Part shown: positions 1 through 64,000 of the stretch, piece by piece
Layout of the letters: every line of letters starts with the position of its first letter
Position numbering within the stretch: position 1 is the stretch's first letter
From: a virus
DNA length: 64,000 bases
IMG/VR virus record: IMGVR_UViG_3300025597_000012
Strand: one strand, 5' to 3'
The notes under the pieces: model-generated
Database searches by the model: none
The model's input: only the letters and a program-made list of their open reading frames with translations
Told to the model about the DNA's origin: nothing
Position numbers and translations under genes: made by a program

Positions 1-1979
1 GCTACACCAGTATAAGCATCAGCTAATACAAGTGTATAGTTTGTTGTTTGTGTTGTAAAAATAAGTGAATTAAGTCCTGATGTACCTGCTGTTCCAGATG
101 TACCTGAAACACCAGATGTACCATTTGCACCATTTACTCCACTTGTACCTGAAACACCAGATGTACCTGAAACACCAGATGTACCATTTACACCATTAAT
201 TCCAGAGGTTCCATTTACTCCAGAAGTTCCATCTATACCATTCACACCAGAAGTTCCATTTGCGCCATTTACTCCAGATGTACCATTTACACCATTTACT
301 CCAGATGTTCCTGAAACACCACTAGTTCCAGATACACCACTTGTGCCACTAATACCCGATGTTCCATTAATACCATTAACTCCAGAAGTTCCATTTATAC
401 CATTAACTCCAGATGTACCATCAATTCCAGAAGTTCCATTTATACCATTAACTCCAGATGTACCATCAATTCCAGAAGTTCCATTAACACCATTAATCCC
501 AGATGTGCCGTTAACTCCAGAAGTACCACTCACACCAGAAGCACCAGATGTACCACTAGTTCCATTTATACCAGATGTGCCACTAGTTCCATCAGCAGCA
601 GAACCATTAAGTACAATTCTACCTGCAAATCTATCATCAGGTGAAGAAGGTACTTTTATTGTTACATTATTAGCATCAGTCTGTTCTACTATATCAACAT
701 TTACTTGAACAGGAGTTGAAGTAGTATCCCATAATTCTATTGTATAATTGAAAGTACCAAGTAAGTGATTAAAAGTTATAAAATAATAACCACTTATAGG
801 GCCACTCCAATCTGTAGTTGCATTAAAAATTTGATTAAAGCCAATAGCAGAAAGTCCAGAAGTACCAGAACTACCGAAAAAAGTACCATCAAGTCCTGAA
901 GTTCCTGATACACCAGAAGAACCAGATGTTCCAGAAATTCCAGAAGTTCCTGAAACACCACTAGTTCCAGAAATTCCAGAAGTTCCTGATACTCCAGATG
1001 TACCTGAAACACCAGATGTACCATTGAGACCATTAATACCCGAAGTACCAGATAAACCTGATGTACCATTAATTCCAGAAGTACCATTTATTCCAGAAGT
1101 TCCTGACACACCACTAGTTCCAGATATACCGCTAGTACCATTAATACCATTTACTCCACTTGTACCTGAAATACCAGATGTACCATTTACACCACTTGTA
1201 CCATTTATACCTGACGTTCCGTTTACACCTGACGTTCCATTTATACCTGAAGTACCAGATGTGCCATTTACTCCAGAAGTTCCATTTATACCATTTGCAC
1301 CATTTATTCCAGAAGTTCCATTTACTCCACTTGTACCATTAACACCACTAGTGCCATTAACTCCACTAGTTCCTGAAGTTCCGTTCACACCTGAAGTTCC
1401 GTTCACACCTGAAGTACCAGATGTTCCAGATATACCACTAGTTCCTGATAGTCCACTAGTACCTGATACTCCACTAGTTCCAGATATACCGCTAGTACCA
1501 TTAATACCATTAATACCCGAAGTACCATTTATTCCAGAAGAACCGGAAGTACCATTAATACCTGAAGTTCCTGATATACCAGAACTACCTGAACTACCAC
1601 TAGTTCCAGATATACCGCTGGTACCATTTAATCCAGAAGTTCCTGATATACCAGAACTACCAGATGCACCAGATGAACCTGTAATTCCAGAAGTACCAGA
1701 TGAACCAAAAAATATACCATCAACACCTGAAGTACCAGATGAACCAAAAAATGTACCATCTAAACCAGATGTACCTGATATACCAGAAGAACCAGATGTA
1801 CCAGCTATACCAATACCAGAAGTACCTGAAGTACCTGCACTACCTCTACTACCAGAAGTACCTGCAGTACCAGAAGTACCTGCTGCGTATTTCAGAAGAT
1901 TAACCTCTTTCCAAAGATTATCAATCTGTTTTTCGCAGTTAGTTAAATTAAACTTTATATTTAAATCACCAAGACCCAT
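1..1979 (-). CDS. Collagen-like (Gly-X-Y) repeat fibre protein, 3' end cut by the window edge
   Basis: Absent from the ORF track because it runs off the left edge. Hand translation from the ATG at 1979 gives MGLGDLNIKFNLTNCEKQIDNLWKEVNLLKYAAGTSGTAGTSGSRGSAGTSG... The ATG overlaps the upstream stop as TAATG. Long G-T-S / G-x-N triplet runs flank a non-repeat insert at about 600-850 (...FNATTDWSGPISGYYFITFNHLLGTFNYTIELWD...). I checked codon by codon that the frame is open at 3-104 and 540-866. Confidence 0.8.
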   Translation of the reverse strand, partial: MGLGDLNIKFNLTNCEKQIDNLWKEVNLLKYAAGTSGTAGTSGSRGSAGTSGTSGIGIAGTSGSSGISGTSGLDGTFFGSSGTSGVDGIFFGSSGTSGITGSSGASGSSGISGTSGLNGTSGISGTSGSSGSSGISGTSGINGTSGSSGINGTSGINGINGTSGISGTSGVSGTSGLSGTSGISGTSGTSGVNGTSGVNGTSGTSGVNGTSGVNGTSGVNGTSGINGANGINGTSGVNGTSGTSGINGTSGVNGTSGINGTSGVNGTSGISGTSGVNGINGTSGISGTSGVSGTSGINGTSGINGTSGLSGTSGINGLNGTSGVSGTSGVSGTSGISGTSGVSGTSGISGTSGSSGVSGTSGLDGTFFGSSGTSGLSAIGFNQIFNATTDWSGPISGYYFITFNHLLGTFNYTIELWDTTSTPVQVNVDIVEQTDANNVTIKVPSSPDDRFAGRIVLNGSAADGTSGTSGINGTSGTSGASGVSGTSGVNGTSGINGVNGTSGIDGTSGVNGINGTSGIDGTSGVNGINGTSGVNGINGTSGISGTSGVSGTSGVSGTSGVNGVNGTSGVNGANGTSGVNGIDGTSGVNGTSGINGVNGTSGVSGTSGVSGTSGVNGANGTSGVSGTSGTAGTSGLNSLIFTTQTTNYTLVLADAYTGV
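60..1890 (-). repeat. Triplet (GGT-ACT-TCT type) coding repeats of the collagen-like gene, interrupted at about 600-850
   Basis: The antisense reading gives PEVPDVP-type shadow ORFs (track ORFs 343..708+, 1024..2037+). The sense reading is G-X-Y. Confidence 0.8.
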
Positions 1980-4900
1980 TAATATTTATTTAATAGTCTA
2001 TAATATTGTAATTGTTCTTCCGGTTGCATCATGTTAACAGCTTGTCTTACAATCGGAATTGCTTTAAAGAGTTTGGCTTTTAATATAGAGTCTCCTTTAT
2101 CAAAGGCTCCTGTTTTTCTTTTATATACTTCTGTAGGATTAGTTACTAATTGAGTAAAGAAATCAGTATATCTTGTAGCTGTAAGAATTACGGCTGAAGG
2201 ATTTTGAAGCACCTGCATAATATCAGTAGCTCCAAAGATACTATACATACCTATATCTTTTCTAAGTCTAAGCATTTGAAGAGTAAGGGTATTTTGTAAC
2301 CAAGATTTATCCTTATCATCTCCTGAAGCATTAGCTAAAGCTATTGTTAAAATACCCATTCCTACAAGTAATGAGAGTTCAAACATAGTTTTATTATAGG
2401 CATACTTTTCATCAGCAGACCAACCTTTTCTATTAAAGAAGTTAGCTGCAGCGTTGAATTTCATTTCTTTAATATCAGAAGCAACCTTACTGAAGAATTT
2501 ACGATAGTATCCCTCCATTTCATCACCTATCTCATAATCAAAGCGTTGTCTTCCGTATCTTGACCTGAAAGCGTTGTACATGAACTTACGGTAAATTAAC
2601 ATAAGTTTACCATAAAAGGTTCTCTGCAGTTGAACTTTATCGAATTTACTATAGTTACCGTTAAGTATTTTATTTACACCATGTAGTCTTTGAGTGAAAA
2701 GTCTTTCATCTTCAGCAGTCCAGATAATATCATCTCTAAGTCTCAAGAAACCTTTTTCATTAATTTTATGAGCATCAAATAGAGATATAGTTTCTCCAGA
2801 CGTAGTTTTAACTTTGGTAGCGTTCATTAAAGAAAGCATACCTACAAGCTGAATCTGGTGTTCTGCTGCGTGGTTAATAATAAAGATAGTATCGGCATTT
2901 GCGTATCTTTGTGTAGCATTACCAACAAACTTTTTACCATATTTATCACGGAACTCACCTTGGATAGCATCGTATTTAATACCTAACTGAGTAATCTTTG
3001 ATTTCTTAAGATTAAAGGCATCCTTCATAAACTCATTAAAGTTACTGAAGTATTGTCCTTGAGCTTTTCTCCAGTCAGCAGGTGTATAATATTTAGCACC
3101 AAGAGATTCTCCAAGTGTCATAATATTACCGATACTTACGTTACCTATACCTGCTGTTACGTTGAAAGCCATGTTATTAAGAGCAGTAAGAAAGGCAAAG
3201 TTTCCACCAAGTTTATTTAAATCTACAGCTCTGCCAAAAATTCTAGCAGTATCTTGTAATTCTTCTTGACCATATACTACATCATCTAACCAGCTAAGTA
3301 GTTGTTTATTAAGACGTTCTGCTGTAGTTTTCTTAGAAGGAAGTTTAAGGAATCTATCAAAAATAGTTTTTCTATCAGATGTAACAGGAATTATTTTTCT
3401 TGCTTCCATCTTAAACTGAGCATTACCTTCAAGAACCATTCTTAAAGTTCTTACATTAGGTTCAACTTCTCTCATCATTTCAACAAGATTAGCTGCACCT
3501 GCAAACTTAAAGATTGTTTCGGGGAGAACTAAGCTTACATTAGAATCATCAATAGATTGTACATAAGGAGTTTTAATTCTCTTGTACATACTACCATCAA
3601 GATTTATGTCATTTTGTGCTGTAGTACTTTCTTCAGCTTTAGGTAAAAAGAAATTCAATACTTTATTACCTACTACTTTTGCTTTATTACCAGCACCTTC
3701 AGCAGTTTTAACATCTTGAATTTGACTGGGTTTGTCAAATACCTGAGGTACTATACCAAATTGAAGTCTTTCTTCTTCTCCATATTTATCATTACCTTCT
3801 TTATAGGTATCATACATTTTTGTAAAGAACTCGTCTTTATTGTAGAGTCTATCAAATTCTGCATTTTTATACTTATCAGCAGGTTTTGAAAGGCTACCAT
3901 TCTGTTCTTCCCAAGCAAAAATTTTATCTACATAATTTTGATATAAAGCTCTTTCTGCTGCTGTAGAATTTTCACTTGGCGCATCAGGCATTTCTCCTAA
4001 TGTTTCTAAGAAGGCAGCTTTATCTTTAGTATAAAGGTCATAGAAGTAAGGTTGGTGCAAAGCCCATTTCTGAGTGTAAGCCCATTTGAATTTACCTTCA
4101 TCATCTTTCTCTTCAGTTTTCTGAAGGATAGTAGCTTTTCTTAAGAAATTTTTCTTGTAGTATTCTACAGTACTTTTAGTTTCATTAGCTAAACCTTTTG
4201 CTTTCAAGAATTTAGCATAATCAATTTTAATTTCTTCACCAAGTTTTGCTTCATATAAATGGTTATCTTCCATTACATCAAATAAGGCTGTTCTTGTAAT
4301 AGCAGAAACAGGGTCATTATTTGAGCCAACAGAACCTAAATGGAACTGTAAGAAGCTTAAATCTTCATCAGCATTATACAGTTTATTTTTAAACTGCTCT
4401 TTTGTAAGTACATAACTAGGGTACTTATCTTTAATTCTTTCATTAACTTCCTCAATGTAAGGGAATAACCATTCAGCAGTAAGGTCTATTGAACGTGCCT
4501 TAATCTTATAGTCAGCTATATTTCTAGCTTCTGCAAGAGTTATTTGCATAGCTTTATATGCTTCAGGGGCAAGGTCTTGTGCTACTCTACCAAATAAACC
4601 ATGTACATCTTCGTACATAGCTAAAAGGTTTCTAACTAAGTCAAGGTCTCTATGAAGTTGTTTTACATCTTTCTGAGTAAGCTTATTTTCTTTATCAGAA
4701 AGCTTACCACTAATTCTCTTGAACTCATCACTAGCATAACGAAGACCATCTATACCTTGATAGATATATTGGTTAATACTTTCAAACTCATCATAGTTTT
4801 TAAGTAAAGACCTAACAGCTATAAGTTCAGAAAGAAGTTCAGGAGAAGGTGTTCTTCTTCTGGCTGTATCATCTAAAACAGCTAGTCTTCTTTTAATTCT

Positions 4901-7900
4901 TTCTATAAGTTTCTGGTCGTCAGTCTTTTCTGTAGCATCTGCTTGGAAAGCTTTAACGGCAGTAATTAAGTCTTTTCTTTCAGTAAAGTCAAAAGGCATA
5001 CCATTACTTGAAGTAAGGTCGGCAAACTCGGCAAGATTCATAGCCGGAAGATATTTTATTTTAGCAACTCCTTGTTCACCTGCTTTTGCACCTTTTACAT
5101 TAGCTTTTAAAGCTCCATAAAAACCACTAAGTACACTTACAAACCAATCAAAGAATTTTCTAGCTAAACTAGCTCCAGATTTATGATATTTATCATAAAG
5201 GAATCTACCAGTTCTGTCAAAATTTCTAGCTCCAAGTTTACCTAAATAGTTAACTAAAGCTTCGTCTTGGATTTCTTCTTTATTTTTACCTTTATATAAA
5301 GGACTCTTTAAAGTTTCAGACATAGCTTCACCAGCTATATCATCGTTCTCAAGTACAAGAGCTTTATACTCCTCCATTAAGCTTGTATATAGAGCATGGT
5401 TATCTACTTTAAGTACAGCCATAAATGGGTGAAGATATTCGTGAAATGGTGTATCTCTTGATACTCTACTTAAGTTAATAACAGCTACACTATTTTCAAA
5501 TTTACCTTTCCAATCTTCATCAACATCTACTACTTGATAAGGTATATTATATTTTTGTTTAAGATGCTCAAGTATAACTTTAAGACCAACATAATCAACT
5601 GTTAAGTTATCTTCATCTTCTGTAGATACAGTAAAAGGTTCATTTTGTTTACCATATTCAGTTTTATGATTTTCTGAATAATCTGTATCATAAGATTTAG
5701 GTATAACTATTTCTTTAAGAACACCTTCATCAAAAGGTTCTTCTGTTTCTTCTTGAATTTCAGGAGCAACTTTAGTAAGTTTATCTGAAGCAACAATTTG
5801 TTCACCATACTTTGTACCATCAGTAATAGTAACAAAAGTAGTTCCTTTTACAGTTCCGAAAGGTGTTTCTTTATCAAGACCTTCATTAACTTCAGTAACG
5901 GTAAGTTCTTTACCATTATACATAACTTTAGAACCTACATCTTCCTTAGTGAATACTTCAGGAATACGTTCTTCCTCAGGTTGAGGTTGTTCTTCAGTCT
6001 GTTGTTCAACTGGTTCAGTTTGTTGAGTTTCAGTTTCTTGTGCAGGAGTTATTTCTTTTTCTTGTGTATTTCCTGCATTTAATTTATCAATGATTGACTG
6101 AATAGCCTCATCTTTATTTAAACCTATTGCATCACCAGCTTCATCATACCAAGCACCATCAAATTCATCAATAGTATTGATAAGAGTACCATTATGTTTT
6201 ATCTCTACAAGACCATCTCCTGTAGTACGAATACTTAATTCTTTACGAGTTATAGCTTTAGTAGGTACTGGAGCAGGTTCTTCGGCTTGTGCTTCTTCAA
6301 CCTTTTTCTCTTCTTCCTGTTCAGTTTTTACCTCTTCTTTAATAACAGTCTCATATTTTTCACCAAGCATAGCAGCATAAATCTTTTTCATGCTGTCATT
6401 AAGGGTTACGTCAATATCAGAACCTACGATACCTTTATAAATATCAGTTAACCATTTCTTAAAATTATCAAAGAGTTTTTGTAATGTAGAAGTAGGAGCT
6501 TCACCATCAGCAAGGTATTTCTCAAAACCTCTAGCAAATTTCTCAGATGTTTCTCTACTCCAATCTTCAGTTCCAGCCCATTCTAATACGTCAGCTCTCT
6601 CAGTATCAGTAAGTTGTCCTTCCCAATAGTGAGCAAGTTCATGTAAAGGAGTTGATACATCAGGATTAGTTAATGAATAAATAATAGCCTGACTATCACC
6701 TAAAAGTCTTATAGCACCTTTTGGGCCTTGATTAAACTGTACATTAGTCCAATTAGCAATTTTAGAAGTATCGTTTCTTTTTAAATCATTATCTGAAAAT
6801 TCAGGACGACCTGAATAAGTAGGTTTAAGTAGTCGTGTAAATCTGTGTTCTGAATTTTTTAATTTTTTAATTTGTTCTTTTATTTCACTTAATTTTGCCT
6901 CTATATTATTTTTAAATTCAAGATATTCAGTTATAGAATCAAAATCGTCTTCAGTTACACTATCTAAATTATTTTTAACTAGGTTATATAGTTGTATTGC
7001 CCCTTTATATTTATCTTCTCTAGTACGAGTATTTGTACCACCTTCTATATTTAAATGATTTTTAAGTTGATTATATATAGAATTAGATAATCTATCTTCT
7101 ATTACTTTTTGTTCATCTGATGTAATATTAGATATTAATTTAGAAATATCTTGAACTTTTCTAAAAGTTTCAGTCTGGTCTACTTTTAATAATTTTTTAT
7201 ATAAACTTGCTTCAGCTAAAATATAATGTACATTATCATCTCTTACAAAAGGAGAATTTATAATTTTATCTTCATAAGAATTATTTTCAATATCTTTATC
7301 TGTAACATTAAATTCACGAAGTATGCTTCTTAATCGAGTTACAAAAGAACCTATTTTTATATTTGTTAAAGTAGCTTCTTTATCTAACCCTCCATGACCG
7401 TTATTAAATCTATTCCAAAGTCCTGAAAGTCCTACTTTTATAGAATCATATTGTTGTGTTATTCCATTAAGTGCTTCAATCTCAGCGTCTGTTAAGTTAA
7501 AGATTTGTTTAAATTGAGATAAAGTTTCTTTATCAATATAGTCTACAATACGACCAAAATTTGATATAAGTTGATTTTTATATTCCTCTTCTGTAACAAA
7601 TTCTGTTCCATCACGAAAAACTTTAAGACCTTTGGAAATATCAGTAATAAAGTTTGTAGGATTTTTTATTTTAGAGATATTTTCTAAAATATTAGCTACA
7701 GGTATTCTTAATTTAGACTCAACTGATTGATTTTGAAATAAAAGATTACCTTCATTTATGAAAGGATTAACAGTTCCGTGAGTTGCCTCATATACGAATT
7801 TAAGGGTATTACCATATCCATTATCAGCAAGCCACTTGTTAATTTTCTTAGCAAGTTCGGGGGTAGCTTTACCATTCTTAGTTTGGAAGGCAAGGTTACC

Positions 7901-10900
7901 AAAGCTTTTAGCTTTTTGAAGCTCAAAGCCTTTTACCACGTTTGCTATCATAGCAGAATTAGAATACTGATAATAAATATCAGGATTCTCTGTAGAGAAT
8001 GTGGCATTTCTACCAGAGGCATCTTTAACTTGGTCTGCTTCGTAAACAGCTAAGTTCTTGATTCCCTGTTCTTTAACATAGTAACCATCATAACCATTAT
8101 CTTTGATAAGCTTTTGGAAAGCTTTATCTTCTAAGACTTGCCAGTTATGTTCTTCAGAAAGGTAGAAATTACCATTCTCATCTTCACCACCTGTTAGTCT
8201 GCTATATATAGTTTTATTGTGTTCTTTTAGGAAAGCAAGGTCTTGTTTATTCTCATAGTCAAAAGGTTTATTTGCTTTTACAAATAAAGATAAAACATTG
8301 TTACCTCTTGTCACCATAGCATAGTCTTCAGAAAAATCATACTCTGGTGATAAGAACAGACCCATTCCTCTACCTTGTGTTTTGTCAAAGATACTCCAAT
8401 TTTCAGGAGTACCATGAAACATAACCATAGGCTCACCATTAACATCAAGAACTTTAGAGTTACCAAACCAGTTCTTAAATGCTTTAGTCTTAGTTAAAAG
8501 CCATGTATCTTCATCAAGTAATGAAGGTCTTCCGTTTGGAGCTTTTCTGAAAGTACCATTCTTTTTAGCAGCTTCTTTGATTTGAGCTTTTTCCTGCTCA
8601 ATAGATGGATTCTGCCAAATAGTATCTTCTGAACCTTGAAGACTTTCAGGAGTTGTTTTTCTGAAAGTTATGGATTTATAGAAGTCTTCTTTGGTCTTAC
8701 CATTTCTTAAAGCCCAAGTAGTAGCTACTCTATCATAGATTTCAGATACAGCTTTAGCCTGAGTTGATTTAAGGCTGAATAATGTCTCCATTACTTTAGC
8801 CATACTTTTCTTATCGGCAGCCACTTGGACTGTTTCAAAAGCTCTTTTTTCAGCTTCAGCAGCTTCAGGAATAAGTCTTACCAGTGCATCAGAAACCTTT
8901 TTACCAAAGATATTCTTACCTGCTTCTGGATTATCTATGTATTGAGATACGACTGCATTAAATACATCCTCATCATTAGAGCCGGCAATACCACTCTTAT
9001 AAGGTTCTTTAATGTCAGTTAAGTTCTCTCTAACTATACTTATAAACTCTTCTTTAGGAGTTTGAATTTTCTTTTCTTCAATTCTAGCTTGCTTAACTGC
9101 TTTAGCTGCAGCGGGTTCTTGCTTAGGTTGAGGTTTTACCTCTTGTTTAGCTTCAGTAGGAGCTGAAGGTTTAACAGCAGCTTTCTGACCTTTTTGTAGA
9201 GGGAATACTCTTAAAGAAAACTGTTTGAATACATCAGGTTGAGCTGCTATTGAAAGAGAGTTATTAAGTTGGTCTTGAGTAACTTCTGCGTCATTCAAGA
9301 TACCTGATTTAAAGTCTTGTTTAGCAAGTGAAAGATTAAGTTTGTCTATACTCTTAGTTTCGTAAGATACTTTTCTAATCTTTTCATCAATAGCTCTAAC
9401 CATTCCGTCAAAGTCTTTGGCTTGCTTTATCTCATTAACTTTAACTCTTTTATGTATAGGATTCTCAGGGTCAACTGTTTTATTGAATACATTAAGATAG
9501 ATATTGCCTTGAGTATCAACAGTTAATTTAAGGTCAGTTCTTCTTTCATCTCTATTTCTAGAGTCTGCAATATAAAGTTTTTCTGTAAGTTCAGAATTAA
9601 TTTTATCTACCTGTGCTTTTGTTAAAGTATTAGGAAGATTTTTAAGTTCATTATATACTTCATTAAGAATCTTTTCATCAGCCGCAGAAGGTCTTGCTAC
9701 AAGATGTCTGAAAGTACTGTCAGGCATTTTCATAACATAAAGATAGCGTCTATCAAAAGATTGAATATTCTTCAGATTATTAGCAACATAAGTTACAATA
9801 TCTGTAATTTCATCTTGAGAAAGTTCTGCTTTATTAAGAATAGTAGGTTTAGTACTTCTTTCGTATTGTTTATTTTCTTTGTTATAAACAACTGGGAATG
9901 AAAGTATTGCACTACCTTTTTGACCTTTGTATGTAAGATTTTTAAGTAATGTAGAAGAAGATTCTGATTTTGAATAATTTATACCGCCATAAGAAGTTAC
10001 AATATCAAATAAAGCCTTAAGCTCCTGATTAGTAAATTCAGTTTTACCTGATTTAAATTGAGAATAGAAATGCTCACTAAGTGCTTTATAATCAGTCATT
10101 TGCTGAATAAAGTCAGAATAAGTTGAAGGTTCATTACCTGTAATTCTTTCATATTCTTCAGGAGCAATCTCAATTAACGGAGTATATTTTTCACCTCTTT
10201 TAAAATAAAGTCTATCAGCGTCACTAAGAAAACCAATAGTCTCACCTTCAAATTTTAATTCAATTTGAGTATGTGAACCTGTGTAGTAAACACCCGGAAT
10301 ATTTTTAAAACCTTGATATGCACCATGAGGAAGCCCTTTAGTGCTTTCTGCTACAGTAGCAGTAAGACCATCATAAATTTGTTGAGGTGTTTTACTGAAT
10401 AAAACTTTTCTAAGATTGTCATTATTTTTTTGACCATCTTGATAGTTTACAGAGTTAATCTTGTTAAATAAAACTGAAGGGTTAGCAACCATTTGGATGC
10501 TATTAGTCTTCACACCTTTTCTTTTCTTATCAGCTTCTTTTACACCTTCTTGAATTTCTGCAACATCCTCAGAATCAAATGTTTCGTGAGTAGGAGTATT
10601 GTCTATAAAAGTAACTGGGCCAGCAGAAGTTTGAACTTCTTTAGAAGTATTTTCTTCTAATGTAGCCAGTTCTGCATCATATTTAGCATTAATTTTTTTT
10701 GAATAAGCGTTTAAACTGGATTCCTCCCCTGTTCTTTCTCCTGTTTTAGAGTATTTACCAAAAGAAGTTTGAGAATACGCAACTTTTAAGTAATCTTCTG
10801 TTGTTTGTTCTTTACTGATTTCAAAAGGAGAGTTATCATTAACATTACCATATTTATTTTTTTCAATACCTTGGTAAGCCATTCTTTTTCCATCAGGATA

Positions 10901-13858
10901 CGTTCTTATTTGAACATAAGTAATATCTCCATCATCATTAGTAAATGTAAATTCTTCTACTTTAGACGCATCTTTATCTTTATATTCATTTAATTCTTCC
11001 TGTCTTCTTTTTTCTATATCAGCTTTCTTAGCTTCTATATCAGTAGCTTTATTTTTATTTTCAGCTCTTTGAGCTTGTGCTTTCTTAGTTACTTCTGCTT
11101 TTACTTTAGAAGAAACTTTACCTTTTACTTCTTTACCGTTTTTATCAACGGCTGTAACTTCCCCATTAGGTTTAACTATATAAGTCTTACCTTCATTTTT
11201 TACAAGTACGTCTTTAGTTTCTTTCTTAGTTTCAGCAGGTTTAGCCTCAGTAGCTTTAGTAGCTGCTGCAGCTTTAGGAGCTGGTTCATCTACAACGTCT
11301 TCTACATCAGCACCATTAACATCACCGGGTTTAACTTCAGTATCTAAGAAAGGTGATTTATCAAAGTTATCTTCAGCTCTTTGATATTCAGCCATTACAT
11401 CAGCAAAGAATTTATTATATCCGTTCTTATTTGTAAGTTGCTGATAATGATAAATAGCACCATCTGTAGCACTTATAAGTTTAAATCCATCTTGTGCTTT
11501 GTTTAAAATATCATAAGCATCAATAGGATTAATTATTTTTTCATTACTAAAAGTTTTGTTATTAGCATAATAATTTAATAACTCTGTAGCAGTTTTTGTA
11601 TAGTTTCCTTTATAATCATCAGCTAAAGCATCTTTAAGTTCTTCAACTTTTTTATTTAAAAAGTCTCTTTCTTTTGTTTGCTTTTTATATAAATCGGAAT
11701 CCTTATCTTCAACATCTTTTGTTAATTCATCAATCTCTTTAACTCTTTTTTCAAATCTATTTATAGTATCTTGTACACCTTTATCATTAGTTAAATTAAT
11801 TACTTCATCAACATTAGCACCAGTGGATTGAGCTATCTCTGTAGATATTTTAGAAAGTCTTCTTTTATTATCATTAATTTCTGATAAGTTAAGACCTAAC
11901 TGTGTTTTATATTCATCAAATACAAAATAATTATTAGTTCCTTTTTTATAAGGATTAGGGAAAACTTTTTCTACTTTATCAATATTATCTTTAATATCGT
12001 GAGCTTTTTTGATAATATTATCAACAAAAGCATCTGTAGTTTTTTTGTTTTCTTCTGAGAAATTTATACCAAACATATTTTGGAACTCTTCAGGCTTAAG
12101 TTCTTTAAGCATATTAAGTTGTTCCATTCTTAAATCAAAGCGATTAGCTCTGACTCCACTTTCAACAAAGTTAAATAATTGTTGAAATTTAAGATTTTTA
12201 TGTTCAAAAATATCACCTTTAGCTAAAGCTTCATCCATAGAAGACTTAATAGATTGAGCTACTACAGCTTCATCATAAGTATTTCTAAATAAACCAGAAA
12301 GTCTTTGACTATTAAGTAAAGAAACGGCAGAATTAATTATTTGATTTTTTCCACCATCAATACCTTTTCTACGCTCAAGAGCACCTCTACCAACATGAAT
12401 AACAGCACCGCTAAGAATACCTAAGAATACATTCTCAAGACCTTCTCTTGTAGTTAGTACTTCTTTTAATCCTGTTGCTAAAGATTGGGTAAAATTATCA
12501 ACAGTATCAATATCCTTATTAGAGAATTTACGCTTATAATAATCTTCGGCAGTTCTTTGAATTACAAATTGAGAACCTTCTTCAAATCCTTCAGTAAGAC
12601 TTGTAGTTATAGGTCTAGCTATTTTACCTGCTGATTTAAATAAATCAAATTTTGTACTATTCTTTAATGTATTTTCAAATACATCCATAGATGCTTTAGA
12701 TAATGCAATATCCGCATCACTCATTACTTCAGATTGTACTGCTTTTCTAGCTGCATTTGTAGGACTAAATAGTGAACCAAAAATTTGTGAATTTGTAAAA
12801 GTAAGAAGAGCTACGTTAGCAAGCATACCAGCATTACCACCACCTCTTGCATATTCCTTAATCTGTTCTAAATCATAACCAGATGGGTCACGATGATATG
12901 TATTTCTATAATCTTCTGTTAAATTTTTTTCAATATTACGATATGTTTGATTTGCCTCAAATGTACCTTCAGCAATAGCAGAAGTACCTATAGCCAGACC
13001 ATATCTGAATTTATCAACAATATTTTTTGTTTTATTAGCTGCATTTATAGTAGCAAGAAGTTCATCGGCCTTATCTAAAGATTCAATAACAGCAGTTGAA
13101 ACTCTTTTTTCAGCAGTAAAGTATTTTCCTATTTTACCAAAAGCACTCATTATTTGAGAGCTTACTAATGGAACATCACCAACACCTCCAGTTAAAACTC
13201 CAACTACAGCATCTTCAGCAATAGCACCACCAATAGCACCTGCAGTGAAGCCAAGGTTATTTAATAAAGTACTCCAGTTATTAGCAGAACCATTAGTAAA
13301 AGGAATCCAACTAGCAATAGGATGTAACTGATTAGCAGTAGATTGATATGTAGGATGACTTATTTCTAAATTTTCCATCATATCTGCAATAGAATTTGCT
13401 AATTTTCCATTATATGTTTTATCTATATCTCCTGATGATAAAGCATCTAAAGTTTGGGGAACAGCAACAATAGCTTGTGCAAAAGAACCTGTAGTATTAC
13501 CTAAAAATTTTAAAATATTATTTCCCCATGTAGTCCAAGCACTTTGTCTATCACCATATTGAGCTTCTTGATTTGTATTATATGGGTCAAATCCATAAAT
13601 AGGTGACTGATATCTTAGAGTTTGTTCAAGAGGTGTTCTAACAGGCTGATTTATTTCTAAAGAAGATGACCAAGGTGCAGATTCAGTTCTTACTTTATCA
13701 AAGATACTTGATAAGATTTCTTTAGGAGAAGGAGTAACCTGAGCACCCGGAACATTAGGCATAGGCTGAGTATGTAACTCAGGACTAACTAAGTTATTCA
13801 TTCCTGTATTCAGGAAATCCAAGTTTCTGTTATATGTACCATTTGGAACGTCAGGCAT
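1979..13858 (-). CDS. Giant 3959-aa virion-associated polyvalent protein (two zincin HExxH motifs plus an ART-like domain)
   Basis: Single uninterrupted ORF. HELAH lies at nt 6629-6643 and HEYLH at nt 5429-5443. An ART-like segment at nt ~8040-8480 reads GEPMVMFHGT...LFLSPEYDFSEDYA...LAVYEADQVK. The N-terminus is Gly/Ala-rich and hydrophobic, and there is a hydrophobic segment near the C-terminus. K/E/Q/P low-complexity linkers are present. The gene sits in the tail/virion module. Confidence 0.6.
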   Translation of the reverse strand: MPDVPNGTYNRNLDFLNTGMNNLVSPELHTQPMPNVPGAQVTPSPKEILSSIFDKVRTESAPWSSSLEINQPVRTPLEQTLRYQSPIYGFDPYNTNQEAQYGDRQSAWTTWGNNILKFLGNTTGSFAQAIVAVPQTLDALSSGDIDKTYNGKLANSIADMMENLEISHPTYQSTANQLHPIASWIPFTNGSANNWSTLLNNLGFTAGAIGGAIAEDAVVGVLTGGVGDVPLVSSQIMSAFGKIGKYFTAEKRVSTAVIESLDKADELLATINAANKTKNIVDKFRYGLAIGTSAIAEGTFEANQTYRNIEKNLTEDYRNTYHRDPSGYDLEQIKEYARGGGNAGMLANVALLTFTNSQIFGSLFSPTNAARKAVQSEVMSDADIALSKASMDVFENTLKNSTKFDLFKSAGKIARPITTSLTEGFEEGSQFVIQRTAEDYYKRKFSNKDIDTVDNFTQSLATGLKEVLTTREGLENVFLGILSGAVIHVGRGALERRKGIDGGKNQIINSAVSLLNSQRLSGLFRNTYDEAVVAQSIKSSMDEALAKGDIFEHKNLKFQQLFNFVESGVRANRFDLRMEQLNMLKELKPEEFQNMFGINFSEENKKTTDAFVDNIIKKAHDIKDNIDKVEKVFPNPYKKGTNNYFVFDEYKTQLGLNLSEINDNKRRLSKISTEIAQSTGANVDEVINLTNDKGVQDTINRFEKRVKEIDELTKDVEDKDSDLYKKQTKERDFLNKKVEELKDALADDYKGNYTKTATELLNYYANNKTFSNEKIINPIDAYDILNKAQDGFKLISATDGAIYHYQQLTNKNGYNKFFADVMAEYQRAEDNFDKSPFLDTEVKPGDVNGADVEDVVDEPAPKAAAATKATEAKPAETKKETKDVLVKNEGKTYIVKPNGEVTAVDKNGKEVKGKVSSKVKAEVTKKAQAQRAENKNKATDIEAKKADIEKRRQEELNEYKDKDASKVEEFTFTNDDGDITYVQIRTYPDGKRMAYQGIEKNKYGNVNDNSPFEISKEQTTEDYLKVAYSQTSFGKYSKTGERTGEESSLNAYSKKINAKYDAELATLEENTSKEVQTSAGPVTFIDNTPTHETFDSEDVAEIQEGVKEADKKRKGVKTNSIQMVANPSVLFNKINSVNYQDGQKNNDNLRKVLFSKTPQQIYDGLTATVAESTKGLPHGAYQGFKNIPGVYYTGSHTQIELKFEGETIGFLSDADRLYFKRGEKYTPLIEIAPEEYERITGNEPSTYSDFIQQMTDYKALSEHFYSQFKSGKTEFTNQELKALFDIVTSYGGINYSKSESSSTLLKNLTYKGQKGSAILSFPVVYNKENKQYERSTKPTILNKAELSQDEITDIVTYVANNLKNIQSFDRRYLYVMKMPDSTFRHLVARPSAADEKILNEVYNELKNLPNTLTKAQVDKINSELTEKLYIADSRNRDERRTDLKLTVDTQGNIYLNVFNKTVDPENPIHKRVKVNEIKQAKDFDGMVRAIDEKIRKVSYETKSIDKLNLSLAKQDFKSGILNDAEVTQDQLNNSLSIAAQPDVFKQFSLRVFPLQKGQKAAVKPSAPTEAKQEVKPQPKQEPAAAKAVKQARIEEKKIQTPKEEFISIVRENLTDIKEPYKSGIAGSNDEDVFNAVVSQYIDNPEAGKNIFGKKVSDALVRLIPEAAEAEKRAFETVQVAADKKSMAKVMETLFSLKSTQAKAVSEIYDRVATTWALRNGKTKEDFYKSITFRKTTPESLQGSEDTIWQNPSIEQEKAQIKEAAKKNGTFRKAPNGRPSLLDEDTWLLTKTKAFKNWFGNSKVLDVNGEPMVMFHGTPENWSIFDKTQGRGMGLFLSPEYDFSEDYAMVTRGNNVLSLFVKANKPFDYENKQDLAFLKEHNKTIYSRLTGGEDENGNFYLSEEHNWQVLEDKAFQKLIKDNGYDGYYVKEQGIKNLAVYEADQVKDASGRNATFSTENPDIYYQYSNSAMIANVVKGFELQKAKSFGNLAFQTKNGKATPELAKKINKWLADNGYGNTLKFVYEATHGTVNPFINEGNLLFQNQSVESKLRIPVANILENISKIKNPTNFITDISKGLKVFRDGTEFVTEEEYKNQLISNFGRIVDYIDKETLSQFKQIFNLTDAEIEALNGITQQYDSIKVGLSGLWNRFNNGHGGLDKEATLTNIKIGSFVTRLRSILREFNVTDKDIENNSYEDKIINSPFVRDDNVHYILAEASLYKKLLKVDQTETFRKVQDISKLISNITSDEQKVIEDRLSNSIYNQLKNHLNIEGGTNTRTREDKYKGAIQLYNLVKNNLDSVTEDDFDSITEYLEFKNNIEAKLSEIKEQIKKLKNSEHRFTRLLKPTYSGRPEFSDNDLKRNDTSKIANWTNVQFNQGPKGAIRLLGDSQAIIYSLTNPDVSTPLHELAHYWEGQLTDTERADVLEWAGTEDWSRETSEKFARGFEKYLADGEAPTSTLQKLFDNFKKWLTDIYKGIVGSDIDVTLNDSMKKIYAAMLGEKYETVIKEEVKTEQEEEKKVEEAQAEEPAPVPTKAITRKELSIRTTGDGLVEIKHNGTLINTIDEFDGAWYDEAGDAIGLNKDEAIQSIIDKLNAGNTQEKEITPAQETETQQTEPVEQQTEEQPQPEEERIPEVFTKEDVGSKVMYNGKELTVTEVNEGLDKETPFGTVKGTTFVTITDGTKYGEQIVASDKLTKVAPEIQEETEEPFDEGVLKEIVIPKSYDTDYSENHKTEYGKQNEPFTVSTEDEDNLTVDYVGLKVILEHLKQKYNIPYQVVDVDEDWKGKFENSVAVINLSRVSRDTPFHEYLHPFMAVLKVDNHALYTSLMEEYKALVLENDDIAGEAMSETLKSPLYKGKNKEEIQDEALVNYLGKLGARNFDRTGRFLYDKYHKSGASLARKFFDWFVSVLSGFYGALKANVKGAKAGEQGVAKIKYLPAMNLAEFADLTSSNGMPFDFTERKDLITAVKAFQADATEKTDDQKLIERIKRRLAVLDDTARRRTPSPELLSELIAVRSLLKNYDEFESINQYIYQGIDGLRYASDEFKRISGKLSDKENKLTQKDVKQLHRDLDLVRNLLAMYEDVHGLFGRVAQDLAPEAYKAMQITLAEARNIADYKIKARSIDLTAEWLFPYIEEVNERIKDKYPSYVLTKEQFKNKLYNADEDLSFLQFHLGSVGSNNDPVSAITRTALFDVMEDNHLYEAKLGEEIKIDYAKFLKAKGLANETKSTVEYYKKNFLRKATILQKTEEKDDEGKFKWAYTQKWALHQPYFYDLYTKDKAAFLETLGEMPDAPSENSTAAERALYQNYVDKIFAWEEQNGSLSKPADKYKNAEFDRLYNKDEFFTKMYDTYKEGNDKYGEEERLQFGIVPQVFDKPSQIQDVKTAEGAGNKAKVVGNKVLNFFLPKAEESTTAQNDINLDGSMYKRIKTPYVQSIDDSNVSLVLPETIFKFAGAANLVEMMREVEPNVRTLRMVLEGNAQFKMEARKIIPVTSDRKTIFDRFLKLPSKKTTAERLNKQLLSWLDDVVYGQEELQDTARIFGRAVDLNKLGGNFAFLTALNNMAFNVTAGIGNVSIGNIMTLGESLGAKYYTPADWRKAQGQYFSNFNEFMKDAFNLKKSKITQLGIKYDAIQGEFRDKYGKKFVGNATQRYANADTIFIINHAAEHQIQLVGMLSLMNATKVKTTSGETISLFDAHKINEKGFLRLRDDIIWTAEDERLFTQRLHGVNKILNGNYSKFDKVQLQRTFYGKLMLIYRKFMYNAFRSRYGRQRFDYEIGDEMEGYYRKFFSKVASDIKEMKFNAAANFFNRKGWSADEKYAYNKTMFELSLLVGMGILTIALANASGDDKDKSWLQNTLTLQMLRLRKDIGMYSIFGATDIMQVLQNPSAVILTATRYTDFFTQLVTNPTEVYKRKTGAFDKGDSILKAKLFKAIPIVRQAVNMMQPEEQLQYYRLLNKY

Positions 13859-16488
13859 TATTTATAATTTCTTAATTCTTCTATAAATTGTTCGTGTGTA
13901 AGTCCTTGTTGCGATGCAAGTTTAACTACTTGTTTTGCTTTATTATAAGCATCAGAAGGACTTAAACCATTGGTTGCTGGTATTGTAATTCTATCTACTC
14001 TATTTGTTTTATTACCATTTTCATCTAAATAATAAACTACAGCTTGTGCATAAGAGTTATTATCATTTAAATCTGATGAATTTCTATCTACTATATTTAC
14101 AAAGATAGACATATCTTTATTTCCATAAATAGGTAAATCAGAACTTCTACCGTTTATTTTTACACTATAGTTAAGTGAGTTTTCATAAGGGTCTCTTACA
14201 ATTCCCATTTTAGCAGCTTGACTATCACTAATAAAAGTTTTATATTTAGTTTTTACTGTTTTATCACCATTACCTACTTCAATATCAGATATAACAAAGT
14301 AACGTCCAGTACCATCAGATGCTTTTCCTATCATTGTAGGAGTAATCTTTTTTTCTACTGTTAAATCACTATTGCTAAGTTTAGGAGAATCTCTATAAGG
14401 TTCTGATTTTCCATTTATTAATTCTGTACTTATTAAATTAGATAATTGTCCATCACTAACAAAAGGGTCTTTATTTGAAATAGTTCTTAAACCATAAACA
14501 TCTCTTGTTTTTGTAGTTTTAAGACCTTCATTAATATTTTGTATGACTGTAGTTAAATAATCTCCAAATTCAGAATTTGCATAACCGGGAGTTACAAAAC
14601 CAAGAGCAGCAAGTCCATTTTGAATTATTGAAGCTGCTTCATTTGTGCTTTTTGAACTAAGTTCTGGATGTTTATTAATAAACTCAGTTATTTTTTCTCT
14701 AGCTGCTTCTGGAATGTTAAAATCATCATAAACTTTATTACGAACAGCTTCTACTTTTTTATTGTTAGCTTTGATAACTTCATTGTTCATTAATATCTTC
14801 TCAACATCAGCATCAAAACCATCTATTAAATCGGGAGTTACTGAACCTTTTCCTAAAGCTAAAGCTTCATAGTTCTTATATTGATTAGCAATAAATTGTA
14901 ATTGAGAACTATTTAAATTTGCTAAATGACCATATTGCTGAACTACAGCGTCATGTTTATAAACAGGTTTTCCATCAGGGCCTGTTGTCGTTTCAAACAT
15001 AGCTAAGTCATCTGCTTGTAATCCGGGTTGACCATTAAAATCTTCTATAAACTTCTGATTCTTAAGAAGTCTGGCTGTTCCTTTACCTATAGTTGTTACT
15101 TCTGTAACACCAACTTCAGGGTGTTCACCAACTAGCTTGTTTATAATAGATGCGGATATTTGGTCATTTTCTAGCTTTAATGCTGTATTTTCATCTGTAA
15201 TTTTAGCTAATGTTGGAATAGATGCTTCTTCTGTATTAGGGTCATCTGTTACTAAGTGGTTATCTCCTGTTGGTAAATCAAGTAATTCAATTTCTCCTGT
15301 TATAGGATTAACATGTCTATACTTACCTGCAGCAGCTAACTTAACTTGAAGCTCTCCCTCTTTAATATCAAGCTCTCTATTTTTTAATTCTACTGTTTTA
15401 GCAAAATGTCTATCAGCTTGTTCCATCTTATCAGTGAACATCTTAGCTTGGTCAAATTGTATAGTTCTGTCTGTTCTATTAACTGAGAATCTATTACCTA
15501 ATCCTCTAAAATAATCATCTGCATATAGATTGTAATAGACTTCATCAGGGTTAGATTGAAGTGCTTTACCAAAATTCTGTGAGAATTGTGACTTAGCCGA
15601 GGCAATAGAAGATACTACTTTAGCTTGTTCATCTGCTAATTTATTGTAATTTTTTCTAGCTTGGGGGTCATTAACTGCTTGAGCAGCAAGGTCTTCGTAT
15701 TCTCTTTGAAGTCTTACAGCATCATCAACTTTAGTTTGATATTGTGCTTCTCCTTTTTGCATAAGAGCCTTAGGGTCAGCTCCTCTGTATAAAAACCAAG
15801 CATCTCTTTTCATTTGTTCTCTTTCCTGAGGAAGCATATTATCAGCAGCAATAGCCATTATTCTGTCTGGACTAATTCTTTCACCTGTTTCCTTAGTTAT
15901 GTAATATCCATTTTGCATGATATTAGTAGTAAGGTCAGATTTAATTTTATCAAATAACTTATAGTGAGCATCACGATAAGCTACATAAGGAGTAGCCTCA
16001 GATGGGCCATTATAACTACTTCCAATAGTTTTATCATTCATGTAAGCATTAACACTTTGCATGTCATATGCTTCATTTACTTGGCTATAAAGTTTTGAAA
16101 GTTTAGGGTCTGTTTTAAATTTTTCATAAGAACTCATTAAATTTCTAACTTTCTTTGTTGAAGCAAGTGCAGAAAGAACTTTATTATCAGAATAAATATC
16201 AGAACCTAAACCTTCTACTTGTGCTGTTACACTTTGGTCAGATAAGTCAATTCCACCATATGTATTTAAAGAACTAACAAGATTATTAATCTTACCGTTA
16301 AGATAGTCTCTATCTTCTGTCTTTAATACATCTAAGCTACCAAGTTGGTCTATATCAGATTGTATCTTTTGGCCTGCCTTATCAAACTGTTCTTGCTTGA
16401 TACTCAACACTTTAGAGAAAAGGTTGAGGTCAAGTGGTAGCTCGTAAGGGCTAGACTTAAAAGGTGTACTTAAATAACTTATCGCCAT
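13858..16488 (-). CDS. 876-aa virion structural protein (function unassigned)
   Basis: Long ORF. Its stop overlaps the giant gene's start. A promoter-like site lies upstream. No diagnostic motif recognised. Confidence 0.5.
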   Translation of the reverse strand: MAISYLSTPFKSSPYELPLDLNLFSKVLSIKQEQFDKAGQKIQSDIDQLGSLDVLKTEDRDYLNGKINNLVSSLNTYGGIDLSDQSVTAQVEGLGSDIYSDNKVLSALASTKKVRNLMSSYEKFKTDPKLSKLYSQVNEAYDMQSVNAYMNDKTIGSSYNGPSEATPYVAYRDAHYKLFDKIKSDLTTNIMQNGYYITKETGERISPDRIMAIAADNMLPQEREQMKRDAWFLYRGADPKALMQKGEAQYQTKVDDAVRLQREYEDLAAQAVNDPQARKNYNKLADEQAKVVSSIASAKSQFSQNFGKALQSNPDEVYYNLYADDYFRGLGNRFSVNRTDRTIQFDQAKMFTDKMEQADRHFAKTVELKNRELDIKEGELQVKLAAAGKYRHVNPITGEIELLDLPTGDNHLVTDDPNTEEASIPTLAKITDENTALKLENDQISASIINKLVGEHPEVGVTEVTTIGKGTARLLKNQKFIEDFNGQPGLQADDLAMFETTTGPDGKPVYKHDAVVQQYGHLANLNSSQLQFIANQYKNYEALALGKGSVTPDLIDGFDADVEKILMNNEVIKANNKKVEAVRNKVYDDFNIPEAAREKITEFINKHPELSSKSTNEAASIIQNGLAALGFVTPGYANSEFGDYLTTVIQNINEGLKTTKTRDVYGLRTISNKDPFVSDGQLSNLISTELINGKSEPYRDSPKLSNSDLTVEKKITPTMIGKASDGTGRYFVISDIEVGNGDKTVKTKYKTFISDSQAAKMGIVRDPYENSLNYSVKINGRSSDLPIYGNKDMSIFVNIVDRNSSDLNDNNSYAQAVVYYLDENGNKTNRVDRITIPATNGLSPSDAYNKAKQVVKLASQQGLTHEQFIEELRNYK

Positions 16489-16505
16489 ATCAAATGTAAG
16501 TTAAG

Positions 16506-16537
16506 CAAAGGTAGTGATTTTCATTGATTTAATGAAA
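16506..16537 (-). promoter_or_regulatory. Bacteroidota-type promoter (weak -33 TTTC) before the 876-aa and giant genes
   Basis: Minus strand reads TTTC-N20-TACCTTTG. Confidence 0.35.
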
Positions 16538-16563
16538 TCTCTAATGGATTGCTGTTAAAATTA

Positions 16564-18651
16564 TTATTTTTTAGGTTTAGCAGAAGCAGCAGCCGTAGGT
16601 ATTCCAAGTGGTCTTCTGAAAATATACTGTCTTCCGTTGAATTGTCCTTGTTGATTAAAGTTCGGGAATAGCTGCATAAGAAGATTTCCTTCTCTATTAA
16701 GTTTTGCATTTTGTGCAAGACGTTGATAAAGCTCATCCCAAGATGTTCTCTTTTGCTTGCTTTGTGCTTCTAAGCTACCAAGTTGCTTACGTTCAAACAA
16801 TTCTCTTGCTTGTTGGTCAGCTTGAGATTGTTGTCCTCTTGCTGTAGCATTATACATTGTTTCTTTATTCTTAATATCTTTATTTACATTCTCATCATTA
16901 CCAAGTATTTGATTATCAAGGGAATACTTGCTTGTAAAGATATTGGCTAGATTAGCATATCCTTGCCCGTTTGCAGGTAAAAGCTTTAATGCAGCATTAA
17001 AAGCAGCCTGACCTGATTGTAACGCAGGTGTAGGATTTTGTCTATTTAATCTTATTTGCGGAACCTCAATAGGATTATACTTTACAGGTATTCTTTGTGA
17101 AGCATCTAATAATCCTTGAAGCGGGCCAGCTACATCATACCAATTAAGAGGTTGATTAAATCTACTATCAGAACTACCATCACCATTTGCAGTATTAGCC
17201 GCAGTTGGTGTACCTTGACCTAAAGAACCACTAGCACCATCAGGATTTCCTGAAGTATTAGCAGCAGATACCCCATTTTCATTTCCTGTAGGTAATGTAG
17301 GAATTGGTGAATCTGGCATATACCAGTTATAATTTGGATTATTATCCGGTGTTAATTGAGGGCCAACACCAAGTCCATTACCCTGATTACCATGAGAGTA
17401 AACAGTAACATTACCTAATGTTTTTGACTTTGCTAAATTTCCAGTAGGTTCATCTGAACCAGCAGGAATATGATACCATTTACCATTAATATATTGCCAG
17501 TCATTAGGATTAAAATTAGGGTTTCTTCTATTAGGTCTCCAGTTATGACCTACACCAACTTGTGCTTTTGATACTTTATATTTACCACCGCATTTAGCTT
17601 TAGGTTGCTCTATACCAGCCATTTGTTTTATAAACTCTTGATGGTCAAATAGTTTATCAAAAAGTTCACCTTCTGTTGGTACAGTTTGGAGATGTTGTAA
17701 ATTCATATCCATTGAATTTTGTGCAAACTTATTGTTAGGAGTTTGTGTAAGTGATTTTACATTACTCTTTAACTTAGCTTGTAATTTATTTATATGTTTA
17801 TTATTTTTTTCAAGAGCTAATTCTAGAGCTTTTGAGTGTGAAACTTCTTTACCCGGATTATGACCAGTAAGAAGTTCTGCCATCATAGGACTAAGTTTAA
17901 GATGTTGAGAATCAGTATCTTTTCTCATAGTGCTTGTATTTTCAAGTACTCTTGATACATCTTGTAAAAGCTCTCCTCCTTGTTCATGTGTATTACCATT
18001 GTCTGAAACCTTCTTTATTTGCCCTGTAGCTTCCTGAAATACTTCACCCTTCTCTGCCTCTACATTAGGATTATCATCCTTAGAAACGCCTTTAACGGCC
18101 TCTAGACCATACTCAGCTTTCTTTGGCATTTTAGAATCAATCATTTTTCTTGCAGCTTCTGGACTTTTACCTCTTGCAACAAGTCTAAGAAAGGCAGCCT
18201 GTCTTGATGTAATTTTATGACCATATACAGTTCCTTGATTAAGTAAAGCGGATGCCTCACCTTTATCTAAAGCTCCACCGTTTTTAGCATACATAGGTAA
18301 ATCACCAATACCATCTTCTTGTCCACTTTCATAACTAGGTGATTGTAAAGCTTTTAGGTATTGTTCTTGCTCTTGTTTTCTATTTTTAATTTCTTGTATA
18401 TCATTTGCTGTCTTAGTTATAATTCTAGCAGCAGGATTGATTATATTAAACGGATTATTATTTCCAATATTTCCTATACCATTAGCAAGAGAAATAATGT
18501 CATCAATACCGCCACTGCCAGCAAGACTTAAACTATTCAAATCATAACGCCCTGTATTACGTACATCTATTCTTTTATCGGAAATAGAAGGAATAGGTAT
18601 ATCTTTATATAAACCAACTTGAGCTTTTTTTACTGTATATTTTTTAGCCAT
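16564..18651 (-). CDS. 695-aa virion protein, Gly/Asn/Gln-rich (function unassigned)
   Basis: Long ORF, start/stop coupled with its neighbour. Repeated K-A-Q-V-G motifs are shared with the next gene. Confidence 0.45.
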   Translation of the reverse strand: MAKKYTVKKAQVGLYKDIPIPSISDKRIDVRNTGRYDLNSLSLAGSGGIDDIISLANGIGNIGNNNPFNIINPAARIITKTANDIQEIKNRKQEQEQYLKALQSPSYESGQEDGIGDLPMYAKNGGALDKGEASALLNQGTVYGHKITSRQAAFLRLVARGKSPEAARKMIDSKMPKKAEYGLEAVKGVSKDDNPNVEAEKGEVFQEATGQIKKVSDNGNTHEQGGELLQDVSRVLENTSTMRKDTDSQHLKLSPMMAELLTGHNPGKEVSHSKALELALEKNNKHINKLQAKLKSNVKSLTQTPNNKFAQNSMDMNLQHLQTVPTEGELFDKLFDHQEFIKQMAGIEQPKAKCGGKYKVSKAQVGVGHNWRPNRRNPNFNPNDWQYINGKWYHIPAGSDEPTGNLAKSKTLGNVTVYSHGNQGNGLGVGPQLTPDNNPNYNWYMPDSPIPTLPTGNENGVSAANTSGNPDGASGSLGQGTPTAANTANGDGSSDSRFNQPLNWYDVAGPLQGLLDASQRIPVKYNPIEVPQIRLNRQNPTPALQSGQAAFNAALKLLPANGQGYANLANIFTSKYSLDNQILGNDENVNKDIKNKETMYNATARGQQSQADQQARELFERKQLGSLEAQSKQKRTSWDELYQRLAQNAKLNREGNLLMQLFPNFNQQGQFNGRQYIFRRPLGIPTAAASAKPKK

Positions 18652-19925
18652 TACGGATTCTTTTTAAATCGTGGAGAATAGAAGTTTTGTTTTTGTGTGT
18701 ATTGTATATCACCTGAACTAGGGTCAATATAATAAGGCAAATTTAATTTTTCATCCCAAAATAACTCATTTACTTGTTGAGGAACATAAGGAGAAACTAA
18801 AGACTTAGGAATAGGACTATAATCAGGAGATAATTTATTTCCATTTATATCTACATAATCAGGTACTCTATTACCAACGGTAGCATTTTCTCCCATTATT
18901 AAATTTCTTTCTACTGCAAATTTTTTAGCCTGCTTATTAGCTTCTGCTATTTGTTCTTTTGTATATCCACCAACTTGCATCTTATGTTCCTTTACAACTC
19001 CATACATAGCTACAGTATGATTAGGGCCATGTAATACAGCGGTCTTTCCTCTTTGGTCTGTTACCTTTATAGGTCTTCCAGAATCTAATCCGCGTATAAG
19101 ATTATACTGCGGTGGTAAATCAAGCGTCATACTTTGTAAAGAACTACCGTTCAATCCATTAGCTAGTTCTGTAGGTGTGCTTGCTACTCCACCCATTTGT
19201 CTTTTAGCGGGTTCTATATGCCAGTGAGGGCCAACTCCTTTTACATTTCTTTCATCAATTATTTCATAACCTTGACTTTGCATATATGCTCTTCCTTCAG
19301 GAGAAGCAAAAAAAGCATCTGTCTTAGGCTCTGTTCTAATATCGGCAGCTCTACCAGTTAAGTGAAACGAGTTCTTTGCAGAACCAGTTATCTTACTATT
19401 TTCTTGAGGTGTTCTAAGTCCACTTGTTACTGTAAAATTTCCTATTTTTGATTTAATCCCTGATAATACTCCAGTTAATTGATTAGATAATCCTTGTGAG
19501 CTAACTCCTTGTTTAAAAGATATTCCTTCTGCGCTTGGTGTTCTAGACACATTTGTATTAGGAGTTGAAGCAGGAGTTCCACTAACTTCCTCATCACTAA
19601 AAGTTATAGGCATATTATCATCATCCTGAAAAATAAAATTTAGGAAGGGGTCATTAAAATCCTTACCTATAGTTTGATTTCTTTGTAAACTTTCAAGTTG
19701 GCTAGCAAGGTCATTATATTTACCTAAAAGCTCCTGATAATTATCATCTCCAATATCTGAAGACGTTGTTTCGGCAGCCTCTTCGGTATTATTATCTTCA
19801 CTCTCTTGTTCGTCCTGTTGTGGTTGCTGTTGATTAGCTTGTAAATAACTAGCTACCTGATTAAAAAAATCAGTACTATATAAATCATTTTGACCACCAA
19901 CTTGATATTTAGATTTCTTTCTCAT
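18651..19925 (-). CDS. Virion-associated peptidoglycan peptidase, M15A-like
   Basis: The segment SGLRTPQENSKITGSAKNSFHLTGRAADI...GPHWHIE fits the M15 zinc-ligand pattern HxxxxxxD...H. Located among virion genes. Confidence 0.55.
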   Translation of the reverse strand: MRKKSKYQVGGQNDLYSTDFFNQVASYLQANQQQPQQDEQESEDNNTEEAAETTSSDIGDDNYQELLGKYNDLASQLESLQRNQTIGKDFNDPFLNFIFQDDDNMPITFSDEEVSGTPASTPNTNVSRTPSAEGISFKQGVSSQGLSNQLTGVLSGIKSKIGNFTVTSGLRTPQENSKITGSAKNSFHLTGRAADIRTEPKTDAFFASPEGRAYMQSQGYEIIDERNVKGVGPHWHIEPAKRQMGGVASTPTELANGLNGSSLQSMTLDLPPQYNLIRGLDSGRPIKVTDQRGKTAVLHGPNHTVAMYGVVKEHKMQVGGYTKEQIAEANKQAKKFAVERNLIMGENATVGNRVPDYVDINGNKLSPDYSPIPKSLVSPYVPQQVNELFWDEKLNLPYYIDPSSGDIQYTQKQNFYSPRFKKNP

Positions 19926-22900
19926 TAACTATCCCTTTTAGTTTGGTTCTCTTGTCCAAAATTAAATATAAATTTATAGTTTGAATATTTATCGTTCTCT
20001 AATCTAATTCTAGTTTGTCGTCCAGCAATAGGCTGTTTGTAAACATCTGATTTATAATAGTTAAGAGAAGACGTATTAAGTACTTTGTTTACATTAGAAC
20101 ATTCATTTTTAATAAATGGTACATTATTTGTTTGTGATTTTACAGTATCAAAGAACTGATTAAATCTCCATTTATTATCTCTGTTTGTAACAAGTATCTT
20201 AATTTTGTTATTCTCTACTTTAGGATATTGTATACTAGCAAATAAGTCTTCCTCATTTTTAACTATAAGTTCAAGAGGGCCGCTACATTGTCTATCATTG
20301 TAAATCAATGCTTTATTAAATGTTATGTTTCTTAGATATACAGTATCATATAAATTATGGTATCTAATAACATCACAATCATATTGTACTGAATTTAAAA
20401 CTCCATTTAAAAGCATAGGTTCTGATAACAACTCTATGATAAACGGATATATTTTACCATAGTAAACTTGATAAGATTTATTAGTAAGATTATGTGACCA
20501 AAGAGAACTATGAGTTAAATTATGTTCAAGGTCATTTATACCAGACTGAGTATATTCTACATCATCCACATAAAAGTTAGGTATGAATGAATGGAAAGAT
20601 ACCCATGTCTTAGTCATAAAATTATACGAAGCAGTCCATGATTTATTACAGAAATACTTAGTATTTGTAACTCTAACTACTTGATTATCGTGTATAAATT
20701 CTTTTTGAACTGGGTCATAGATTACGCCTGCATGTATCCTTTTATAGTCAAGTTTAGTTATAAAGAATCTATTAAATCTTTTATCAAAAGAGAAGTGAAG
20801 GCCGATTCCTTTAAAGTTATTATCAATATCTTTCAAGTCAATAGCTGGAAAGTCTTTAATAATCTGGAACGGAAGATTTTCTTTAAACCAGTTTTTCATA
20901 CCTGAAGCACAAAGTTCGTCAAGACTATCTGCATTTGCTCCCATATTGAAAATCTGCCCTCTCTTAGCATCAGCCCAGATATGACCAAATTCAGTATTTA
21001 ATATATCAGAATGCTGAGAACCAGCGTATCCAAGATTTGTAGCACTAAACTGTTTAGGACGAGAAGTGAATAAGCCACCATTACTGATAGCTACCTCTTT
21101 TGCATCTAGCTTTAAGGTATCATAAGAATTAAATATCTGGGATGTATTCTCAAATCTAGCAAGTATTCTATTATTCTCAATACCATCAAGTCCAATGATT
21201 CTACCTAAAGAAGCAGGTGCATCATATAGGTCGTTTGCTTTGAACACCAACCAATTATCATAAGAGTTATCATTATAAGATTCCTGAGAATTAATAATTC
21301 TATAAGGATATACTGTCTTGCAATCTTCCACTTTTATAAAAGGTTGAGTTCCGATTACACTTTCTTTATTTTGTTTAGAATATGTTTTATTATAAAAGAA
21401 GTAATTATCTTCTGTTATAGGTACATTTTTCTCTTGAAACCAGAAATTCAAATCTTGCTGGTGAGGGTAGAAGTCTTTTTCCTTAGCGTTTTCACCGTGT
21501 CTGAAATCACAGTTGACATCAGATTCTGAAAGGAAATAAGGTATTCCGTAATTATATACGTGTATGAATCCACTTTGGTTGAATAATTTTTGTTTCTTTG
21601 CATCCAGTCTTGTATTAGCAACACCGATTAAATCTGCAAAGGATGCAAGTAATTTTGTTATATCGAATGTATTTCCCGATAGTCTATCTAATAGAGGTTC
21701 AGGAGTGTTAAAATAATAGTTAGGATAACCTACATTACCTAAATCACTATATCTTACATCAGCTTCATTGTTAAATCTGAATCTTGTTTGTAAGAAGAAA
21801 GGCATCTTTCTTTTTAAGGCAAATCTAGTTATAAAGGTATCTCCACCATATAATCCATCTTGAGATGTTGTATATGTTTTACTTAAATCAAAAGTACAAC
21901 TATTTGTTTCAAGATAAGCAATATCAGTTATAGCACCGTATTGGTCAGGTACAAAATTCTTAAGTGAAGCATAATAAGAAGATATATCTTTATATACTCT
22001 TTTATTTAAATCATCTTGTTTAAGACCTTCACTATCTAAAGTTATTCTACTTGTATCTTGAGTTATTGTAGAAGGGAATCCTATTTTAGCATTATCAAGT
22101 TTAAGATATACTGAACGCTCTCTATTCCAATTATTTACATATACATTAGTATATTGATTAGCTGTTGTATTTACAGCTTCATTTACTAATTGTATAATAG
22201 GCTCAAGATAAGCACTTCTTTCAATCTTTCTTATTTTGTTACCTGTAGAATTATTTACTAGTCTAAAATTATTATACTTACCAATAGAGTTATACTGAAT
22301 AGCAAAGTTTTTTAAAGAGATAATTGATTTGAATAAATCATTCATTATATCAATTTCCTTTAAGCTCATTACAGCTAAATAAGGTAACTGTTGGAAGAAA
22401 GCACCAGCAGGATTACCAGAAGCAAGATTTAATAATTGGAATGTTTTACCATGACAAGTATTTCTTTGTACTTCTGCTACTTGTAAACTAAGAGGGTCAA
22501 GAACACTTACAGGAAGTACAGGTAATCCTGTAAAATCTTCATATTTCATTACTCCACCGGGGTCAAGAACACTTATTGGTGCATATTGAACTCCTGGAAT
22601 TGCAGGAGCTGTAGTACCTGTACCAGCAACTAAATCAATAGCTTGTGTACTTCTTGATACAATAGTTTTACACTCTTTCTCTTTTTCAGCAGAGAAAGCA
22701 GCAGCTATACCAGCAGCAAAACTTACTAAAGTTGCAGCAGTAGATAAGAACTTATATTTAGCTTGTTCTTCAGCTTCATTGAAGTATCCTTCAGATTTAC
22801 CATATTCTTCAGTCTCAAGTTTAATCTCAGTTCCTATAAAAGGATTATTAAAATGAGTATCAGGAGAATGGAAAGTATATCTTTTAGAAGGAGCAAATGT

Positions 22901-24883
22901 ATTAGGTTTAGGACTTGAGTTATTACCAAAAGTATAAGTATTTGGATTATTACTTATAAGGTTATCAGGTCTTAAATCGTTATAAGGATAATTGGGATAA
23001 TAATATGTATTACCATGCTTGTCATACTTCCACATATCATAGAGCAATCCTTTGGCAACAATAGATTTATTACCTACACGATTACCTCTTACAATACGAT
23101 ATTCTGTTATTTCATCTCTTTCTTCTTGAGTTATAATACCATCTATAACTGCTTGAGTAAGAGCTGCTTTTACAGAATTATGGTCAACTCTAAGACCAAT
23201 AGGATATATAATATTAAGGTCAAAGTAAGACTTAGCACCATTTAACCCATCGTGAATATGTGTTACACGACTGTCTGGGAATTTGTGGTGTCTAATAGGT
23301 TTACCACAAAGGTCACCCCATACTTCAGGGTCATTAGGATATGTTCTGGTTGATTCCCAGTATGAGAATTCACCATACTCCCAAGTACCATCAGATTCAC
23401 AATTAGGAATACTTTCGTGTGGTGTTCCTATAACTGTAGCTGTATTGTATACTTGCCAAAGTTTATTTCTTGTAAGACCACTACAAGTAGTATCTTCTAA
23501 TACATCATTATTAGATACAGTAGCATCTACGTTAATACCATAAGTATTAAGAAATCTCGCTTTACTAGGGCCGGGAATATGGAAAGGCCCAAGTTCTTCA
23601 CCTGTGCCTTTTACAAAAATAATAGCAAAAGGATATACCTCATCTCTTTGGTATCCTCTGAATAAAAATGAATATTTAGGGTCTTTATATATAGTTTCTG
23701 GTACAGCAATAGTCTTCCAGTAAAGAGATACATTATTAGCTACTCTTTGTAGATTAGGTTTACTGAACTCCTCTAAGTCACTGAAAAACAGAATGTTATT
23801 GGAATCAGCAATACCTCCAGCAGTTTTATAAAAAGCACTTTTCGAAAAAACATCTTCAGCAGTAAGGTTTAATAATCCTTGCTCATTACCCGAATAAGTA
23901 ATAAATTTTTGTACAGTCGGGAAAGTTCCTACAAGTTTAAATGAAGTAAAATTGTTTATTGTTTCAGCTACTATTAAATTATAATAGTCATATACTTTAG
24001 GTTCATTTAGATTACTGATTACTAATGAAATAGCTTTGTCAGTTCTGTAATCAGTATCTATAGTAATTTCTTTTGAAAAAATAGGTATTGGATTTGTAGC
24101 AGGAAAAGCATCGCTAAAAGCATTTCCTTTAACATCAGAATATTGTATAATAAACTGATAAGTACCTGCCTGTAAACTACCTCCATAAACTACCTCTGCA
24201 AAATCAATACAAGGCTTGCTTATAAGAGGATGGTAGTTTAGCTTATTACAATCAAGCTCATCTGAATATATAGGTTCGTGACAAGCATCGTTAGTATATC
24301 CAATAATCTTCTTAAAATATTGATTTATAACAAGTTGATTTGATGCATTATAATCAAAGTATAAGAATCTTCTCTGGTTTAATTTATCGGTAAAATAGAT
24401 ATTTAAACTACAATCAGTTATTTTATATCTGATTTTTACAGGATAATTTATATTAAAATTTAAACACTTATTGCTAATGATTGTACGATATACACAATAA
24501 GGTTCTTGAGTTGTTTGTTCTAAAGGAGTAGTTTCTTTTTGTGTTACACAATCTATACAACTACCCATAAGTTTATCATCCTTATTATCATCATAGGGAC
24601 ATTCAATAACTTCACCAAATTCAGAATCTCCTGTTATTGTATTTAAAAGAGCATATATTGTTCTATTTTGCTCATGTATTTTTCTTTTACCTATTACTAC
24701 ATAATTTAAAGGAAAATTTATAGCTAAAATATTACTACCTTCATTTTGAATAGACAATAAGTTTCCTTCCTGTGAATTAGATTCTACAGAACCATTTAAC
24801 ATAAAAGGATATGATGTACCATCTAGATTAGATGGAACTATATCCTTTATCATGCCTTTTCTTGGAACACTGTTAGTTATCAT
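19925..24883 (-). CDS. 1652-aa large structural (tail/host-interaction?) protein
   Basis: Uninterrupted long ORF in the structural operon. No motif recognised. Confidence 0.45.
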   Translation of the reverse strand: MITNSVPRKGMIKDIVPSNLDGTSYPFMLNGSVESNSQEGNLLSIQNEGSNILAINFPLNYVVIGKRKIHEQNRTIYALLNTITGDSEFGEVIECPYDDNKDDKLMGSCIDCVTQKETTPLEQTTQEPYCVYRTIISNKCLNFNINYPVKIRYKITDCSLNIYFTDKLNQRRFLYFDYNASNQLVINQYFKKIIGYTNDACHEPIYSDELDCNKLNYHPLISKPCIDFAEVVYGGSLQAGTYQFIIQYSDVKGNAFSDAFPATNPIPIFSKEITIDTDYRTDKAISLVISNLNEPKVYDYYNLIVAETINNFTSFKLVGTFPTVQKFITYSGNEQGLLNLTAEDVFSKSAFYKTAGGIADSNNILFFSDLEEFSKPNLQRVANNVSLYWKTIAVPETIYKDPKYSFLFRGYQRDEVYPFAIIFVKGTGEELGPFHIPGPSKARFLNTYGINVDATVSNNDVLEDTTCSGLTRNKLWQVYNTATVIGTPHESIPNCESDGTWEYGEFSYWESTRTYPNDPEVWGDLCGKPIRHHKFPDSRVTHIHDGLNGAKSYFDLNIIYPIGLRVDHNSVKAALTQAVIDGIITQEERDEITEYRIVRGNRVGNKSIVAKGLLYDMWKYDKHGNTYYYPNYPYNDLRPDNLISNNPNTYTFGNNSSPKPNTFAPSKRYTFHSPDTHFNNPFIGTEIKLETEEYGKSEGYFNEAEEQAKYKFLSTAATLVSFAAGIAAAFSAEKEKECKTIVSRSTQAIDLVAGTGTTAPAIPGVQYAPISVLDPGGVMKYEDFTGLPVLPVSVLDPLSLQVAEVQRNTCHGKTFQLLNLASGNPAGAFFQQLPYLAVMSLKEIDIMNDLFKSIISLKNFAIQYNSIGKYNNFRLVNNSTGNKIRKIERSAYLEPIIQLVNEAVNTTANQYTNVYVNNWNRERSVYLKLDNAKIGFPSTITQDTSRITLDSEGLKQDDLNKRVYKDISSYYASLKNFVPDQYGAITDIAYLETNSCTFDLSKTYTTSQDGLYGGDTFITRFALKRKMPFFLQTRFRFNNEADVRYSDLGNVGYPNYYFNTPEPLLDRLSGNTFDITKLLASFADLIGVANTRLDAKKQKLFNQSGFIHVYNYGIPYFLSESDVNCDFRHGENAKEKDFYPHQQDLNFWFQEKNVPITEDNYFFYNKTYSKQNKESVIGTQPFIKVEDCKTVYPYRIINSQESYNDNSYDNWLVFKANDLYDAPASLGRIIGLDGIENNRILARFENTSQIFNSYDTLKLDAKEVAISNGGLFTSRPKQFSATNLGYAGSQHSDILNTEFGHIWADAKRGQIFNMGANADSLDELCASGMKNWFKENLPFQIIKDFPAIDLKDIDNNFKGIGLHFSFDKRFNRFFITKLDYKRIHAGVIYDPVQKEFIHDNQVVRVTNTKYFCNKSWTASYNFMTKTWVSFHSFIPNFYVDDVEYTQSGINDLEHNLTHSSLWSHNLTNKSYQVYYGKIYPFIIELLSEPMLLNGVLNSVQYDCDVIRYHNLYDTVYLRNITFNKALIYNDRQCSGPLELIVKNEEDLFASIQYPKVENNKIKILVTNRDNKWRFNQFFDTVKSQTNNVPFIKNECSNVNKVLNTSSLNYYKSDVYKQPIAGRQTRIRLENDKYSNYKFIFNFGQENQTKRDS

Positions 24884-24884
24884 A

Positions 24885-25775
24885 TTATACTTGCTGTGCT
24901 ATAACTTTTACTATATTTGAACTTCTTTGTCTTCTTACTGTATTTATCATATTTTGGAAAGAAGGAAGTCTGTTTATAAATTTGGCTTCTGCAAAATACT
25001 TATTATATTCAGCTTCTGCAAGCTGCCAACGATTTTGTAAATCAGGAACTTCCCCATTGATAAACCACTTTAGCATCAACTGGTAGATTATGTACCATTC
25101 TATAGTTTTTTCTACTTCCTTAATATCAGGAATTAAAGGTACACCATTTTCATCTTTAGCAAGTTCATAGTATTTTATATATACACAATCTTTATTAAAA
25201 TTTGTAAGTAAAAAACCATCATCTATAGTAATCTCAAATGGAGAAGTACCTAAGATATTTTGACAGTCATCTGTACACTTATTTCTTTTTACATTAGGGC
25301 TAAGAGAAAGTAATATAGGACTTGTAAAATTCATTATTACATTCTCTTCTTTTACATACTGTCTTACAGTTATTCTTTCAAGTATTTTATTATCTGAATT
25401 TGCAACACAATTAATATCACAATTTTTTCCAGAATCTAATACTTCCCATGTTACATCGTTATATACAGAAATAGGATTTCCTTGTTGATGAACAAAATCT
25501 TTTCCTTCAAAAACAGGAGTTACTTTATATGCAGCATAAAGTATTGAAAAATTTGCAGGTAGAGGAGCTTTAAAATTATTTACATTTAAAACAGCATCAC
25601 TTTCTTTATACACACCTACACCTAAACTTCTTAATACTTCATTTATATAAATAGGAAATTCACCTTCATCAATTAAGTTTGCAGCATTGTATGAAGATAA
25701 AAATCTTTTTACTTTAGAATACATCTCAGATGCACTCTTAAAAACATTATTACTATCAGGATTAATTATAGACAT
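24885..25775 (-). CDS. Hypothetical structural-module protein (296 aa)
   Basis: ORF tightly packed in the operon. Confidence 0.45.
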   Translation of the reverse strand: MSIINPDSNNVFKSASEMYSKVKRFLSSYNAANLIDEGEFPIYINEVLRSLGVGVYKESDAVLNVNNFKAPLPANFSILYAAYKVTPVFEGKDFVHQQGNPISVYNDVTWEVLDSGKNCDINCVANSDNKILERITVRQYVKEENVIMNFTSPILLSLSPNVKRNKCTDDCQNILGTSPFEITIDDGFLLTNFNKDCVYIKYYELAKDENGVPLIPDIKEVEKTIEWYIIYQLMLKWFINGEVPDLQNRWQLAEAEYNKYFAEAKFINRLPSFQNMINTVRRQRSSNIVKVIAQQV

Positions 25776-25777
25776 TA

Positions 25778-26287
25778 TTAGTCTTTTTTGTATATTTTAT
25801 TAAATCTTCTCTCCATTTTCGTTGAACTCCAAAGGTCTGTATTTTCCCAAGTGAAATATTTTTTACCATCTTTAATACTCTTAGCCACACCTCTTTTAAG
25901 TATTCTATAAGGAACAAATTTATAGATATGTTTGTTAGCACAAATCATTCCTATTCTAAACCATTTTATATGATGTACAAAACCAAAAGAATGTAAATTA
26001 AGAAGTGGTATTTTCTTTTGAAACTTTATAGAGTTAATCCAGTCTGTAGGTACTTTTTTAGATTTATATTTTGTAACAATTACATTTCCTAAATTTTCCG
26101 GTAATTTAATTCCTGCCTCTTCCTCTATAACAGAATTTCTCATTATAGTATTGGTAGTTTTTATTATATTACAGAAAGTTTCATAGTCTATATTTATAAA
26201 AGTTTCATCTATAAACTGCTTATAGAGTTTCTTTCCTAATGGATTATGACGATTTCCTACTGTTAATTTTGAACCTTTTGAGGGCAT
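25778..26287 (-). CDS. Hypothetical protein (169 aa, basic)
   Basis: ORF tightly packed in the operon. Confidence 0.4.
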   Translation of the reverse strand: MPSKGSKLTVGNRHNPLGKKLYKQFIDETFINIDYETFCNIIKTTNTIMRNSVIEEEAGIKLPENLGNVIVTKYKSKKVPTDWINSIKFQKKIPLLNLHSFGFVHHIKWFRIGMICANKHIYKFVPYRILKRGVAKSIKDGKKYFTWENTDLWSSTKMERRFNKIYKKD

Positions 26288-26955
26288 TACTTATTACTTT
26301 GGTTTGGATTTGTATCTTCTACTATTGCTTTATAAGTTCTTGCAAACTCGATAATTGTGTCTTTTTTAACAGGGTCTAAAAGATGTTCAGGACATGGAAA
26401 ATATTGGTCTAATGGTTTAGCACAATCAGCTCCTTTTTCTTCATTTAATTTGTCAACTTCTTCTGGTCTCTCAAAAAGTCCTTGTATACTAACTGCCTCT
26501 ACTTCTGAATCAGGTATATAAACATATTGGTCATCTATCCAAAAATACTTTACAGAAGGGTCAATAATTTCTCTATTTTTTATATCTTTATACTCACTAA
26601 AGCTTACCTGCTTATACTCTTTACTTCCATCTATGGTAAATACTTTTACAATGCTTCCGTAATTGCTATCAAAACTCTGTGGTATTCTTTTTGTGGATTT
26701 CATAAAACATTGACAATGAGGTATATCGAATCCACACTCCATAGGGTCATACGACTTCATATGAAGGCATTTGATTCTTTTCCAGATATTCGTTATTTTA
26801 AATAATCTTCTGGAGTCTAAATCTTGTTTTATCATATTACGAGCCTTATCTTTAGCACGGGATAAAACCAGTCTATTACTGATTCTATCATCAATATTCA
26901 TGCTGCGTAGTTGCCCTATAATATCTGATACTAATTGTCTGTTTGTTAATTCCAT
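26287..26955 (-). CDS. Hypothetical protein (222 aa)
   Basis: ORF coupled to its neighbour. Confidence 0.4.
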   Translation of the reverse strand: MELTNRQLVSDIIGQLRSMNIDDRISNRLVLSRAKDKARNMIKQDLDSRRLFKITNIWKRIKCLHMKSYDPMECGFDIPHCQCFMKSTKRIPQSFDSNYGSIVKVFTIDGSKEYKQVSFSEYKDIKNREIIDPSVKYFWIDDQYVYIPDSEVEAVSIQGLFERPEEVDKLNEEKGADCAKPLDQYFPCPEHLLDPVKKDTIIEFARTYKAIVEDTNPNQSNK

Positions 26956-26973
26956 TGAATTTGATTATTCCGG

Positions 26974-27384
26974 TTAGCGGTTATTAATTATATAGCTAAG
27001 TGCTTTTTCTAATGAAACAACAGAATCTTTAAAATAACCAAGTCCAGTATTGCAATTAGAACATAAAAGACCTCTTACTTTACCTGTTGAATGACAATGA
27101 TCTACACTTAATTTATTTTTTAAATGTGTTTGATGAATACCACAAATAGCACAACTACCATTTTGCATAGTAAACATATCATTGTATTCTGCCATTGTAA
27201 TACCGTATTTATGCTTATAAGCATCTTTCCTTTGTCTTTCTTTTTCTTTATTTCTTCTATGTGCTAAATCTTTTTCAAAACAACTATTACATTTATGGAA
27301 GGGCATATTTGTTTCTGGATGCTTATCAAAAAAGTCTGCACTTTTGTACGTCTCACATTTAAAACAATAAAACTTGTCTTCCAT
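26974..27384 (-). CDS. Recombination endonuclease VII-family nuclease
   Basis: SCAICG...LSVDHCHSTGKVRGLLCSNCNTGLG is the characteristic Endo VII zinc/His-Cys block. Confidence 0.7.
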   Translation of the reverse strand: MEDKFYCFKCETYKSADFFDKHPETNMPFHKCNSCFEKDLAHRRNKEKERQRKDAYKHKYGITMAEYNDMFTMQNGSCAICGIHQTHLKNKLSVDHCHSTGKVRGLLCSNCNTGLGYFKDSVVSLEKALSYIINNR

Positions 27385-27484
27385 ATTAATTAAATAAAGT
27401 TATTTTGAATAGAGCTTTTTAGCGGATTCTCCGCTAAGGTACGAAAAATTAGGCACATACAGAAATGAGTAACCATAATTAATT

Positions 27485-27512
27485 AAAAAAGCCCCATCTA
27501 AAAAGATGAGGC
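27485..27512 (-). terminator. Intrinsic terminator after the metallophosphoesterase gene
   Basis: Minus strand reads GCCTCATC-ttttta-GATGGGGC followed by TTTTTT. Confidence 0.6.
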
Positions 27513-27543
27513 TTACCTGCAAAGTCCCTGTCCGAATCGGGGA

Positions 27544-28815
27544 TTATATCGTGTATGTATATTCTGCTATTAGTCCTTCTTCAGGATGGAATAAGAAGGC
27601 TTTTGCTTGCTTAAGGCTAGCATATCCTTTTCCGGCATGCCAAGCATCGGTTCCACTTAAAGATGGCATAATTTGAATCTGGAAGCCCGGATGCGTGTCC
27701 ACAGATACGAAGTTTGTCTTCTTCTGTTTATGGAAGTGTCCAAGTTGACAGAATCTATACTTAGTACCTGCCCATAAAATAGGCTGCTCTGTGGCAAAAA
27801 TAAGCCCTAAATCAAGGTGTTTTTCACGGTCACCGTGTGTAAACTGGAAACCGTTTTTACCGTATTTGTAATACTTTCTAAGTTTAGGGGCATTATTAAC
27901 GGAGACATTAGGATTCTTGGAATACCAAGCATCTAAGATTTCTCCTATAAGGAATGTAACTGTTGTGTCGTGGTTACCCGGAACAATGAGAACATCAACC
28001 GGGGCTATAAGACTAAGTTCATCAATAGTTTCTATAAGAACCCTTTTTACAGTGGTTACTATTTTATGGAAACGTGTGTCTGCGTCTTGGGGTGTACCAG
28101 CAAAAGTCGTATTTACAATATTATCTACGTGTACCAAGTCATTACCTACAGGGAACAAAATCTTGCGTACAAGCTTGAGATTCACTCTTTTAAGTAGTTC
28201 TCTAAGTGCTGTTTTAAATCTTTTCTCAGCTATTTTAAGGTCGTAATCTTCACCTGTTTCATTCTTATGAGCAAGTTTACCAAAGTGAATATCAAATAAG
28301 CTGATTTCAAGGAGAGATTCTCTATCTTGTTCCTGATTATAGTCTATAGCTTCATAGATAGGAGCATGTTTCTTTAACTCACTGATAATCAATTCCTTCT
28401 GTTTACCAAGGTCAGTATCAAGTTTTCTACGCTCAAGTTTAGCTTTTACTTGGAATAAAGGTTCTACTGTAATAGTTCCATCATCAAGTTTTGCACCAAC
28501 CTCCCATTTGTTACATTCCCATCTTACTATATTCCACTCTTCAGTATCAATATTACATACTCTGATAAGGTCTTCAAGAGTAACAATTCTTTCTTTTACA
28601 AGACTTGTTATTTCAGTAATATCACCTTTAGCTACAAATTGTGATTTTGTTGCTTCATTTTCTACTAAGCCACTTTCTCTGAGTCTTCTATAAATTCTTC
28701 TAATAGTCTCAGTAGGCACTCCAAAATGATTAGCTGCTTTTGCATAGCAGTTGTTTTTTGAACGGTCTACAGGATTTTTTAAAAGATATTCTTTTATTTC
28801 TCTATTTTTTATCAT
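27544..28815 (-). CDS. HTH + calcineurin-like metallophosphoesterase
   Basis: The N-terminus is HTH-like (AANHFGVPTETIRRIYRRL). Phosphoesterase motifs GNDLVHVDN, VPGNHD and GHFH are present. Confidence 0.55.
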   Translation of the reverse strand: MIKNREIKEYLLKNPVDRSKNNCYAKAANHFGVPTETIRRIYRRLRESGLVENEATKSQFVAKGDITEITSLVKERIVTLEDLIRVCNIDTEEWNIVRWECNKWEVGAKLDDGTITVEPLFQVKAKLERRKLDTDLGKQKELIISELKKHAPIYEAIDYNQEQDRESLLEISLFDIHFGKLAHKNETGEDYDLKIAEKRFKTALRELLKRVNLKLVRKILFPVGNDLVHVDNIVNTTFAGTPQDADTRFHKIVTTVKRVLIETIDELSLIAPVDVLIVPGNHDTTVTFLIGEILDAWYSKNPNVSVNNAPKLRKYYKYGKNGFQFTHGDREKHLDLGLIFATEQPILWAGTKYRFCQLGHFHKQKKTNFVSVDTHPGFQIQIMPSLSGTDAWHAGKGYASLKQAKAFLFHPEEGLIAEYTYTI

Positions 28816-29213
28816 AAGTTTTTATTTAAAATTACCCAAATAATAGTAGCTATTACAAAGAAAATACTCTTTTTAAAAGCACCATGCTTTCCAAATATTT
28901 TAATAAATATCTTATCAAACAAAGCTGTACTTCCTAAGTAAGTTACTGACAAGCCTGCCCACTTATTAAAAGCAATATCAAAAACTGCTAATCTAATAAG
29001 TAATGATGTTATTGGTACCTGCCAATATTGATGTGAATAATAAGCAAGTACTCCTGTAAATAAAGCGGCTAGTGCTACACCATCTCTATGCCATCTTTTA
29101 ATCCTCTTAAAATCAAGAGCATCAGCCGTATTTTTATCTTTGAGAAGAAAAGATGTTGCGTCTTTTCCTGCTAAAAATAAAGTAAAAATTAAAAGTAATA
29201 AGCCTTCTGTCAT
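28812..29213 (-). CDS. Multi-pass membrane protein
   Basis: Several hydrophobic segments. 4-nt overlap with its neighbour. Confidence 0.4.
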   Translation of the reverse strand: MTEGLLLLIFTLFLAGKDATSFLLKDKNTADALDFKRIKRWHRDGVALAALFTGVLAYYSHQYWQVPITSLLIRLAVFDIAFNKWAGLSVTYLGSTALFDKIFIKIFGKHGAFKKSIFFVIATIIWVILNKNL

Positions 29214-29473
29214 TATGCTTTGTAATAATCAATAGCTATTGCTATAAGAGAAACTATCCATAGAACGATTGCTACATAAGCTAATTTTGTTGTATCAAGT
29301 TTCCAAAAGGAAATATTCTCTTTGGATTCATGTACACCAAGAACATCGTTAGTATAAGAACCAGATTTTGAAGCTTTAAAAGACTGATATAAAAATATAC
29401 CAGTTATTAATGCAAAAACAGCAGATACACCTAAAGTGAGTCCACCAGTTTTAAAAAGATTAAGTAATGTCAT
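29213..29473 (-). CDS. Small two-TM membrane protein
   Basis: Two hydrophobic helices in 86 aa. Confidence 0.4.
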   Translation of the reverse strand: MTLLNLFKTGGLTLGVSAVFALITGIFLYQSFKASKSGSYTNDVLGVHESKENISFWKLDTTKLAYVAIVLWIVSLIAIAIDYYKA

Positions 29474-29490
29474 ATTTTGAGTTTTAAATT

Positions 29491-29520
29491 AAAAAAGAAA
29501 AGGGTAGGGAAACCCTACCC
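29491..29520 (-). terminator. Intrinsic terminator
   Basis: Perfect 8-bp stem GGGTAGGG-ttt-CCCTACCC followed by TTTTCTTTTTT on the minus strand. Confidence 0.7.
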
Positions 29521-29528
29521 TTAATCAC

Positions 29529-29696
29529 TTAGTTAGACAAATCTTTAATATAACGTCTCTTTACATTTACAAGAGAGCGTTTAACTTGACGAGCAGTTCT
29601 TTCAGAAACACCGAAGTTTTCAGAAAGCCATGAATCGCCTTTTTTCAGATAAGAAGGTTTTGTCTTAAGAATGTTTGTAAAATTTGTGATTGTCAT
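29529..29696 (-). CDS. Small basic DNA-binding-like protein (55 aa; start trimmed to MTITNF)
   Basis: The track ORF starts at 29717, but a -7 box (TACATTTG, 29715-29722) overlaps that start. The next ATG is at 29696. Confidence 0.35.
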   Translation of the reverse strand: MTITNFTNILKTKPSYLKKGDSWLSENFGVSERTARQVKRSLVNVKRRYIKDLSN

Positions 29697-29714
29697 ATTG
29701 ATTAATTTATACAG

Positions 29715-29746
29715 CAAATGTACGACCTTTTCGCCATATAAAAAAA
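29715..29746 (-). promoter_or_regulatory. Bacteroidota-type promoter (weak -33)
   Basis: Minus strand reads TTTT-N20-TACATTTG. Confidence 0.35.
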
Positions 29747-29777
29747 TTTATTAAGTTAAAAGACTGTTAAAGGAAAG

Positions 29778-29802
29778 AAAAAAAAAGGGCGTAGAAACGC
29801 CC
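29778..29802 (-). terminator. Intrinsic terminator after the collagen-like gene
   Basis: GGGCG-tttcta-CGCCC followed by T9 on the minus strand. Confidence 0.65.
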
Positions 29803-29846
29803 GGTAGAAGGAAAACCAATATAACCTTTCTACTATCTTTAATTAC

Positions 29847-30782
29847 TTATACTAGAGTTCCTATGTAATAAGTAAATGTAAACCAATATGTTTCAGCTAC
29901 ACCTGTACCTATTCCTACAGCATAAAATTCAGCTAAATCATCAGCGGCTCTTGCTCGTATAGCAAAGCCTGCTCCTGAGTTACTACCATTACTACAAGCA
30001 GTTCCACCACAGTTTTCTTCTGCTGTAAAATTGGCAGCAATAGGTAAGCTAATTGTCATTTTTGTAACAGTTCCTGCATTTGTAAATACTAATCTAAATC
30101 TACCACTAACAGTAACTACATTACCAACTCTTAAATACTGACATTGGTATGCTGTTGTACTAGTTACGTTACCATCACCAGCTAATGTAGGTGTATATGT
30201 TCCAGCATCTAATGAAAATGAAGGGGATGTTCCAGAGGTACCTGCTGTACCAGAAGTACCGTGTGTTCCAGATGTACCAGAAGTTCCAGCGGCACCATTA
30301 ACTCCTGAAGTTCCGTTTGCTCCAGATGTGCCAGAAGTTCCAGCAGCACCGTTCACTCCTGAAGTTCCAGCAGCACCGTTCACTCCTGAAGTTCCAGCAG
30401 CACCATTTACACCAGATGTTCCATTAACTCCTGATGTTCCTGATGTTCCATTTGAACCAGCAACACCTGCAGCAGAAGTACCTGATGTACCATTTATGCC
30501 CGATGTACCATTACGTCCAGAAGTACCTGATGTACCACTAAAATTATCACCTATTAAGTCATCAATTTTTTCAAGAATTTGCTCAACAGTTGATAAATTA
30601 GGCATTGCAATATTGTTCAGTTTTGTTGGTTTATCATCTTTAGAATGATAAATAACACACTGAGAATCAATTTGCTCTATACATATATTCTGTTCGGTAC
30701 ATTGTTCACAATAGGGAACTTGTGGTTCAGAAATAGTAACTACGCTGCCTCCGGGTAATTCATTGCAATTTAAACAGCTCAT
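29847..30782 (-). CDS. Collagen-like repeat fibre protein with Cys-rich N-domain and globular C-domain
   Basis: GTSGTSGRNGTSGINGTSG...GAAGTSGVNG repeats. The N-terminal block QCVIYHSKD...ILEKIDD is paralogous to the protein at 30793..31254. Confidence 0.7.
   Translation of the reverse strand: MSCLNCNELPGGSVVTISEPQVPYCEQCTEQNICIEQIDSQCVIYHSKDDKPTKLNNIAMPNLSTVEQILEKIDDLIGDNFSGTSGTSGRNGTSGINGTSGTSAAGVAGSNGTSGTSGVNGTSGVNGAAGTSGVNGAAGTSGVNGAAGTSGTSGANGTSGVNGAAGTSGTSGTHGTSGTAGTSGTSPSFSLDAGTYTPTLAGDGNVTSTTAYQCQYLRVGNVVTVSGRFRLVFTNAGTVTKMTISLPIAANFTAEENCGGTACSNGSNSGAGFAIRARAADDLAEFYAVGIGTGVAETYWFTFTYYIGTLV
30232..30540 (-). repeat. G-X-Y triplet coding repeat
   Basis: The shadow ORF 30328..30648+ (PEVPAAPFTPEVP...) is its antisense reading. 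Confidence 0.75.
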
Positions 30783-30792
30783 TTATTATAGT

Positions 30793-31254
30793 TTAGGCGG
30801 GAGTTATCGTAATTTTATAAATTACGTTATTTAAATTTATATGAAGTTCTGATAAGTCGGTTCTAAACCAGTATTGTCCGGGTTTAGAATCACTAAGTGT
30901 ACCATCAATATTTCCTAAATAAAAGGAGTTTTTAATATTACATAGTTCTGTGTCAACTGCTTGTATGAATTGTTGTAGGGTATTTACAACATAGTTTTGT
31001 CTTAAACAAGGCAAATCAAAATCAATTACATTAAGTTGTTTTATTTTTTCATCTATACTTTCTATTACAAGTTCTAGTGTTGCACCATTTGATAAATTTA
31101 ATCCATCAAGTTCAGATACAGCACTATTGCTTTTGTGATAAATCACGCAATCAAAGTCAAGTTGTACGGGACATCCACAATTTGTATTGTAGCTATAGTT
31201 TCCACAACTACATGAATTACATGAATTTCCGCATCTGTTACAATAACAAGACAT
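30793..31254 (-). CDS. Cys-rich fibre-associated protein (paralogue of the fibre N-domain)
   Basis: MSCYCNRCGNSCNSCSCG..., then DCVIYHKSN...VIESIDEKI, shared with the N-terminus of 29847..30782. Confidence 0.5.
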   Translation of the reverse strand: MSCYCNRCGNSCNSCSCGNYSYNTNCGCPVQLDFDCVIYHKSNSAVSELDGLNLSNGATLELVIESIDEKIKQLNVIDFDLPCLRQNYVVNTLQQFIQAVDTELCNIKNSFYLGNIDGTLSDSKPGQYWFRTDLSELHINLNNVIYKITITPA

Positions 31255-31271
31255 TATATATTATTTTAAAA

Positions 31272-32369
31272 TTAAGAATAACAAGGGCCATTATTTGATA
31301 CTACTATATAACTTCCAAGAGGAACTATTCTTGAACATACAGTGTATTGTTGATATTCAGCTACAAATATGGATAAAGGTGCGCTTGTAGTGCAATCTTC
31401 CCATTCTAAAGTAGTTCCACCAGCGTTTGCTTGTATAGTATATGAGTTACAAGTACTAGATGAAACACAAGCATTACAATTAAGAAGAACACTCCAGTTT
31501 CCACTACCAATAGCAAAACCTGTAAAGGTATATACTCCTGCACCGCTATAATCTTGGCATTGTGATACACCGTTGCTATCAGTAACTGTTATAGAGCCTG
31601 CTATACCATCAGCAAATACAAGTAATGTACCTACAGAAGGAGTATTAGCAGTTGTTATAAATGTATTTCCAGAAGTTACTGGGAATGAACCACTTGATGC
31701 TGTAACAGATAATCCATTAAATTTAACATCTGTAATTCTACCAGTTGTTACACAATTTGAATTAGATATAGTACCTACACCACCAGCTACTCCAGAAGTA
31801 CCTGTTGTTCCAGATGTTCCTGAAGAACCTGATGTTCCGTTTGCTCCAGATGTTCCACTATTTCCAGAAGTACCAGAAGTACAATTACATCCAGAAGTAC
31901 CAGATGTTCCACCTCCACCACCATTTTCAATTAAATCACAAATAGCGTCTCTAAAAATAGATAAAATACTTAATAAAGAATAAGTATTTGTTCCTTGAAG
32001 ACAAGGTACTCCTTGAGGAGTAAGACATTTTAAATCTAAAGTTATAAGAGAAGAACCTATATTTAAATCACCAAGGGCTGTTTCTAAATAAGAAAGTCTT
32101 GTTCTTAAATCACAAATTTTATCTATTTCTTCTTGATGTAATTCTTTAATAGTTCCTGTAGCAGGAGTAAAATTAAAGCATTTTGCATCAATATCTGTTA
32201 AATTAGTTCCATCAAATAATTCTTGTAATTTATCATTTGTTAAATTCAATACGTCATCTAACATTGCATCACAATCAAGTGAATCTGCATTTATAAAAGA
32301 TGGTACTACTCCTGTAAAGAGTACGCAACCACTTGGAAAAATATTACCGCAAAATGTTTTGTTACCCAT
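31272..32369 (-). CDS. Collagen-like repeat fibre protein
   Basis: A central GGGGGTSGTSGCNCTSGTSGNSGTSGANGTSGSSGTSGTTGTSG block lies between Cys-containing N- and C-terminal domains. Confidence 0.65.
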   Translation of the reverse strand: MGNKTFCGNIFPSGCVLFTGVVPSFINADSLDCDAMLDDVLNLTNDKLQELFDGTNLTDIDAKCFNFTPATGTIKELHQEEIDKICDLRTRLSYLETALGDLNIGSSLITLDLKCLTPQGVPCLQGTNTYSLLSILSIFRDAICDLIENGGGGGTSGTSGCNCTSGTSGNSGTSGANGTSGSSGTSGTTGTSGVAGGVGTISNSNCVTTGRITDVKFNGLSVTASSGSFPVTSGNTFITTANTPSVGTLLVFADGIAGSITVTDSNGVSQCQDYSGAGVYTFTGFAIGSGNWSVLLNCNACVSSSTCNSYTIQANAGGTTLEWEDCTTSAPLSIFVAEYQQYTVCSRIVPLGSYIVVSNNGPCYS

Positions 32370-32381
32370 TATAAATTTTAT

Positions 32382-32675
32382 TTAACACTTTCCTAAGTTA
32401 ATTAGAGAAAGAATAATTCCATTAATTTCGTCAAGTTGTTTTTTAAAAGGACAAGCATCACCTGTATTTATTGCAGAATCAACTGTTCCTATTGCAAAAT
32501 TTATTTTATATTTTTGTATGTTTAATTGGTCAAATAAATTATTAGTTCTTATACATTCTAATTTAGCTTTCCAAATATACATCAATTCTATAGTATAATC
32601 GCAAGTACTTATAGCTGATTGATTTGTATTAGATACAGGTGCTGATACACTAAATGCTGAAGCACAACCACACAT
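32382..32675 (-). CDS. Small Cys-containing hypothetical protein
   Basis: ORF in the fibre cluster. Confidence 0.35.
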   Translation of the reverse strand: MCGCASAFSVSAPVSNTNQSAISTCDYTIELMYIWKAKLECIRTNNLFDQLNIQKYKINFAIGTVDSAINTGDACPFKKQLDEINGIILSLINLGKC

Positions 32676-32676
32676 A

Positions 32677-33228
32677 TTAGCAAGTTTGCGTTAATTTATT
32701 TAATGTTTTATTTACTAATGAACTTGCTTTTTGGTAAAGTGTTGATGCTTTTTTAACATTTCCTAAAGCCGCATTACTTTTACCAGATTCAATAGCCAAA
32801 ATAATATCAATTATATTATTTTTAAGTTTTATATCTCTTTCAATATCACAGTCAGATAAATCTAAATATTCATATATTTTTGCAAGTCTATTTTCTAAAT
32901 CTACTGTTCTTAAGTGATATTTTTGAATATATACTTCTTCATACGGACATACTTTAAATTTTAATTTCCAAACACCATCTGGTAAATCAGCTAAATCAAA
33001 AGTATTTAATGTTTCTGTTAAACCTATGGTATTAGAATTAAATGTATTTATTTTTCTTGCTGATACATTTAATAAAAAATATTTTGTATATCCCGGAAGT
33101 GTAACTTCTAAAAGAGGACTTTCAGGTTCTTTATAATACTGAGAAGAATCTAAAAATACTAATGTTCTAGGATTCTTTGTTTCAAGTATTTCAAAATCAA
33201 GTAAATGATGTTTTACTCCTAAACTCAT
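32677..33228 (-). CDS. Hypothetical protein (183 aa)
   Basis: ORF packed between the lysis and fibre genes. Confidence 0.4.
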   Translation of the reverse strand: MSLGVKHHLLDFEILETKNPRTLVFLDSSQYYKEPESPLLEVTLPGYTKYFLLNVSARKINTFNSNTIGLTETLNTFDLADLPDGVWKLKFKVCPYEEVYIQKYHLRTVDLENRLAKIYEYLDLSDCDIERDIKLKNNIIDIILAIESGKSNAALGNVKKASTLYQKASSLVNKTLNKLTQTC

Positions 33229-33229
33229 G

Positions 33230-33739
33230 TTATAAATTTAAATAGTGTGTACCGGGAATAAAATCTTTATTTTTATATTTGTTTAAAAGAGTACTAATAG
33301 AATAACCAAAAGATTTTTCAAAGTGAGGATAATCCTTCCATGATGCTCCCCAAGTCCAGCCATATTTGAGAAATATTTTAACTACTTCCATCCAGTCAAT
33401 AGTATTGTCTTTGTCTATGTCTGTATTTCTATCCCAAATAATTTCATCTCCAGAAATATGACCATCATTATTTTTATCACTTATAAGACAAAAATCTATA
33501 GCTAGTCCGTAATTATGATAAGATTTTCCACCGGGCGCATCTGTTACTTTAGGGCCTGGTTTAGTTCTACCTTGAGCATATAGAGCATCTTGTTCTTCAA
33601 AAGTTCTAAATACCTGAACAAAACGACAACCTAGATTTCCTCCTAAAACTGAACAAATTTCATCATATATCTTTAAAAGTTCATCTTTAAGTTTAGGATG
33701 AATATATTGTATTCTGTCTATTGTTACTTTATCTTTCAT
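33230..33739 (-). CDS. Endolysin, peptidase M15 (VanY/L-Ala-D-Glu peptidase-like)
   Basis: QGRTKPGPKVTDAPGGKSYHNYGLAIDF...WGASWKDYPHFE carries the SxHxxGxAxD and D..H zinc-ligand motifs. Confidence 0.75.
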   Translation of the reverse strand: MKDKVTIDRIQYIHPKLKDELLKIYDEICSVLGGNLGCRFVQVFRTFEEQDALYAQGRTKPGPKVTDAPGGKSYHNYGLAIDFCLISDKNNDGHISGDEIIWDRNTDIDKDNTIDWMEVVKIFLKYGWTWGASWKDYPHFEKSFGYSISTLLNKYKNKDFIPGTHYLNL

Positions 33740-34014
33740 TAATCTACAATTTTTTCGTCACTATTAGTTGTTTCACAATGATTCTCATTAAAGTTTTCAG
33801 TTTCTTTAACTATTTGAGACTTAAGAAATTGTCTTATAAAACCTTCAATAGCTCCGGGAGCAAGCAATAGAATACTACCAGTGATAAGTCCAGCAACACC
33901 CTGCCAAACAAAGTCTATATCCTTTGTCCAGATGAGTACTAATGTTATTACCATTGTAATAGTACCTACTATACTTGTAATCCATCCTTTTACTATATTT
34001 GTTTGTACTGACAT
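33739..34014 (-). CDS. Holin candidate (2 TM)
   Basis: 91 aa with two hydrophobic helices and a charged C-terminus, immediately upstream of the endolysin. Confidence 0.45.
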   Translation of the reverse strand: MSVQTNIVKGWITSIVGTITMVITLVLIWTKDIDFVWQGVAGLITGSILLLAPGAIEGFIRQFLKSQIVKETENFNENHCETTNSDEKIVD

Positions 34015-34322
34015 TATTTTATAACAAATTTGAGAATAATCTCCAGACCAGCTATAAGAACTCCAACAAATATCATATTTCTTTGTTGTCTTTTTTCTGA
34101 TTCATCCTGAAGTTTTTTATTAATAGCCATTTCTGTTTCCAGTTGTACTATTCTTTTTGCCTGCTCTGCTAATTCTTTTTGTGTTGTATTGTTTTTTCTA
34201 TAATCATCGAACTCCGTTCTCAAATTATGTAATTCTCTATAAACAAGCTTTAACAATTCCTTTTCAGTGTATTCTGAAGGGTTAAAAATATCTTCCATAG
34301 CCATTTCTAAAACTTTATCCAT
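34014..34322 (-). CDS. Tail-anchored coiled-coil membrane protein (lysis accessory?)
   Basis: Coiled-coil N-terminal part and a single C-terminal TM segment (MIFVGVLIAGLEIILKFVI). Confidence 0.3.
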   Translation of the reverse strand: MDKVLEMAMEDIFNPSEYTEKELLKLVYRELHNLRTEFDDYRKNNTTQKELAEQAKRIVQLETEMAINKKLQDESEKRQQRNMIFVGVLIAGLEIILKFVIK

Positions 34323-34332
34323 TTTTTAAATT

Positions 34333-34638
34333 TTAGGCACAATATACACACTTATTTACAAATATTTCAAGAACAGTTTTAGCTCTGTTTAAAGAAGCTC
34401 TATTAGCAGCGGTATTAGGCATACCATTAATATACATTTTTACTGCTCTAGTCAATGTATTATCTCTAAATGTATGAATATCTACAGGGCCAGTTCCTTC
34501 ACAACATGAAGGATTAAGCTTCTCAGAAATTAATGTGATTGCTTTTTGTATATAAACAAGTGCTACTTTACGTCTAGCAAATTGTCTAACATAAGAATTT
34601 ATAAATACCTCCAGAGGAGATTTTTTTAATACTGCCAT
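34333..34638 (-). CDS. Hypothetical protein (101 aa)
   Basis: ORF. Confidence 0.35.
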   Translation of the reverse strand: MAVLKKSPLEVFINSYVRQFARRKVALVYIQKAITLISEKLNPSCCEGTGPVDIHTFRDNTLTRAVKMYINGMPNTAANRASLNRAKTVLEIFVNKCVYCA

Positions 34639-34651
34639 TTTTGTATTTATT

Positions 34652-34692
34652 AAAAAAGGTGGGTAGGATTCTTGTTAAACCCAAACCCACCT
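34652..34692 (-). terminator. Intrinsic terminator after the 630-aa structural gene
   Basis: AGGTGGGT...ACCCACCT stem followed by TTTTTT on the minus strand. Confidence 0.6.
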
Positions 34693-34714
34693 TTGTGTTA
34701 GAAAATTATTACTA

Positions 34715-36607
34715 TTAGAGAACTACAGGTTCTATATTGATATTAGCACTTGAGATGTATCCGTTAACTGCGGCCTCAAAGTTTTTACCTTGACCAGCAG
34801 GGAAGAATACATGAAGATGATAACTATCAGTATATTGCTCTGACCATCCACCTACTTTATAAGAGAAGTCAAATTCAAGCACATACTCATCGTAGTATTT
34901 GTTCGGGTCAGCTTGGAAGCTATATCCTTCAACTTCTCTGATTACAGGGTCAAAAGAACGCTCTTTTAAAGCATAGCTCTTAGACTCTTTTTCAAGTTTT
35001 CTCACATTAGCTCCAAATCCAGCAGGATGTTGGTAAGCTTGGAGTTTCTTAACAGCCCATGCATCTTCTGTAGGAGCTGCGTTGTAATCAGGATTAAAGT
35101 TAGATACCTGAATATGAATTGTTTCTGCTTCGTAAGGGAAGTAATCAAAAGTACATTCACCTGTTACACGATTTACAAAAGCAACTTCAAGTTTAATACC
35201 ACAAAGACAAGTACCTTCGTCTGCAAGTGTAGTATCTGCTTTCCATTCAACTCCTTCAAATGCTTGAGGAATAGTCCATACTAAATCATCCTTAGAACAT
35301 CCTGCTTTTACTGCATTAGAGTAAACGGTTGTGCTATATGTGTGAACACATGAACCACTAGCATTTACAACAGCTACTGTAAGGTTAGGATAAGCTGCTT
35401 GAATATCAGTAAGACGATTTGTTCCACAAACGCTATCAGCGATTGTAAGTTTAAAAGTTTTACCGTATTTAGTTACAGTACCTGCTCCAAGCCATGCTGT
35501 AGTTGTCGGAGAAGTAAGAACACAAGAGTTTCTAGCTTTACCAAGGAATACAACAGTGTCTGTACCAGAAGCGGTAAGAGCAGTTGTAGAAACTACAACA
35601 TAAGTGGAAGTACCAAACTCATAACTTACTCTTGAAGCAACTTCATCACCAGTAAGACTATAATCAGATTTGAATGTAGTTAATGCACCAGCACTACCAG
35701 CATCAAGTCTTGAAATTTTGTAAGCAAATCCACCAGTTACTAAACTGTAACCAGAAGGACAAGTATCACAATCAGGAACGATTGCAATAGCACTGTTTGA
35801 GAAAGAAGTAGGAGTAGAGTTTGTATCTTTAACTACTTGATATACAGATAGATTTCCTTCAATACCTACTCTTTTTACTACATCATTAGGATATTGTGCT
35901 TGAACAATTCCAAGAGCAATATCATCTTTGGTATCACAAATTCTAAGCTCAAATACATAGTCTGTATCAGTTGTTCCTGCTACGGGAGCAGTACATTGGC
36001 TGATAACACTAGCTTTGATAAGAGGTTGTTTACCATAAGGTTGAGTACCGATAAGCGGGTCAGAGTTGATTTGTTTTACCAAATCAGCAGCTATTAGGCG
36101 GCAATCAACACTAGCACAAGGGTCATCACAATCAGGTGATGTACTACGAACAACTGTAGAGAATTGACGAGTAATACCTTGTCTTGAGAAAAGTTTGTCA
36201 ATAGGGCCACCAGTTAACTTGATATACAAGTTTTTGATTTCACCCGGTTTAGCAAATAAAGTGTTTGTATCAGTTACATCACCAGTGTTACCTACAGCCC
36301 ATACTTCTGTTTGACCAGTTTTTGCTGCTTTACCTCTAAAGTTTTTAAGAAGTTTCCCTTTAATGAGTTTTGAATACTCATTTTCATTAGGAACTCCTGA
36401 CATTAAAGATTTGTTAGGAACATCGGGTGTACCCCATACTAACTGAAATGCTTTTGTTGTCGCATAAGTGGGAGAAGTCAATCCTTTGTGGGTCTTGGCA
36501 TCTACAAAGCCAACTTGACCTACAGCGATGCTCTCAACGGTTGCGCCTTGTGCGAGTAAGGCAGGGTTGTTTGTAACGAACACCTGTCTGAACGATTCGT
36601 GAGCCAT
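34715..36607 (-). CDS. Abundant-looking beta-rich virion protein (630 aa; role unassigned)
   Basis: S/T/G/A/V-rich ORF with its own strong terminator, located three genes downstream of the MCP. It could be a sheath, a major tail protein or a capsid accessory protein. I cannot tell which. Confidence 0.4.
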   Translation of the reverse strand: MAHESFRQVFVTNNPALLAQGATVESIAVGQVGFVDAKTHKGLTSPTYATTKAFQLVWGTPDVPNKSLMSGVPNENEYSKLIKGKLLKNFRGKAAKTGQTEVWAVGNTGDVTDTNTLFAKPGEIKNLYIKLTGGPIDKLFSRQGITRQFSTVVRSTSPDCDDPCASVDCRLIAADLVKQINSDPLIGTQPYGKQPLIKASVISQCTAPVAGTTDTDYVFELRICDTKDDIALGIVQAQYPNDVVKRVGIEGNLSVYQVVKDTNSTPTSFSNSAIAIVPDCDTCPSGYSLVTGGFAYKISRLDAGSAGALTTFKSDYSLTGDEVASRVSYEFGTSTYVVVSTTALTASGTDTVVFLGKARNSCVLTSPTTTAWLGAGTVTKYGKTFKLTIADSVCGTNRLTDIQAAYPNLTVAVVNASGSCVHTYSTTVYSNAVKAGCSKDDLVWTIPQAFEGVEWKADTTLADEGTCLCGIKLEVAFVNRVTGECTFDYFPYEAETIHIQVSNFNPDYNAAPTEDAWAVKKLQAYQHPAGFGANVRKLEKESKSYALKERSFDPVIREVEGYSFQADPNKYYDEYVLEFDFSYKVGGWSEQYTDSYHLHVFFPAGQGKNFEAAVNGYISSANINIEPVVL

Positions 36608-36629
36608 TTTTGTTTAATTTTTGTTTAAG

Positions 36630-37298
36630 TTATTCTTCTGTTAAAATTCTATCTTTTGAAATCTGAAATCCTTCAGCGTTCTCAGATATACCCTGAAATT
36701 CTAAAACACATCTGCTAATTATTTCATTAACAGCTATATCTGGTAAATCAGGATTTATATTCGTTGAATGACTACCATCTATTTTTATGTAGCCTTCAAT
36801 GTCTATACTAATTGGTTCTCTGTAATAAGTTAAATATGTTTCTTTAATTTTAAAGTCATTAAAATAGACTTTTAACTTATTATTTACTGCTGTACAAAGA
36901 CTTTCTTCATAATCAAAAGAGGGTTTAAAATTAGCATCTCTTAAAAGATTTCTGATATTTTTGTCTTTTGTAGGCCAGTTATCAAGTGTTCTAGTACAAT
37001 TACCTCTTGTAGCTATTGAAATACAACTTGATATATCAAAGAAGTCATCAGGGAGTGTGAAATCAAAATGGTCTAAATGCTTGCCCTGAGATTTTAACGA
37101 TAAGTCGTCAACAAGCAAATAGTTTAATTCGTCTAGCTCATTGGTTCCTAGTTTTCTTTTTAATTTCTGTTTAAGCCAGCGTTTAGCTTGCTCATTGTAA
37201 GAAATAACAAATTTACCTTTTGGAACATTTATATTAGAGTTAGAGTCGTTTCTATTCAGTTTAAGAAGAAAGCTGTTATATGCTTCCAGAGAGGTCAT
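36630..37298 (-). CDS. Hypothetical head/tail-joining module protein (222 aa)
   Basis: ORF coupled to its neighbour. Confidence 0.35.
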   Translation of the reverse strand: MTSLEAYNSFLLKLNRNDSNSNINVPKGKFVISYNEQAKRWLKQKLKRKLGTNELDELNYLLVDDLSLKSQGKHLDHFDFTLPDDFFDISSCISIATRGNCTRTLDNWPTKDKNIRNLLRDANFKPSFDYEESLCTAVNNKLKVYFNDFKIKETYLTYYREPISIDIEGYIKIDGSHSTNINPDLPDIAVNEIISRCVLEFQGISENAEGFQISKDRILTEE

Positions 37299-38173
37299 TA
37301 TTCTAATTCTTCTTTAAGTGATAAAAATTCTGTAGCAAATTCAGGTTTCTTGAGATTTTCGTAAACCTCTAAAGGATTTGTACCTAAAGTAACCTGTCCT
37401 CTCTGATAGTAACCTTTGTTAAGTCTGATAATTTTCTTCTTAATAGCACGGTCAACAATAATTTTGAACTGAAGTTCTTCATTTGAGAGACCTACTGCTT
37501 TTACAAAGCGTTTGATATTATCAGGTTCAAGTACTGAAGAAATATAATCAGAGAGCATTTTGTATAAAGTCATTTGCTTCATACCAGCTTTATACTTATC
37601 TCCTTCGAGATACTGTCCTACGATAACCATACGATTTTCGTCTTCTGACAGTTTAAGAAGTTCAGAACGAGCTTTATCTCTGCTCATCTGAGTAGAAACT
37701 TCTTCATCATTTACTTTATCCTCTACAAAACAGTAATACTTTGTAGCCCTATATTCAGGCAATCCAGCTTTATTTTTATCAGGGATTGCATAGTGATTAG
37801 ATACTAAAACATGGTATCTTATTACATCTATAGGATTTGCACGATTAAGAACTAGGTCAGAATCACTAGAAAGTCTTACACCAAATGTTTCCCAAAAAGG
37901 ACTTGTTGCACTAAGGTCTTTACCTGTTAGTTTTTCAAGACTTTCACGAAGAGCTTTAGTTTCTTTTGCTACTTTTTCTCTTTCAAAGTCATCTTTAATT
38001 CTTTGAATTTGAAAACTGTCTTCGTCTATTCCTGTAACTGCCCTTCCACCTTCTATAGCAGGCTGGAGAAAATCTCCAGTTGACGGCATTTTACTTCTGT
38101 TGTACTTATTTAACCCTGTTAATGATGCTACATCATCAGGGATTTGTTTGATAGTTACTTTATCGTATATCAT
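37298..38173 (-). CDS. Hypothetical structural-module protein (291 aa)
   Basis: ORF downstream of the MCP. Confidence 0.4.
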   Translation of the reverse strand: MIYDKVTIKQIPDDVASLTGLNKYNRSKMPSTGDFLQPAIEGGRAVTGIDEDSFQIQRIKDDFEREKVAKETKALRESLEKLTGKDLSATSPFWETFGVRLSSDSDLVLNRANPIDVIRYHVLVSNHYAIPDKNKAGLPEYRATKYYCFVEDKVNDEEVSTQMSRDKARSELLKLSEDENRMVIVGQYLEGDKYKAGMKQMTLYKMLSDYISSVLEPDNIKRFVKAVGLSNEELQFKIIVDRAIKKKIIRLNKGYYQRGQVTLGTNPLEVYENLKKPEFATEFLSLKEELE

Positions 38174-38232
38174 ATTACTGGTTTTTTAAAAGAAATTTGC
38201 GCTTTTTGCGTTATCGCCCAACGACTTATATA

Positions 38233-39900
38233 TTAAGACAATGTATAGGAAGGTCTAGCCTTTTCTATAATAAGAGTCTTAGTTACGTCTTTTACCCAAA
38301 TGTTGGAGAAAGCTTTCATCCAAATTTGATAACCGTCATGGTGGTTAGCAGACATCATACCCTTCATAGCGGCGGGGCCGAGAGGAGAGTGTGTACCTAC
38401 AATGTAACCCCAATAGAGTTCACCATAGTTTTGAGGTTTAACAAGAACGATATTAGCGTTACTATTGAAACCATCATCAACACGGTATTTTACGTTGTCT
38501 ACTCTAGCAGCAGCATTACTTACTTTACCGTCAGTTACGTCCATAATCATATAAGTATATGATTCAATCGGATATTCACCGATAAGACCATCCTGAGTTC
38601 TGCTGTTGTAAACATTATCAAGTGCGGGGTTGATTTCGAACTCAAGCAATCCTGCAACAGGAGAGATGAATTTAACGAATCTGTAACCAAATCCAAGGTT
38701 CATTGAGTCTTTACCGAAAAGAACTCCACCCGGAACATCACCTGTATTTGTTAAGAACGGAACTGTTTGTTTGAATCTATCTTCAAGTTCTTTGGAGATT
38801 TGAATCATACCACCAGTACCAGTCATTACTTTAGTTCTACGTTGCTCAATGGGCACGCCTGATTTTGAGTAAAGGTTGGCTACTGCAGATTCGATAAGGT
38901 TAAGAGTAATCTTGTTATAGATATATCTGTTACCATTACGAAGTTGCTCATAAAGACCAGCACCAATACGGAGAGAACGGCGACCAGAACCTGTAGCGAA
39001 ACCACCTTTAGCCCACATAAGGTCTTTTTCGGTCATCATTTCCATTTCAGCACGAAGTAATACTTCAATAGTAGGCTGCCAAGTTAATGATTTAGGAAGG
39101 GGAGCACCTGTTTTGGGGTCTTTGTTCATATAAACCATTGTAGAACCCATACCTTCAAGACGTTGGTTGATGAAGGCAAGTTGAGGATGCTTAGACTCAT
39201 CAATACGAGCCATATCAGCATAACCTGTAATCCAGTGATTTACAGAACGGTGTCCACCACCAAGTTCCATTTCAAGGTGCATAAAACCAGTACGAAGACC
39301 TTCTGAAGAAATAGAAGATTTTTGAGTATCGTACTCGTTGTTTACGTTAGCTACTTTCATGTACTGAACACCGGGCTGAAGCCAAGCTTTCGGATAGTAA
39401 GTACCTTTACGATTTTTAGAAACGATTTCAACTGTATAAACGAAACCATCAGCTTCTTCTACAATTTCATCTTCTGTTACATATAGCTCGATACCATCAC
39501 GGAAATCGGCTGTAAGACGGTCTGTATTTTGATAGCAGTTTTCATTAAGTTTAAGTTTGAAACGCTGACCATCAAGACCGGGTTTATCGTTGTCTTTTTC
39601 TAAATCCTCAACAACGAAAGGAAGACCCAATTCATAAGGAACACTATAACGGAAACGACCTTCTGTATTAGGAACGTACATTACGTTATTCTTAAGCTCA
39701 GTCATGTTAATCAACGGAGTATTAATAATACTACGCTGGTTCCAAAGAGCGATAAGACCCTTATAAACAGTAAAAGAATCTTTACTGTAGTTGTTATACA
39801 AAAAGTTCAAATCTGTGAACTTCTTTGGGTCGAACTTAGTTTGTCCAACAATAACCGAGTTATTAATTTGATTTAATGTCGGTACTTTAAATTCTGACAT
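38233..39900 (-). CDS. Major capsid protein candidate
   Basis: 555-aa ORF directly after the scaffold-like gene, in portal-scaffold-capsid order. Confidence 0.6.
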   Translation of the reverse strand: MSEFKVPTLNQINNSVIVGQTKFDPKKFTDLNFLYNNYSKDSFTVYKGLIALWNQRSIINTPLINMTELKNNVMYVPNTEGRFRYSVPYELGLPFVVEDLEKDNDKPGLDGQRFKLKLNENCYQNTDRLTADFRDGIELYVTEDEIVEEADGFVYTVEIVSKNRKGTYYPKAWLQPGVQYMKVANVNNEYDTQKSSISSEGLRTGFMHLEMELGGGHRSVNHWITGYADMARIDESKHPQLAFINQRLEGMGSTMVYMNKDPKTGAPLPKSLTWQPTIEVLLRAEMEMMTEKDLMWAKGGFATGSGRRSLRIGAGLYEQLRNGNRYIYNKITLNLIESAVANLYSKSGVPIEQRRTKVMTGTGGMIQISKELEDRFKQTVPFLTNTGDVPGGVLFGKDSMNLGFGYRFVKFISPVAGLLEFEINPALDNVYNSRTQDGLIGEYPIESYTYMIMDVTDGKVSNAAARVDNVKYRVDDGFNSNANIVLVKPQNYGELYWGYIVGTHSPLGPAAMKGMMSANHHDGYQIWMKAFSNIWVKDVTKTLIIEKARPSYTLS

Positions 39901-39923
39901 GATTGTTAATTTTTACTTTAAAT

Positions 39924-41147
39924 TTATTTGAATATTACTGAAAAGTCAGTACCACTTTCTTTGGAAGAACTTGCTGAACCTTTTTCAACGTGATTACTTC
40001 CTTTATTTTTATCAAGAGTTCCGTTTCTTTTTATAAAGTTAAACGTCTTGTCTGTTACTTTATTTTCTACTTCGATAGCTTTTCTTTTAAGATAACCGTC
40101 TTTATCTAATATGAACTCTGCAAGTTCAATATATTTTGAAGGGTCATTTTGCCATTCAGCAAATTTTAAATAGAAATCATTTACTTTAGTTCCATCTTCA
40201 AGTGTTTTAAATTTAAAGATTGAATTTTTCAGTAATTGTTTTCTTTTACTATCGAATTCTTGATTAGAATCAATTACTTTGCTTATATTGCTCTCAAAGA
40301 CTTTTTGTTTTTCTTGTTGAGCTTTATTATAATCAAGCTGTTGTTGTTGAAGTTCTTGTAACTGATGTTTGTAGTTTTCTTCGTACTTACTCTTAATTTC
40401 TTCAGCTTCAGAGTCTAATGCGTTATCTTCTGCTTCTAAAGTATTAAGATATTTATTAATCTTATCGGATTTCCAACCGTGTACTTCTTTATACCACTTA
40501 GTTACAAGGGCTTTTTTAGAATCATCTGTAGAAATGTCAAATTCTTCTATTGCTTTTCTCTCTTTAAAGAGGTCAATTAATTTGTCAGCATCTCCACCGT
40601 TTTCTACATATTCAAGTACGGCTTCACCGAACTCTCCTGTAGATTTTTTTCTGCTTGTATATAGTTCATCAACTTTTGCTTCTACTTGTTTTTCAAGAAG
40701 TTGAGCAAAAATATCATCTGTAACTTCTAATTCTTCACTACCTTCAAAATCCTTAAAAAGACCTTTTTCTATAAGATATTGAACACTTGTTTTAAGAAGA
40801 GCTTTTCTTTCAGCTAGTAAAGTTTCTTCCTGAGCTTTTTCTTCTTCAGTTTTCTCTTCCTCTTTTTTAACCTCTTCAGGTTTCTTTACTTCTTCTACTT
40901 TTTCTACTTCTTCCTCAGTTTTCTCTTCCTCTTTAGGTTTAGTTTCAGTTTTAACTTCATCAAGTTTATCTAAATCTATTGTTTCTACATTAAAATTAGA
41001 TGATGTACTTACTTGAAGTGGTTTATCATTACCAGTAGGAAGGTTCAGATTATTTGCATTTACTTGATTATCAGGTGTTTCTGAGAATAAAGCATCTAAA
41101 CTTTCAGGTGAAATAGTTGCAACAGAAGTGTTTAAATCTCCTATCAT
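39924..41147 (-). CDS. Scaffolding protein candidate
   Basis: Acidic, E/K-rich coiled-coil protein (KPKEEEKTEEEVEKVEEVKKPEEVKKEEEK) between the portal and the MCP. Confidence 0.55.
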   Translation of the reverse strand: MIGDLNTSVATISPESLDALFSETPDNQVNANNLNLPTGNDKPLQVSTSSNFNVETIDLDKLDEVKTETKPKEEEKTEEEVEKVEEVKKPEEVKKEEEKTEEEKAQEETLLAERKALLKTSVQYLIEKGLFKDFEGSEELEVTDDIFAQLLEKQVEAKVDELYTSRKKSTGEFGEAVLEYVENGGDADKLIDLFKERKAIEEFDISTDDSKKALVTKWYKEVHGWKSDKINKYLNTLEAEDNALDSEAEEIKSKYEENYKHQLQELQQQQLDYNKAQQEKQKVFESNISKVIDSNQEFDSKRKQLLKNSIFKFKTLEDGTKVNDFYLKFAEWQNDPSKYIELAEFILDKDGYLKRKAIEVENKVTDKTFNFIKRNGTLDKNKGSNHVEKGSASSSKESGTDFSVIFK

Positions 41148-41185
41148 ATAATTGGTTTTTTTAAGTTCTTGATTGTCAGTGAATA

Positions 41186-41217
41186 CAAAGGTAATTAATT
41201 AAATTGAATTAATAAAA
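41186..41217 (-). promoter_or_regulatory. Bacteroidota-type promoter (weak -33)
   Basis: Minus strand reads TTTT-N20-TACCTTTG. Confidence 0.35.
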
Positions 41218-41246
41218 CGTATGAAAAAGTTTGAGCTATTATGGCA

Positions 41247-43958
41247 TTACTTAGTTTTCTTCTTAATTTTATCAGCTTTTGCCTTCTGTTCAAGCTCTTT
41301 TCCTTTCATTATTTTAGCATAATCTAGTTTCTTTTCTTCTACTTGTAGACCAGCTTCTATCTTCTTTTTATCAAGTTCAAGCTTTTTCATTCTATAATCA
41401 TGTTCTGAAATTGCTTTATCTCTTTCTAAAGAAGTTTTTTCACGTTGAGCTTCAATCTTATCGGAAGCTTCTTGTTGTTTTTGACCAAGTTTATCATACT
41501 CTAGAATATCTGGAGTTTGGTCTGTATTCTGGTCTTTAAGATTATCTTGTTGTCTTCCAAAAGTAGTGATATAAGCCACTTCTTTTTTATTCTCAAGAGT
41601 CTTATCAAGGTCAGCACTTTCTTGTTGCATCTTAAGTTCTTCCAGTTGTTTTTGCTGGTCAATCTTTTGTTGCTCAAGTTGGAATTGTTGGTCAAGTCTT
41701 TGTTGCTGCTTGTCATAAGATTCTTTAAGTTTAATCTTAATTTGAGCAGGAGAATTAGATGTAATAATTTCAGCAAGGTCTACAACCGTTGCATTTGTAG
41801 TATTATTACTTAAAGCAAGTTGTTTTAAACTTTCAAGTTGTCTAATATCTTCTTGAGAATTAGATACATATACGTGGAGGTCTGATAGTAAAAGGTCAGT
41901 TCCAAGTATTTTTACAAAAGCTCTACTTAGGTCAGATTTAACATAAGTAACTGTAACATCTTGTTCTTTAGATTGTACATATTGAGCTATATCCAAGTTC
42001 ATTTTATTACATCTTTGGATATAGTTACTAAAGTTAGTAAAGTAGGATTCTGTTTGTGCAAATGAACGTGTTTGTCCTGCTTCTGCAGTACCAACAGGTG
42101 TTGAATTAGATTGCTGTCCTAAACGATACTGGTTAAAACCAACTTGTTTAAGAGCAAATTCTTCAAATGCTTCTGCTATTTTAAGTCTTGAAAGTATTCT
42201 TGCTGAAGCATCTAAGTCAATTTCTTTAGGATAATGACCACCAGCTATACCAGCAGCACCTTGTACGTTTGCAGGAGAAGTATCTACTACAGTTACTCCA
42301 AGCTCTTTAGCAATAAGCATAAATCTTTCATATGCTTTTGCTCCTCCCCAGTCTTTCTTATCAGGGAACATATTAACATCCATGATAAGGAATTTACCAT
42401 AATCTTTTTGCATTTCAGCATAAGCTTGGTTCATAGCTACGTTATGACCAATTTGGTGAGGCTTTATTAAATCTACAAGTGATTGAGACTGAGAATTTCT
42501 TATGCTAAATACTTGTCCACAAACCGGTAATTTTGAGCCGTATAAATTATTATCTGCTTTAAATTGAAAATCTGTAGGTTTAACATCTACATAAATATCA
42601 GAAGTAAAGCCGGCATGATTTTTAACACAAATTTTAGTTCCTTTCCATGTTCTATTTACCCAAGTCCATGTCACAGTATTTTCTTCATTAGATTCATCAA
42701 ATACAGAATCTATTTCTTTAAAATTAGCCGGAACTACAAAATCTTCATCTACATAGACTTTTCTTATTTGTCCAGTTTCAGGGTCTTTAAATATTAGTTT
42801 GCCAATTTTTTCTTGTGATTTCCAATAACCTTCAACAACAAAAAAATAACCTCTTCTTTCATTAAAATAACGACCACCATATAGACTAGTAAAGAAATTA
42901 CTATCTAAATAAGGTAAATTATTTTCTGGTTGAAGAAATCCTTGTGATTGTCTTACAATGTCATATGCTGGATACCCTTTAAAAGGCATCATATAATTTT
43001 CATAAACATATTCAGTACCAGCAGCATAATTCCAATGTTTATCTTTTGGTTTGGCTAGTTCTTGAAGATGTTCAATATCTTCTTTTTTCATCTTATAACC
43101 GTATCTATCAATAATATCAGATACTGTAAGATAAAATACACGACCCACATAATCTCCATCTTCAATATAGTTTACATCAGGAGATTTATGAAAAAATACA
43201 TTTATAGGGTTCCAAGTTTCTTGGTTATAACCATTAGGTGTTAAGTAAAAGTGTCTAAAGCATCTATCTGCAATTAGCATATCTTCAAATTCAACTTTCT
43301 CTTTTTCTAGAAATTTGAAGCGTTTACGGTCAAGCTCTAACTGATGTTGTCCCCATAGTTCTGCTGAAGAACTCCATGTTGTCTTCATGTATTCAGAAAT
43401 TTGTGGGGGAGTAAGCTGTTGCTTTAACTGTTCTACTTGCTTTTGATAAGCTTGCATTTCTTCATCAGAGTTGAAATCTTGTTTATTCTCATCAACTCCC
43501 ATCTCAAGTAATTTACGACTTACTTCGGCATTTATCTTAGCCATTACATATTTCTGTAATAGGTCAGTTTGAGTTCTTTGATACTCATTTCCAGTCTTTT
43601 CATCATGAGCTTTAACTCTAAAAAAATCTGGTCTTGTTTGCCATTCACCAGATAGTGTGTTTACTACCTTTGATGCAATATCATAATGTCTTAAGTATGA
43701 AGGAATTGCAAACTCTTTTGTAAGTTGACCAATCATATCAGAGTAGTCATCTTCTTCAAAATAGTGCTTATATATAAAACGTCCTTTTACAAGTTCGTAG
43801 TTTTCTACGAATCTCATATTTTGTATAAACTGGCTTCTGCCCACAGACTCCAGTGCATCCATACAGTTTTGCCACCACTCTTCATTCTTTTCACTTTTCT
43901 TTAACATCTGCGGGGGCAGCATTGCTAAGATGGACGATGTATAAAACGCGTTGTACAT
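41247..43958 (-). CDS. Portal protein candidate
   Basis: 903-aa ORF directly downstream of the large terminase, with a Q/K/E coiled-coil C-terminus. Confidence 0.6.
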   Translation of the reverse strand: MYNAFYTSSILAMLPPQMLKKSEKNEEWWQNCMDALESVGRSQFIQNMRFVENYELVKGRFIYKHYFEEDDYSDMIGQLTKEFAIPSYLRHYDIASKVVNTLSGEWQTRPDFFRVKAHDEKTGNEYQRTQTDLLQKYVMAKINAEVSRKLLEMGVDENKQDFNSDEEMQAYQKQVEQLKQQLTPPQISEYMKTTWSSSAELWGQHQLELDRKRFKFLEKEKVEFEDMLIADRCFRHFYLTPNGYNQETWNPINVFFHKSPDVNYIEDGDYVGRVFYLTVSDIIDRYGYKMKKEDIEHLQELAKPKDKHWNYAAGTEYVYENYMMPFKGYPAYDIVRQSQGFLQPENNLPYLDSNFFTSLYGGRYFNERRGYFFVVEGYWKSQEKIGKLIFKDPETGQIRKVYVDEDFVVPANFKEIDSVFDESNEENTVTWTWVNRTWKGTKICVKNHAGFTSDIYVDVKPTDFQFKADNNLYGSKLPVCGQVFSIRNSQSQSLVDLIKPHQIGHNVAMNQAYAEMQKDYGKFLIMDVNMFPDKKDWGGAKAYERFMLIAKELGVTVVDTSPANVQGAAGIAGGHYPKEIDLDASARILSRLKIAEAFEEFALKQVGFNQYRLGQQSNSTPVGTAEAGQTRSFAQTESYFTNFSNYIQRCNKMNLDIAQYVQSKEQDVTVTYVKSDLSRAFVKILGTDLLLSDLHVYVSNSQEDIRQLESLKQLALSNNTTNATVVDLAEIITSNSPAQIKIKLKESYDKQQQRLDQQFQLEQQKIDQQKQLEELKMQQESADLDKTLENKKEVAYITTFGRQQDNLKDQNTDQTPDILEYDKLGQKQQEASDKIEAQREKTSLERDKAISEHDYRMKKLELDKKKIEAGLQVEEKKLDYAKIMKGKELEQKAKADKIKKKTK

Positions 43959-43973
43959 AAATTAATTAAAAAG

Positions 43974-44005
43974 CAAATATACGCAAAAATCAGGATTCAT
44001 TAAAA
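43974..44005 (-). promoter_or_regulatory. Bacteroidota-type promoter (weak -33)
   Basis: Minus strand reads TTTT-N20-TATATTTG, 16 nt before the portal ATG. Confidence 0.4.
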
Positions 44006-44032
44006 TTTTGTGAAAATTTTAATCAATTCTAA

Positions 44033-46072
44033 TTAAAATGGTGAAGTATTAGTTCTAAATGTAGAAGCTCTACTTAATCTAAACGGAGAGCGTATAGGTT
44101 TAAACTCTTTAGTAGGTTGAGGAGTATCTGAATGATTTACTAAAGGACTTGTTTTTTGTAGGTGAGAATCATATGCTAAAGCGTGTCTAAATGCCACAAT
44201 TCTATCCACATTTACTGTACTACTATAATTAAGCATTTCTACAAGAAGCATTTTATCTGGGATTCTTGTTACTCCAAGTTTTTTGATTACTCTTCCATCC
44301 TCTAGAACAGTAGTCAATTCTTCTTTACAGTATTGGTAAAGTAGAGCCATACAGTGATTTATAACTCCTACTGTAGGAGGTAAACCCTTTGGTTTGTTTC
44401 TAATAGATGTATTTGGTGAAATCTGTACTAGCAAGTTATAGCCATCAGCAAGGTAGTGAGCCTTATTTTTGGCATCCATATACTCTATGAAGTTAGTACC
44501 TACGTTTTCTATCATCAGAGTTGCGTTGTATAATTCCAAGAGCATCTCTACTATATTATGCCACTCTTTCATTTGTGTTGGACGAGCTGCATAACTTGCT
44601 ACAATAGAGTTTTGGTATGTTCCGTTTACAGGGTCATAAAGTCTTTTATATATACAAACTGTACCTAATGAAGGACTATTGTTTGATGTACTTTGGTTAT
44701 ATGGGTCACCTCCCGCTATATATAAAAGAGGTGTAATATTTTCAGGTTCAGCTACAGGAGGCTCAAACATCATAATAGGAGCATCTTTAATAGTAGCTCC
44801 TGTTACAGGGAAATCTGTAATTTCTTTTAAAGATGTATTAAATGTATATTTTACTTTTCCTAATTGGTCTCTATAAAGTTCTACAGGAGTACCGCTTTTT
44901 TCTAAACTATTCAAATAAGCAAGATGCTCTCTAATAGCTTCAATAGGAAATTCATTTACTTCATCACTTAAGAAACAATCTTCTGGTTCCTTCGGAAAAT
45001 ACATTCTAGCTTTAAGAGCAGCTTTTGGGTCTTTAGCATTTTGAGCATCTGCTATTTCTCTATCTGTTACAGAATCTGCTAATGCTTTATCTGATTCATA
45101 AAAAGGAAGATTTAATAATTCAGAATCTTCTGGAAGTAATATATTATTTTTTCTTACAAAATTTCCAAAAGTTGTTTTAACTTTTCCTTCCATTCTATAA
45201 CTACCCGGAACAAAAAGACCATATTTTTTGGATTTACCCGGCCATTCTACACCTAAAAAACCATATGCTTCAGGGTCTGTAAATAGTTTTTCTGCATCTG
45301 AATTAGGGATGAAAGTACCACCTGTACCAGTTAGAATAGGTACACAACGCCATCCAAAGGGAGATGTAAAACCGGGTTTAGCAGCTTCAAAAGCTTCAAT
45401 AATTTTTTCAGCTTTACCAATCTCATCTATTACAAGAGTTTTAGGAGTAGTACCTGCAATAGCTTCCGTTTTTCTACCTTCTTCAAGGTTACGAATAAGT
45501 ATTTTAGACCATTCTACTTTCTCACCAGATTTCTTTTTAAGACCAAGAGAAACCTCTTTTCTCCAGTCATCTAATAGTCTATCAAATTTAAAATAAGGAT
45601 TTAATGATGCTAATCCTCTATCTGTAGAAGCAGCAATAATTTTAATATCAGATTCTGTAGTACTAGAAATGATATTTTGAGAACCTTCATAAATAGTAGC
45701 ACCTCTTCCAATCCAAGAGGCTTCAAATTCAGTCTTTGCAAAACGGCGTGTACCAAAAATTAATAGTCCTTTATTTTTTGCATCTTCCGCTTTCTTAATA
45801 TATTCTGCTATAAGCCACTCATTATCACGAAAATCAGGGTTTTTAAATACACGAATAATATCTTGTGGTCTATTTGGGTCTTCTTGGTCAAGATAAATTT
45901 TCCAGTGATTCAAATGCCAATATAACCAACCATGTATGTAAATACCATTAATTGTTACACCATATTTTATCTTTTTTAACTCTTCCTGAAAAAAAGGATG
46001 CCATTCCTCAGATTTCTCATCTGGAATGGCTTTCATATTAATAAATAATTCAGGACTTGTACTTAGGCTCAT
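44033..46072 (-). CDS. terL: Terminase large subunit
   Basis: Walker A-like LIFGTRRFAKTE and Walker B-like TLVIDEIG. Its size and its position next to the portal fit. Confidence 0.7.
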   Translation of the reverse strand: MSLSTSPELFINMKAIPDEKSEEWHPFFQEELKKIKYGVTINGIYIHGWLYWHLNHWKIYLDQEDPNRPQDIIRVFKNPDFRDNEWLIAEYIKKAEDAKNKGLLIFGTRRFAKTEFEASWIGRGATIYEGSQNIISSTTESDIKIIAASTDRGLASLNPYFKFDRLLDDWRKEVSLGLKKKSGEKVEWSKILIRNLEEGRKTEAIAGTTPKTLVIDEIGKAEKIIEAFEAAKPGFTSPFGWRCVPILTGTGGTFIPNSDAEKLFTDPEAYGFLGVEWPGKSKKYGLFVPGSYRMEGKVKTTFGNFVRKNNILLPEDSELLNLPFYESDKALADSVTDREIADAQNAKDPKAALKARMYFPKEPEDCFLSDEVNEFPIEAIREHLAYLNSLEKSGTPVELYRDQLGKVKYTFNTSLKEITDFPVTGATIKDAPIMMFEPPVAEPENITPLLYIAGGDPYNQSTSNNSPSLGTVCIYKRLYDPVNGTYQNSIVASYAARPTQMKEWHNIVEMLLELYNATLMIENVGTNFIEYMDAKNKAHYLADGYNLLVQISPNTSIRNKPKGLPPTVGVINHCMALLYQYCKEELTTVLEDGRVIKKLGVTRIPDKMLLVEMLNYSSTVNVDRIVAFRHALAYDSHLQKTSPLVNHSDTPQPTKEFKPIRSPFRLSRASTFRTNTSPF

Positions 46073-46404
46073 GTGGTTTCTTCTAGTTTGGAACTCATCA
46101 TTCCATTTATATTAGACCCTTTTCTTACTTGGGCTTCTACTTCTGCTTTTGTTTCTCTTGCTTCTTCTACTGCTTTTAAAAGTGATGCAAATTCTTTAAG
46201 AGCTAAAATCCAACCTTTTAAAGCAGCTTCTTTAGTAGCAATAATTTTAACTACAGGCTGACCTTTAGAAGAAGTAACTGTTTCAATTCTATCATCTATA
46301 TCTTCAATAGGATTATTATCTATAAATGTTTTAAGGCTTGCAAGTTTACTTTCAAGCCAATCAATTTCAAATTGTGTATATAAATGGTCTTTCTGTTTAG
46401 TCAT
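46069..46404 (-). CDS. Small coiled-coil protein (small terminase candidate)
   Basis: 111 aa with a 4-nt overlap onto terL. Call is from position only. Confidence 0.3.
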   Translation of the reverse strand: MTKQKDHLYTQFEIDWLESKLASLKTFIDNNPIEDIDDRIETVTSSKGQPVVKIIATKEAALKGWILALKEFASLLKAVEEARETKAEVEAQVRKGSNINGMMSSKLEETT

Positions 46405-46936
46405 TTTTTACTGGTTCAACTTCGTTAAATATTCTTACTGAAGGTATGAGACCAATATCAGTCATTGTAAACTTCTCAATTTCAATACCCCATTTTTTTA
46501 CTTCTACTCTTAATTTCTTAGCAATAATATTGTCAATCTCATTATCATTACATTCTTGCCAATCTCTTTGTATAATTTGCTCTTTAATAATGGCTTGTGT
46601 TGTATCTGAAAGAGCATCTTTACTATCTGATACTTTTAAAAGGAAAGGAGTTACATCAGCTATGTTATATTTGATTACTCCTTTAACAACTACTTGTTTT
46701 TTATCTTTAGTCGTTAAGGATTGTGATGGTGTAGATAATGTAGTTGTTACAACACTTTGTGTAAAGATTTCATCTAAAAAAGGTATTTTAAGATAAAATC
46801 CGGGAGATAATGTTTTAATATAAGTACCACCTCTTAGACGTATTCCAGCTTCCCACTGTTTTATCATCCAGAAAGGAATTACTTTATCTATTATACCAAT
46901 TATCCATTGTATAAGAGAATCAAGCATTTGATGCAT
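46397..46936 (-). CDS. SPFH/band-7 (prohibitin-like) domain protein
   Basis: N-terminal TM segment, then IKQWEAGIRLRGGTYIKTLSPGFYLKIPFLDEI...VKGVIKYNIADV, the typical SPFH core pattern. Confidence 0.55.
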   Translation of the reverse strand: MHQMLDSLIQWIIGIIDKVIPFWMIKQWEAGIRLRGGTYIKTLSPGFYLKIPFLDEIFTQSVVTTTLSTPSQSLTTKDKKQVVVKGVIKYNIADVTPFLLKVSDSKDALSDTTQAIIKEQIIQRDWQECNDNEIDNIIAKKLRVEVKKWGIEIEKFTMTDIGLIPSVRIFNEVEPVKND

Positions 46937-47177
46937 CCTCCTCGCCTAATGTCAGCTCTCTATCTAACTCATCTTTATAATCCTCTATTTTTTTCAATAG
47001 TTTATCATTATTCCAATGATAGGATTCTTCAGAATCTTCTTTCTTTCTGAGAATATGACATAAGTGTTGAGAAATAGTATATTGAGGAAATTGTTGTACA
47101 ACTTGCATAAAGTTGTAAAAAATTTGCTCTTCTATCTGTTTTCTCTTCTTGTCTATTGGTTTTTGAATGTTAATCAT
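46920..47177 (-). CDS. Hypothetical protein (85 aa)
   Basis: ORF. Confidence 0.35.
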   Translation of the reverse strand: MINIQKPIDKKRKQIEEQIFYNFMQVVQQFPQYTISQHLCHILRKKEDSEESYHWNNDKLLKKIEDYKDELDRELTLGEEDASNA

Positions 47178-47538
47178 GTTTTTTATTTTTATCGTATGCT
47201 GTCCATTTTAACTCCATTTTATTATCTTTATTTGAAGCGTTAAATATTTCAATTCCACAATTTGAAGAAAGAGATGCCGTCTTTTTTACTATAGGACAGC
47301 CACACTGAATACAGTGTTCATCTTTTCTCATAGTTACATAATTGCCGGCAGCTACTGCATTCTTACTTAAAAAAGGACATCCTTCACAGATAGCTCTTCT
47401 TCTTACTATCTCTTTAACTTCATCTTCTTGTAGGTCTCCTGCTTCTAATTTAATATCATTAAGCCATCCTTCAAGTATTTTATCAGCATTAGTCAATGCT
47501 CTCGGTATCAATTTCAGGTATTCCAAAAGTGCGCTCAT
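47170..47538 (-). CDS. Cys-cluster (zinc-binding?) protein
   Basis: CEGCPF...CIQCGCP motifs. Confidence 0.35.
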   Translation of the reverse strand: MSALLEYLKLIPRALTNADKILEGWLNDIKLEAGDLQEDEVKEIVRRRAICEGCPFLSKNAVAAGNYVTMRKDEHCIQCGCPIVKKTASLSSNCGIEIFNASNKDNKMELKWTAYDKNKKHD

Positions 47539-47893
47539 CTTTTAATTTTTTCTGTTCTAATCTATAAATTGCTAAGTCGTTTCTTTTCTTTAATAACTTT
47601 CTAAGATTTTCATATTTATAATCTAAGATTAAATTTTTCTTTTTTTCTGTAAACTTAGGTGAATAATATATGTTTCTTATTTTAGCTATTTCATCTTTTA
47701 TTTCAAAATAAAGTTTTTTAGGACTTACACAAATAGTTCCAAAATTCTTTATATAGATAGCATCATAAACTACATTAGCCAGTTGTTTTTTAATTCCTTC
47801 TTTCCAATAAAAAGCATTTACTTTCTTAACTAGATTAACTGGTAGATTTAGTTCTTCGGCTGCCTGTTTATAATAATTATCGGGTGTCTTCAT
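47489..47893 (-). CDS. Hypothetical basic protein (134 aa)
   Basis: ORF. It overlaps the next gene by 50 nt, so one of the two boundaries is uncertain. Confidence 0.35.
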   Translation of the reverse strand: MKTPDNYYKQAAEELNLPVNLVKKVNAFYWKEGIKKQLANVVYDAIYIKNFGTICVSPKKLYFEIKDEIAKIRNIYYSPKFTEKKKNLILDYKYENLRKLLKKRNDLAIYRLEQKKLKDERTFGIPEIDTESID

Positions 47894-48234
47894 TAACTAT
47901 TATCAACTTTAATTAAAACTCCTATAGCTGCGTCAGATTGAAAATTAATTTTATCGTTTATATGATATTCTTTAAGAGATGTTGATTTTTTAAGCAAACC
48001 AACTCTTTTAAGTTTAGAAATTGTATTGTTTAAAGAATCTTCGCTTTTCAAAAGTTCACTTTTTAATATCAGTTGTCTTGTGCTCTCACTATCTTTATAA
48101 ACTAAAAAATAAGCTAATACGGTAAGTTCCGTATCTGAAAGTTTAATATCAGACAATAAACAAAAAATTGAAAGAACAACTTTTGCCTGTTCAATCTTTC
48201 CGTAGCTCTTTTTTTCAATCTTTATAAGTTGCAC
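47893..48234 (-). CDS. Hypothetical protein (113 aa, HTH-like?)
   Basis: First ORF after the promoter at 48254-48284. Confidence 0.35.
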   Translation of the reverse strand: MQLIKIEKKSYGKIEQAKVVLSIFCLLSDIKLSDTELTVLAYFLVYKDSESTRQLILKSELLKSEDSLNNTISKLKRVGLLKKSTSLKEYHINDKINFQSDAAIGVLIKVDNS

Positions 48235-48253
48235 AACTAATTGGTTTTGAGGA

Positions 48254-48284
48254 CAAAGATAAGTATTTTATTTGAAATAACAAA
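48254..48284 (-). promoter_or_regulatory. Bacteroidota-type promoter of the morphogenesis operon
   Basis: Minus strand reads TTTG-N19-TATCTTTG. Confidence 0.6.
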
Positions 48285-48322
48285 ATTTTATATAAGACTT
48301 TAACATTTTGGTAACAAACAGG

Positions 48323-48358
48323 AAAGGCCGACTTACAACTAGTTGTAAATCAGCCTTT
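48323..48358 (-). terminator. Long near-perfect hairpin closing tRNA array 1
   Basis: AAAGGCCGACTTACAACT/AGTTGTAAATCAGCCTTT palindrome. The T-tract is clear on the plus strand and weaker on the minus strand. Confidence 0.45.
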
Positions 48359-48408
48359 TAATTTAACCCTCCACCTTAGTCCTGTACCAGCGGGATTGGG
48401 GGAATACG

Positions 48409-48480
48409 CACGGGCTGTGGGCATCGAACCCATCTCCATGCAAGGTTTTGGAGACCTGCTGCTTCCTAAAGCTAGCCCGG
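48409..48480 (-). tRNA. tRNA-Trp(CCA), non-canonical
   Basis: Anticodon loop CTCCAAA and T-arm ATGGG-TTCGATG-CCCAC. Irregular features are a tiny D-loop (GCTT-TAGG-AAGC), a C1.U72 mismatch and an 8-nt variable region. The TGG codon in the upstream leader supports the call. Confidence 0.5.
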
Positions 48481-48485
48481 ATAAG

Positions 48486-48558
48486 TACACTCTAAAAGAT
48501 TCGAACTTTTATTTCTTGGTTCGTAGCCAAGTGTCCTCATCCATTGGACGAAGAGTGC
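48486..48558 (-). tRNA. tRNA-Arg(ACG)
   Basis: Cloverleaf with anticodon loop CTACGAA and T-arm AAAAG-TTCGAAT-CTTTT. Confidence 0.8.
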
Positions 48559-48563
48559 AAAAG

Positions 48564-48636
48564 TGTGAATGACCAGACTCGAACTGGTACTTAGTAGCTC
48601 CACAAACTACCGCTCTACCATTAAGCTACATCCACC
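48564..48636 (-). tRNA. tRNA-His(GUG) with encoded G-1
   Basis: Anticodon loop TTGTGGA, an extra 5' G before acceptor GTGGATG, and T-arm ACCAG-TTCGAGT-CTGGT. Confidence 0.8.
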
Positions 48637-48643
48637 ATATGAG

Positions 48644-48714
48644 ATGCCTCTAAAGGACTCGAACCTGTAACTCTTGACCCAAAATCAAGCGTGTTGCCAT
48701 TACACTAAGAGGCA
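48644..48714 (-). tRNA. tRNA-Gln(UUG)
   Basis: Acceptor TGCCTCT/AGAGGCA (U1:A72) and anticodon loop TTTTGGG. Confidence 0.8.
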
Positions 48715-48719
48715 AAAAG

Positions 48720-48791
48720 CGTGGAAGGTGGATTCCGAGACCACAACACCTTGCTCTTCAGGCAAGTGCTCTACCTTTGAGCTACATCCAC
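48720..48791 (-). tRNA. tRNA-Phe(GAA), unusual T-loop
   Basis: Anticodon loop CTGAAGA. The T-loop is 9 nt (TCTCGGAAT) and there is one acceptor mismatch. Confidence 0.6.
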
Positions 48792-48798
48792 ATAATTG

Positions 48799-48872
48799 AG
48801 CCTGAGAAGGGAATCGAACCCTCAACCGCTAGTTTACAAAACTAGTGCTCTACCGATTGAGCCACTGCAGGC
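48799..48872 (-). tRNA. tRNA-Thr(UGU), bulged acceptor stem
   Basis: Anticodon loop TTTGTAA. The acceptor GCCTG(C)AG/CTCAGGC needs a 1-nt bulge. Confidence 0.6.
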
Positions 48873-48876
48873 ATAG

Positions 48877-48948
48877 TCTAGTTGACAGGGTTCGAACCTG
48901 CCTAGTCTTGCTCCCAAAGCAAGTGCCTAACCAATCGGCCACAACTAG
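48877..48948 (-). tRNA. tRNA-Pro(UGG)
   Basis: Perfect acceptor CTAGTTG/CAACTAG and anticodon loop TTTGGGA. Confidence 0.85.
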
Positions 48949-48952
48949 AAAT

Positions 48953-48977
48953 AAAAAACCCCGCTTTATAGGCGGGG
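48953..48977 (-). terminator. Intrinsic terminator (attenuator) immediately 5' of tRNA array 1
   Basis: Minus strand reads CCCCGC-CTATAAA-GCGGGG followed by TTTTTT. It ends 4 nt before tRNA-Pro. Confidence 0.7.
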
Positions 48978-49003
48978 CTTTAAGTATAATAATTGAGTTT
49001 CAA

Positions 49004-49078
49004 TTAGTTACACGTAGTGCATCCGCCACCAGATATTGTGGGCGTAAACCAAAAGCGTGTATGTTGAAACTGTTTCAT
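49004..49078 (-). CDS. Leader peptide L1 (24 aa) MKQFQHTRFWFTPTISGGGCTTCN
   Basis: Hand-translated, and below the ORF-track size cutoff. Codons 3-14 (Q F Q H T R F W F T P T) use only the 7 amino acids whose tRNAs follow, and they use all 7. It lies between the promoter and the terminator. Confidence 0.6.
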   Translation of the reverse strand: MKQFQHTRFWFTPTISGGGCTTCN

Positions 49079-49139
49079 ATTTAAAAAAGACCAATTCTAA
49101 GCGCGCTGTTCTATAGGAAGCGGAACTGGTATATTGATG

Positions 49140-49171
49140 CAAACTTACGAAGAATTTTTCAATCCTCCAAA
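49140..49171 (-). promoter_or_regulatory. Bacteroidota-type promoter of leader L1 / tRNA array 1
   Basis: Minus strand reads TTTG-N20-TAAGTTTG. Confidence 0.65.
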
Positions 49172-49204
49172 TTTATTTTGTTAAAATAACTAAAAAGAAT
49201 TAAT

Positions 49205-49741
49205 TTAACTTCCTAACTCATTGTCTAACAGACGTAAAGCTATTTTATCTGTACCAAAGGCAGCTAATCTATCCATAAGATTTTGAGTCTTTTCATGCTC
49301 TTCTATTTGTTCTTGTAAATATTTCATACCTAAAGTATAGAGCATAAAATCTGCTTCTTTTAAAGCATTAGCTGTCAATTCTTTACATTGCTTAGTTATA
49401 TCAATTTCATGTTGATAAGACTGTTTAATTATATCCGGTAAACCTGCAAATGTTTGTTTAGGTGAGTCTAGTTTTGGAGTTTCAGGTTGAACACCCATAG
49501 CTAAGAGATACTCTCTAGACCATTCTGCGTGTTTTAGCTCTTCCTCTGAATATTTTCTCCAAAGCTTTGCTGAACCTAGATAACCATTATTATTTAACCA
49601 CAGACTCATGGCTAAATATAGACGAGAAGAAAGCTCCTCTTGTTGGATTCTATTATTTAAAAATTGAACACATTTATTAGATAATAGTTCATTTTTACCT
49701 GTAAGGGAAATAGAATCTGTAGTTTTAAAATTAAGTTCCAT
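49205..49741 (-). CDS. Ferritin-like iron-storage protein
   Basis: IQQEELSSRLYLAMSLW...GSAKLWRKYSEEELKHAEW...SYQHEIDIT...LQEQIEEHE reproduces the spacing of ferroxidase-centre E/H residues in bacterial Ftn (compared from memory with E. coli FtnA). Confidence 0.7.
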   Translation of the reverse strand: MELNFKTTDSISLTGKNELLSNKCVQFLNNRIQQEELSSRLYLAMSLWLNNNGYLGSAKLWRKYSEEELKHAEWSREYLLAMGVQPETPKLDSPKQTFAGLPDIIKQSYQHEIDITKQCKELTANALKEADFMLYTLGMKYLQEQIEEHEKTQNLMDRLAAFGTDKIALRLLDNELGS

Positions 49742-49754
49742 TAAAAATTTTTCA

Positions 49755-49786
49755 CAAATATAACACTTTTTTGTGAAATTACCAAA
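49755..49786 (-). promoter_or_regulatory. Bacteroidota-type promoter of the ferritin gene
   Basis: Minus strand reads TTTG-N20-TATATTTG, 13 nt before the ATG. Confidence 0.65.
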
Positions 49787-49790
49787 TTTG

Positions 49791-49875
49791 TGAGAGTGGC
49801 TGGAGTCGAACCAGCACCCTTGCGGGACTACAGTTTTACAGACTGCTCCACCTAACCGATAGGTAGCTCACTCTC
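49791..49875 (-). tRNA. tRNA-Tyr(GUA), class II
   Basis: Anticodon loop CTGTAAA, variable arm CCC-GCAA-GGG and perfect acceptor GAGAGTG/CACTCTC. Confidence 0.8.
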
Positions 49876-49881
49876 AAATAG

Positions 49882-49967
49882 CGGAAACGAAAGGACTCGA
49901 ACCTTCAACCCAAATTAACGAGTAACGGTTTAGCAAACCGCTGCAGTACCATTATGCTTACGCTTCC
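49882..49967 (-). tRNA. tRNA-Ser(GCU), class II
   Basis: Anticodon loop TTGCTAA, long variable arm and T-arm GAAGG-TTCGAGT-CCTTT. Confidence 0.7.
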
Positions 49968-49972
49968 AATAG

Positions 49973-50056
49973 CGGTAGAGACAGGAATCGAACCTGTACG
50001 GCTATTACACCTTCATGGTTTTCAAGACCAATAAGCCCTCTCATTTGCGCTCTACC
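49973..50056 (-). tRNA. tRNA-Ser(UGA), class II
   Basis: Acceptor GGTAGAG/CTCTACC, anticodon loop CTTGAAA and long variable arm. The D-stem is weak. Confidence 0.6.
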
Positions 50057-50062
50057 AATATG

Positions 50063-50148
50063 TACTCCTGACTGGACTCGAACCAGCACGTCCATTTCTG
50101 GACAAGGGATTTTAAGTCCCTCGTGTCTACCAATTCCACCACAGGAGC
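50063..50148 (-). tRNA. tRNA-Leu(UAA), class II
   Basis: D-arm GTGGAATTGGTAGACAC, anticodon loop CTTAAAA and variable arm GTCC-AGAAAT-GGAC. Confidence 0.8.
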
Positions 50149-50153
50149 ATATG

Positions 50154-50237
50154 TAGCCTCGGAGAGACTCGAACTCTCACGTCCTTACGGACACTAGCTC
50201 CTAAGGCTAGCGCGTCTACCAATTCCGCCACAAGGCC
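50154..50237 (-). tRNA. tRNA-Leu(UAG), class II
   Basis: D-arm GCGGAATTGGTAGACGC, anticodon loop CTTAGGA and variable arm GTCC-GTAA-GGAC. Confidence 0.8.
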
Positions 50238-50240
50238 AAT

Positions 50241-50268
50241 AAAAAACCCCGACTATTGCTCGCCGGGG
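50241..50268 (-). terminator. Intrinsic terminator (attenuator) immediately 5' of tRNA array 2
   Basis: Minus strand reads CCCCGGC-GAGCAATA-GTCGGGG followed by TTTTTT. It ends 3 nt before tRNA-Leu. Confidence 0.7.
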
Positions 50269-50300
50269 TTTGAGGTTAAAGACCGTAGTCTAAAACAAGT

Positions 50301-50369
50301 TTACATAGTATTCCCAGCTCGATTTTTACTCGATAAACTGAGGGAATAATATGTGTTGTTTGTCTTCAT
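50301..50369 (-). CDS. Leader peptide L2 (22 aa) MKTNNTYYSLSLSSKNRAGNTM
   Basis: Hand-translated. Codons 7-14 are TAT TAT TCC CTC AGT TTA TCG AGT (Y Y S L S L S S). They use only Tyr/Ser/Leu and cover both Ser boxes and both Leu boxes, matching the downstream Leu, Leu, Ser, Ser, Tyr tRNAs. Confidence 0.6.
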   Translation of the reverse strand: MKTNNTYYSLSLSSKNRAGNTM

Positions 50370-50386
50370 TGCGTTTGAAAGGAATA

Positions 50387-50418
50387 CAAATATACGAAAA
50401 ATATTTGAAACTACCAAA
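50387..50418 (-). promoter_or_regulatory. Bacteroidota-type promoter of leader L2 / tRNA array 2
   Basis: Minus strand reads TTTG-N20-TATATTTG. Confidence 0.65.
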
Positions 50419-50424
50419 TTTTTA

Positions 50425-52368
50425 TTAATAAATATTTATTGCTAGTTTTTCTTTAAATAACTGCTTTTGGTAAAAGCGTTGTTTTAAAAATGAATATCTA
50501 TCGTAAGATTTGTTAATATCATATAATAAATTAGCTAATAAAGAGTTACCAACAGAAGCTATAAAAGTATTTATTTTTTGAAATAACGCTCTGAAATACA
50601 AGATATTAGTTTCTCTTGTAGGAAGGTGAATCTTTACTGATTTAGGTACTCTTACTGGCGGTGCTTCATTTACTGTTACCTGAACAGTATCTGTTCCTAC
50701 TGCACCATTGTTATCAGTAACTGTTAATGTAAATGTATATATTCCGGCTGCTAAACCGCTAACTATAGTAGTTGGTGAAGTAGGTGTTTCTATTAAATGT
50801 GCTGTAGGCCCACTTGTTTTTGTCCAATTATAAGAAGAAATAGTGCCATCTGTATCAGTCCCGCTACCATTTAAAGTTGCACTATTAGCAGGAAGAGTTA
50901 TAATTTTATCTTCTCCTGCATTTGCAACTGGGGCTATATTTTGTGCAGCAATTACAGTAATTATTACATTAGAACTGCCTGTTGCACCGTTATTATCAGT
51001 AACTGTAAGTCTAAAAGTATATATACCTGTAGATAAAGCACTTACAACCGTTGATGCGGAATTAGGTGATTGTATAGTAGCATTTGTAGGGCCACTAACT
51101 TGAGTCCAAGCATATGAAGAAATAGTCCCATCACTATCCGAACCGGTTCCGTTTAAAGTCACAGAACTTGCTGGTGCTTGTATAGATTGATTATTTCCTG
51201 CATTTGCAGTGGGTGGGGTATTTCCAACACAATTTGTTGTATATACTATTCCCGGTGTAACATCTATATCCGATGGAGAATTATCTGCTAATTTTGTATT
51301 TCCACAAATTATATTATCTGTGTTATATCTATTTGGATAATTTCCTCCATTATCATCAACACTAATATCAAAAGTTTGAAGAGAACCGCGAGAACCTGTT
51401 CTATTATTCTTGATAATAAATGTAGTATTCTCTACAGGAATTGTATTTCTTGGAGAAACAATAATAGCCCAAGGCCATACAAGACTATGGTCTAAACCAT
51501 CTCTTGTAGCTGAAGCAGGAAGAAATCCACTATGATTAATAGTATTATTTTCAATTCTTACATAAGTTCCTCCAAGTGAAGCAATACCCCAAACATAAGT
51601 ATAATCAATATTATTATCATGAATATACACTTTTGAATAAAGTCCTATATTAATACCGTTACCTTGACCATCACTAATTTCAAGACCTGCATTAGTAATT
51701 GTATTATTATAAATTTCACTTATACCAAGTTCAGCATCAGAAAGTTGAATAGCGGCACGACCTGTTTTATCAAATATGTTATGGTGAATTTTAAAATTAC
51801 CAAGGCGTGTCGGTTTATATTGTCCTTGAGTTGCAGGCACTCCATTACAAACAATAGGATTTCTATCTAACCAAAGAGCATTAGGGTCTGTAGAACCACA
51901 GTACATACCTTCGTATGTAATATTTCTTACTCTACAGTGATGAACTTCAATATTATTTATATACCAGTTAGGATATTGTAATGATGGGTCACAACTAGCT
52001 TCATTTTTAATCCAAAAACCAAAGGCTCCACCATCTATATCTATGTTAGAAACTTCTATATCAGAAACTCTTCCATGTAAAGAACATCCTGTTGAAACAA
52101 AACCATAGGTATCTGCTGAACCAGTTCCTAAAATTTTAATATGTGTACAATGTTCAATATCAAATGATACTTGAACTTGTCCGCCTTCATTTATAATGGT
52201 GATAGGCTGGTCAGCAGTACCATGTACTTCTGCCATATAAAAATAACTTCTAGGATTATCTGAAGCTCTAAGTACAATAGTATCTCCCGGATTAAAAATA
52301 CCCGGACTATTGATACCATTAAACATGTAACCGTTGTCTCCCTGTTTACCGGGATAATGTATTGCCAT
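50425..52368 (-). CDS. Right-handed beta-helix (polysaccharide lyase/depolymerase-like) protein with two PKD/Ig-like repeats
   Basis: Beta-helix repeat signatures NNTITNAG, IHDNNIDY and IENNTINHSG. Two repeats follow of the form ANAG.(D/N)..I..P...(V/A)TLNG(T/S)G(S/T)D(S/T)DGTISSY.WT.(V/T)SGPT. Confidence 0.55.
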   Translation of the reverse strand: MAIHYPGKQGDNGYMFNGINSPGIFNPGDTIVLRASDNPRSYFYMAEVHGTADQPITIINEGGQVQVSFDIEHCTHIKILGTGSADTYGFVSTGCSLHGRVSDIEVSNIDIDGGAFGFWIKNEASCDPSLQYPNWYINNIEVHHCRVRNITYEGMYCGSTDPNALWLDRNPIVCNGVPATQGQYKPTRLGNFKIHHNIFDKTGRAAIQLSDAELGISEIYNNTITNAGLEISDGQGNGINIGLYSKVYIHDNNIDYTYVWGIASLGGTYVRIENNTINHSGFLPASATRDGLDHSLVWPWAIIVSPRNTIPVENTTFIIKNNRTGSRGSLQTFDISVDDNGGNYPNRYNTDNIICGNTKLADNSPSDIDVTPGIVYTTNCVGNTPPTANAGNNQSIQAPASSVTLNGTGSDSDGTISSYAWTQVSGPTNATIQSPNSASTVVSALSTGIYTFRLTVTDNNGATGSSNVIITVIAAQNIAPVANAGEDKIITLPANSATLNGSGTDTDGTISSYNWTKTSGPTAHLIETPTSPTTIVSGLAAGIYTFTLTVTDNNGAVGTDTVQVTVNEAPPVRVPKSVKIHLPTRETNILYFRALFQKINTFIASVGNSLLANLLYDINKSYDRYSFLKQRFYQKQLFKEKLAINIY

Positions 52369-52378
52369 TTATTTTAAT

Positions 52379-52744
52379 TTAGGATATTACTTTAGTTGTT
52401 GAATCACTATAGGTTATAGTGACTATTTTTGTATCAAAATCTACTACTACATCATCTATTACTCTAGTAACAGTTACTTTTACACTATCTGAACTAGTTG
52501 CTCCTTTGTTATCAGTAGCAGTTAATTTAAACGTATAACTACCTAAAAGAAGTCCTGTAATTGTAGGAGTAAGGGTATTTTGTCCTGTAATTGTACAAGT
52601 ACCTCCGCTAGTTTTAGTCCAAACTACTGAAGAAATAGTACCATCAGGGTCTGTGGCAGTTCCAGTTAGAACTATTTGATTATTAGGAAGTTGTACTATT
52701 TTATCAACTCCTGCATTTACTATAGGTACTTTATTTATTGCCAT
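52379..52744 (-). CDS. PKD/Ig-like domain protein (start trimmed to MAINKVP)
   Basis: The same repeat type is present (VNAGVDKIVQLPNNQIVLTGTATDPDGTISSVVWTKTSG). The track start at 52780 lies inside the promoter, and the next ATG is 52744. Confidence 0.5.
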   Translation of the reverse strand: MAINKVPIVNAGVDKIVQLPNNQIVLTGTATDPDGTISSVVWTKTSGGTCTITGQNTLTPTITGLLLGSYTFKLTATDNKGATSSDSVKVTVTRVIDDVVVDFDTKIVTITYSDSTTKVIS

Positions 52745-52749
52745 ATTTA

Positions 52750-52781
52750 CAAATATACAAAAAAAAAACCATATTGCCAAA
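52750..52781 (-). promoter_or_regulatory. Bacteroidota-type promoter
   Basis: Minus strand reads TTTG-N20-TATATTTG, 5 nt before ATG 52744. Confidence 0.6.
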
Positions 52782-52784
52782 TTT

Positions 52785-53243
52785 CTAGTTTCGGCAAATA
52801 TGGTCTGCTGCTTTTGAAGCTATCATCTCGTCTGGTTTTACTAAAACATTATATCCTAGTGATTTAACCCAACCGGTAATAGCTGGAACAAGATTTGTTG
52901 ATTTTGTTATTTTTGCATTATTATAATCGAACTCAAGGGCTTCAAATTGGACTGGAACTTCTGCATTTATAGTTTGAGCTGTATCTATTGTTATTTCAGC
53001 TTCCTTCCATAAACGGCTAAAAGTATCCCTTATCCTAGGGATTCTTTGCTTTCTATATACAAAGTGTGCTCCCCTAAGTCCATATCTGAACACAACCGCC
53101 GTAGCGTAAACTGTATTCGACCCGTAATTCTGTGAGTCAGTAGCTATGTAAATCTTTAGGTTTGGATTCTGCTGTATTTGTTCTACAACGTGTTCCACTA
53201 TGTTTACTAACTTTCCTTCCTCTGTCCGAAAGTATTTGTCCAT
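52785..53243 (-). CDS. YkuK/DUF458-like RNase-H-fold protein
   Basis: The pattern LKIYIATDSQNYGSNTVYATAVVFRYGLRGAHFVYRKQRIPRIRDTFSRLWKEAEITI matches, from memory, the ..GTDSQ....tiv.H..g.Ga.f.Y.k signature of this family. Confidence 0.5.
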   Translation of the reverse strand: MDKYFRTEEGKLVNIVEHVVEQIQQNPNLKIYIATDSQNYGSNTVYATAVVFRYGLRGAHFVYRKQRIPRIRDTFSRLWKEAEITIDTAQTINAEVPVQFEALEFDYNNAKITKSTNLVPAITGWVKSLGYNVLVKPDEMIASKAADHICRN

Positions 53244-53255
53244 TGGTTTTATTTG

Positions 53256-53331
53256 TGGAATCTATGGGCATCGAACCCATCTGGTATTCTGCTTGCAAGG
53301 CAGACGACCACTCCAAGCAGTCCCAGACCCC
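53256..53331 (-). tRNA. tRNA-Ala(UGC)
   Basis: Acceptor GGGGTCT/AGATTCC includes the G3.U70 pair. Anticodon loop CTTGCAA and T-arm ATGGG-TTCGATG-CCCAT. Confidence 0.7.
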
Positions 53332-53456
53332 AAATGCGGGGGACTACGGCCCCCTAAAGATGTCTTATTAGGTTTCATCTCTGTCCCGGATTACGCTAGC
53401 GAGCTACCGGGGAAACCACGCTACATACTTTCGTAGAGGTTATGCGGGTTACACTG
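53332..53456 (-). other. Structured 125-nt spacer inside the tRNA array (not foldable as a tRNA)
   Basis: Nested stems GGTTTC/GAAACC and CCCGG/CCGGG, hairpin GGGGG-CCGTAGT-CCCCC and hairpin TAC-GAAA-GTA. No T-loop. Confidence 0.35.
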
Positions 53457-53529
53457 TGCTCACGCTAAGACTCGAACTTAGACTCTCTCGCGTATCAGGC
53501 GAGAGCTTTAACCATTAAGCTACATGAGC
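53457..53529 (-). tRNA. tRNA-Ile(GAU)
   Basis: Anticodon loop CTGATAC and T-arm CTAAG-TTCGAGT-CTTAG. Confidence 0.8.
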
Positions 53530-53581
53530 TGGAGAGGGACAGGTTATTTATACCTTCAAAGGACTCCCTCAGACCTCTTCG

Positions 53582-53654
53582 TACTCTCAAAGGGATTCGA
53601 ACCCTAAATTGCCTGTGTATAAGACAGGAGTTTTCACCGTTAAACTATGAGAGC
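53582..53654 (-). tRNA. tRNA-Ile(UAU)
   Basis: Anticodon loop CTTATAC and T-arm TAGGG-TTCGAAT-CCCTT. AUA codons are used three times in leader L3. Confidence 0.7.
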
Positions 53655-53801
53655 AAGTAAAGAGAGTGGGATTAGATTTCCGGGGATTGACCCAACCTGT
53701 GTCCTAATCTTATTTATCCTTGTACGGAGGCACACTCTCTTTGAATGGTCGGGCGGATTGCTTCTTTCAGCCTCAGACATTAATTACAATGTTGCCCGAT
53801 G
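53655..53801 (-). other. Structured 147-nt spacer inside the tRNA array (tRNA-like stems but no canonical cloverleaf)
   Basis: Acceptor-like pairs TCGGGC/GCCCGA and GAGAGTG/CACTCTC. Internal hairpins ACATT-GTAATTA-AATGT and GATTAG...CTAATC. No TTCGA T-loop. Confidence 0.3.
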
Positions 53802-53874
53802 CGGTCTATCACGGATTCGAACCGAGACTACCGCATAGACAGTGCGGCGTGTTCAACCATTACACTAATAGACC
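53802..53874 (-). tRNA. tRNA-Asp(GUC)
   Basis: Perfect acceptor GGTCTAT/ATAGACC and anticodon loop CTGTCTA. Confidence 0.8.
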
Positions 53875-54504
53875 ATAAACTTTATCCATGTTTGTTTTTC
53901 CGTTGCCATGAATAATCAACGGCTGAGTACCAGTTTTTTTATTAATCAGGATTCCATGTCTGTACTCAAAGTCATCTTCTGATTCAAAAGCTACAGATTG
54001 AAATAAATCACAGTTGGTATCCAACTTCATGTTATATTTATCTCTGTGCTTCAGATAAATTTCTGCTAAGTTAACTTGGTCATTATCACTATGTTTTATT
54101 GGATAATCCTCAAACATCTTGATAAATAAATCTACATTAACAAAGCATGCACCACCATTCAGATATTTCCAATCACTTTTTACTTTAGGATATTTTTCTG
54201 CCCAATCTGAATAAGGCCAGCATCCTTTTTCTGCGTTAAATATAATAGAATCAATATCATCTATTCTATCTATTGCTTGTTGCATTGTACCCAAAACTAT
54301 GATGTCATAAGTGTCTAGGATAAACAAGTGAGTACAATCTGTTTGCTTTGCATAGTTATAAGCGTTAACCATTTTACTACCATAAGCTTTATAGGTATCA
54401 GTCAGAATATCATAATTCCAATCAAACCTATCAAGTGAATCTTTAAACTGTTTAAACCCTTCGTGGTTTAAGTTGGTTGCTGTTCCTATTACGTTTACTT
54501 TCAT
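53860..54504 (-). CDS. GT-A glycosyltransferase resembling the collagen (LH3/PLOD-type) glycosyltransferase domain
   Basis: LFILDTYDIIV (DxD-like), FNAEKGCWPY, KYLNGGACFVNV and PLIIHGNGKT. From memory, these parallel VDSYDVI / FSAE.FCWP / FLNSGGFIG / VHGNGPTK of LH3. The 3' end overlaps tRNA-Asp by 15 nt. Confidence 0.5.
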   Translation of the reverse strand: MKVNVIGTATNLNHEGFKQFKDSLDRFDWNYDILTDTYKAYGSKMVNAYNYAKQTDCTHLFILDTYDIIVLGTMQQAIDRIDDIDSIIFNAEKGCWPYSDWAEKYPKVKSDWKYLNGGACFVNVDLFIKMFEDYPIKHSDNDQVNLAEIYLKHRDKYNMKLDTNCDLFQSVAFESEDDFEYRHGILINKKTGTQPLIIHGNGKTNMDKVYGLLV

Positions 54505-55289
54505 TTGAATGGATTATAATAAATAGATATTGTATTATTCTTATAACCCTGAACGGTTTCGTGATAGGTTTTCCATTGTTCAGAAGCATGGTTTTCTTTC
54601 CATTTCTGGTATGGTGTTCCTCCTGTATCTATGTGTTCTATCTCTATATGAGGTAAGAATACACTTTTAAACCCTGATAGTCTTGCTCTTATAGACATAA
54701 GGACATCATCAAATCCGTATAAACTAGGTTGGTATAAATAACCTATTTTATCAAGTAAAGCTGCTGAGTGCATAACACAAGTACCCATCACATGATTTAC
54801 TTGTTCTACTACTACCCATTTTTCACCGGGCTGGTGTTGAAGCATTAGTAATTCTGACTTATAAAAATCAGTTCTATTTGGTGATTCCCAACAATCTTTT
54901 CTTTTCAAGCCCACCTGTCCAATAGTATTGTCACGGCGAAAAACTTCTTCCATCTGTTCTATCCAACCTGATTGATGTATTACTACATCATCATCAATTT
55001 TAACACAATTCTCTCCGGGTTTTCTTTCTTTCCATGCTAAATTAATAGCTTCAGCAGTTCCTAGATTTTTATCATTCCAGATAACTTTATCAATTACAGA
55101 AAAAATTCCATTTGATTCAGAAAAATCTTCTATTATTTCTTTTGTTCTAGTAGTATAGGAATTTACAGAAAGTATTAATCTGTGTGAATCCCAGTCAACT
55201 GTTTTTTCTAAAGAATCTAATGTTTTATAAAGATATGTATCTTTATCATTATCTTCAGTACAATAAACAGCCATTGCTATTAAAGCCAT
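54501..55289 (-). CDS. Family-2-like glycosyltransferase (start trimmed to MALIAMAVYC)
   Basis: GT2-like N-terminal beta-strand, NLGTAEAINLAW and a KIDDDVVI DxD motif. The track start at 55331 lies inside tRNA-Glu. Confidence 0.55.
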   Translation of the reverse strand: MALIAMAVYCTEDNDKDTYLYKTLDSLEKTVDWDSHRLILSVNSYTTRTKEIIEDFSESNGIFSVIDKVIWNDKNLGTAEAINLAWKERKPGENCVKIDDDVVIHQSGWIEQMEEVFRRDNTIGQVGLKRKDCWESPNRTDFYKSELLMLQHQPGEKWVVVEQVNHVMGTCVMHSAALLDKIGYLYQPSLYGFDDVLMSIRARLSGFKSVFLPHIEIEHIDTGGTPYQKWKENHASEQWKTYHETVQGYKNNTISIYYNPFK

Positions 55290-55304
55290 TGGTTTTATTT
55301 TTAG

Positions 55305-55379
55305 TATTCTGGAAGGGACTCGAACCCTCACTGACCACAGTGAAAGTGTGGTGACTTATTCCAATTTGTCAACCAGAAC
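55305..55379 (-). tRNA. tRNA-Glu(UUC)
   Basis: Anticodon loop CTTTCAC and T-arm GAGGG-TTCGAGT-CCCTT. Confidence 0.8.
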
Positions 55380-55380
55380 A

Positions 55381-55452
55381 TTTGCAGTTTAGTCGGCCTC
55401 TACTATACCTAGGCCGCAGAGAGTATAGACTCGTATTCCATCTACTGCAAAA
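55381..55452 (-). other. 72-nt three-way-junction element between tRNA-Gly and tRNA-Glu
   Basis: Closing stem TTTGCAG(tt)TAG/CTACTGCAAA and hairpins CGGCC-13nt-GGCCG and GAGT-ATAG-ACTC. Its size is tRNA-like, but there is no T-loop and no anticodon arm. Confidence 0.3.
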
Positions 55453-55460
55453 AGGAATTG

Positions 55461-55531
55461 AGCGAGTAGTGGGAGTCAAACCCACGCCTTAACCTTGGAA
55501 GGGTCATATGCTATCGTAACACTTCACTCGC
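55461..55531 (-). tRNA. tRNA-Gly(UCC)
   Basis: Anticodon loop CTTCCAA and T-arm GTGGG-TTTGACT-CCCAC. The 5' 21 nt overlap the HNH ORF's 3' end. Confidence 0.7.
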
Positions 55532-55942
55532 TAATGCTTCTTTATAATGTAAATCTCTATGACAATTAGCACATAAAACTTTACATTTATTTATTTCTTC
55601 TTGTAATAGTTTTTTAGAACATTTTGTTACAAGTTGTGATACTTCTGAATCTTTTTCATTTGGATTTTTATGATGAAAATCTAAAACCCAATATCTACTA
55701 TCTCCACATGATTCACAAGATAAAGTACTTTTGTATTCAGAAAACCATTTTCTAAAGTCTTGTTTATACTTTACTGCTTTTTGAATATACTTTTCTTTAT
55801 TTTTTTCGTAATGCTTTTTTCTATATTCTTTTTGACAAGCTTTACAATTACTTTGATAAAGTAAATTTTTTCTATCTTTTCTTGTAGCAAACTCCGTTAA
55901 AGGAAGTTCTTTTTTACAAATTGTACATTTTTTAATTTTCAT
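55511..55942 (-). CDS. HNH endonuclease (start trimmed to MKIKKCT)
   Basis: CxxC pairs plus DFHHKNP...CANCHRDLH. The track start at 55978 lies inside the promoter. Confidence 0.65.
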   Translation of the reverse strand: MKIKKCTICKKELPLTEFATRKDRKNLLYQSNCKACQKEYRKKHYEKNKEKYIQKAVKYKQDFRKWFSEYKSTLSCESCGDSRYWVLDFHHKNPNEKDSEVSQLVTKCSKKLLQEEINKCKVLCANCHRDLHYKEALASEVLR

Positions 55943-55947
55943 ATATG

Positions 55948-55979
55948 TAAATATACGAAAAATAATTGATACTTCCAAA
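55948..55979 (-). promoter_or_regulatory. Bacteroidota-type promoter (imperfect -7 box TATATTTA)
   Basis: Minus strand reads TTTG-N20-TATATTTA, 5 nt before ATG 55942. Confidence 0.45.
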
Positions 55980-56001
55980 TTTTATTTTATTTGGAAGGAT
56001 G

Positions 56002-56073
56002 TTGCGTAGGCTGGATTCGAACCAGCGACCTAATGGTTATGAGCCATCCGAGCTACCTCTGCTCTACCACGCA
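56002..56073 (-). tRNA. tRNA-Met(CAU) (elongator or Ile2-type; not initiator-like)
   Basis: Anticodon loop CTCATAA and T-arm GCTGG-TTCGAAT-CCAGC. There is no GGG/CCC anticodon stem. Confidence 0.75.
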
Positions 56074-56183
56074 ATTTATCCCCGGACTAGTGCGCCTTCC
56101 TCCGGGGGTGTTATTGCTTATCTTCTTCGTCAATAACTAAACCCTTTTGGGTCGGCCAACGGATACTATCCGCAGGGGGGGGG
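56074..56183 (-). other. Hairpin-dense 110-nt spacer upstream of tRNA-Met with a C9 (plus-strand G9) homopolymer
   Basis: Stems CGGA/TCCG, ACCC/GGGT, TTATTG/CAATAA and CCCCGGA/TCCGGGG. The G9 run is at about 56175-56183. Confidence 0.3.
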
Positions 56184-56396
56184 CTATCTTAATATCTTTA
56201 AACCGCTGGTAGCAGTCCAAAGAACATAATTGTTTTTCTTTACTTCACCCATTACTATTTTCTTTTCATAATTAGTAACTCGTGAAGTAGGAAGGGTAAC
56301 CAACCAGTGAATGAATTTTTCTCGTTCACCTTTGTATTTTTTAATACTGGCTATCCTACGGTATTCCTTACCGTCTTTTATGACTGTATCATTCAT
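56184..56396 (-). CDS. Hypothetical protein (70 aa)
   Basis: ORF starting 2 nt after the tRNA-Asn 3' end. Confidence 0.35.
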   Translation of the reverse strand: MNDTVIKDGKEYRRIASIKKYKGEREKFIHWLVTLPTSRVTNYEKKIVMGEVKKNNYVLWTATSGLKILR

Positions 56397-56397
56397 G

Positions 56398-56472
56398 CGG
56401 GACAGGATGGACTCGAACCAACGACCTTAGAGTTAACAGCTCTCTGCTCTCGACCAACTGAGCTACAGTCCC
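56398..56472 (-). tRNA. tRNA-Asn(GUU)
   Basis: Anticodon loop CTGTTAA. One mismatch each in the acceptor and T stems. Confidence 0.65.
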
Positions 56473-56513
56473 CTTTTGTATTTTTAACTCCACGCAGAAT
56501 ACTAACTGACCTG

Positions 56514-56587
56514 AAGCCCTGAAAGGAGTCGAACCTTCATCTAATAGTTTAGAAAACTATGACATTCATCCATTATGCTACAGGGCC
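56514..56587 (-). tRNA. tRNA-Arg(UCU)
   Basis: Anticodon loop TTTCTAA and T-arm GAAGG-TTCGACT-CCTTT. Confidence 0.8.
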
Positions 56588-56590
56588 ATG

Positions 56591-56665
56591 TACATCTGGA
56601 ATGAGTCGAACATTCGGTCTCCGTCTTGTAAGGGCGGTGCTTTCAACCAACTAAGCTACAGATGC
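56591..56665 (-). tRNA. tRNA-Val(UAC)
   Basis: Anticodon loop CTTACAA and T-arm GAATG-TTCGACT-CATTC. One C.A mismatch in the anticodon stem. Confidence 0.7.
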
Positions 56666-56720
56666 AAATATAATACTTTATTTAAAGCTTACCAAATAAA
56701 GTATGTTAAAGTTTTGTTAG

Positions 56721-56791
56721 AGGACAAGATAGGAATCGAACCTACGCTGGAGGTGTTGCAGACCTCTGCCTTACCGCTTGGCTACTTGTCC
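56721..56791 (-). tRNA. tRNA-Cys(GCA)
   Basis: Perfect acceptor GGACAAG/CTTGTCC and anticodon loop CTGCAAC. Confidence 0.8.
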
Positions 56792-56794
56792 ATG

Positions 56795-56868
56795 TGCTAC
56801 CGAAGGGACTCGAACCCATAACCTCCTGATTAAAAGTCAGAAGCTCTACACTATTGAGCTACGATAGC
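56795..56868 (-). tRNA. tRNA-Lys(UUU)
   Basis: Anticodon loop CTTTTAA and D-arm GCTC-AATAGTGTA-GAGC. Confidence 0.75.
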
Positions 56869-56872
56869 AAAT

Positions 56873-56897
56873 AAAAAACCCTCCTTTAAGGGGAGGG
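56873..56897 (-). terminator. Intrinsic terminator (attenuator) immediately 5' of tRNA-Lys
   Basis: Minus strand reads CCCTCC-CCTTAAA-GGAGGG followed by TTTTTT. It ends 4 nt before tRNA-Lys. Confidence 0.7.
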
Positions 56898-56920
56898 CTT
56901 CAGTAATATTCGTGGTTAAA

Positions 56921-57013
56921 TTAAACCAGTTCTATATCAGACATAGCTCTCCTGATGATGGTATCTCTACCCACCTCTTTACAAATCATATTTATGGCTA
57001 TGTTCTTTCTCAT
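56921..57013 (-). CDS. Leader peptide L3 (30 aa) MRKNIAINMICKEVGRDTIIRRAMSDIELV
   Basis: Hand-translated. The first 17 residues use exactly the 11 amino acids (K C V R N M G E D I A) of the 12 tRNAs between here and the next leader. All Arg codons are AGA/AGG, and Ile is encoded by ATA three times plus ATT/ATC. Confidence 0.55.
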   Translation of the reverse strand: MRKNIAINMICKEVGRDTIIRRAMSDIELV

Positions 57014-57030
57014 TTTAAATTTAAGTTATG

Positions 57031-57062
57031 CAAACTTACGACAAATATTTGGATTTTCCAAA
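57031..57062 (-). promoter_or_regulatory. Bacteroidota-type promoter of leader L3
   Basis: Minus strand reads TTTG-N20-TAAGTTTG. Confidence 0.65.
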
Positions 57063-57080
57063 TTTATTAATAGAAAATAA

Positions 57081-57281
57081 TTAAATCTTTTGTGAATATC
57101 TTTTCCAGCCTGTAACTTTATTGATAGCGTCTACTAGTTTATTGTAATCTTTACGCCAGTTTTTATAAGCTTTGGAGCGTTTATCTGATGGCTCCTTAGC
57201 GGCCTGTTCAGCTAAAAGTTCATCAGCATGACCTACGTTTACAATAATTATTTCTTTATCGTCAATCATTACTCTTTCCAT
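57081..57281 (-). CDS. Hypothetical protein (66 aa)
   Basis: ORF coupled to its upstream neighbour. Confidence 0.35.
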   Translation of the reverse strand: MERVMIDDKEIIIVNVGHADELLAEQAAKEPSDKRSKAYKNWRKDYNKLVDAINKVTGWKRYSQKI

Positions 57282-57607
57282 TACTTTATTCTTTTAATAA
57301 GTTCACCACTAAGCTCCTCATAAATTCTTGAGAATTTTTCATAACCCATTCTTATTAAGAACATTCCGTAGTTTAAAAATATCTTTACGTGCTCATCATC
57401 TTCTTTACCATAAGCTACAATATCATTTAAATTGACTACTAATGGTTTATATGTAGTTTCTGAATCATCTTCATCTTCTTCATCTTCTTCATATTTATCA
57501 CCTTTAATCAGACGTTTAGCTATTCTTGCAGCTTTGTCTTCTTCTGATTCATTGTTCTTGTCTTTAAAGACTCTTACTTTTACAAAAAATTCTACGCGTT
57601 GTGCCAT
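57281..57607 (-). CDS. Hypothetical acidic protein (108 aa)
   Basis: ORF with an EDEEDEDD tract. Confidence 0.35.
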   Translation of the reverse strand: MAQRVEFFVKVRVFKDKNNESEEDKAARIAKRLIKGDKYEEDEEDEDDSETTYKPLVVNLNDIVAYGKEDDEHVKIFLNYGMFLIRMGYEKFSRIYEELSGELIKRIK

Positions 57608-57620
57608 GTTTTTTATTTTG

Positions 57621-57736
57621 CAGTATGGGAAGGATTCGAACCTTCATAGTTTAATGTATCGTTCACTAGGAATACTTAATACTTATAAACTGCCACCGAG
57701 ACTAGGTGGTGCGTCTGCCAGTTCCGCCACCGTACT
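57621..57736 (-). tRNA. Aberrant 116-nt tRNA-like gene (identity unassigned)
   Basis: Acceptor AGTACGG/CCATACT (one mismatch), a Leu-type D-arm GCGGAACTGGCAGACGC and a canonical T-arm GAAGG-TTCGAAT-CCTTC. The anticodon loop TAGTCTC has A at position 33, and about 46 nt are inserted in the variable region. Its own promoter ends 7 nt upstream. Confidence 0.4.
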
Positions 57737-57743
57737 ATAAGTA

Positions 57744-57774
57744 CAAAGATAGTGAAAAATTTTGAGATTACAAA
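57744..57774 (-). promoter_or_regulatory. Bacteroidota-type promoter of the tRNA-like gene
   Basis: Minus strand reads TTTG-N19-TATCTTTG. Confidence 0.6.
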
Positions 57775-57776
57775 AT

Positions 57777-58544
57777 TTATAATCGACTTCCTAGAAAAAT
57801 TAATCCTCCAAATTCCAGAGCTTTTAACAAAATATTAGGTTTTTTAACAGGAGAATAGATTACTGAATTCTGTCCCATTACGTTAATAAATTGTGAACTA
57901 TGCAATACCTGAACCTGAAATTTAGGTTTAGAGAAAGGATGGAAAAATCCTCTTTTAAGTTTTACTACTCTAATATATTGAGTATCAGCTATTGAGATAG
58001 TTCCAAGATGAAATCCTGTCTTTGTGATTACTCCTGAAAGTCTTATACCTTCCTGATATTTATCTTCAACGCTATCTAAAGTTACAGCTTTAGGAACCTT
58101 AATCATATTGTTCAGGACGTAGTTATATAAAGAGGCTGTGTCTTTATATTTACTTAATTCCTTTCTAACACTGTCTATGGTAGCTGTGTCCTTATAAGGA
58201 ATGAAGGTATTATCTATATGAGCTGAGAGTTGTGCTTCGTAGTAGAATGTGACATCCTTAATTTTCTTCTCATACTTTTTAGTCAGATTAAACTTCTGGT
58301 CAGTAAGGTCTTTAATCTCAGCTTGATTATCTGTGATAATAGAAGTCTGAGTATAAACGGTTTGTTTTAACTCATTTTTAATACTGTCTAATTTTTGGTT
58401 AGCTAAGGTCAAAGAATCCAATGCCACGTTCTGACGAGCTACTTGGGATTCGTAATTACACTTGTTAAGAAAAAGACAAAGAAATAATCCAGCTATTACT
58501 GAGAAATAAATGTAGTCTTTGAAATTAATTTTAGGGAATGTCAT
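57777..58544 (-). CDS. Membrane-anchored / lipoprotein-like protein (255 aa)
   Basis: N-terminal hydrophobic segment ending ...LFLNKC. Confidence 0.4.
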   Translation of the reverse strand: MTFPKINFKDYIYFSVIAGLFLCLFLNKCNYESQVARQNVALDSLTLANQKLDSIKNELKQTVYTQTSIITDNQAEIKDLTDQKFNLTKKYEKKIKDVTFYYEAQLSAHIDNTFIPYKDTATIDSVRKELSKYKDTASLYNYVLNNMIKVPKAVTLDSVEDKYQEGIRLSGVITKTGFHLGTISIADTQYIRVVKLKRGFFHPFSKPKFQVQVLHSSQFINVMGQNSVIYSPVKKPNILLKALEFGGLIFLGSRL

Positions 58545-58558
58545 GTTTTTGATTTGTT

Positions 58559-58591
58559 CAAATATAAGGCATTTGGATACCCAAATCCAAA
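58559..58591 (-). promoter_or_regulatory. Bacteroidota-type promoter
   Basis: Minus strand reads TTTG-N21-TATATTTG, 14 nt before ATG 58544. Confidence 0.55.
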
Positions 58592-58604
58592 TCTTTTAAG
58601 TTAA

Positions 58605-59090
58605 TTAAATGTTAAGGAGTCTACAGATATAGCGGAAGGCAGATTTATCTTTACATTCTCCTTCAAAAAGTATTTTGTCACTATTATGTATTTTAAAAAT
58701 ACTTAGATATGTAGTGTCATCTTCATCTTCTTTTTGTCCATTGAAAAAATGAATAATTCTATTTTCTTTCTCCCAAAGGTATTCTCTCCAATGAATACAT
58801 CTCCATCCCTCAGCTATTATATCTTCCTTGGTAAGATAGGGTACTCTAATAAGTCCTCTTTCCAAATTGGAGGCTAAAGTTGGGCTTCCGTCTGATAAGA
58901 ATGTTTCTTTAACCCAGTTGTCCTCAAGTACCCAGTCTGCTACAGGTTGGGGATAATCCATTTTAATTAGCTGTTCCTTAGGTATATATCTAAGGAAATT
59001 TTGTTCATACTCGTACCCGTAAATAAAGTCTTCCAGTTTAGGAGTGAAATACTTACTGTCCATTGTCTTTGGTTTTATGTGAGCCGTCAC
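58605..59090 (-). CDS. Hypothetical protein (161 aa; start may be the internal MDSKYF at 59063)
   Basis: ORF. The first ATG overlaps the upstream gene by 38 nt. Confidence 0.4.
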   Translation of the reverse strand: MTAHIKPKTMDSKYFTPKLEDFIYGYEYEQNFLRYIPKEQLIKMDYPQPVADWVLEDNWVKETFLSDGSPTLASNLERGLIRVPYLTKEDIIAEGWRCIHWREYLWEKENRIIHFFNGQKEDEDDTTYLSIFKIHNSDKILFEGECKDKSAFRYICRLLNI

Positions 59091-59271
59091 AGAAGATACC
59101 GTCTTTACTTTTCCCGCAGCGGCACAGGGCTATTGTTCCGTTTTTTGAAGTATTGAAGATTCCTTGGATACCTTGATTAGGTTGTTTATCCTTAGGGTGA
59201 AGTTCAATTTCGTAGTCGGTGCATGCTATAAGAGCAGGGCCACCTTCGAGCAGTTTAATCTTTAATGCCAT
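59053..59271 (-). CDS. CDGSH-type iron-sulfur domain protein
   Basis: CRCGKSKDGIFCDGSH fits C-X-C-X2-S-X3-(P)-X-C-D-G-S-H, with Ile at the usual Pro position. Confidence 0.65.
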   Translation of the reverse strand: MALKIKLLEGGPALIACTDYEIELHPKDKQPNQGIQGIFNTSKNGTIALCRCGKSKDGIFCDGSHKTKDNGQ

Positions 59272-59295
59272 AATATATTGGTTTTTTTAGGGGTT

Positions 59296-59544
59296 TTACT
59301 GTTTTGATGTCTTCATTGATTGATTATAAGAAGGGCCAAAAAAGGAGAAGCTTGGCTTAATGTAGGAGGAGCCTTTAACGGCGTTGCCTTCCTTCTCGAT
59401 AAACTCAACAGCTTGTCTGGCCTCTTCGTTATCCCTAGAGTCAACTACAGGGATATTAAAAGTCTCACCTTTGGTATTGGTTACCTTCAGTTGGTAGGAG
59501 CGTTCTCCGGGCGTTGTAATCTTTTCGATTTTCGTCTTATTCAT
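59296..59544 (-). CDS. Hypothetical protein (82 aa)
   Basis: ORF. Confidence 0.35.
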   Translation of the reverse strand: MNKTKIEKITTPGERSYQLKVTNTKGETFNIPVVDSRDNEEARQAVEFIEKEGNAVKGSSYIKPSFSFFGPSYNQSMKTSKQ

Positions 59545-59878
59545 TTTCAGGCGTTTTAACGGGGTTAATTGAATCTGGTGTCTCGGTCTGGGGTTCTTGG
59601 GTAGTGTCGGTTAAATCGACCGTAATAGCTTCAGGGATGGTCATAGAGGCTAACTGTTCAGGAGTAATCCTAGATAAAGGGAAAACTCCATTAGGAGTAT
59701 GAACGAATATATGGTTCTCTAGGATGGCATCCTCTATATGTAATCTGCGGCATACCTGTACATAATCTATAAAGGCTTTATAGTCGGAAGTGTACTGGAT
59801 TGTATAGGTCTTGTCAATTACACCACCTGCCTGCCCAACACTATAAGCAAATCCGGGTATTAGTTTGTCTGTAATCAT
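59537..59878 (-). CDS. Hypothetical protein (start trimmed to MITDKL; possibly leaderless)
   Basis: The -7 box ends at 59884, so the ATG at 59878 is about where transcription should start. Confidence 0.35.
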   Translation of the reverse strand: MITDKLIPGFAYSVGQAGGVIDKTYTIQYTSDYKAFIDYVQVCRRLHIEDAILENHIFVHTPNGVFPLSRITPEQLASMTIPEAITVDLTDTTQEPQTETPDSINPVKTPENE

Positions 59879-59883
59879 AACCA

Positions 59884-59915
59884 CAAAGGTAGTGTTTTTC
59901 TCTCACTTAACCAAA
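59884..59915 (-). promoter_or_regulatory. Bacteroidota-type promoter, first of the leftward transcription units
   Basis: Minus strand reads TTTG-N20-TACCTTTG. Confidence 0.6.
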
Positions 59916-61435
59916 TTTAATTTGTTAAAATAGGCCCCCGGTATTTAACATTTGAAAAAGATACCCCCGTACTTACCTAAAGGGGAAATAAGGGGAGGCT
60001 CTCACTCTTAGGAACCCGGTTATAACTCCTCCCCCGCGTTCCCTTAGTCCGTGACCTATCCCCCTGCTTAAAGCCGTAACGAATTGAGAACCAGCGACTT
60101 ACAACTATTTTCAAAGTTTTTGCCCTGAATAGTTGGAAACGGTCAGCAGGATGACCTACTTTTGTCTGGTAATCCTACCACACAGCCCAAAGGGGCAAAG
60201 CAAAGTAAGGCAAGCCGCAAGGCCATCCCTGAACTGTTCGTGGCGTGATTACCCTGCATATAAACTATAGGCAAACTTTGCCTACAGTCCAAAGTATGGA
60301 ATGTCGGAATAACTGATGTTTATTGGTGTCTATGTAGCATCCAACTCAGGTGTTAGTCTACATAGGATTAAACAGTAGGCCAGTTGACCAGTCGGGGTAT
60401 TTTTATACCTAACTGCAAACCATTGGTTAATCCAAAAAACCCGTCCTTTACGCGGGCTTGCTAAAAACAGGCTCTTAAATTGGACTCCCTAAGGGGATAT
60501 GCTTATACGATTGTGTCTGCTCATGCAGGTACATCGGTCAAGGGCAAAGTGTTACCGTCATCAGAATACAGGAACAAACCTGTATACGGTAGGGGTATAT
60601 CCCAACGCAGCCGGCTTGGTACGGACTTGGCAAGTCCAAACCATGACAATACTCGGTCAAACAACCCTGCTGTCCTAAATGGGCATCATATAGGCAGGGA
60701 CTGCGAAGCAACGTAGTGGACAACTCCCTGCTTAGGGTAGGGGTATATAGTGTCCGGTGCGTAGTGTAAAGGTGGCTATTGTTACCTGAAAGCGTAACGA
60801 AAGGAATAAACTGCAAAGTTTTTGAGGCTCGTCATGTACTAACGGGCTATTTTGCGTGTAGAATAATATTCAACCACGTTTCTGAATAGTACAAAGTAAG
60901 GTAAGCTACCTGCGAAAACGGTCTAAACGGGCTAATTGCACCCGCAAGGATTAGACTAAACTCACAATTATTTCTATAATTGAGTATAAAGCGGAAGCAC
61001 TCTTGTCATTTAGTGACAGGACTAATCTGCAAGTAAGGTATGAGGGTGGCCGCAAGGTTGCACCCTCATGTCGGGGTCAAATCCGGCGGAAGGCTCATAA
61101 CTTTCCGCCTTACCACATTTGGACACGGACGGATAACACAATAGGGGATGGGGCACGTCAAAGCACTACTAATGTAGGCGAGCACGGCACTCATTCCCTT
61201 GTTGTGTTAAAGTTGTGTTACATTTTACGTTATGTAAAGCCAGCAGTGTGCCGCGAGGTTCTTTTGCTGGCTCAATGTACTGAAAGAGAACCGTTTGCGG
61301 GTTGTTCCGTATGGGTCGGTATGTCCATATCTTTTGCTCGTAAATTGTTGATTTTCAATGTTTCAAAGGCTCTCATTAGTTATTACTGGGTCTTTATGGG
61401 GGGTGTGTCGGTACTGTCCTGCACACCCCTTTTCT
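59916..61435 (+). ncRNA. Candidate large structured RNA locus (one or several RNAs), identity unknown
   Basis: About 1.5 kb with no credible ORF and visibly higher GC. More than 20 local hairpins are present. Several are capped by GNRA loops only when read on the plus strand: gcc-GCAA-ggc at ~60212, cc-GCAA-gg at ~60943, GAGGGTG..cc-GCAA-gg..CACCCTC at ~61042-61067, and GCCAGCA..cc-GCGA-gg..TGCTGGC at ~61239-61271. The region ends in an intrinsic terminator. Confidence 0.35.
61398..61435 (+). terminator. Intrinsic terminator (plus strand)
   Basis: GGGGTGTG (61400-61407) pairs with CACACCCC (61422-61429), followed by TTTTCT. Confidence 0.65.
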
Positions 61436-61474
61436 ATTAGGATTATCGTGCCTCTTATGGCATAATGATACAAT

Positions 61475-64000: not shown

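Follow-up and report, generated by a model that had tools for sequence, protein, structure and literature searches.

The amino-acid operon attenuators (trpL, hisL, pheL, leuL, thrL and ilvL) combine a promoter with a short ORF rich in regulatory codons, a set of mutually exclusive 1:2, 2:3 and 3:4 hairpins in which a stalled ribosome frees region 2, and an intrinsic terminator immediately 5' of the genes that they regulate. Among them, the leaders of thr and ilv are already multivalent and sense two or three amino acids. We analyzed a 64,000-nucleotide stretch of viral DNA (the window) carrying a leader, here called leader A, which likewise has a promoter, a codon-rich short ORF, predicted alternative hairpins and a terminator. 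Amino-acid operon attenuators regulate amino-acid synthesis, whereas the genes behind leader A are the tRNAs themselves, so that the loop would act on decoding capacity and not on amino-acid synthesis. Leader A also calls for 11 amino acids in 16 codons, against a run of one to three in the amino-acid operon leaders, and unlike these it is a phage element with a Bacteroidota-type promoter and no Shine-Dalgarno sequence.

The pheM leader of the E. coli pheST operon encodes a leader peptide with Phe codons and responds to the level of charged tRNA-Phe. It controls genes of the translation machinery, as leader A is proposed to do, but it is bacterial, controls a synthetase and senses a single amino acid, whereas leader A precedes tRNA genes. 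T-box riboswitches likewise convert tRNA status into a terminator/antiterminator switch 5' of translation-related genes. However, they bind uncharged tRNA directly, by means of a specifier codon and their T-box sequence, contain no ORF and serve one tRNA per element. A covariance-model search for the T-box (RF00230) gave no match between 47000 and 59000 at E <= 1, and leader A matched none of the Rfam leader families, including Trp_leader (RF00513), at E <= 1. We also considered the E. coli tRNA-Phe gene pheV as a precedent and rejected it, since its sequence showed no leader ORF or terminator.

Phage tRNA clusters (T4, T5, large phages of Bacteroides, and others) are arrays with small ORFs and homing endonucleases, and are thought to offset codon-usage mismatch or the loss of host tRNAs. 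The tRNA genes behind leader A (unit A) resemble these clusters, with tRNA arrays interspersed with small ORFs and homing endonucleases. To our knowledge no demand-sensing leader has been reported before phage tRNA arrays, and a full-text literature search for one found no prior description. There is precedent for leader attenuators that respond to tRNA gene dosage, as pheA was derepressed 6-7 fold in a mutant lacking one tRNA-Phe gene (PMC3082878).

Organization of leader unit A

Recomputation placed the promoter (57062-57031), the ORF (57013-56921), the terminator (56897-56873) and the tRNA-Lys gene 4 nt farther on, all on the minus strand, exactly where the original prediction had put them. 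The promoter (57031-57062, minus strand) consists of TTTG (-33, 57062-59), a 20-nt spacer and TAAGTTTG (-7, 57038-31), and transcription of leader A probably starts near 57027. We take the TTTG/TAAGTTTG motif to be of the Bacteroidota type. The full TTTG-N20-TAAGTTTG motif occurred 9 times in the window compared with 0.65 expected, and 7 of the 9 copies were on the coding strand. The promoter box AAATTTGG...TCGTAAGTTTGCAT was also found 5' of two further leaders of the window (leaders B and C) and of the leaders in two related phages (L024 and L112).

The predicted leader A ORF (56921-57013, minus strand) starts with ATG at 57013, has 30 codons and a TAA stop, and encodes MRKNIAINMICKEVGRDTIIRRAMSDIELV in a single frame. 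Both its start and its stop would lie inside the leader transcript, and it is absent from the gene calls of the source contigs, which come from digesters (JGI 3300010348 and 3300009710; ENA ERZ27257446 and ERZ724020). Codons 2-17 (RKNIAINMICKEVGRD, 56963-57010, minus strand) make up a putative sensing core, in which all residues belong to the 11-amino-acid set of the downstream tRNAs.

A G+C-rich hairpin and a U run close the leader. This intrinsic terminator (56873-56900, minus strand) comprises AAGCCCUCC (region 3), the loop CCUUAAA, GGAGGGUUU (region 4) and U6 (56878-56873), with a hairpin dG of -12.9. The element CCCTCC-CCTTAAA-GGAGGG plus T6 (56897-56873) was the strongest terminator-like site on the minus strand between 52600 and 57150. 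The tRNA-Lys gene starts at 56868, 4 nt from the U run. The leader has its promoter directly 5', and the putatively regulated genes lie directly 3' of the terminator.

Codon content of leader A and its sister leaders

Residues 1-17 of leader A all fall within the set of 11 amino acids specified by the next 12 tRNAs and cover all 11, and 27 of the 30 residues of the whole ORF belong to the set. These figures, claimed at the outset, were correct on recomputation, and the observation is confirmed. In the window's genes, residues of the unit-A set occur with a background frequency of 0.592. The probability that all 16 residues after Met1 fall in the set was 2.3e-4, and that of an in-set run of at least 16 anywhere among the 29 residues was 1.4e-3. 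Full coverage, given that all residues are in the set, had P = 0.018, which brought the joint probability to ~4e-6. Leader A ranked first for run length and coverage among the 265 ATG-initiated ORFs of 20-60 codons in the window, and the other two reading frames of the leader A region showed no comparable set match. The tRNAs of the unit could read 14 of the 16 core codons under strict wobble rules and 16 of 16 under relaxed ones.

Ile is encoded in leader A by ATA three times, by ATT once and by ATC twice, in agreement with the earlier description. The Arg codons, reported earlier as five, numbered four on recount (R2 AGA, R16 AGA, R21 AGG and R22 AGA). Their restriction to AGR had been offered as evidence, but AGR makes up 78.6% of the Arg codons in the window's genes, and four out of four is not significant (P = 0.38). 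With AGR at 79% of all Arg codons of the phage, this usage is uninformative on its own and we rejected it as evidence from leader A alone.

Two sister units are present in the window. Unit B (50240-50418, minus strand) contains a promoter, an ORF (50369-50301, MKTNNTYYSLSLSSKNRAGNTM) and a terminator, and its leader precedes the tRNAs Leu(tag), Leu(taa), Ser(tga), Ser(gct) and Tyr. Unit C (48952-49171, minus strand) has the same composition, with an ORF at 49078-49004 (MKQFQHTRFWFTPTISGGGCTTCN), and its leader precedes Pro, Thr, Phe, Gln, His, Arg(acg) and a degenerate Trp(cca) at 48480-48408. Both leaders matched the set of their own unit (P = 2e-5 for leader B and P = 6e-7 for leader C) and neither matched when scored against units other than its own. 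For its own unit's set, each of leaders A, B and C ranked first among the 265 small ORFs.

It is hardly credible that leader A is an accidental ORF that happens to be flanked by an ordinary promoter and by a hairpin serving only to end transcription from upstream or to stabilise the pre-tRNA. With 59% of residues in the set by background frequency, a long in-set run in any one ORF is uncommon but not extraordinary (P = 1.4e-3), and AGR-only Arg codons are expected by chance. However, each of the three window leaders matches its own unit, and the pattern recurs, with covariation, in 13 diverged relatives. Since the promoter stands upstream of the hairpin, the hairpin would terminate transcripts of the 57031 promoter itself.

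In the 5' UTR of leader C we observed an extra hairpin followed by a U run. Leader C was also tried as a member of the Trp_leader family (RF00513) and rejected, as it scored 33.9 bits, below the 41-bit gathering score, in an alignment covering mainly the terminator; it is a resemblance only.

Search for relatives

Relatives were located via the neighbouring proteins, and 13 diverged uncultured relatives with the same three leader/terminator units were found. Among GenBank phages, megablast of the 9-kb region gave only stray tRNA matches, and tblastn with the RNaseH-like protein returned nothing closer than 39% identity. The IMG/VR relatives of the glycosyltransferase and of the ferritin-like protein were without tRNAs, and the exact leader A sequence was not found in IMG/VR. 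An identical-protein look-up returned only contigs that were 100% identical over leader A, and so offered no microdiversity to use. One (L024) of the three homologues of the 255-aa protein that were looked up had tRNA arrays.

A more distant phage clade carries one long leader, for which the run test is uninformative, as the tRNAs of its unit already account for 19-20 amino acids. In L073 and in L103 the first leader was without Gly, Ala, Asp and Glu, which is only suggestive.

Covariation of leaders and tRNA genes

The strongest evidence comes from the comparison of these relatives. Loss of the set match in relatives with the same tRNAs had been named beforehand as an outcome refuting the proposal, and in the 13 diverged relatives the comparison came out in its favour. 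The 14 family-A leaders were 7-50% identical to the window leader, with Met1 as the only invariant residue. The order of the peptide was scrambled among the relatives, and each core retained the amino-acid set of its own tRNA unit, covering all or nearly all of the amino acids of that unit.

The position of tRNA-Cys varied between phages. In the 6 phages with tRNA-Cys in unit A, Cys was present in the leader-A core (6/6), while in the 8 phages with tRNA-Cys in unit C it was present in no leader-A core (0/8) and in all leader-C cores (7/7). The association between the Cys codon and the location of tRNA-Cys gave a Fisher value of 3e-4 among relatives that are phylogenetically non-independent. 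The core Arg codons were AGA in 13 of 13 cases in leader A, whose unit encodes Arg-UCU, and CGY in 11 of 11 cases in leader C, whose unit encodes Arg-ACG (p = 4e-7). Given this lack of phylogenetic independence, the Fisher p-values make separate events seem more numerous than they are. Set retention together with the Cys and Arg-codon covariation supports the original claim that the leader peptide is matched to the tRNA genes behind it, and the regulatory codons match the products of the regulated genes beyond chance in both the window and the relatives. L024 retained AGR codons with no tRNA-Arg(tct) detected, L039 retained a Val codon without tRNA-Val, and in several relatives the leader opened with 3-5 out-of-set residues.

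The peptides are homologous across phages and contain recurring motifs (MIVDN, EK and GSGFLLS), as functional micropeptides of a conserved family would, and their resemblance to the tRNA sets could then be unrelated to regulation. We regard this explanation as very improbable, given identities as low as those above and the single invariant Met1. In family B the Ser/Leu/Tyr run was reshuffled in every phage. Those C-terminal motifs that are conserved fall on region 2, an indication of a constraint on the RNA, and the covariation of Cys and of the Arg codons has no peptide-level explanation.

RNA structure and alternative pairing

The minimum-free-energy fold of leader A paired a candidate region 1 (GAACAUAGCC, 56997-57006, minus strand) with the GCUAUGUC part of region 2 (GGAGAGCUAUGUCU, codons 21-25, 56939-56952, minus strand). 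The paired segments were CAUAGC (57002-56997) and GCUAUG (56947-56942), which provides the region-1 partner that the original prediction had failed to find. This 1:2 pairing is weak when judged in leader A alone; the homologous leader of L112 has a long 1:2 hairpin (z = -5.06), and the region 2 segment of leader A is conserved there. The whole-leader fold of leader A had z = -1.77.

Folding also recovered the suspected alternative pairing of GGAGAGC with GCCCTCC. In this predicted antiterminator the GGAGAGCU part of region 2 pairs with the terminator 5' arm over 8 bp with one A.C mismatch (GGAGAGCU:AGCCCUCC). The 2:3 duplex of leader A had a dG of -9.6 kcal/mol compared with a codon-shuffle mean of -7.4 +/- 1.8 (P = 0.12) and ranked 9 of 30, so that the modelled antiterminator of leader A is modest on its own. 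A ribosome-mask simulation, in which a crude equilibrium model of the ribosome footprint is applied to a kinetic process, predicted the antiterminator to be open solely while the ribosome occupies codons 1-17, and region 2 to be released again as the ribosome approaches the stop codon.

The initial set of 30 leaders showed a complement to the terminator 5' arm at codons 17-25, immediately 3' of the core. In place of alignment-based pair counting we compared matched with mismatched duplex energies, because family A is too diverged and indel-rich for a trustworthy alignment. The complement tracked the terminator sequence from phage to phage, with a mean of -13.2 kcal/mol for a leader's own terminator and of -8.5 kcal/mol for mismatched ones (permutation P < 5e-5). 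In simulation, the last stall codon that would leave region 2 free coincided with the end of the in-set core. Over the 10 codons before this last permissive stall codon, in-set residues numbered 93 of 100 for family A (59 expected), 70 of 80 for family B (15 expected) and 85 of 90 for family C (23 expected). Across the 30 leaders of the family the predicted ribosome-gated antiterminator pairing is clearly present.

With a weak antiterminator in leader A, the leader may be translated and its codons selected while the switch is something other than hairpin competition. A stall could uncouple the ribosome from RNA polymerase and lead to Rho exposure, or it could alter how the pre-tRNA 5' leader is processed or how stable it is, or release a regulatory small RNA. 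The tRNA begins only 4 nt past the U run, which makes leader A an RNase P substrate leader as well, and the extra hairpin and U run in the 5' UTR of leader C also fit such a switch. We consider it rather unlikely, as it requires neither the strong terminator nor an ORF complement that co-varies with the terminator in 30 leaders while keeping its spacing from the core. Under simple Rho polarity, stalling would moreover yield less tRNA, a positive feedback on scarcity.

The direction of the switch was derived from folding only, and the simulated release of region 2 near the stop codon would also suit a reversed logic, in which efficient translation gives read-through and stalling gives termination, as in a feed-forward or quality-control gate. 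This is quite improbable, since the in-set codons stop exactly where a stalled ribosome would begin to cover region 2, and the geometry of core and region 2 is that of the classical stall-to-read-through attenuators. A feed-forward gate would also silence the tRNA genes just when they are needed.

Proposed mechanism

The anatomy of leader A, the match between its codons and the tRNAs, the conservation and covariation of this match, and the geometry of the alternative pairing were shown in silico. We think it probable, from sequence comparison and modelling, that leader A is a multivalent ribosome-stalling attenuator that exerts negative feedback on tRNA supply. Transcription would start from the 57031 promoter, and we infer that the 30-codon leader is translated as the RNA emerges, its codons 2-17 demanding only the 11 amino acids that have tRNAs encoded downstream. 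When all tRNAs of the set are plentiful, the ribosome would proceed over codons 18-29 and mask region 2 (GGAGAGCU). The CCCUCC/GGAGGG hairpin with U6 would then form, and the transcript would end 4 nt before tRNA-Lys. When any one tRNA of the set is scarce, the ribosome would presumably stall within codons 1-17 and leave region 2 exposed, and pairing of the exposed region 2 with the terminator 5' arm would allow RNA polymerase to enter the tRNA genes. The net effect would be an 11-input OR gate with negative feedback on decoding capacity, and the sister leaders would play the same role for Leu/Ser/Tyr and for Pro/Thr/Phe/Gln/His/Arg/Trp. The signal is ambiguous in that amino-acid starvation would trigger the switch too, and extra tRNA would then be of no help.

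With somewhat less confidence, we favour the broader view that this lineage of uncultured, Bacteroidota-infecting phages meters its own tRNA supply. The full tRNA complement would be split into blocks, each placed behind a leader that lists the tRNAs of the block and each induced when any of them is limiting. A tRNA gene that changed block would take its codon along to the leader of the new block. The limitation itself could stem from codon-usage mismatch, from host tRNA decay or from an anticodon-nuclease defence.

Why phages carry tRNAs is a long-running question. As candidate answers, these tRNAs may compensate for codon usage, replace host tRNAs that have been degraded, or help the phage to escape defences that cleave tRNAs. 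If the attenuator mechanism is true, phage tRNAs would be made on demand, and the leaders would define which tRNAs the phage handles as one regulatory block. Leader A would then be the first known case of attenuation acting on tRNA genes and would exceed all leaders described so far in multivalence. Classical attenuation would be extended from the supply of amino acids to that of tRNAs, and from one to three inputs to eleven. Leader A would also be a compact natural OR-gate sensor of translation capacity, usable in engineering, and fusing a read-out to leader and terminator would yield a simple reporter of when each tRNA limits during infection. Co-migration of codon and tRNA would serve as an annotation rule for leaders that gene callers miss in metagenomic phage genomes.

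tRNA unit A and the reach of the leader

Unit A (53255-56868, minus strand) contains 12 tRNAs interspersed with protein-coding ORFs. Their order agreed with the original prediction, all on the minus strand: tRNA-Lys(ttt) (56868-56794), tRNA-Cys (56791-56720), tRNA-Val (56665-56590), tRNA-Arg(tct) (56587-56513), tRNA-Asn (56472-56397), tRNA-Met (56073-56001), tRNA-Gly(tcc) (55531-55460), tRNA-Glu (55379-55304), tRNA-Asp (53874-53801), tRNA-Ile(tat) (53654-53581), tRNA-Ile(gat) (53529-53456) and tRNA-Ala (53331-53255). The tRNA-Gly gene was missed by ARAGORN at default settings and was found by Rfam (50.1 bits) and by ARAGORN at a relaxed threshold. The ORFs among the tRNAs include a 70-aa ORF, an HNH endonuclease and two glycosyltransferases.

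Read-through from leader A may extend over the whole unit or over its first two or three tRNAs. Doubt that leader A controls all 12 tRNAs had been raised before, with a suspected promoter at 55979-55948, and our results uphold it. That site (55948-55979, minus strand) looks real, has one mismatch in the -7 box and lies ahead of the HNH endonuclease ORF (55942-55511). A second promoter-like site (56665-56696, minus strand) has a perfect motif, of which the last G is nucleotide 1 of tRNA-Val, and is conserved in L112, L111 and L024. With two such sites inside unit A, the distal tRNAs could be made independently of leader A. The next strong terminator (52762-52806, minus strand) follows the RNaseH-like gene (53243-52785) and is likely to be the end of the transcription unit.

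Leader A and its match to the downstream tRNAs

All elements of leader A lie on the minus strand. The promoter AAATTTGG-N-TCGTAAGTTTG (57062-57031) is followed by an A/U-rich stretch of 14-17 nt and by a 30-codon ORF that starts with ATG at 57013, encodes MRKNIAINMICKEVGRDTIIRRAMSDIELV and ends with TAA at 56923-56921. A 20-nt spacer leads to the terminator hairpin AAGCCCTCC-CCTTAAA-GGAGGGTTTTTT, which ends at 56873, and tRNA-Lys(UUU) begins four bases further on, at 56868. The TTTG-N20-TAnnTTTG motif, which we take to be the promoter form of Bacteroidota, has nine copies in the window (0.65 expected), seven of them on the coding strand, and the 56873 hairpin was the top terminator-like site of the minus strand between 52600 and 57150. 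The tRNAs that follow (unit A) are Lys, Cys, Val, Arg(UCU), Asn, Met, Gly(UCC), Glu, Asp, Ile(UAU), Ile(GAU) and Ala; the tRNA-Gly scored 50.1 bits with Rfam and was found by ARAGORN only at a relaxed threshold, being missed at default. The original prediction had described this site correctly apart from two points. It counted five Arg codons in the ORF, where there are four, and it found no convincing partner for region 1, one of the pairing segments of the leader, whereas the minimum-free-energy fold pairs CAUAGC (57002-56997) with GCUAUG (56947-56942).

To score the match, residues were called in-set when their amino acid is carried by a tRNA of the leader's own unit. In the background, 30 long ORFs of the window, the 11 amino acids of unit A made up 59.2% of residues. 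The sixteen in-set residues after Met1 of leader A gave P = 2.3e-4, an in-set run of at least 16 anywhere in the peptide P = 1.4e-3, and coverage of all 11 amino acids, conditional on in-set residues, P = 0.018; the joint probability was about 4e-6. Of the window's 265 ATG-ORFs with lengths of 20-60 codons, leader A ranked first for this set, and nothing comparable was seen in the region's other two frames. The restriction of its Arg codons to AGA and AGG adds no support alone, because these make up 78.6% of the Arg codons of this phage (P = 0.38 for four out of four).

Two sister units in the window

The same promoter/ORF/terminator arrangement was found ahead of two other tRNA blocks. Unit B contains Leu(UAG), Leu(UAA), Ser(UGA), Ser(GCU) and Tyr behind the leader MKTNNTYYSLSLSSKNRAGNTM, and unit C contains Pro, Thr, Phe, Gln, His, Arg(ACG) and a degenerate Trp(CCA) behind the leader MKQFQHTRFWFTPTISGGGCTTCN. 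Leaders B and C fit their own units (P = 2e-5 and 6e-7, respectively) and not the others. Jointly, the 24 tRNAs of the three blocks cover all 20 amino acids.

Two of these tRNAs, both on the minus strand, escape routine detection. The tRNA-Trp(CCA) at 48480-48408, after Arg(ACG), has a mismatch in the acceptor stem and a short D arm and was missed by default ARAGORN and by Rfam; relatives have a normal tRNA-Trp at the same place, and the degenerate gene accounts for the conserved Trp codon of leader C. Between Leu(UAA) and Ser(GCU), a long-arm tRNA (49974-50056, anticodon loop CTTGAAA), which we read as Ser(UGA), was missed by ARAGORN and gave only a Sec-like Rfam hit of 35.6 bits; relatives carry Ser(tga) there. 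The 5' UTR of leader C has a second hairpin with a U run (49082-49130, minus strand) between promoter and start codon.

Leader and tRNA content covary in diverged relatives

No close relative was found among GenBank phages, or in IMG/VR through two neighbouring proteins, and an identical-protein look-up returned solely 100%-identical contigs from anaerobic-digester metagenomes. Diverged uncultured relatives (L-numbered loci) were reached through two anchors: a 255-aa upstream protein, whose homologue of 43% identity led to L024, and the RNaseH-like gene (PF04308) closing unit A, which led to about 80 IMG/VR tRNA-array loci and four Logan/ENA contigs. Relatives from both anchors share the order of the tRNAs and all three leader units with the window.

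The 14 family-A leaders share 7-50% identity with the window peptide, and Met1 is the only invariant residue. They include the window (MRKNIAINMICKEVGRD...), L112 (...NIVVMEIGRCKDADCRRAM...), L111 (...NVIANICIDMVGRNEK...), L113 (...DIIIGRCADKNEGVN...), L030 (...IVDNMICGNGRAKE...), L024 (...IADICNMVGK...), L031 (...INMIVDRINGAEK...), L033 (...YMIADNGDVRGIEKNG...), L034 (...NMIVDRMIGANEK...) and L035 (...IVVDNGMARGIEKDG...), with L036, L039, L066 and L089 as further members. Their longest in-set run (the core) covered 11/11, 11/11, 11/11, 10/11, 11/11, 9/10, 10/10, 10/10, 10/10... of the unit's amino acids. Family-B leaders have a Ser/Leu/Tyr run that is reshuffled in each phage, and family-C leaders a run of Pro/Thr/Phe/Gln/His/Arg/Trp.

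The position of tRNA-Cys was mirrored in the leaders. All six phages with tRNA-Cys in unit A have Cys in the leader-A core, while the eight with tRNA-Cys in unit C (Pro Thr Cys Phe Trp...) lack it there (Fisher p = 3e-4), and in 7/7 such cases the leader-C core has gained Cys (...TCPQCPF...). The relocation was probably one evolutionary event, yet one requiring matched changes in two leaders. Arg codons also followed the unit: AGA in 13/13 cases in leader-A cores, with Arg-UCU in unit A, against CGY in 11/11 in leader-C cores, with Arg-ACG in unit C (p = 4e-7; CGN background 21%). With relaxed wobble, the tRNAs of the respective unit could read 129/133, 80/83 and 113/113 core codons. Loss of the set match in relatives had been named as what would refute the proposal; the match was kept, and the codon content of leader A is very probably under selection to mirror its own tRNA unit.

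The leader/tRNA principle seems to extend past the three-unit clade. In a distant clade (L073 around 7658-7765 and 11303-11371; L103), a 34-residue leader contains 16 amino acids and no Gly, Ala, Asp or Glu, and a second leader, MKNLHILLIGGDLAEATFKKRV, precedes a Leu-Met-Gly-Ala-Glu-Asp block.

Predicted RNA structures

Truncated transcripts were folded with a ribosome footprint set at each codon in turn. In leader A of the window, the terminator 5' arm paired with GGAGAGCU (codons 21-24) when the ribosome was at codons 1-17, and this pairing was lost from codon 18. The 30 leaders first examined all had such a complement of the 5' arm (region 2) at codons 17-25, varying along with the terminator (GGCTCTGG/CCAGAGCC, GGCTCCGGG/CCCGGAGCC, GCCTCAGGGTTC/GAACCCTGAGGC and GGAGAGC/GCCCTCC). 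Mean ORF/terminator duplex energy was -13.2 kcal/mol for matched and -8.5 kcal/mol for mismatched pairs (permutation P < 5e-5). In the stretch of ten codons that ends where the ribosome starts covering region 2, in-set residues numbered 93/100 in family A (59 expected), 70/80 in B (15) and 85/90 in C (23).

The leader of L112, the closest homologue of leader A (RRAM-DIELV and the GGAGAGCUAUGU segment are common to both), folded into a long 1:2 hairpin pairing core codons with region 2 (z = -5.06). Leader A of the window showed a modest 2:3 duplex (-9.6 kcal/mol, codon-shuffle P = 0.12, rank 9/30) and a whole-leader z of -1.77. The structural case for attenuation rests on the leader family, not on this leader alone.

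A putative attenuator of tRNA genes

The best-supported reading is classical ribosome-stalling attenuation directed at tRNA genes, and leader A is likely a stall-to-read-through attenuator; we infer that the ORF is translated, that ribosomes stall on it and in which direction the switch works. Fast translation of the leader would cover region 2 and let the terminator form, while a ribosome halted on any one of the 16 in-set codons would leave region 2 free and permit read-through into the tRNA block. If stalls at other codons induce uselessly, a sensing window limited to the unit's amino acids would be the expected outcome of selection. Attenuators sense tRNA dosage besides amino acid supply: pheA was derepressed 6-7 fold in a mutant without one tRNA-Phe gene (PMC3082878).

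The switch would work like the trp, his, phe and leu leaders and the multivalent thr and ilv leaders. By sequence, leader A belongs to no curated leader family and is no T-box, and full-text literature searches turned up no leader peptide or attenuator described ahead of tRNA genes in phages or bacteria. The E. coli pheV gene, considered as a possible precedent, was not borne out by its sequence. The type of switch is known; new are its target (tRNA genes), its valency (11 inputs) and its setting, uncultured phages with Bacteroidota-type promoters.

Reach of leader A and other features of the arrays

Between 56873 and the hairpin at 52806-52762, after the RNaseH-like gene, there was no strong minus-strand terminator and only two weak candidates (56153-56140 and 54026-54012). 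Two promoter-like sites lie inside unit A, which bears out the earlier doubt that one leader controls all 12 tRNAs. The site at 56696-56665 (minus strand) has a perfect motif, conserved in L112, L111 and L024; its last G coincides with the first nucleotide of tRNA-Val, so that transcription would start a few bases inside the tRNA. The second, already suspected at 55979-55948, has one mismatch and precedes an HNH endonuclease ORF. Strict dependence on the leader is secure for Lys and Cys only, and perhaps holds for Val. That all 11 amino acids appear in the leader, both in the window and in several relatives, argues for the whole block as the unit of selection; that leader A governs all 12 tRNAs is a tentative reading, with the balance slightly against it.

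The arrays also carry inserted HNH homing-endonuclease genes, in the window at 55511-55942 (minus strand, overlapping the first ~20 nt of tRNA-Gly(UCC)) and in L032/L033 around 8940-9050; in L033 one lies between the leader-A terminator and tRNA-Lys. The genes for tRNA-Arg(UCU) and tRNA-Asn are separated by a conserved spacer of ~40 nt, AGGTCAGTT...CTGCGTGGAGTTAAAAA (56473-56512, minus strand), which recurs in L112, L031, L034, L035, L039 and L089, in the last between two Gly tRNAs. Two long, G+C-rich, structured-looking minus-strand spacers, Ile(GAU)-Ala (53332-53455, 124 nt) and Asp-Ile(UAU) (53655-53800, 146 nt), are partly conserved in L112 and L036, had no Rfam match and could be small RNAs or processing elements. 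A 93-nt conserved spacer of unit C, AAAGCAGT.GGAGAGCGGACGAGCT.CGAAAG.ATAAGGTTACTA..., occurs in L111 and L024 (Thr to Phe) and L113 (Phe to Gln) and is absent from the window.

Relaxed ARAGORN called a tRNA-Ser(CGA) at 57620-57691 (minus strand), in a 170-nt gap upstream of ORF 57607-57281; its 72 nt are too few for a Ser tRNA, and the probable explanation is a false positive or a tRNA-like fold. Suppressor-type tRNAs with anticodon CTA, reported as Pyl or Stop, in L031 (12056-12128), L065, L067 and L073 hint at stop-codon reassignment or suppression in these phages. The RNaseH-like gene (52785-53243, minus strand; YkuK/DUF458 type) accompanies large phage tRNA arrays almost without exception, as in the window and the IMG/VR loci (L030-L109), most often closing a block, and may act in tRNA processing or repair.

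Follow-up and report, generated by a model that had tools for sequence, protein, structure and literature searches.

Positions 57736 to 57621 on the minus strand of the stretch analyzed (64,000 nt of IMG/VR virus record IMGVR_UViG_3300025597_000012, referred to below as the window) form a 116-nt cloverleaf, a class-II-shaped tRNA-like gene, and our analysis confirmed this locus as a genuine phage gene, conserved in evolution, whose product is a tRNA-shaped RNA of unusual size that combines an aspartate-type anticodon loop with a leucine-type tRNA body. The element is a member of a small, distinct family that occurs in uncultured phages and a few bacteria and was absent from the databases and papers that we searched. 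Its best explanation, to which we assign a probability of roughly 40%, is that the RNA would be a trans-acting, probably chargeable tRNA-Asp mimic that is excised from an mRNA. The coordinates of the element and its surroundings are provided in Table 1.

Table 1. Parts of the tRNA-like element and of its predicted transcription unit in the window
Feature	Positions	Strand	Remarks
Promoter motif TTTG-N19-TATCTTTG (TTTG-N19-TAtcTTTG)	57744..57774	-	Ends 7 nt before the 5' end of the element
Acceptor stem, 5' strand AGUACGG	57730..57736	-	A1-U72, G2-C71; C5.A68 mismatch
Leu-type D-arm GCGGAACUGGCAGACGC	57711..57727	-	G10, C11-G24, G18G19; columns invariant across the family
Anticodon arm CCACC-UAGUCUC-GGUGG	57693..57709	-	5-bp stem, 7-nt loop
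Anticodon loop U32 A33 G34 U35 C36 U37 C38	57698-57704	-	Anticodon GUC
Variable arm, 47 nt	57646..57692	-	1 nt unpaired, AGUUUA/UAAACU stem with weak AU-rich extension, 2 nt unpaired
T-arm GAAGG-UUCGAAU-CCUUC	57629..57645	-	Canonical; same sequence in the IMG/VR members L018 and L088
Acceptor 3' strand CCAUACU and discriminator G73	57621..57628	-	CCA not encoded
A-rich spacer CAAAAUAAAAAAC, 13 nt	57608..57620	-	Separates the element from the ATG of the 108-aa ORF
108-aa acidic ORF	57281..57607	-	Putatively cotranscribed with the element; starts 13 nt downstream
66-aa ORF	57081..57281	-	Last gene of the predicted transcription unit; gene call in all related contigs
Terminator-like hairpin and T-run	56875..56901	-	First one downstream of the element; repeated at 48949-48980

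A conserved gene for an oversized tRNA-shaped RNA

The element reads, from 5' to 3', AGUACGG UG GCGGAACUGGCAGACGC A CCACC UAGUCUC GGUGG (47 nt) GAAGG UUCGAAU CCUUC CCAUACU G, and its minimum-free-energy fold is the cloverleaf, as is that of the corresponding element in a diverged phage, L009. Six of the seven acceptor pairs are formed, with C5.A68 unpaired. The D-arm has a 3-bp stem, an 11-nt Leu-type loop and the elbow nucleotides A14 and G18G19; 15 of its 17 nt are identical to those of the window's own tRNA-Leu(UAG), and the 21-nt D-arm pattern retrieved mostly ordinary tRNA-Leu genes from IMG/VR. The variable region (47 nt) exceeds the natural tRNA range of up to roughly 24 nt, folds weakly (-5.1 kcal/mol, z = -0.74) and contains UAAGUAU twice in tandem, corresponding to ATACTTA on the plus strand (57662-57675). 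These data agree with the initial annotation, which had described a 116-nt tRNA-like gene with an odd anticodon loop lacking U33 (A33 is read), a Leu-type D-arm and a very long variable arm with an AGUUUA/UAAACU hairpin base and a tandem ATACTTA. Smaller corrections concern the acceptor stem, which had been called good and contains the one mismatch; the T-arm, which is canonical as described, with a 3' strand that reads CCUUC instead of being of the CCTTT type; and the insertion, which is long as claimed and measures 47 instead of about 46 nt.

A covariance-model search had been proposed as a check. With the Rfam tRNA model RF00005, the element scored 30.8 bits (model positions 1-71, E = 6e-5) in a 201-nt slice, which exceeds the gathering score of 29 bits on this short slice only; in a 17-kb search with the same model it was not reported, owing to filters. 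ARAGORN called 21 tRNAs in the window, and the 116-nt element was not among them. Rfam families other than tRNA gave only noise at the locus, and a generic long-cloverleaf scanner returned 0.03 matches per shuffled window. Together, ARAGORN and Rfam identified 23 tRNAs for 19 amino acids in the window, with Trp absent, and the statement that all 20 amino acids are covered without the element thus does not hold.

Three further interpretations were tried and rejected. Removal of the insert restores no Leu anticodon loop, as would be expected of an intron-containing tRNA-Leu, and a group I intron would have to be much longer than the insert. The acceptor stem cannot be extended by U8 into the 8/4 fold of an allo-tRNA. 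For an antisense or guide role of the variable arm, blastn-short searches of 64 kb and 21 kb with the arms of the window and L009 elements as queries returned chance-level matches only.

The element is identical, with zero variation, in the full-length copies aligned from 6 other metagenome contigs, which are among the 13 metagenome contigs that carry the neighboring gene. The contigs stem from JGI 3300010348, 3300025691, and 3300009716 and from ENA ERZ724020 and ERZ27257446, and their sources are digesters. In L009, it is found at the same place between two ORFs, where the flanking proteins are 43% and 29% identical to those of the window. The stem sequences of the two elements differ, compensatory changes keep the pairing, and the L009 copy scored 38.3 bits with the Rfam tRNA model. 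Conservation in related phages, another check that had been suggested, is thus observed, as L009 retains the element in place and long variable arms recur in the relatives. When 50,697 deposited phage genomes were searched by BLAST for near and distant matches to the locus and to two family members, there was no match, and neither an exact anticodon-arm search nor a single-protein neighbor search of IMG/VR retrieved anything. Beside further homologues of the 255-aa upstream protein (L010-L014, L117-L119, L265-L267, and Leptolyngbya phage Lbo-JY46), the element is absent from this place, and it is therefore dispensable.

A predicted transcription unit with two small ORFs

The promoter motif upstream of the element, which we take to be the Bacteroidota promoter consensus, had been noted before and was recovered at the same distance of 7 nt. 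It occurs 13 times in the window compared with 3.2 times expected, none of 100 shuffles reached 13, and 10 of the 13 matches are located on the minus strand between 48 and 60 kb. The sequence around it (AAATTTTGTAATCTCA...) is kept upstream of the L009 element. Between the element and the 108-aa ORF no terminator was found, the first one on the minus strand being that at 56901-56875. Because only 13 nt and no terminator precede the next ORF, the element is probably not separately transcribed, in contrast to the initial annotation, which had proposed an individually transcribed gene. Its layout places it as the 5' part of a predicted mRNA that runs into two small ORFs, not as a stand-alone transcription unit. 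It had also been singled out as the sole tRNA-like gene that is not behind a leader; a hairpin leader is present at two places only, and this contrast is not meaningful.

The 108-aa ORF has a counterpart with 29% identity in L009, where the ORF that follows the element starts after a 12-nt spacer (CAAAAUAAUAAU). Searches with a single query and a two-sequence profile retrieved homologues in the window phage and L009 only, and there was no PHROG match. The true tRNAs of the window are located 0 to 14 nt upstream of ORFs, and three of four spacers are A-rich and 11-14 nt long; this layout is found before the 262-aa, 152-aa, and 70-aa ORFs. In L009 and another relative, L292, the element follows a stop codon at a distance of 0 nt, and the next ATG is 12-19 nt away. 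No defense or anti-defense gene was seen near the element.

This arrangement bears on a purely cis reading, in which a former tRNA is kept as RNase P/3'-processing punctuation that gives the ORF a short A-rich leader and the released RNA is functionless. For RNase P and 3' processing, the acceptor/T-arm and the elbow suffice. Besides the distance to the ATG of the conserved ORF (13 nt in the window; 12 nt in L009, where the element directly follows the stop codon) and the shared layout of the true tRNAs, this reading can draw on a contig (L147) in which a unit composed of tRNA-like scaffold, A-rich spacer, and small ORF is present in at least 7 tandem copies. Plant mitochondrial t-elements, tRNA punctuation, and mascRNA likewise present a tRNA shape in an mRNA beside a coding region, which the element directly abuts in one predicted transcript; by analogy with t-elements, which provide a precedent (PMC1920247), a cut by RNase P and a 3' endonuclease that defines mRNA ends would be expected. 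The family differs from t-elements in that the anticodon loop and the discriminator are conserved and stand-alone relatives exist, and for these reasons a purely cis role is very unlikely. The conservation of both the geometry of the anticodon arm and the sequence of its loop goes beyond processing needs. Furthermore, one relative (L303) stands alone among cellular genes, flanked by a promoter-like site and a strong terminator of its own, and the Asn-type members of the family encode CCA, followed by a T-run in four of them (L018, L040, L052, and L088).

The family and its anticodon loop

Pattern scans retrieved at least about 20 distinct relatives, on viral contigs and two bacterial MAG contigs (L301 and L303). 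This census is a lower bound, as the matches listed in its one metagenome scan do not include the window phage's own JGI contigs; the patterns require the exact D-arm and leave the anticodon loop unconstrained. Common to the family are a 7-bp acceptor and a 5-bp T-stem, the Leu-type D-arm, G2-C71, U69, G73, and a long variable arm, and every member has a 5-bp/7-nt anticodon arm. The 1-72 pair is weak (A-U or U-A). The variable arms range from 20 to about 85 nt and were expanded independently in several lineages, and the layout of 1 nt, stem, and 2 nt is also observed in relatives with arms of 20-71 nt. The loop core is G34-U35-Y36-U37-C38, in which U35 and U37 are invariant and G34 and C38 are present in all but L009. 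The window copy has every feature of this family with 7/5 stems, Leu-type D-arm, G73, and GUYUC loop.

An alignment of 17 distinct family sequences showed that 99.7% of the cells are paired and that 12 of the 20 pairs changed on both sides; these counts were made with the variable arm removed and with structure-guided cutting, which leans towards structure, whereas MAFFT alignments that included the variable arms misaligned the 3' halves. The sole unpaired cell among 340 is the C5.A68 of the window copy. None of 500 shuffles reached any one of five whole-structure measures. Four of the five pairs of the anticodon stem covary while the loop core stays fixed and, as judged from this alignment, the anticodon loop of the family is under selection.

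These data have to be set against the idea of a decaying tRNA-Leu with a junk insertion, the degenerate Leu tRNA among the options of the initial annotation. Such a pseudogene would account for the Leu-type D-arm, for A33, U37, and the acceptor mismatch, for the weak AU-rich variable arm with its 7-nt tandem duplication, and for the missing ARAGORN call. However, all four helices are kept by compensatory changes relative to L009 and 15 other family sequences, the 6 aligned full-length copies are identical, and G73 and the GUCUC loop are common to independent lineages. The discriminator is G73 and not A73, GUCUC recurs in four other independent, covarying Asp-type lineages, and the element is folded in L009; these observations therefore demonstrate selection and not decay. 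Decay without conservation in relatives, which had been named as a refutation, is at odds with the pairing of the alignment and with the score of the syntenic L009 copy. We consider a pseudogene extremely improbable.

In each of the five independent Asp-type lineages the loop reads NNGUCUC, and position 33 is A, G, U, G, and U, respectively. The A33 of the window element is thus not a lone defect. Asn-type members have U1-A72, G73, GUU, and the encoded CCA, ARAGORN calls them tRNA-Asn or tRNA-Asp, and their phages have a normal tRNA-Asn(GUU) close by. The L009 loop is CUUUCUA, which is Glu-type with A38 and differs from that of the window, and the syntenic anticodons are thus UUC and GUC, respectively. 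A normal tRNA-Glu(UUC) is encoded in L009 and a normal tRNA-Asp(GUC) in the window phage. The normal tRNA-Asp of both phages has the loop CUGUCUA and, thus, U37 as well.

The genomic surroundings of the members vary. Several adjoin phage tmRNA genes, whose tags begin with A-N-N-N or A-N-D-N, and the L301 and L303 members lie among cellular genes. The neighborhood of the L292 member lacks tRNA-related enzymes and shows only PIN-PhoH, a PD-(D/E)XK nuclease, and a lectin-like protein. As a separate observation, viral and metagenome contigs also contain many elongated tRNA-Leu-like scaffolds in which A73 is kept and the central modules are foreign.

Charging, decoding, and related RNAs

The bacterial AspRS identity set consists of G73, G10, G34, U35, C36, and C38 (PMC9976931). 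All six determinants are present in the window copy and likewise in the other Asp-type lineages, with the proviso that these identity rules were derived from E. coli-type systems and could be different in the host of the window phage. Because the AspRS set is complete, the RNA is probably aspartylated. A73 is a crucial determinant for leucylation (PMC9976931), and the window element and all family members have G73 instead. The bacterial tRNA-Ser set comprises G73, C72, G2-C71, R4-Y69, C11-G24, a large variable region, and G30-C40 (PMC9976931). Five of these seven elements are found in the window copy, which has U72 and C30-G40 in place of C72 and G30-C40; G30-C40 is present in 12 of the 17 aligned family sequences, and those lack C72 only. 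By analogy with allo-tRNAs, serylation would be equally conceivable.

The element shares with canonical tRNA-Leu the D-arm, T-arm, U8, G18G19, long variable arm, and cloverleaf, whereas it differs in G73 in place of A73, the Asp anticodon, A33, U37, A1-U72, and a variable arm of 47 instead of about 13-17 nt. With bacterial tRNA-Asp it has the full AspRS set in common, as the Asn-type relatives resemble tRNA-Asn in U1-A72, G73, and GUU; unlike tRNA-Asp, it has a class II body, no U33, U37 for A37, and A-U instead of G-C at 1-72. The closest known kind are the allo-tRNAs, which also have a long variable arm, G73 or U73, and non-Ser/non-Leu anticodons, occur in bacteria and phages (PMC5389517), and sit beside a full canonical tRNA set. 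GUC, the anticodon of the window element, is among their predominant ones (PMC5389517), and some allo-tRNAs are charged yet unused in translation, for which regulatory roles were suggested (PMC5389517). However, allo-tRNAs have 8/4 or 9/3 acceptor/T-stems and a tRNA-Sec-like D-arm with a long stem and a tetraloop, whereas every family member is 7/5 with the tRNA-Leu-type 3-bp stem and 11-nt loop. The family also differs in the GUYUC loop core with U37, the U-A or A-U pair at 1-72, and arms of up to about 85 nt. Allo-tRNAs were described in Clostridia, Proteobacteria, and Acidobacteria (PMC5389517), whereas the family is found in Bacteroidota-type phages and MAGs.

Engineered fusions show, like the family, that the variable loop tolerates large structured inserts. 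The V-Spinach tRNA keeps stability and ribosome activity with its insert (PMC5397188), and aptamer-tagged allo-tRNA variants are described as translationally active in PMC7590224. Those fusions are artificial and carry a known cargo, whereas the natural inserts have no common sequence; no recognizable aptamer or target complementarity was found in them. The size of the element is no obstacle, as tRNAs can carry about 100 additional nt in the variable loop and still be stable and active (PMC5397188).

The RNA may be an elongator with an unusual body, a possible though doubtful view, either as an additional tRNA-Asp that is hidden from tRNA-targeting nucleases of the host by its class-II body and altered anticodon loop or as a SerRS-charged missense tRNA like the active allo-tRNAs. 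Loop mutations were proposed to let phage tRNAs escape anticodon nucleases (PMC10264068), big variable-loop insertions are compatible with translation (PMC5397188), and Ser is inserted in E. coli by allo-tRNAs that have G73 and a long variable arm, with GUC as a predominant anticodon (PMC5389517). The strictly kept 5-bp/7-nt anticodon arm, the constancy of the anticodon within each type, and G73, which suits Asp, Asn, and Glu tRNAs alike, are all consistent with decoding, as are the Asn-type members, which resemble real tRNA-Asn in U1-A72, G73, and CCA and are called by ARAGORN. U37 is also present in the phage's own normal tRNA-Asp, so that U37 alone cannot exclude decoding. Against an elongator stand the variation at position 33 in the Asp-type lineages, the pyrimidine at position 37 throughout, the presence, in most of the genomes, of a canonical isoacceptor that shares the anticodon, the different anticodons of the syntenic window and L009 copies, and the C5.A68 mismatch. 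U33 is nearly universal in decoding tRNAs and, together with a purine at position 37 of a 7-nt anticodon loop, a decoding requirement; the loop UAGUCUC has A33 and U37 instead. As U33 is not kept, a pyrimidine occupies position 37, and the same genome encodes a normal tRNA-Asp(GUC), the RNA is probably not an ordinary elongator. The conservation profile fits the identity set of an aminoacyl-tRNA synthetase better than the requirements of the ribosome and therefore predicts that the RNA is charged without being a normal decoder.

A role as mimic, decoy, or regulatory RNA, as considered in the initial annotation, is still conceivable. If the RNA were an uncharged decoy, it would sequester or inhibit, during infection, a host factor that recognizes Asp/Asn (GUN) anticodon loops or the class-II shape; candidate targets are a colicin-E5-like or other anticodon nuclease, a Schlafen-type tRNase, or the queuine-inserting enzyme Tgt. 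G34-U35-Y36 is kept and its neighbors are changed (R33 in several members, U37), as for a binder that should not be processed, and the element heads its predicted transcription unit. Defenses that target tRNAs are widespread and countered by phage tRNAs (PMC10264068, PMC13056530). However, G73, G2-C71, and U69 are also invariant, although an anticodon-loop decoy would not need them, the chromosomal copies L301 and L303 are hard to reconcile with an anti-defense role, no defense or anti-defense genes were seen nearby, and there is no known target nuclease for the host. We regard a decoy as unlikely.

For the tRNA-Asp mimic that we tentatively favor, the Bacteroidota-type promoter would drive an mRNA with the element first, followed by the 108-aa and 66-aa ORFs. 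Host RNase P, and then a 3' endonuclease or trimming with CCA addition, would cut out the element, similarly to the processing of the true tRNAs interspersed with ORFs nearby, and would leave the 108-aa ORF with a short A-rich leader. The released RNA, probably aspartylated, would act in trans and engage a factor with specificity for Asp/Asn anticodon loops, or the charged RNA may have a special, non-standard use. A role in trans is supported by the L301 and L303 members on bacterial MAG contigs. Points that weigh against this mimic are the syntenic L009 loop, which with its Glu-type sequence and A38 fits neither the mimic idea nor the GUYUC core, the acceptor mismatch and thermodynamically weak variable arm of the window copy, the SerRS set that is mostly present in the family as well, and the dispensability of the element in several relatives with the 255-aa protein.

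It is also conceivable, albeit with a low likelihood, that the family represents distinct 7/5 class-II tRNAs, charged with Asp or Ser, that have a non-standard use at Asp/Asn codons or in ribosome rescue. If this were true, the variable arm would be an evolvable platform for lineage-specific RNA modules, and the window gene would be a working part of a phage-encoded system that manipulates translation.

Longer family members escape standard tRNA finders and filtered Rfam scans, and phage tRNA repertoires are consequently under-counted. The nev-tRNAs are further non-canonical tRNAs in which a long variable arm is combined with a "wrong" anticodon and, together with the allo-tRNAs, they raised the question of tRNA-shaped RNAs that serve deliberate mistranslation, regulation, or conflict. 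The locus adds to these a separate lineage of non-canonical tRNAs with long variable arms, built on a Leu-type body and found in phage tRNA islands, beside phage tmRNAs, and on bacterial chromosomes.

Architecture and genomic setting of the element

At minimum free energy, the 116-nt element (see the table) folds into a cloverleaf bearing a long fifth arm. Its acceptor stem pairs at six of seven positions, with a C5.A68 mismatch, the D-arm is of the bacterial tRNA-Leu type and the T-arm is canonical. The anticodon arm comprises 5 bp and a 7-nt loop with A33, G34-U35-C36, U37 and C38; a G serves as discriminator, and CCA is not encoded. ARAGORN called 21 tRNAs in the window, the element not among them, and an Rfam search of 17 kb gave no match at its position. 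With a 201-nt slice, the full Rfam tRNA model matched exactly the extent of the element (30.8 bits, E = 6e-5; gathering score, 29) and assigned the additional 47 nt to the variable region. Scanning the window for long cloverleafs in general returned the element and two artefacts spanning adjacent true tRNAs, as compared to 0.03 hits per shuffled window. The initial annotation had described a tRNA-like gene with an abnormal loop and a tandem ATACTTA repeat and had proposed a covariance-model search; the fold, the sequence and a score above the gathering score confirm that description.

Features of the window and members of the family (L-numbers denote viral, metagenome or MAG contigs or loci compared with the window)
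Feature	Position	Strand	Details
Element (Asp-type)	57736-57621	minus	AGUACGG UG GCGGAACUGGCAGACGC A CCACC UAGUCUC GGUGG, 47-nt variable arm, GAAGG UUCGAAU CCUUC CCAUACU G
Tandem ATACTTA x2	57662-57675	plus	inside the element
Promoter motif	57774-57744	minus	TTTG-N19-TATCTTTG; 3' end 7 nt upstream of the element
A-rich spacer	13 nt, directly 3' of element	minus	CAAAAUAAAAAAC, then ATG of 108-aa ORF
First terminator-like hairpin	56901-56875	minus	on the strand of the element
tRNA-Gly(UCC)	55461-55531		Rfam; missed by ARAGORN
Class II tRNA, apparently Ser(UGA)	49974-50056		Rfam; missed by ARAGORN
Canonical tRNA-Asp(GUC)	53801-53874	minus	loop CUGUCUA
PF04308 RNaseH_like protein, 152 aa	52785-53243	minus	directly after tRNA-Ala
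Promoter-motif match at tRNA-Val	56665-56696	minus	ends exactly at the first base of tRNA-Val
GC-rich hairpin + T-run, two copies	48949-48980; 56869-56900	minus-strand sense	81% identical
L009 element (Glu-type), 140 nt			AGCAGAG UG GCGGAAUUGGCAAACGC A CCCUA CUUUCUA UAGGG, 71-nt variable arm, CCCAG UUCAAAU CUGGG CUCUGCU G
L275, L292, L295 (Asp-type)			loop CGGUCUC; variable arm 24 nt
L301 (Asp-type)			loop UUGUCUC; variable arm 25 nt
L303 (Asp-type)			loop UGGUCUC; variable arm 53 nt
L306 (Asp-type, fifth lineage)			loop UUGUCUC; variable arm ~85 nt
14 sequences among the matches listed (Asn-type)			loop YUGUUUC; variable arm 20-55 nt

The terminase and portal of the window match PHROG families. 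Among deposited phages, the terminase is nearest to that of Leptolyngbya phage Lbo-JY46 (49%), with Cellulophaga phages phi4:1 and phi17:2 next (31%) and crAss-like phages after them; no nucleotide match to the element locus was found in 50,697 deposited phage records. The neighboring 255-aa protein is present with identical sequence on 13 metagenome contigs, six of which cover the element fully and carry it at 100% identity. ARAGORN and Rfam together identified 23 tRNAs for 19 amino acids, and neither found a tRNA-Trp in window 1-64000, so that the coverage of all 20 amino acids claimed initially was not reproduced. The tRNA island also encodes a PF04308 RNaseH_like protein; such proteins are likewise located in the tRNA islands of other contigs (L009:18517-18972, L117:6873-7349, L167, L183 and L244), and homologues of 41-43% identity occur in phages with A73-type long tRNA-like genes. 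Between 60000 and 64000 the GC content rises from ~33% to 44%, the GC skew flips sign and genes turn to the plus strand; the segment at ~59.9-61.4 kb is ORF-poor, and Rfam gave no match of note in 60000-64000.

A family of class II-shaped tRNA-like genes

Pattern scans of IMG/VR and JGI metagenomes with the D-arm alone, or with the D-arm and T-loop, retrieved further elements with the same combination of features; a final scan of GTDB genomes and IMG/VR used the D-arm and GTYTC. A regular expression that left the loop sequence free and asked for a Leu-type D-arm, a 5-bp/7-nt anticodon arm of any sequence, a T-arm, acceptor pairing and discriminator G matched at least 21 distinct sequences; at least 20 remained once L049/L114 was left out, a tRNA-Gln-like gene of 74 nt whose variable region measures 5 nt. 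In 17 distinct family sequences, aligned by structure without the variable arm and including several members picked by pairing filters, 99.7% of 340 cells were paired. Both partners had changed in 12 of the 20 pairs, covariation extended to four of the five anticodon-stem pairs, and none of 500 shuffles reached the observed values. The copy in L009, a contig of a diverged phage, was chosen through synteny and the D-arm-only matches likewise without pairing filters. Invariant positions are U8, the D-arm, G2-C71, U69, U35, U37 and G73, while G34 and C38 have their sole exception in L009; bases 1 and 72 form a U-A or A-U pair, and all variable arms consist of one unpaired nucleotide, a stem and two unpaired nucleotides.

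The 255-aa protein has its closest homologue on L009 (43% identity), and the corresponding place there is occupied by an element scoring 38.3 bits with Rfam. It is followed by CAAAAUAAUAAU AUG and an ORF 29% identical to the 108-aa ORF of the window; the conserved promoter sequence is separated from the element there by a 60-aa ORF, whose stop codon the element directly follows. The acceptor, anticodon and T stems differ in sequence from those of the window with pairing intact, and the D-arm is kept. The variable arms are unlike in length and sequence. Since neutral DNA would have lost the fold at this divergence, we rejected a pseudogene, which we regard as highly improbable. The paired stems also argue against the degenerate tRNA-Leu proposed initially, as does G73, A73 being crucial for Leu identity (PMC9976931). 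The phage of L009 has a Leu-type class II body with a Glu anticodon; at L009:19487-19642, ARAGORN called two tRNAs with Leu anticodons (UAA and CAA) of only 75-78 nt, which therefore have short variable regions.

The nearest described kind is the allo-tRNAs, which have a long variable arm, G73 or U73, serine charging and non-serine anticodons, with GUC, GCG and UAU predominating; some are charged yet inactive in translation (PMC5389517). However, allo-tRNAs are defined by an 8/4 or 9/3 configuration and a tRNA-Sec-like D-arm, both absent here. Because of its 7/5 configuration, Leu-type D-arm and fixed GUYUC loop, the family stands outside the allo-tRNAs as a new variant. Engineered tRNAs with large inserts in the variable loop can still be stable, charged and active in translation (PMC5397188), which explains how the variable arm of the family can expand. 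Structured RNAs in viruses have been surveyed, and the unclassified tRNA-like motifs mentioned there include none with this architecture (PMC10690425).

Related oddities were also observed. A 94-nt tRNA (L296:386-479, minus strand) combines a Leu-type D-arm, a 25-nt variable arm and A73 with loop UUGCGAA; it thus has a class II body with a non-Leu anticodon (GCG, Arg), one predominant among allo-tRNAs. On the minus strand, over the whole 4.4-kb contig (loci L147/L148; JGI Ga0208974_1005435/Ga0208975_1005464), at least seven tandem units have one tRNA-Leu-like scaffold in common, with acceptor AGUCAGG/CCUGACU, A73, a Leu-type D-arm and T-arm ACAGGUUCGAAUCCUGU. In each, a different 40-70-nt hairpin replaces the anticodon arm, and an A-rich spacer leading to the ATG of a small ORF comes after most of the units; the whole resembles a cassette array in which tRNA-shaped elements serve as punctuation. 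A broad and diverse class of 90-146-nt tRNA-Leu-like genes is found at at least ~60 loci on metagenome and viral contigs (among L120-L264 and L268-L299; e.g., L123, L125, L167, L183, L226, L230, L243, L250, L257 and L263). Their acceptor/D/T scaffold is conserved and A73 is usual, whereas the middle is structured and foreign, in some cases conserved or covarying between contigs (e.g., L226/L230, L243/L257). Escherichia coli LeuRS is reported to charge tRNA-Leu variants from which the anticodon and variable arms are missing, provided that A73 and an intact elbow are present (PMC9976931), so that these genes may specify anticodon-less RNAs that can be leucylated.

Identity elements and decoding features

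The loop sequence is held while the anticodon stem drifts, which indicates that something reads positions 34-38. Decoding generally needs U33 and a purine at 37. Position 33 is A, G, U, G and U in the Asp-type lineages, so that U33 is not kept, and position 37 is U in every member. The complete bacterial AspRS identity set (G73, G10, G34, U35, C36 and C38; PMC9976931) is present in the window copy and all Asp-type members, and Asn identity is reported to be transferable to another tRNA body with the anticodon and G73 (PMC9976931). From the bacterial Ser set, the family has G73, G2-C71, R4-Y69, C11-G24 and a large variable region, lacks C72, and in most members has G30-C40; a change of A73 to G73 can reportedly shift Leu identity towards Ser (PMC9976931). 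With the AspRS set complete, most of the Ser set present and decoding features missing, the RNA is probably charged by AspRS, or possibly SerRS, yet does not look like a normal decoder. An uncharged decoy we consider quite improbable. A canonical tRNA of the same anticodon lies close by in most member-bearing genomes. Caution comes from the canonical tRNA-Asp(GUC) of the window and of L009 (L009:17763-17838), both of which likewise have U37 instead of a purine (CUGUCUA); a genuine hardened or missense elongator is unlikely, although less so than the decoy.

Transcription and proposed release and action in trans

We take the motif TTTG-N17-21-TANNTTTG for the housekeeping promoter consensus of Bacteroidota; the window has 13 copies of it, as compared to 3.2 expected, 10 of them on the minus strand at 48-60 kb ahead of genes and tRNA groups. 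The promoter motif annotated just upstream of the element was borne out. No terminator separates the element from the next ORF (108 aa, then 66 aa), which begins after the short spacer, and the first terminator-like hairpin follows only at the position given in the table; the element would therefore form the 5' portion of an mRNA and not, as first thought, be individually transcribed. True tRNAs of the window are used in the same manner: tRNA-Glu, tRNA-Ala and tRNA-Asn precede ORFs of 262, 152 and 70 aa by 14, 11 and 0 nt, the first two spacers being A-rich. At tRNA-Val, transcription from the abutting motif would begin inside the tRNA, so either the motif has no activity here or the tRNA is wrongly delimited. 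The two GC-rich hairpins look like terminators but directly precede the tRNA-Pro and tRNA-Lys clusters, in the position of a leader of tRNA arrays, and are probably the "leader" of the initial annotation.

The order of stop codon, element, short A-rich spacer and ATG recurs in L009 and L292. This layout suggests that excision by tRNA-processing enzymes would also shape the adjacent mRNAs, as with plant mitochondrial t-elements (PMC1920247). A purely cis role leaves the conserved anticodon loop and discriminator unexplained, and a relic of cis-only punctuation is more doubtful still than a decoy. Phage tmRNA genes adjoin several members, at 14 nt in L096 (4101-4551), at about 100 nt in L275, L292 (7179-7736) and L295, where the gap contains an ORF for a 32-aa membrane peptide, and at 2-3 kb in L040, L052 and L088. 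The tmRNA tag starts with ANNN beside an Asn-type and with ANDN beside an Asp-type member; no tmRNA was found in the window or L009.

Two members are located amid genes of an ordinary cellular kind. Those around L303, which comes from a Bacteroidia MAG, encode a T9SS-tail protein, a SPOR/beta-propeller protein, an ion channel, a rhomboid protease and a Na/Pi transporter, and L303 has a promoter-like site of its own and a strong terminator; L301 is flanked by genes for an ArsP permease and a DUF4349 protein. This setting argues that the family product is probably a trans-acting RNA, made in the phage by processing from mRNA. From the initial interpretation, a tRNA-like gene behind a promoter and possible mimicry are retained, and a degenerate tRNA-Leu and individual transcription are given up. 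Our tentative reading, with a probability of roughly 0.4, is that the element would be transcribed in the 5' part of an mRNA, released by tRNA processing and act in trans as a probably aminoacylated tRNA-Asp mimic.

Follow-up and report, generated by a model that had tools for sequence, protein, structure and literature searches.

What defines the families of large ornate RNAs is deep conservation of nucleotides together with covarying helices. Promoters of the N4 virion RNA polymerase consist of three short hairpins with a 5-7 bp stem, a 3-nt loop and a common sequence, and T7-like genomes carry promoter-rich non-coding leaders at the entering end. Early long non-coding transcripts are on record for a single cultured crAss-like phage, where they were never explained. 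Cellulophaga phage phi14:2 is reported to express, early and in abundance, long non-coding RNAs without a known function from its g004-g005 and g005-g006 intergenic regions, which are transcribed rightward from the earliest time point and, unlike the early mRNAs, persist (Drobysheva et al., bioRxiv 10.1101/2020.03.07.982082).

We analysed a window of 64,000 nt from an uncultivated large phage (IMG/VR record IMGVR_UViG_3300025597_000012), in which a 1.6-kb ORF-free stretch (59885-61474) lies between two opposed gene blocks. In position and size it resembles the ~1.7-kb ORF-free stretch in the rightward early block of phi14:2, a large phage of Bacteroidota, which by analogy offers a published precedent for an early long non-coding RNA. 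The phi14:2 stretch follows four early genes, whereas the present one forms a divergent junction; its GC content is 29% compared with 45% here, it has no plus-strand folding excess (z -1.5), and ARAGORN calls part of it a tmRNA, an element that was not found here. The two phages are only distantly related, and a blastn search (word size 7) with the region as query and the initial 9 kb of NC_021806 as subject returned one 18-nt chance match (E 2.3), so the resemblance is not one of homology, and transcription on the present side is predicted. We regard the analogy as weak because there is no sequence similarity, membership of the phage in the Crassvirales is not shown (its TerL matches those of crAss-like phages at 23-34%, and its nearest relatives are Lbo-JY46 and Lightbulbvirus) and no virion polymerase was identified. 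The giant ORFs of the window carry no DFDxD motif of a crAss-type virion RNA polymerase and had no PDB match to a solved polymerase; their PHROGs matches were to 'unknown function' or 'virion structural protein' families only. A crAss-type transcription model was therefore not relied on. With the N4 and T7-like leaders the locus shares hairpin-rich non-coding DNA at the start of an early transcription unit in a large phage; unlike those of the N4 promoters, its hairpins are long and dissimilar, have tetraloops and extend over about 1 kb.

The original prediction had suggested a large structured RNA, perhaps of a class such as GOLLD or ROOL or of a new one. The stretch does recall GOLLD, ROOL, HEARO, raiA and OLE in its length (0.5-1 kb or more), its phage location, the tRNA genes within a few kb and its many GNRA-capped helices. 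Searching the whole window with Rfam at gathering thresholds, however, returned only 20 tRNAs, none of them in the region; no Rfam 15 model of GOLLD, ROOL, HEARO, raiA, OLE, group I/II introns, tmRNA, 6S or RNase P reached its threshold, and cmscan of 59700-61700 at E<=10 yielded three chance-level matches (mir-268, TMV_UPD-PK3 and snR49; 15-21 bits against thresholds of 34-47). Unlike the ornate families, the stretch thus has no covariance-model match at E<=10, and it shares no core with related junctions. The candidate RNA is not a GOLLD/ROOL-type ornate RNA.

A non-coding junction between opposed gene blocks

To the left the stretch abuts a leftward gene whose start is at 59884 (or 59878), and to the right the first plus-strand ORF at 61475. 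Its open frames reach at most 161 codons under the standard code and at most 196 codons with TAG, TGA or TAA reassigned; alternative genetic codes were tried for a gene hidden by recoded stops, and no ORF emerged. The product of the largest ORF (Table 1) had no Pfam match and no homologue besides itself among 1.84 billion representatives, and this ORF is shortened to 78 aa in a near-identical strain variant (L003). The expectation that only short, implausible ORFs would be present was borne out: neither a conserved open frame nor protein homology was found, and the stretch is non-coding. It is also composite and not one uniform object.

Table 1. Features of the junction, in window coordinates.
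Feature	Position	Strand	Description
Leftward (late-block) promoter region	59884-59932	-	two TAnnTTTG boxes, 59884-59891 and 59912-59919 (pattern scan)
C-tract array	59933-60070		read from sequence
Conserved C-box	60015-60036	+	~22 nt, CCCGGTTATAACTCCTCCCCCG
Left variable segment	60085-60470		no plus-strand folding signal; folds better as minus strand
Hairpin-dense core, candidate structured non-coding RNA body	60471-61397	+	folding, G-U pairs, repeats, GNRA
Largest ORF in stretch	61003-61440		TTG start, 145 aa
GCAA-capped hairpin	61037-61072	+	12-bp base; tip CC-GCAA-GG replaced by CCC-UGUA-GGG in L003
99-nt near-perfect hairpin	61121-61219	+	-45.4 kcal/mol, z -6.4
Intrinsic terminator	61398-61435	+	11-bp G+C-rich stem 61398-61408/61421-61431, then UUUUCU (TTTTCT in DNA)
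First early ORFs	61475-63351	+	64, 82, 89, 129 and 195 aa; right border; synteny with L124

The stretch is richer in GC than the sequence to its left (0.43-0.45 versus about 0.32), as had been noted, but this is not specific to the gap: the rise forms a ~5 kb island (about 58760-63760) that takes in coding genes on both sides, and high GC is therefore not a mark of the non-coding part. At the left edge the predicted leftward promoter was recovered as two minus-strand boxes; its 22-nt promoter box CCAAATTTAATTTGTTAAAATA recurs at 49167-49188, and a 13-mer of this region, ACCAAATTTAATT, also occurs in the junction of the relative L095. The plus strand had been described as free of TAnnTTTG. One such motif does occur, at 60157-60164 (TACTTTTG), but its presence is about what chance predicts, and no recognisable host-type plus-strand promoter was found in the region beyond it.

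The clean intrinsic terminator expected at the right end is present 40 nt before the first early ORF, as a G+C-rich stem-loop followed by a U run on the plus strand; a simple terminator scan missed it because its loop exceeds 8 nt. Beyond it, two of the early products have counterparts among the L124 ORFs, the 129-aa one at 37% (E 1e-20) and the 195-aa one at 25% (E 1e-6).

The C-box in related phages

Related phages form a syntenic series (the window, L124/L131, L095, Lbo-JY46 and L116) with a common architecture, in which the C-box is followed by a 0.3-1.4 kb ORF-free stretch, a hairpin-plus-T-run and the syntenic early ORFs. The hairpin-plus-T-run elements were found by eye and not by terminator scan; in L124/L131 the element occupies the position of the window's terminator, and in Lbo-JY46 it sits close to where the junction ends. 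The non-coding junction is kept at 0.5-1.75 kb and its sequence is not conserved apart from the C-box, the sole sequence common to the equivalent junctions. The junction of L095 is only 503 nt, with about 340 nt after the C-box, and a long RNA would therefore be dispensable.

The C-box is present in Leptolyngbya phage Lbo-JY46, L013, L095 and L116/L122, and in L124/L131 as AGATAGAACTACTCCCCCC. Its consensus is CCAG[T/A]TA[T/G]AACT[A/C]CTCCCCCG, and in every lineage a further C run follows ~25 nt downstream. In the window, C5 runs occupy 59935-59939, 59964-59968, 60031-60035 and 60060-60064, with two G4 runs between the C5 tracts (59982-59985 and 59992-59995); the related phages likewise bear several C4-C7 runs around their box. 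RNAalifold detected no consensus RNA fold around the C-box across relatives. A covariance model built on a three-way-junction domain (123 nt) from L124/L131 matched neither the window nor five other junctions, and the RNA body showed no sequence or model-detectable similarity to the junctions of relatives. Instead of a single large ornate RNA conserved throughout, the related phages have only a box of ~22 nt in common.

A blastn comparison of the region with 50,697 phage records gave no match. Searching IMG/VR for related loci with the flanking 115-aa and 195-aa proteins returned no relatives, homologue searches with the 195-aa protein and a 129-aa alignment recovered only the phage itself plus one relative, and strain variants sought by exact match to the flanking proteins amounted to 99.7-99.9% copies plus L003. 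Samples that contain the phage are ENA ERZ724020 and JGI 3300010348, 3300009710, 3300009716, 3300009768 and 3300025678. In a metagenome exact-pattern scan for the C-box, only L116/L122 were true junctions among 24 loci; the others lacked C-tract or junction context, the L113 match lay inside a 316-aa ORF, and some matches encoded the methyltransferase motif (V/I)IT(S/T)PPY. A looser 14-base pattern gave about 120 matches in IMG/VR and no convincing junction, and 80 IMG/VR loci around RNase H-like homologues showed no similarity to the region and no C-box.

Folding of the core and variation between strains

Folding z-scores were measured against dinucleotide-preserving shuffles. Read as the plus strand, 60471-61440 (~970 nt) had a minimum free energy of -345.6 kcal/mol compared with -285.8 +/- 7.5 for shuffles (z -7.95), whereas the minus strand gave z -3.47; the strands differ by 72 kcal/mol, with 44 G-U pairs in the core on the plus strand versus 16 on the minus strand. 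An energy far below that of shuffles, more so on one strand, is a general mark of structured RNA, which is weakened here by the adjacent ORFs: the early ORF block also folds strongly on the plus strand (z -5.3 to -5.6) and is likewise enriched in GNRA there (9 versus 1 on the minus strand). Some of the signal therefore belongs to the GC-rich island as a whole, although the core surpasses its flanks by about 2.5 sd.

More than 20 stem-loops and one or more large plus-strand RNAs had been proposed for the region. Perfect hairpins (>=5 bp, >=3 GC) are indeed abundant, with 18 on the plus and 10 on the minus strand, but strong folding is neither exclusive to the region nor uniform within it, since 59920-60470 gave z -0.9 on the plus and -2.8 on the minus strand. 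The proposal of a large plus-strand RNA accordingly finds support in the right two-thirds, where folding, GNRA loops and the terminator agree, and not in the left ~550 nt. Within these, 60085-60470 folds better as the minus strand (z -3.46, with none of 100 shuffles as good), and a minus-strand hairpin is followed by T6 (60462-60433). A 14-bp hairpin at 60261-60291 needs three G-U pairs on the minus strand. The transcribed strand of this segment is ambiguous because a plus-strand GCAA hairpin at 60215 sits beside the better minus-strand folding.

The tetraloop asymmetry described in the original prediction stood up. CCGNRAGG occurs eight times on both strands of the whole window (2.1 expected; 0/100 shuffles reach eight), and four of these sites are on the plus strand inside the region (60215, 60942, 61050 and 61251), three of them in the core, an enrichment of about 100-fold on one strand. 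GNRA-capped hairpins in the region number six on the plus and one on the minus strand; in L124 and L131 the counts are 12 and 7 against 2 and 0, which 0/300 and 1/300 shuffles reach. Besides the tetraloop hairpins CCGCAAGG/CCGCGAGG, the core contains GGTAGGGGTATAT twice and the repeat AAGTAAGG at 60894 and 61031, with a third copy at 60203 in the left segment.

Although strain L003 shows 99.9% identity to the window across 2.5 kb of early genes, two of its hairpin tips are replaced. One is the GCAA-capped tip given in Table 1; in the other, the distal ~50 nt of the 61121-61219 hairpin give way to an unrelated ~30 nt that again form a perfect hairpin (-38.8 kcal/mol, z -5.8). A donor copy of this tip was not found elsewhere in the genome part examined. 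That both alleles fold perfectly suggests selection on the fold. Among single-nucleotide differences, G>A at 61151 turns a G-U into an A-U pair in the 61121-61219 hairpin and 61249 lies inside an internal loop; 61303 falls in the loop of its local hairpin, yet in the global minimum-energy structure it would disrupt a pair, for which reason the predicted long-range helix 60553-60590/61290-61321 is not claimed.

Covariation could be compared within two sequences per lineage (window/L003 and L124/L131). The differences between the window and L003 in the region are cassette replacements. Between L124 and L131, all seven variable pairs of a 64-pair model are still paired and none is broken; one change is compensatory and six are one-sided, passing through G-U on the plus strand, although with two sequences only, 261/500 shuffles score as high.

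Explanations of the junction

A conserved DNA box followed by an early non-coding RNA peculiar to the lineage is a plausible model, and the reading that the junction joins a short DNA control box to a fast-evolving, hairpin-rich RNA of this kind is one we hold tentatively, at a little short of an even chance. The C-tract array with its C-box (59933-60070) would be a DNA-level control module, recognised as sequence and not as an RNA fold, from which the rightward early unit would start, whether as its promoter or as an initiator site. Downstream, a highly base-paired non-coding RNA, or a few RNAs, would be transcribed rightward from a putative start point, its body being best supported at 60471-61397, and would stop at the terminator, with read-through or a separate start leading to the early mRNAs. 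Such an RNA would evolve quickly within its lineage, keeping its helices and exchanging hairpin tips as cassettes. If phi14:2 is a guide, it may accumulate early in infection and be stable, and its exposed loops could let it work as a decoy, sponge or scaffold for factors of the host or the phage. An extension that we consider rather improbable makes the C-box the dedicated early start signal (promoter or replication/entry site) of the clade, and its RNA a new early class of phage RNA with conserved helices and swappable loop cassettes, whose hypervariable tips would be the face turned to host factors in an arms race.

An origin, a packaging region and an early-operon leader were already named as alternatives in the original prediction and keep some probability, most of all at the left end. 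The junction might instead act as DNA, as a replication origin, a packaging site or terminus, or a first-entering leader, its C-tracts being initiator or terminase sites and its hairpins working in single-stranded or supercoiled DNA, for example like N4-like priming or promoter hairpins. We judge this unlikely, although far from negligible, considering that the conserved part is a sequence box without a consensus RNA fold and that tip cassettes could also reflect recombination at cruciforms. Like an iteron origin, the junction is non-coding, repeats a short motif (C5 runs spaced by 29, 67 and 29 nt) and lies at a cumulative GC-skew minimum (~59000) between divergent units; the skew switch is not independent evidence, however, because it coincides with the gene-strand switch. 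No iterons or tandem repeats of the sort that might have undone the RNA proposal were found in the region: its longest direct repeats are 11-22 nt in two or three copies at irregular spacing, not three or more regularly spaced repeats of at least 10 nt, and the recurring unit is a 5-nt C run (four copies), not a 15-22 bp iteron. Apart from the leftward promoter region, no adjacent A+T-rich block for unwinding is present, nor was an initiator gene identified. Contig L131 begins within the box and contig L013 stops 53 nt past it, so that two independent assemblies are interrupted there, which is suggestive only. At least five assemblies cross the region unbroken; the Lbo-JY46 record is linearised within the junction but has no direct terminal repeat. 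The G-U strand asymmetry, the one-strand GNRA loops and the terminator are RNA features that duplex or cruciform DNA does not explain.

If transcription starts near the C-box, the region could also be a long structured 5' leader of the early operon, with 61398-61435 as an attenuator for the 64-aa ORF onward and an RNA that has no role of its own. The short distance from terminator to first ORF, with no promoter seen between them, fits such a leader, as do the same layout in L124/L131 and the composition and folding bias shared by the early ORFs. It is nevertheless improbable, since 1.4 kb is very long for a leader, the length ranges from about 0.3 to 1.4 kb among relatives, no antiterminator alternative, ligand-type motif or riboswitch/leader family match was recognised, and the phi14:2 non-coding transcripts outlast early mRNAs. 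Least probable, in our estimate, is a spacer of decayed or fast-turnover sequence in a recently acquired GC-rich island, which only separates two promoters and whose structure is a by-product of composition. The unconserved body, in which even L124 and L131 diverge over the central ~550 nt, the short L095 junction and the strongly negative z of the whole island would suit a spacer. The excess of folding over the flanks against dinucleotide-preserving shuffles, the perfect self-complementarity of the replaced tips in both alleles, the one-strand tetraloop enrichment and the absence of any trace of protein homology argue against it.

Read as a control box followed by an early RNA, the locus would be a second, unrelated candidate example of early long non-coding transcription, placed within a syntenic series of related phages, and if the RNA is real, sizeable, fast-evolving structured RNAs may routinely belong to the early programme in large environmental phages. 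It offers a 22-nt box testable as promoter or initiator, a defined terminator and two hairpins whose tips vary between strains that are otherwise the same; the listing of Lbo-JY46 names Leptolyngbya boryana as host, making experiments feasible if the isolate is available. As to tmRNA or tRNA-like elements, ARAGORN at default settings and Rfam reported none in the region and relaxed ARAGORN calls there were implausible, one falling on the long hairpin; a tRNA-like call (anticodon ttc) was made only in L124 and L131, at the corresponding 3' end.

Genomic setting and borders of the junction

The window comes from an uncultivated tailed phage with a genome of ~118 kb, and the identical sequence also occurs in ENA ERZ724020 NODE_75 and several JGI metagenomes. 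Nearly all genes up to position 59884 are oriented leftward, including terminase, portal, major capsid, giant structural ORFs and 21 tRNA genes, and rightward small ORFs begin at 61475. The large terminase was nearest to that of Leptolyngbya phage Lbo-JY46 (49%), followed by Cellulophaga Lightbulbvirus phages (31%), with crAss-like phages at 23–34%. Based on these identities, the phage is a distant relative of crAss-like phages and not a demonstrated member of Crassvirales.

The stretch between the opposed gene blocks, originally predicted to be ORF-free, is indeed so and spans 59885–61474, where no open reading frame was found with the standard code, nor when TAG, TGA or TAA was reassigned. 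The only sizeable frame, 61003–61440 (145 aa, TTG start), breaks off after 78 aa in a strain that is nearly identical, and its product had no Pfam match and only itself as homologue among 1.84 billion representative proteins. The predicted leftward promoter and the terminator before the first early ORF (61398–61435) were also borne out.

Promoters of the leftward genes are of the Bacteroidota TAnnTTTG type. This motif had been reported missing from the plus strand of the junction, where we found one copy, at 60157–60164. From 60165 to 64000 (3.8 kb) it is absent on both strands, compared with ~1.7 copies per kb in the remaining window, which is consistent with an early block that may not use the host-type promoter of the late genes; higher GC may contribute. 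Searches of the giant ORFs by DFDxD motif, PDB sequence match and PHROGs recognised no crAss-type virion RNA polymerase, and we therefore do not rely on a model of transcription by such a polymerase.

Features in and near the junction (window coordinates)
Feature	Position	Strand	Remarks
Giant ORF, 3959 aa	1979-13858	-	without DFDxD motif or PDB sequence match
Giant ORF, 1652 aa	19925-24883	-	without DFDxD motif or PDB match; PHROG 37948 'virion structural protein', E 3e-182
72-aa protein	59053-59271	-	CDGSH iron-sulfur zinc-finger domain (PF09360, E 1e-9); near junction
Four C5 runs, left end	59933-60070		include the C-box
C-box	60015-60036		22 nt, CCCGGTTATAACTCCTCCCCCG
GCAA hairpin	60215	+	
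14-bp hairpin	60261-60291		three G-U pairs required on - strand
Hairpin followed by T6	60462-60433	-	

Folding and strain variation

The region is heterogeneous along its length, with the left end, 60085–60470 and the right part differing from one another. For the right part, the hairpin-dense core at 60471–61440, the plus strand had an MFE of −345.6 kcal/mol compared with −285.8 ± 7.5 for dinucleotide shuffles (z −7.95), and the minus strand gave z −3.47; the respective folds contained 44 and 16 G-U pairs. As controls, late coding regions gave z of about −2.2 to −2.7 and early ORFs to the right gave −5.55 and −5.30 on the plus strand, indicating that structure is abundant throughout the early island and peaks in the non-coding core, with a folding excess over neighbouring early ORFs of ~2.5 standard deviations. 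The hairpin-dense structure of the original prediction was upheld for the plus-strand core, the strongest-folding segment, but strong folding extends beyond the non-coding part into the early ORFs. Similarly, G+C is elevated as predicted (0.40–0.46 versus ~0.32 elsewhere), but not only in the non-coding part, the ~5-kb island (~58760–63760; 6001–11000 of the window-derived locus L001) taking in coding genes on both sides.

The proposed GNRA hairpins proved significant, with eight CCGNRAGG sites over both strands of the window against 2.1 expected; four of them lie on the plus strand inside the region and two in tRNA genes. Early ORFs are likewise enriched in plus-strand GNRA hairpins (9 vs 1). 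Plus-strand folding excess was absent from 59920–60470 (z −0.9), where the minus strand folded better (z −2.8; z −3.5 for 60085–60470), and for 60085–60470 either strand is possible. Among repeated plus-strand motifs, AAGTAAGG occurs at 60203, 60894 and 61031, each followed within 10–50 nt by a CCGCAAGG hairpin, and GGTAGGGGTATAT occurs at 60588 and 60736. AAAGTAAGGCA is also present in the Lbo-JY46 junction, where ~0.4 occurrences of this 11-mer would be expected by chance.

Five assemblies were 99.7–99.9% identical over the region. Among their few SNPs, a G>A change at 61151 converts a G-U pair with U61191 to A-U, 61249 falls in an internal loop, and 61303 lies in the loop of a local hairpin but would break one pair in the global MFE fold. 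The strain variant L003, with three substitutions over 2.5 kb of early genes, has two hairpin tips (inside 61049–61056 and 61130–61195) swapped for stretches that differ in length and are unrelated in sequence; the part of the genome searched contained no donor copy of the L003 tip. In the predicted folds both alleles of both hairpins form uninterrupted stems, the long hairpin reaching −45.4 kcal/mol (z −6.4) for the window allele and −38.8 kcal/mol (z −5.8) for that of L003. Since both alleles fold perfectly, we take this as direct evidence of a maintained hairpin shape with a freely variable tip.

The C-box and the junctions of related phages

The C-box is the sole sequence that the window shares with the corresponding divergent junctions in its relatives, namely Lbo-JY46, the IMG/VR contig L013 and the related-phage contigs L095, L124/L131 and L116/L122, and a second C run follows ~25 nt downstream in every lineage. 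An alignment of six lineages yielded no consensus RNA structure around it, so the C-box behaves as a sequence signal. In unrelated phages (L011, L012, L014 and several of L100–L123), its core GTTATAACTNCTCCCCCG falls within the coding sequence for the methyltransferase motif (V/I)IT(S/T)PPY, so that exact-pattern scans yield many false positives inside genes. Within the scope of these searches, the attached conserved C-box is new.

Past the C-box, the relatives' junctions had no significant similarity to the window, and their non-coding length is at least 1.2 kb in L116/L122, ~0.8 kb in Lbo-JY46 and only ~0.34 kb in L095. In the 132-kb contig L124 the junction is ORF-free over 1.75 kb and leads into syntenic early ORFs, which the window's 129-aa and 195-aa products match at 37% and 25%. 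L124 and L131 share 86–90% identity at both junction ends around an unalignable central ~550 nt, the same pattern of conserved frame and replaced inserts as in the L003 tips, on a larger scale. For their conserved 5′ 300 nt, RNAalifold gave 64 pairs with none broken, one compensatory and six one-sided via G-U on the plus strand; a shuffle control showed that, with two sequences, this comparison has no statistical power. A covariance model built on a well-defined domain of L124/L131 matched neither the window nor other junctions. Plus-strand GNRA hairpins outnumber minus-strand ones in L124 (12 vs 2) and L131 (7 vs 0), counts reached by 0/300 and 1/300 shuffles, and a hairpin with T run, read by eye, precedes the first early ORF in L124, L131 and probably Lbo-JY46, like in the window.

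At the 3′ end of the non-coding junction, L124 (3166–3257, minus strand of the locus, plus in window orientation) and L131 (827–917) carry a tRNA-like element in which a 13-bp minihelix bears a canonical T-arm (GGGTTCGATTCCC); the tRNA-Sec model gave a weak match (18.7 bits, E 1.8), and ARAGORN at relaxed settings called 'tRNA-Glu (ttc)' in both. In L124 it is flanked, shortly before the first early ORF, by two GTTCCACGTGGAAC palindromes (~1556–1580 and 1741–1765 in the reverse complement of 2901–4900), and a CGTGGAAC half-site follows each of them; they resemble operator sites.

Interpretation and known systems

The best-supported reading is a composite, in which a conserved DNA control box at the left end would be followed by one or more candidate rightward non-coding RNAs ending at the terminator. 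Such RNA would be stable and early, and its exposed, exchangeable loops may act on host or phage factors, a role that we infer. A DNA-level element (origin, packaging or entry site) is a substantial alternative, favoured for the C-tract module, with a GC-skew minimum and contig breaks in its support: L131 starts inside the C-box and L013 stops 53 nt past it, which is suggestive, and no more, of a physical or coverage discontinuity. For the core, however, the terminator, the lack of iterons, and G-U and GNRA signals specific to one strand argue against it. Equally to be weighed as substantial are a long attenuated leader of the early operon and a spacer without function under fast turnover. The features of the region are concrete and testable, although its body is not conserved.

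The original prediction had considered known large RNA classes, but the region belongs to no Rfam family and, unlike GOLLD- and ROOL-type RNAs, which are defined by a deeply conserved core, has no such core. We class it as a candidate among the poorly understood early long non-coding RNAs of phages. In Cellulophaga phage phi14:2, two long early-block intergenic regions were reported to yield persistent rightward transcripts, very abundant already at the earliest time point, with no function assigned (bioRxiv 10.1101/2020.03.07.982082). This phage serves as a precedent by likeness in position only, as there is no sequence similarity and base composition differs. In the phi14:2 record (L099, NC_021806), 4031–4500 has no annotated RNA gene and scored below thresholds with Rfam tmRNA models; on its plus strand ARAGORN calls a 470-nt tmRNA with tag GSSVQKLAMVA*, inside the g005–g006 'long intergenic region' published as an abundant early non-coding RNA without known function.
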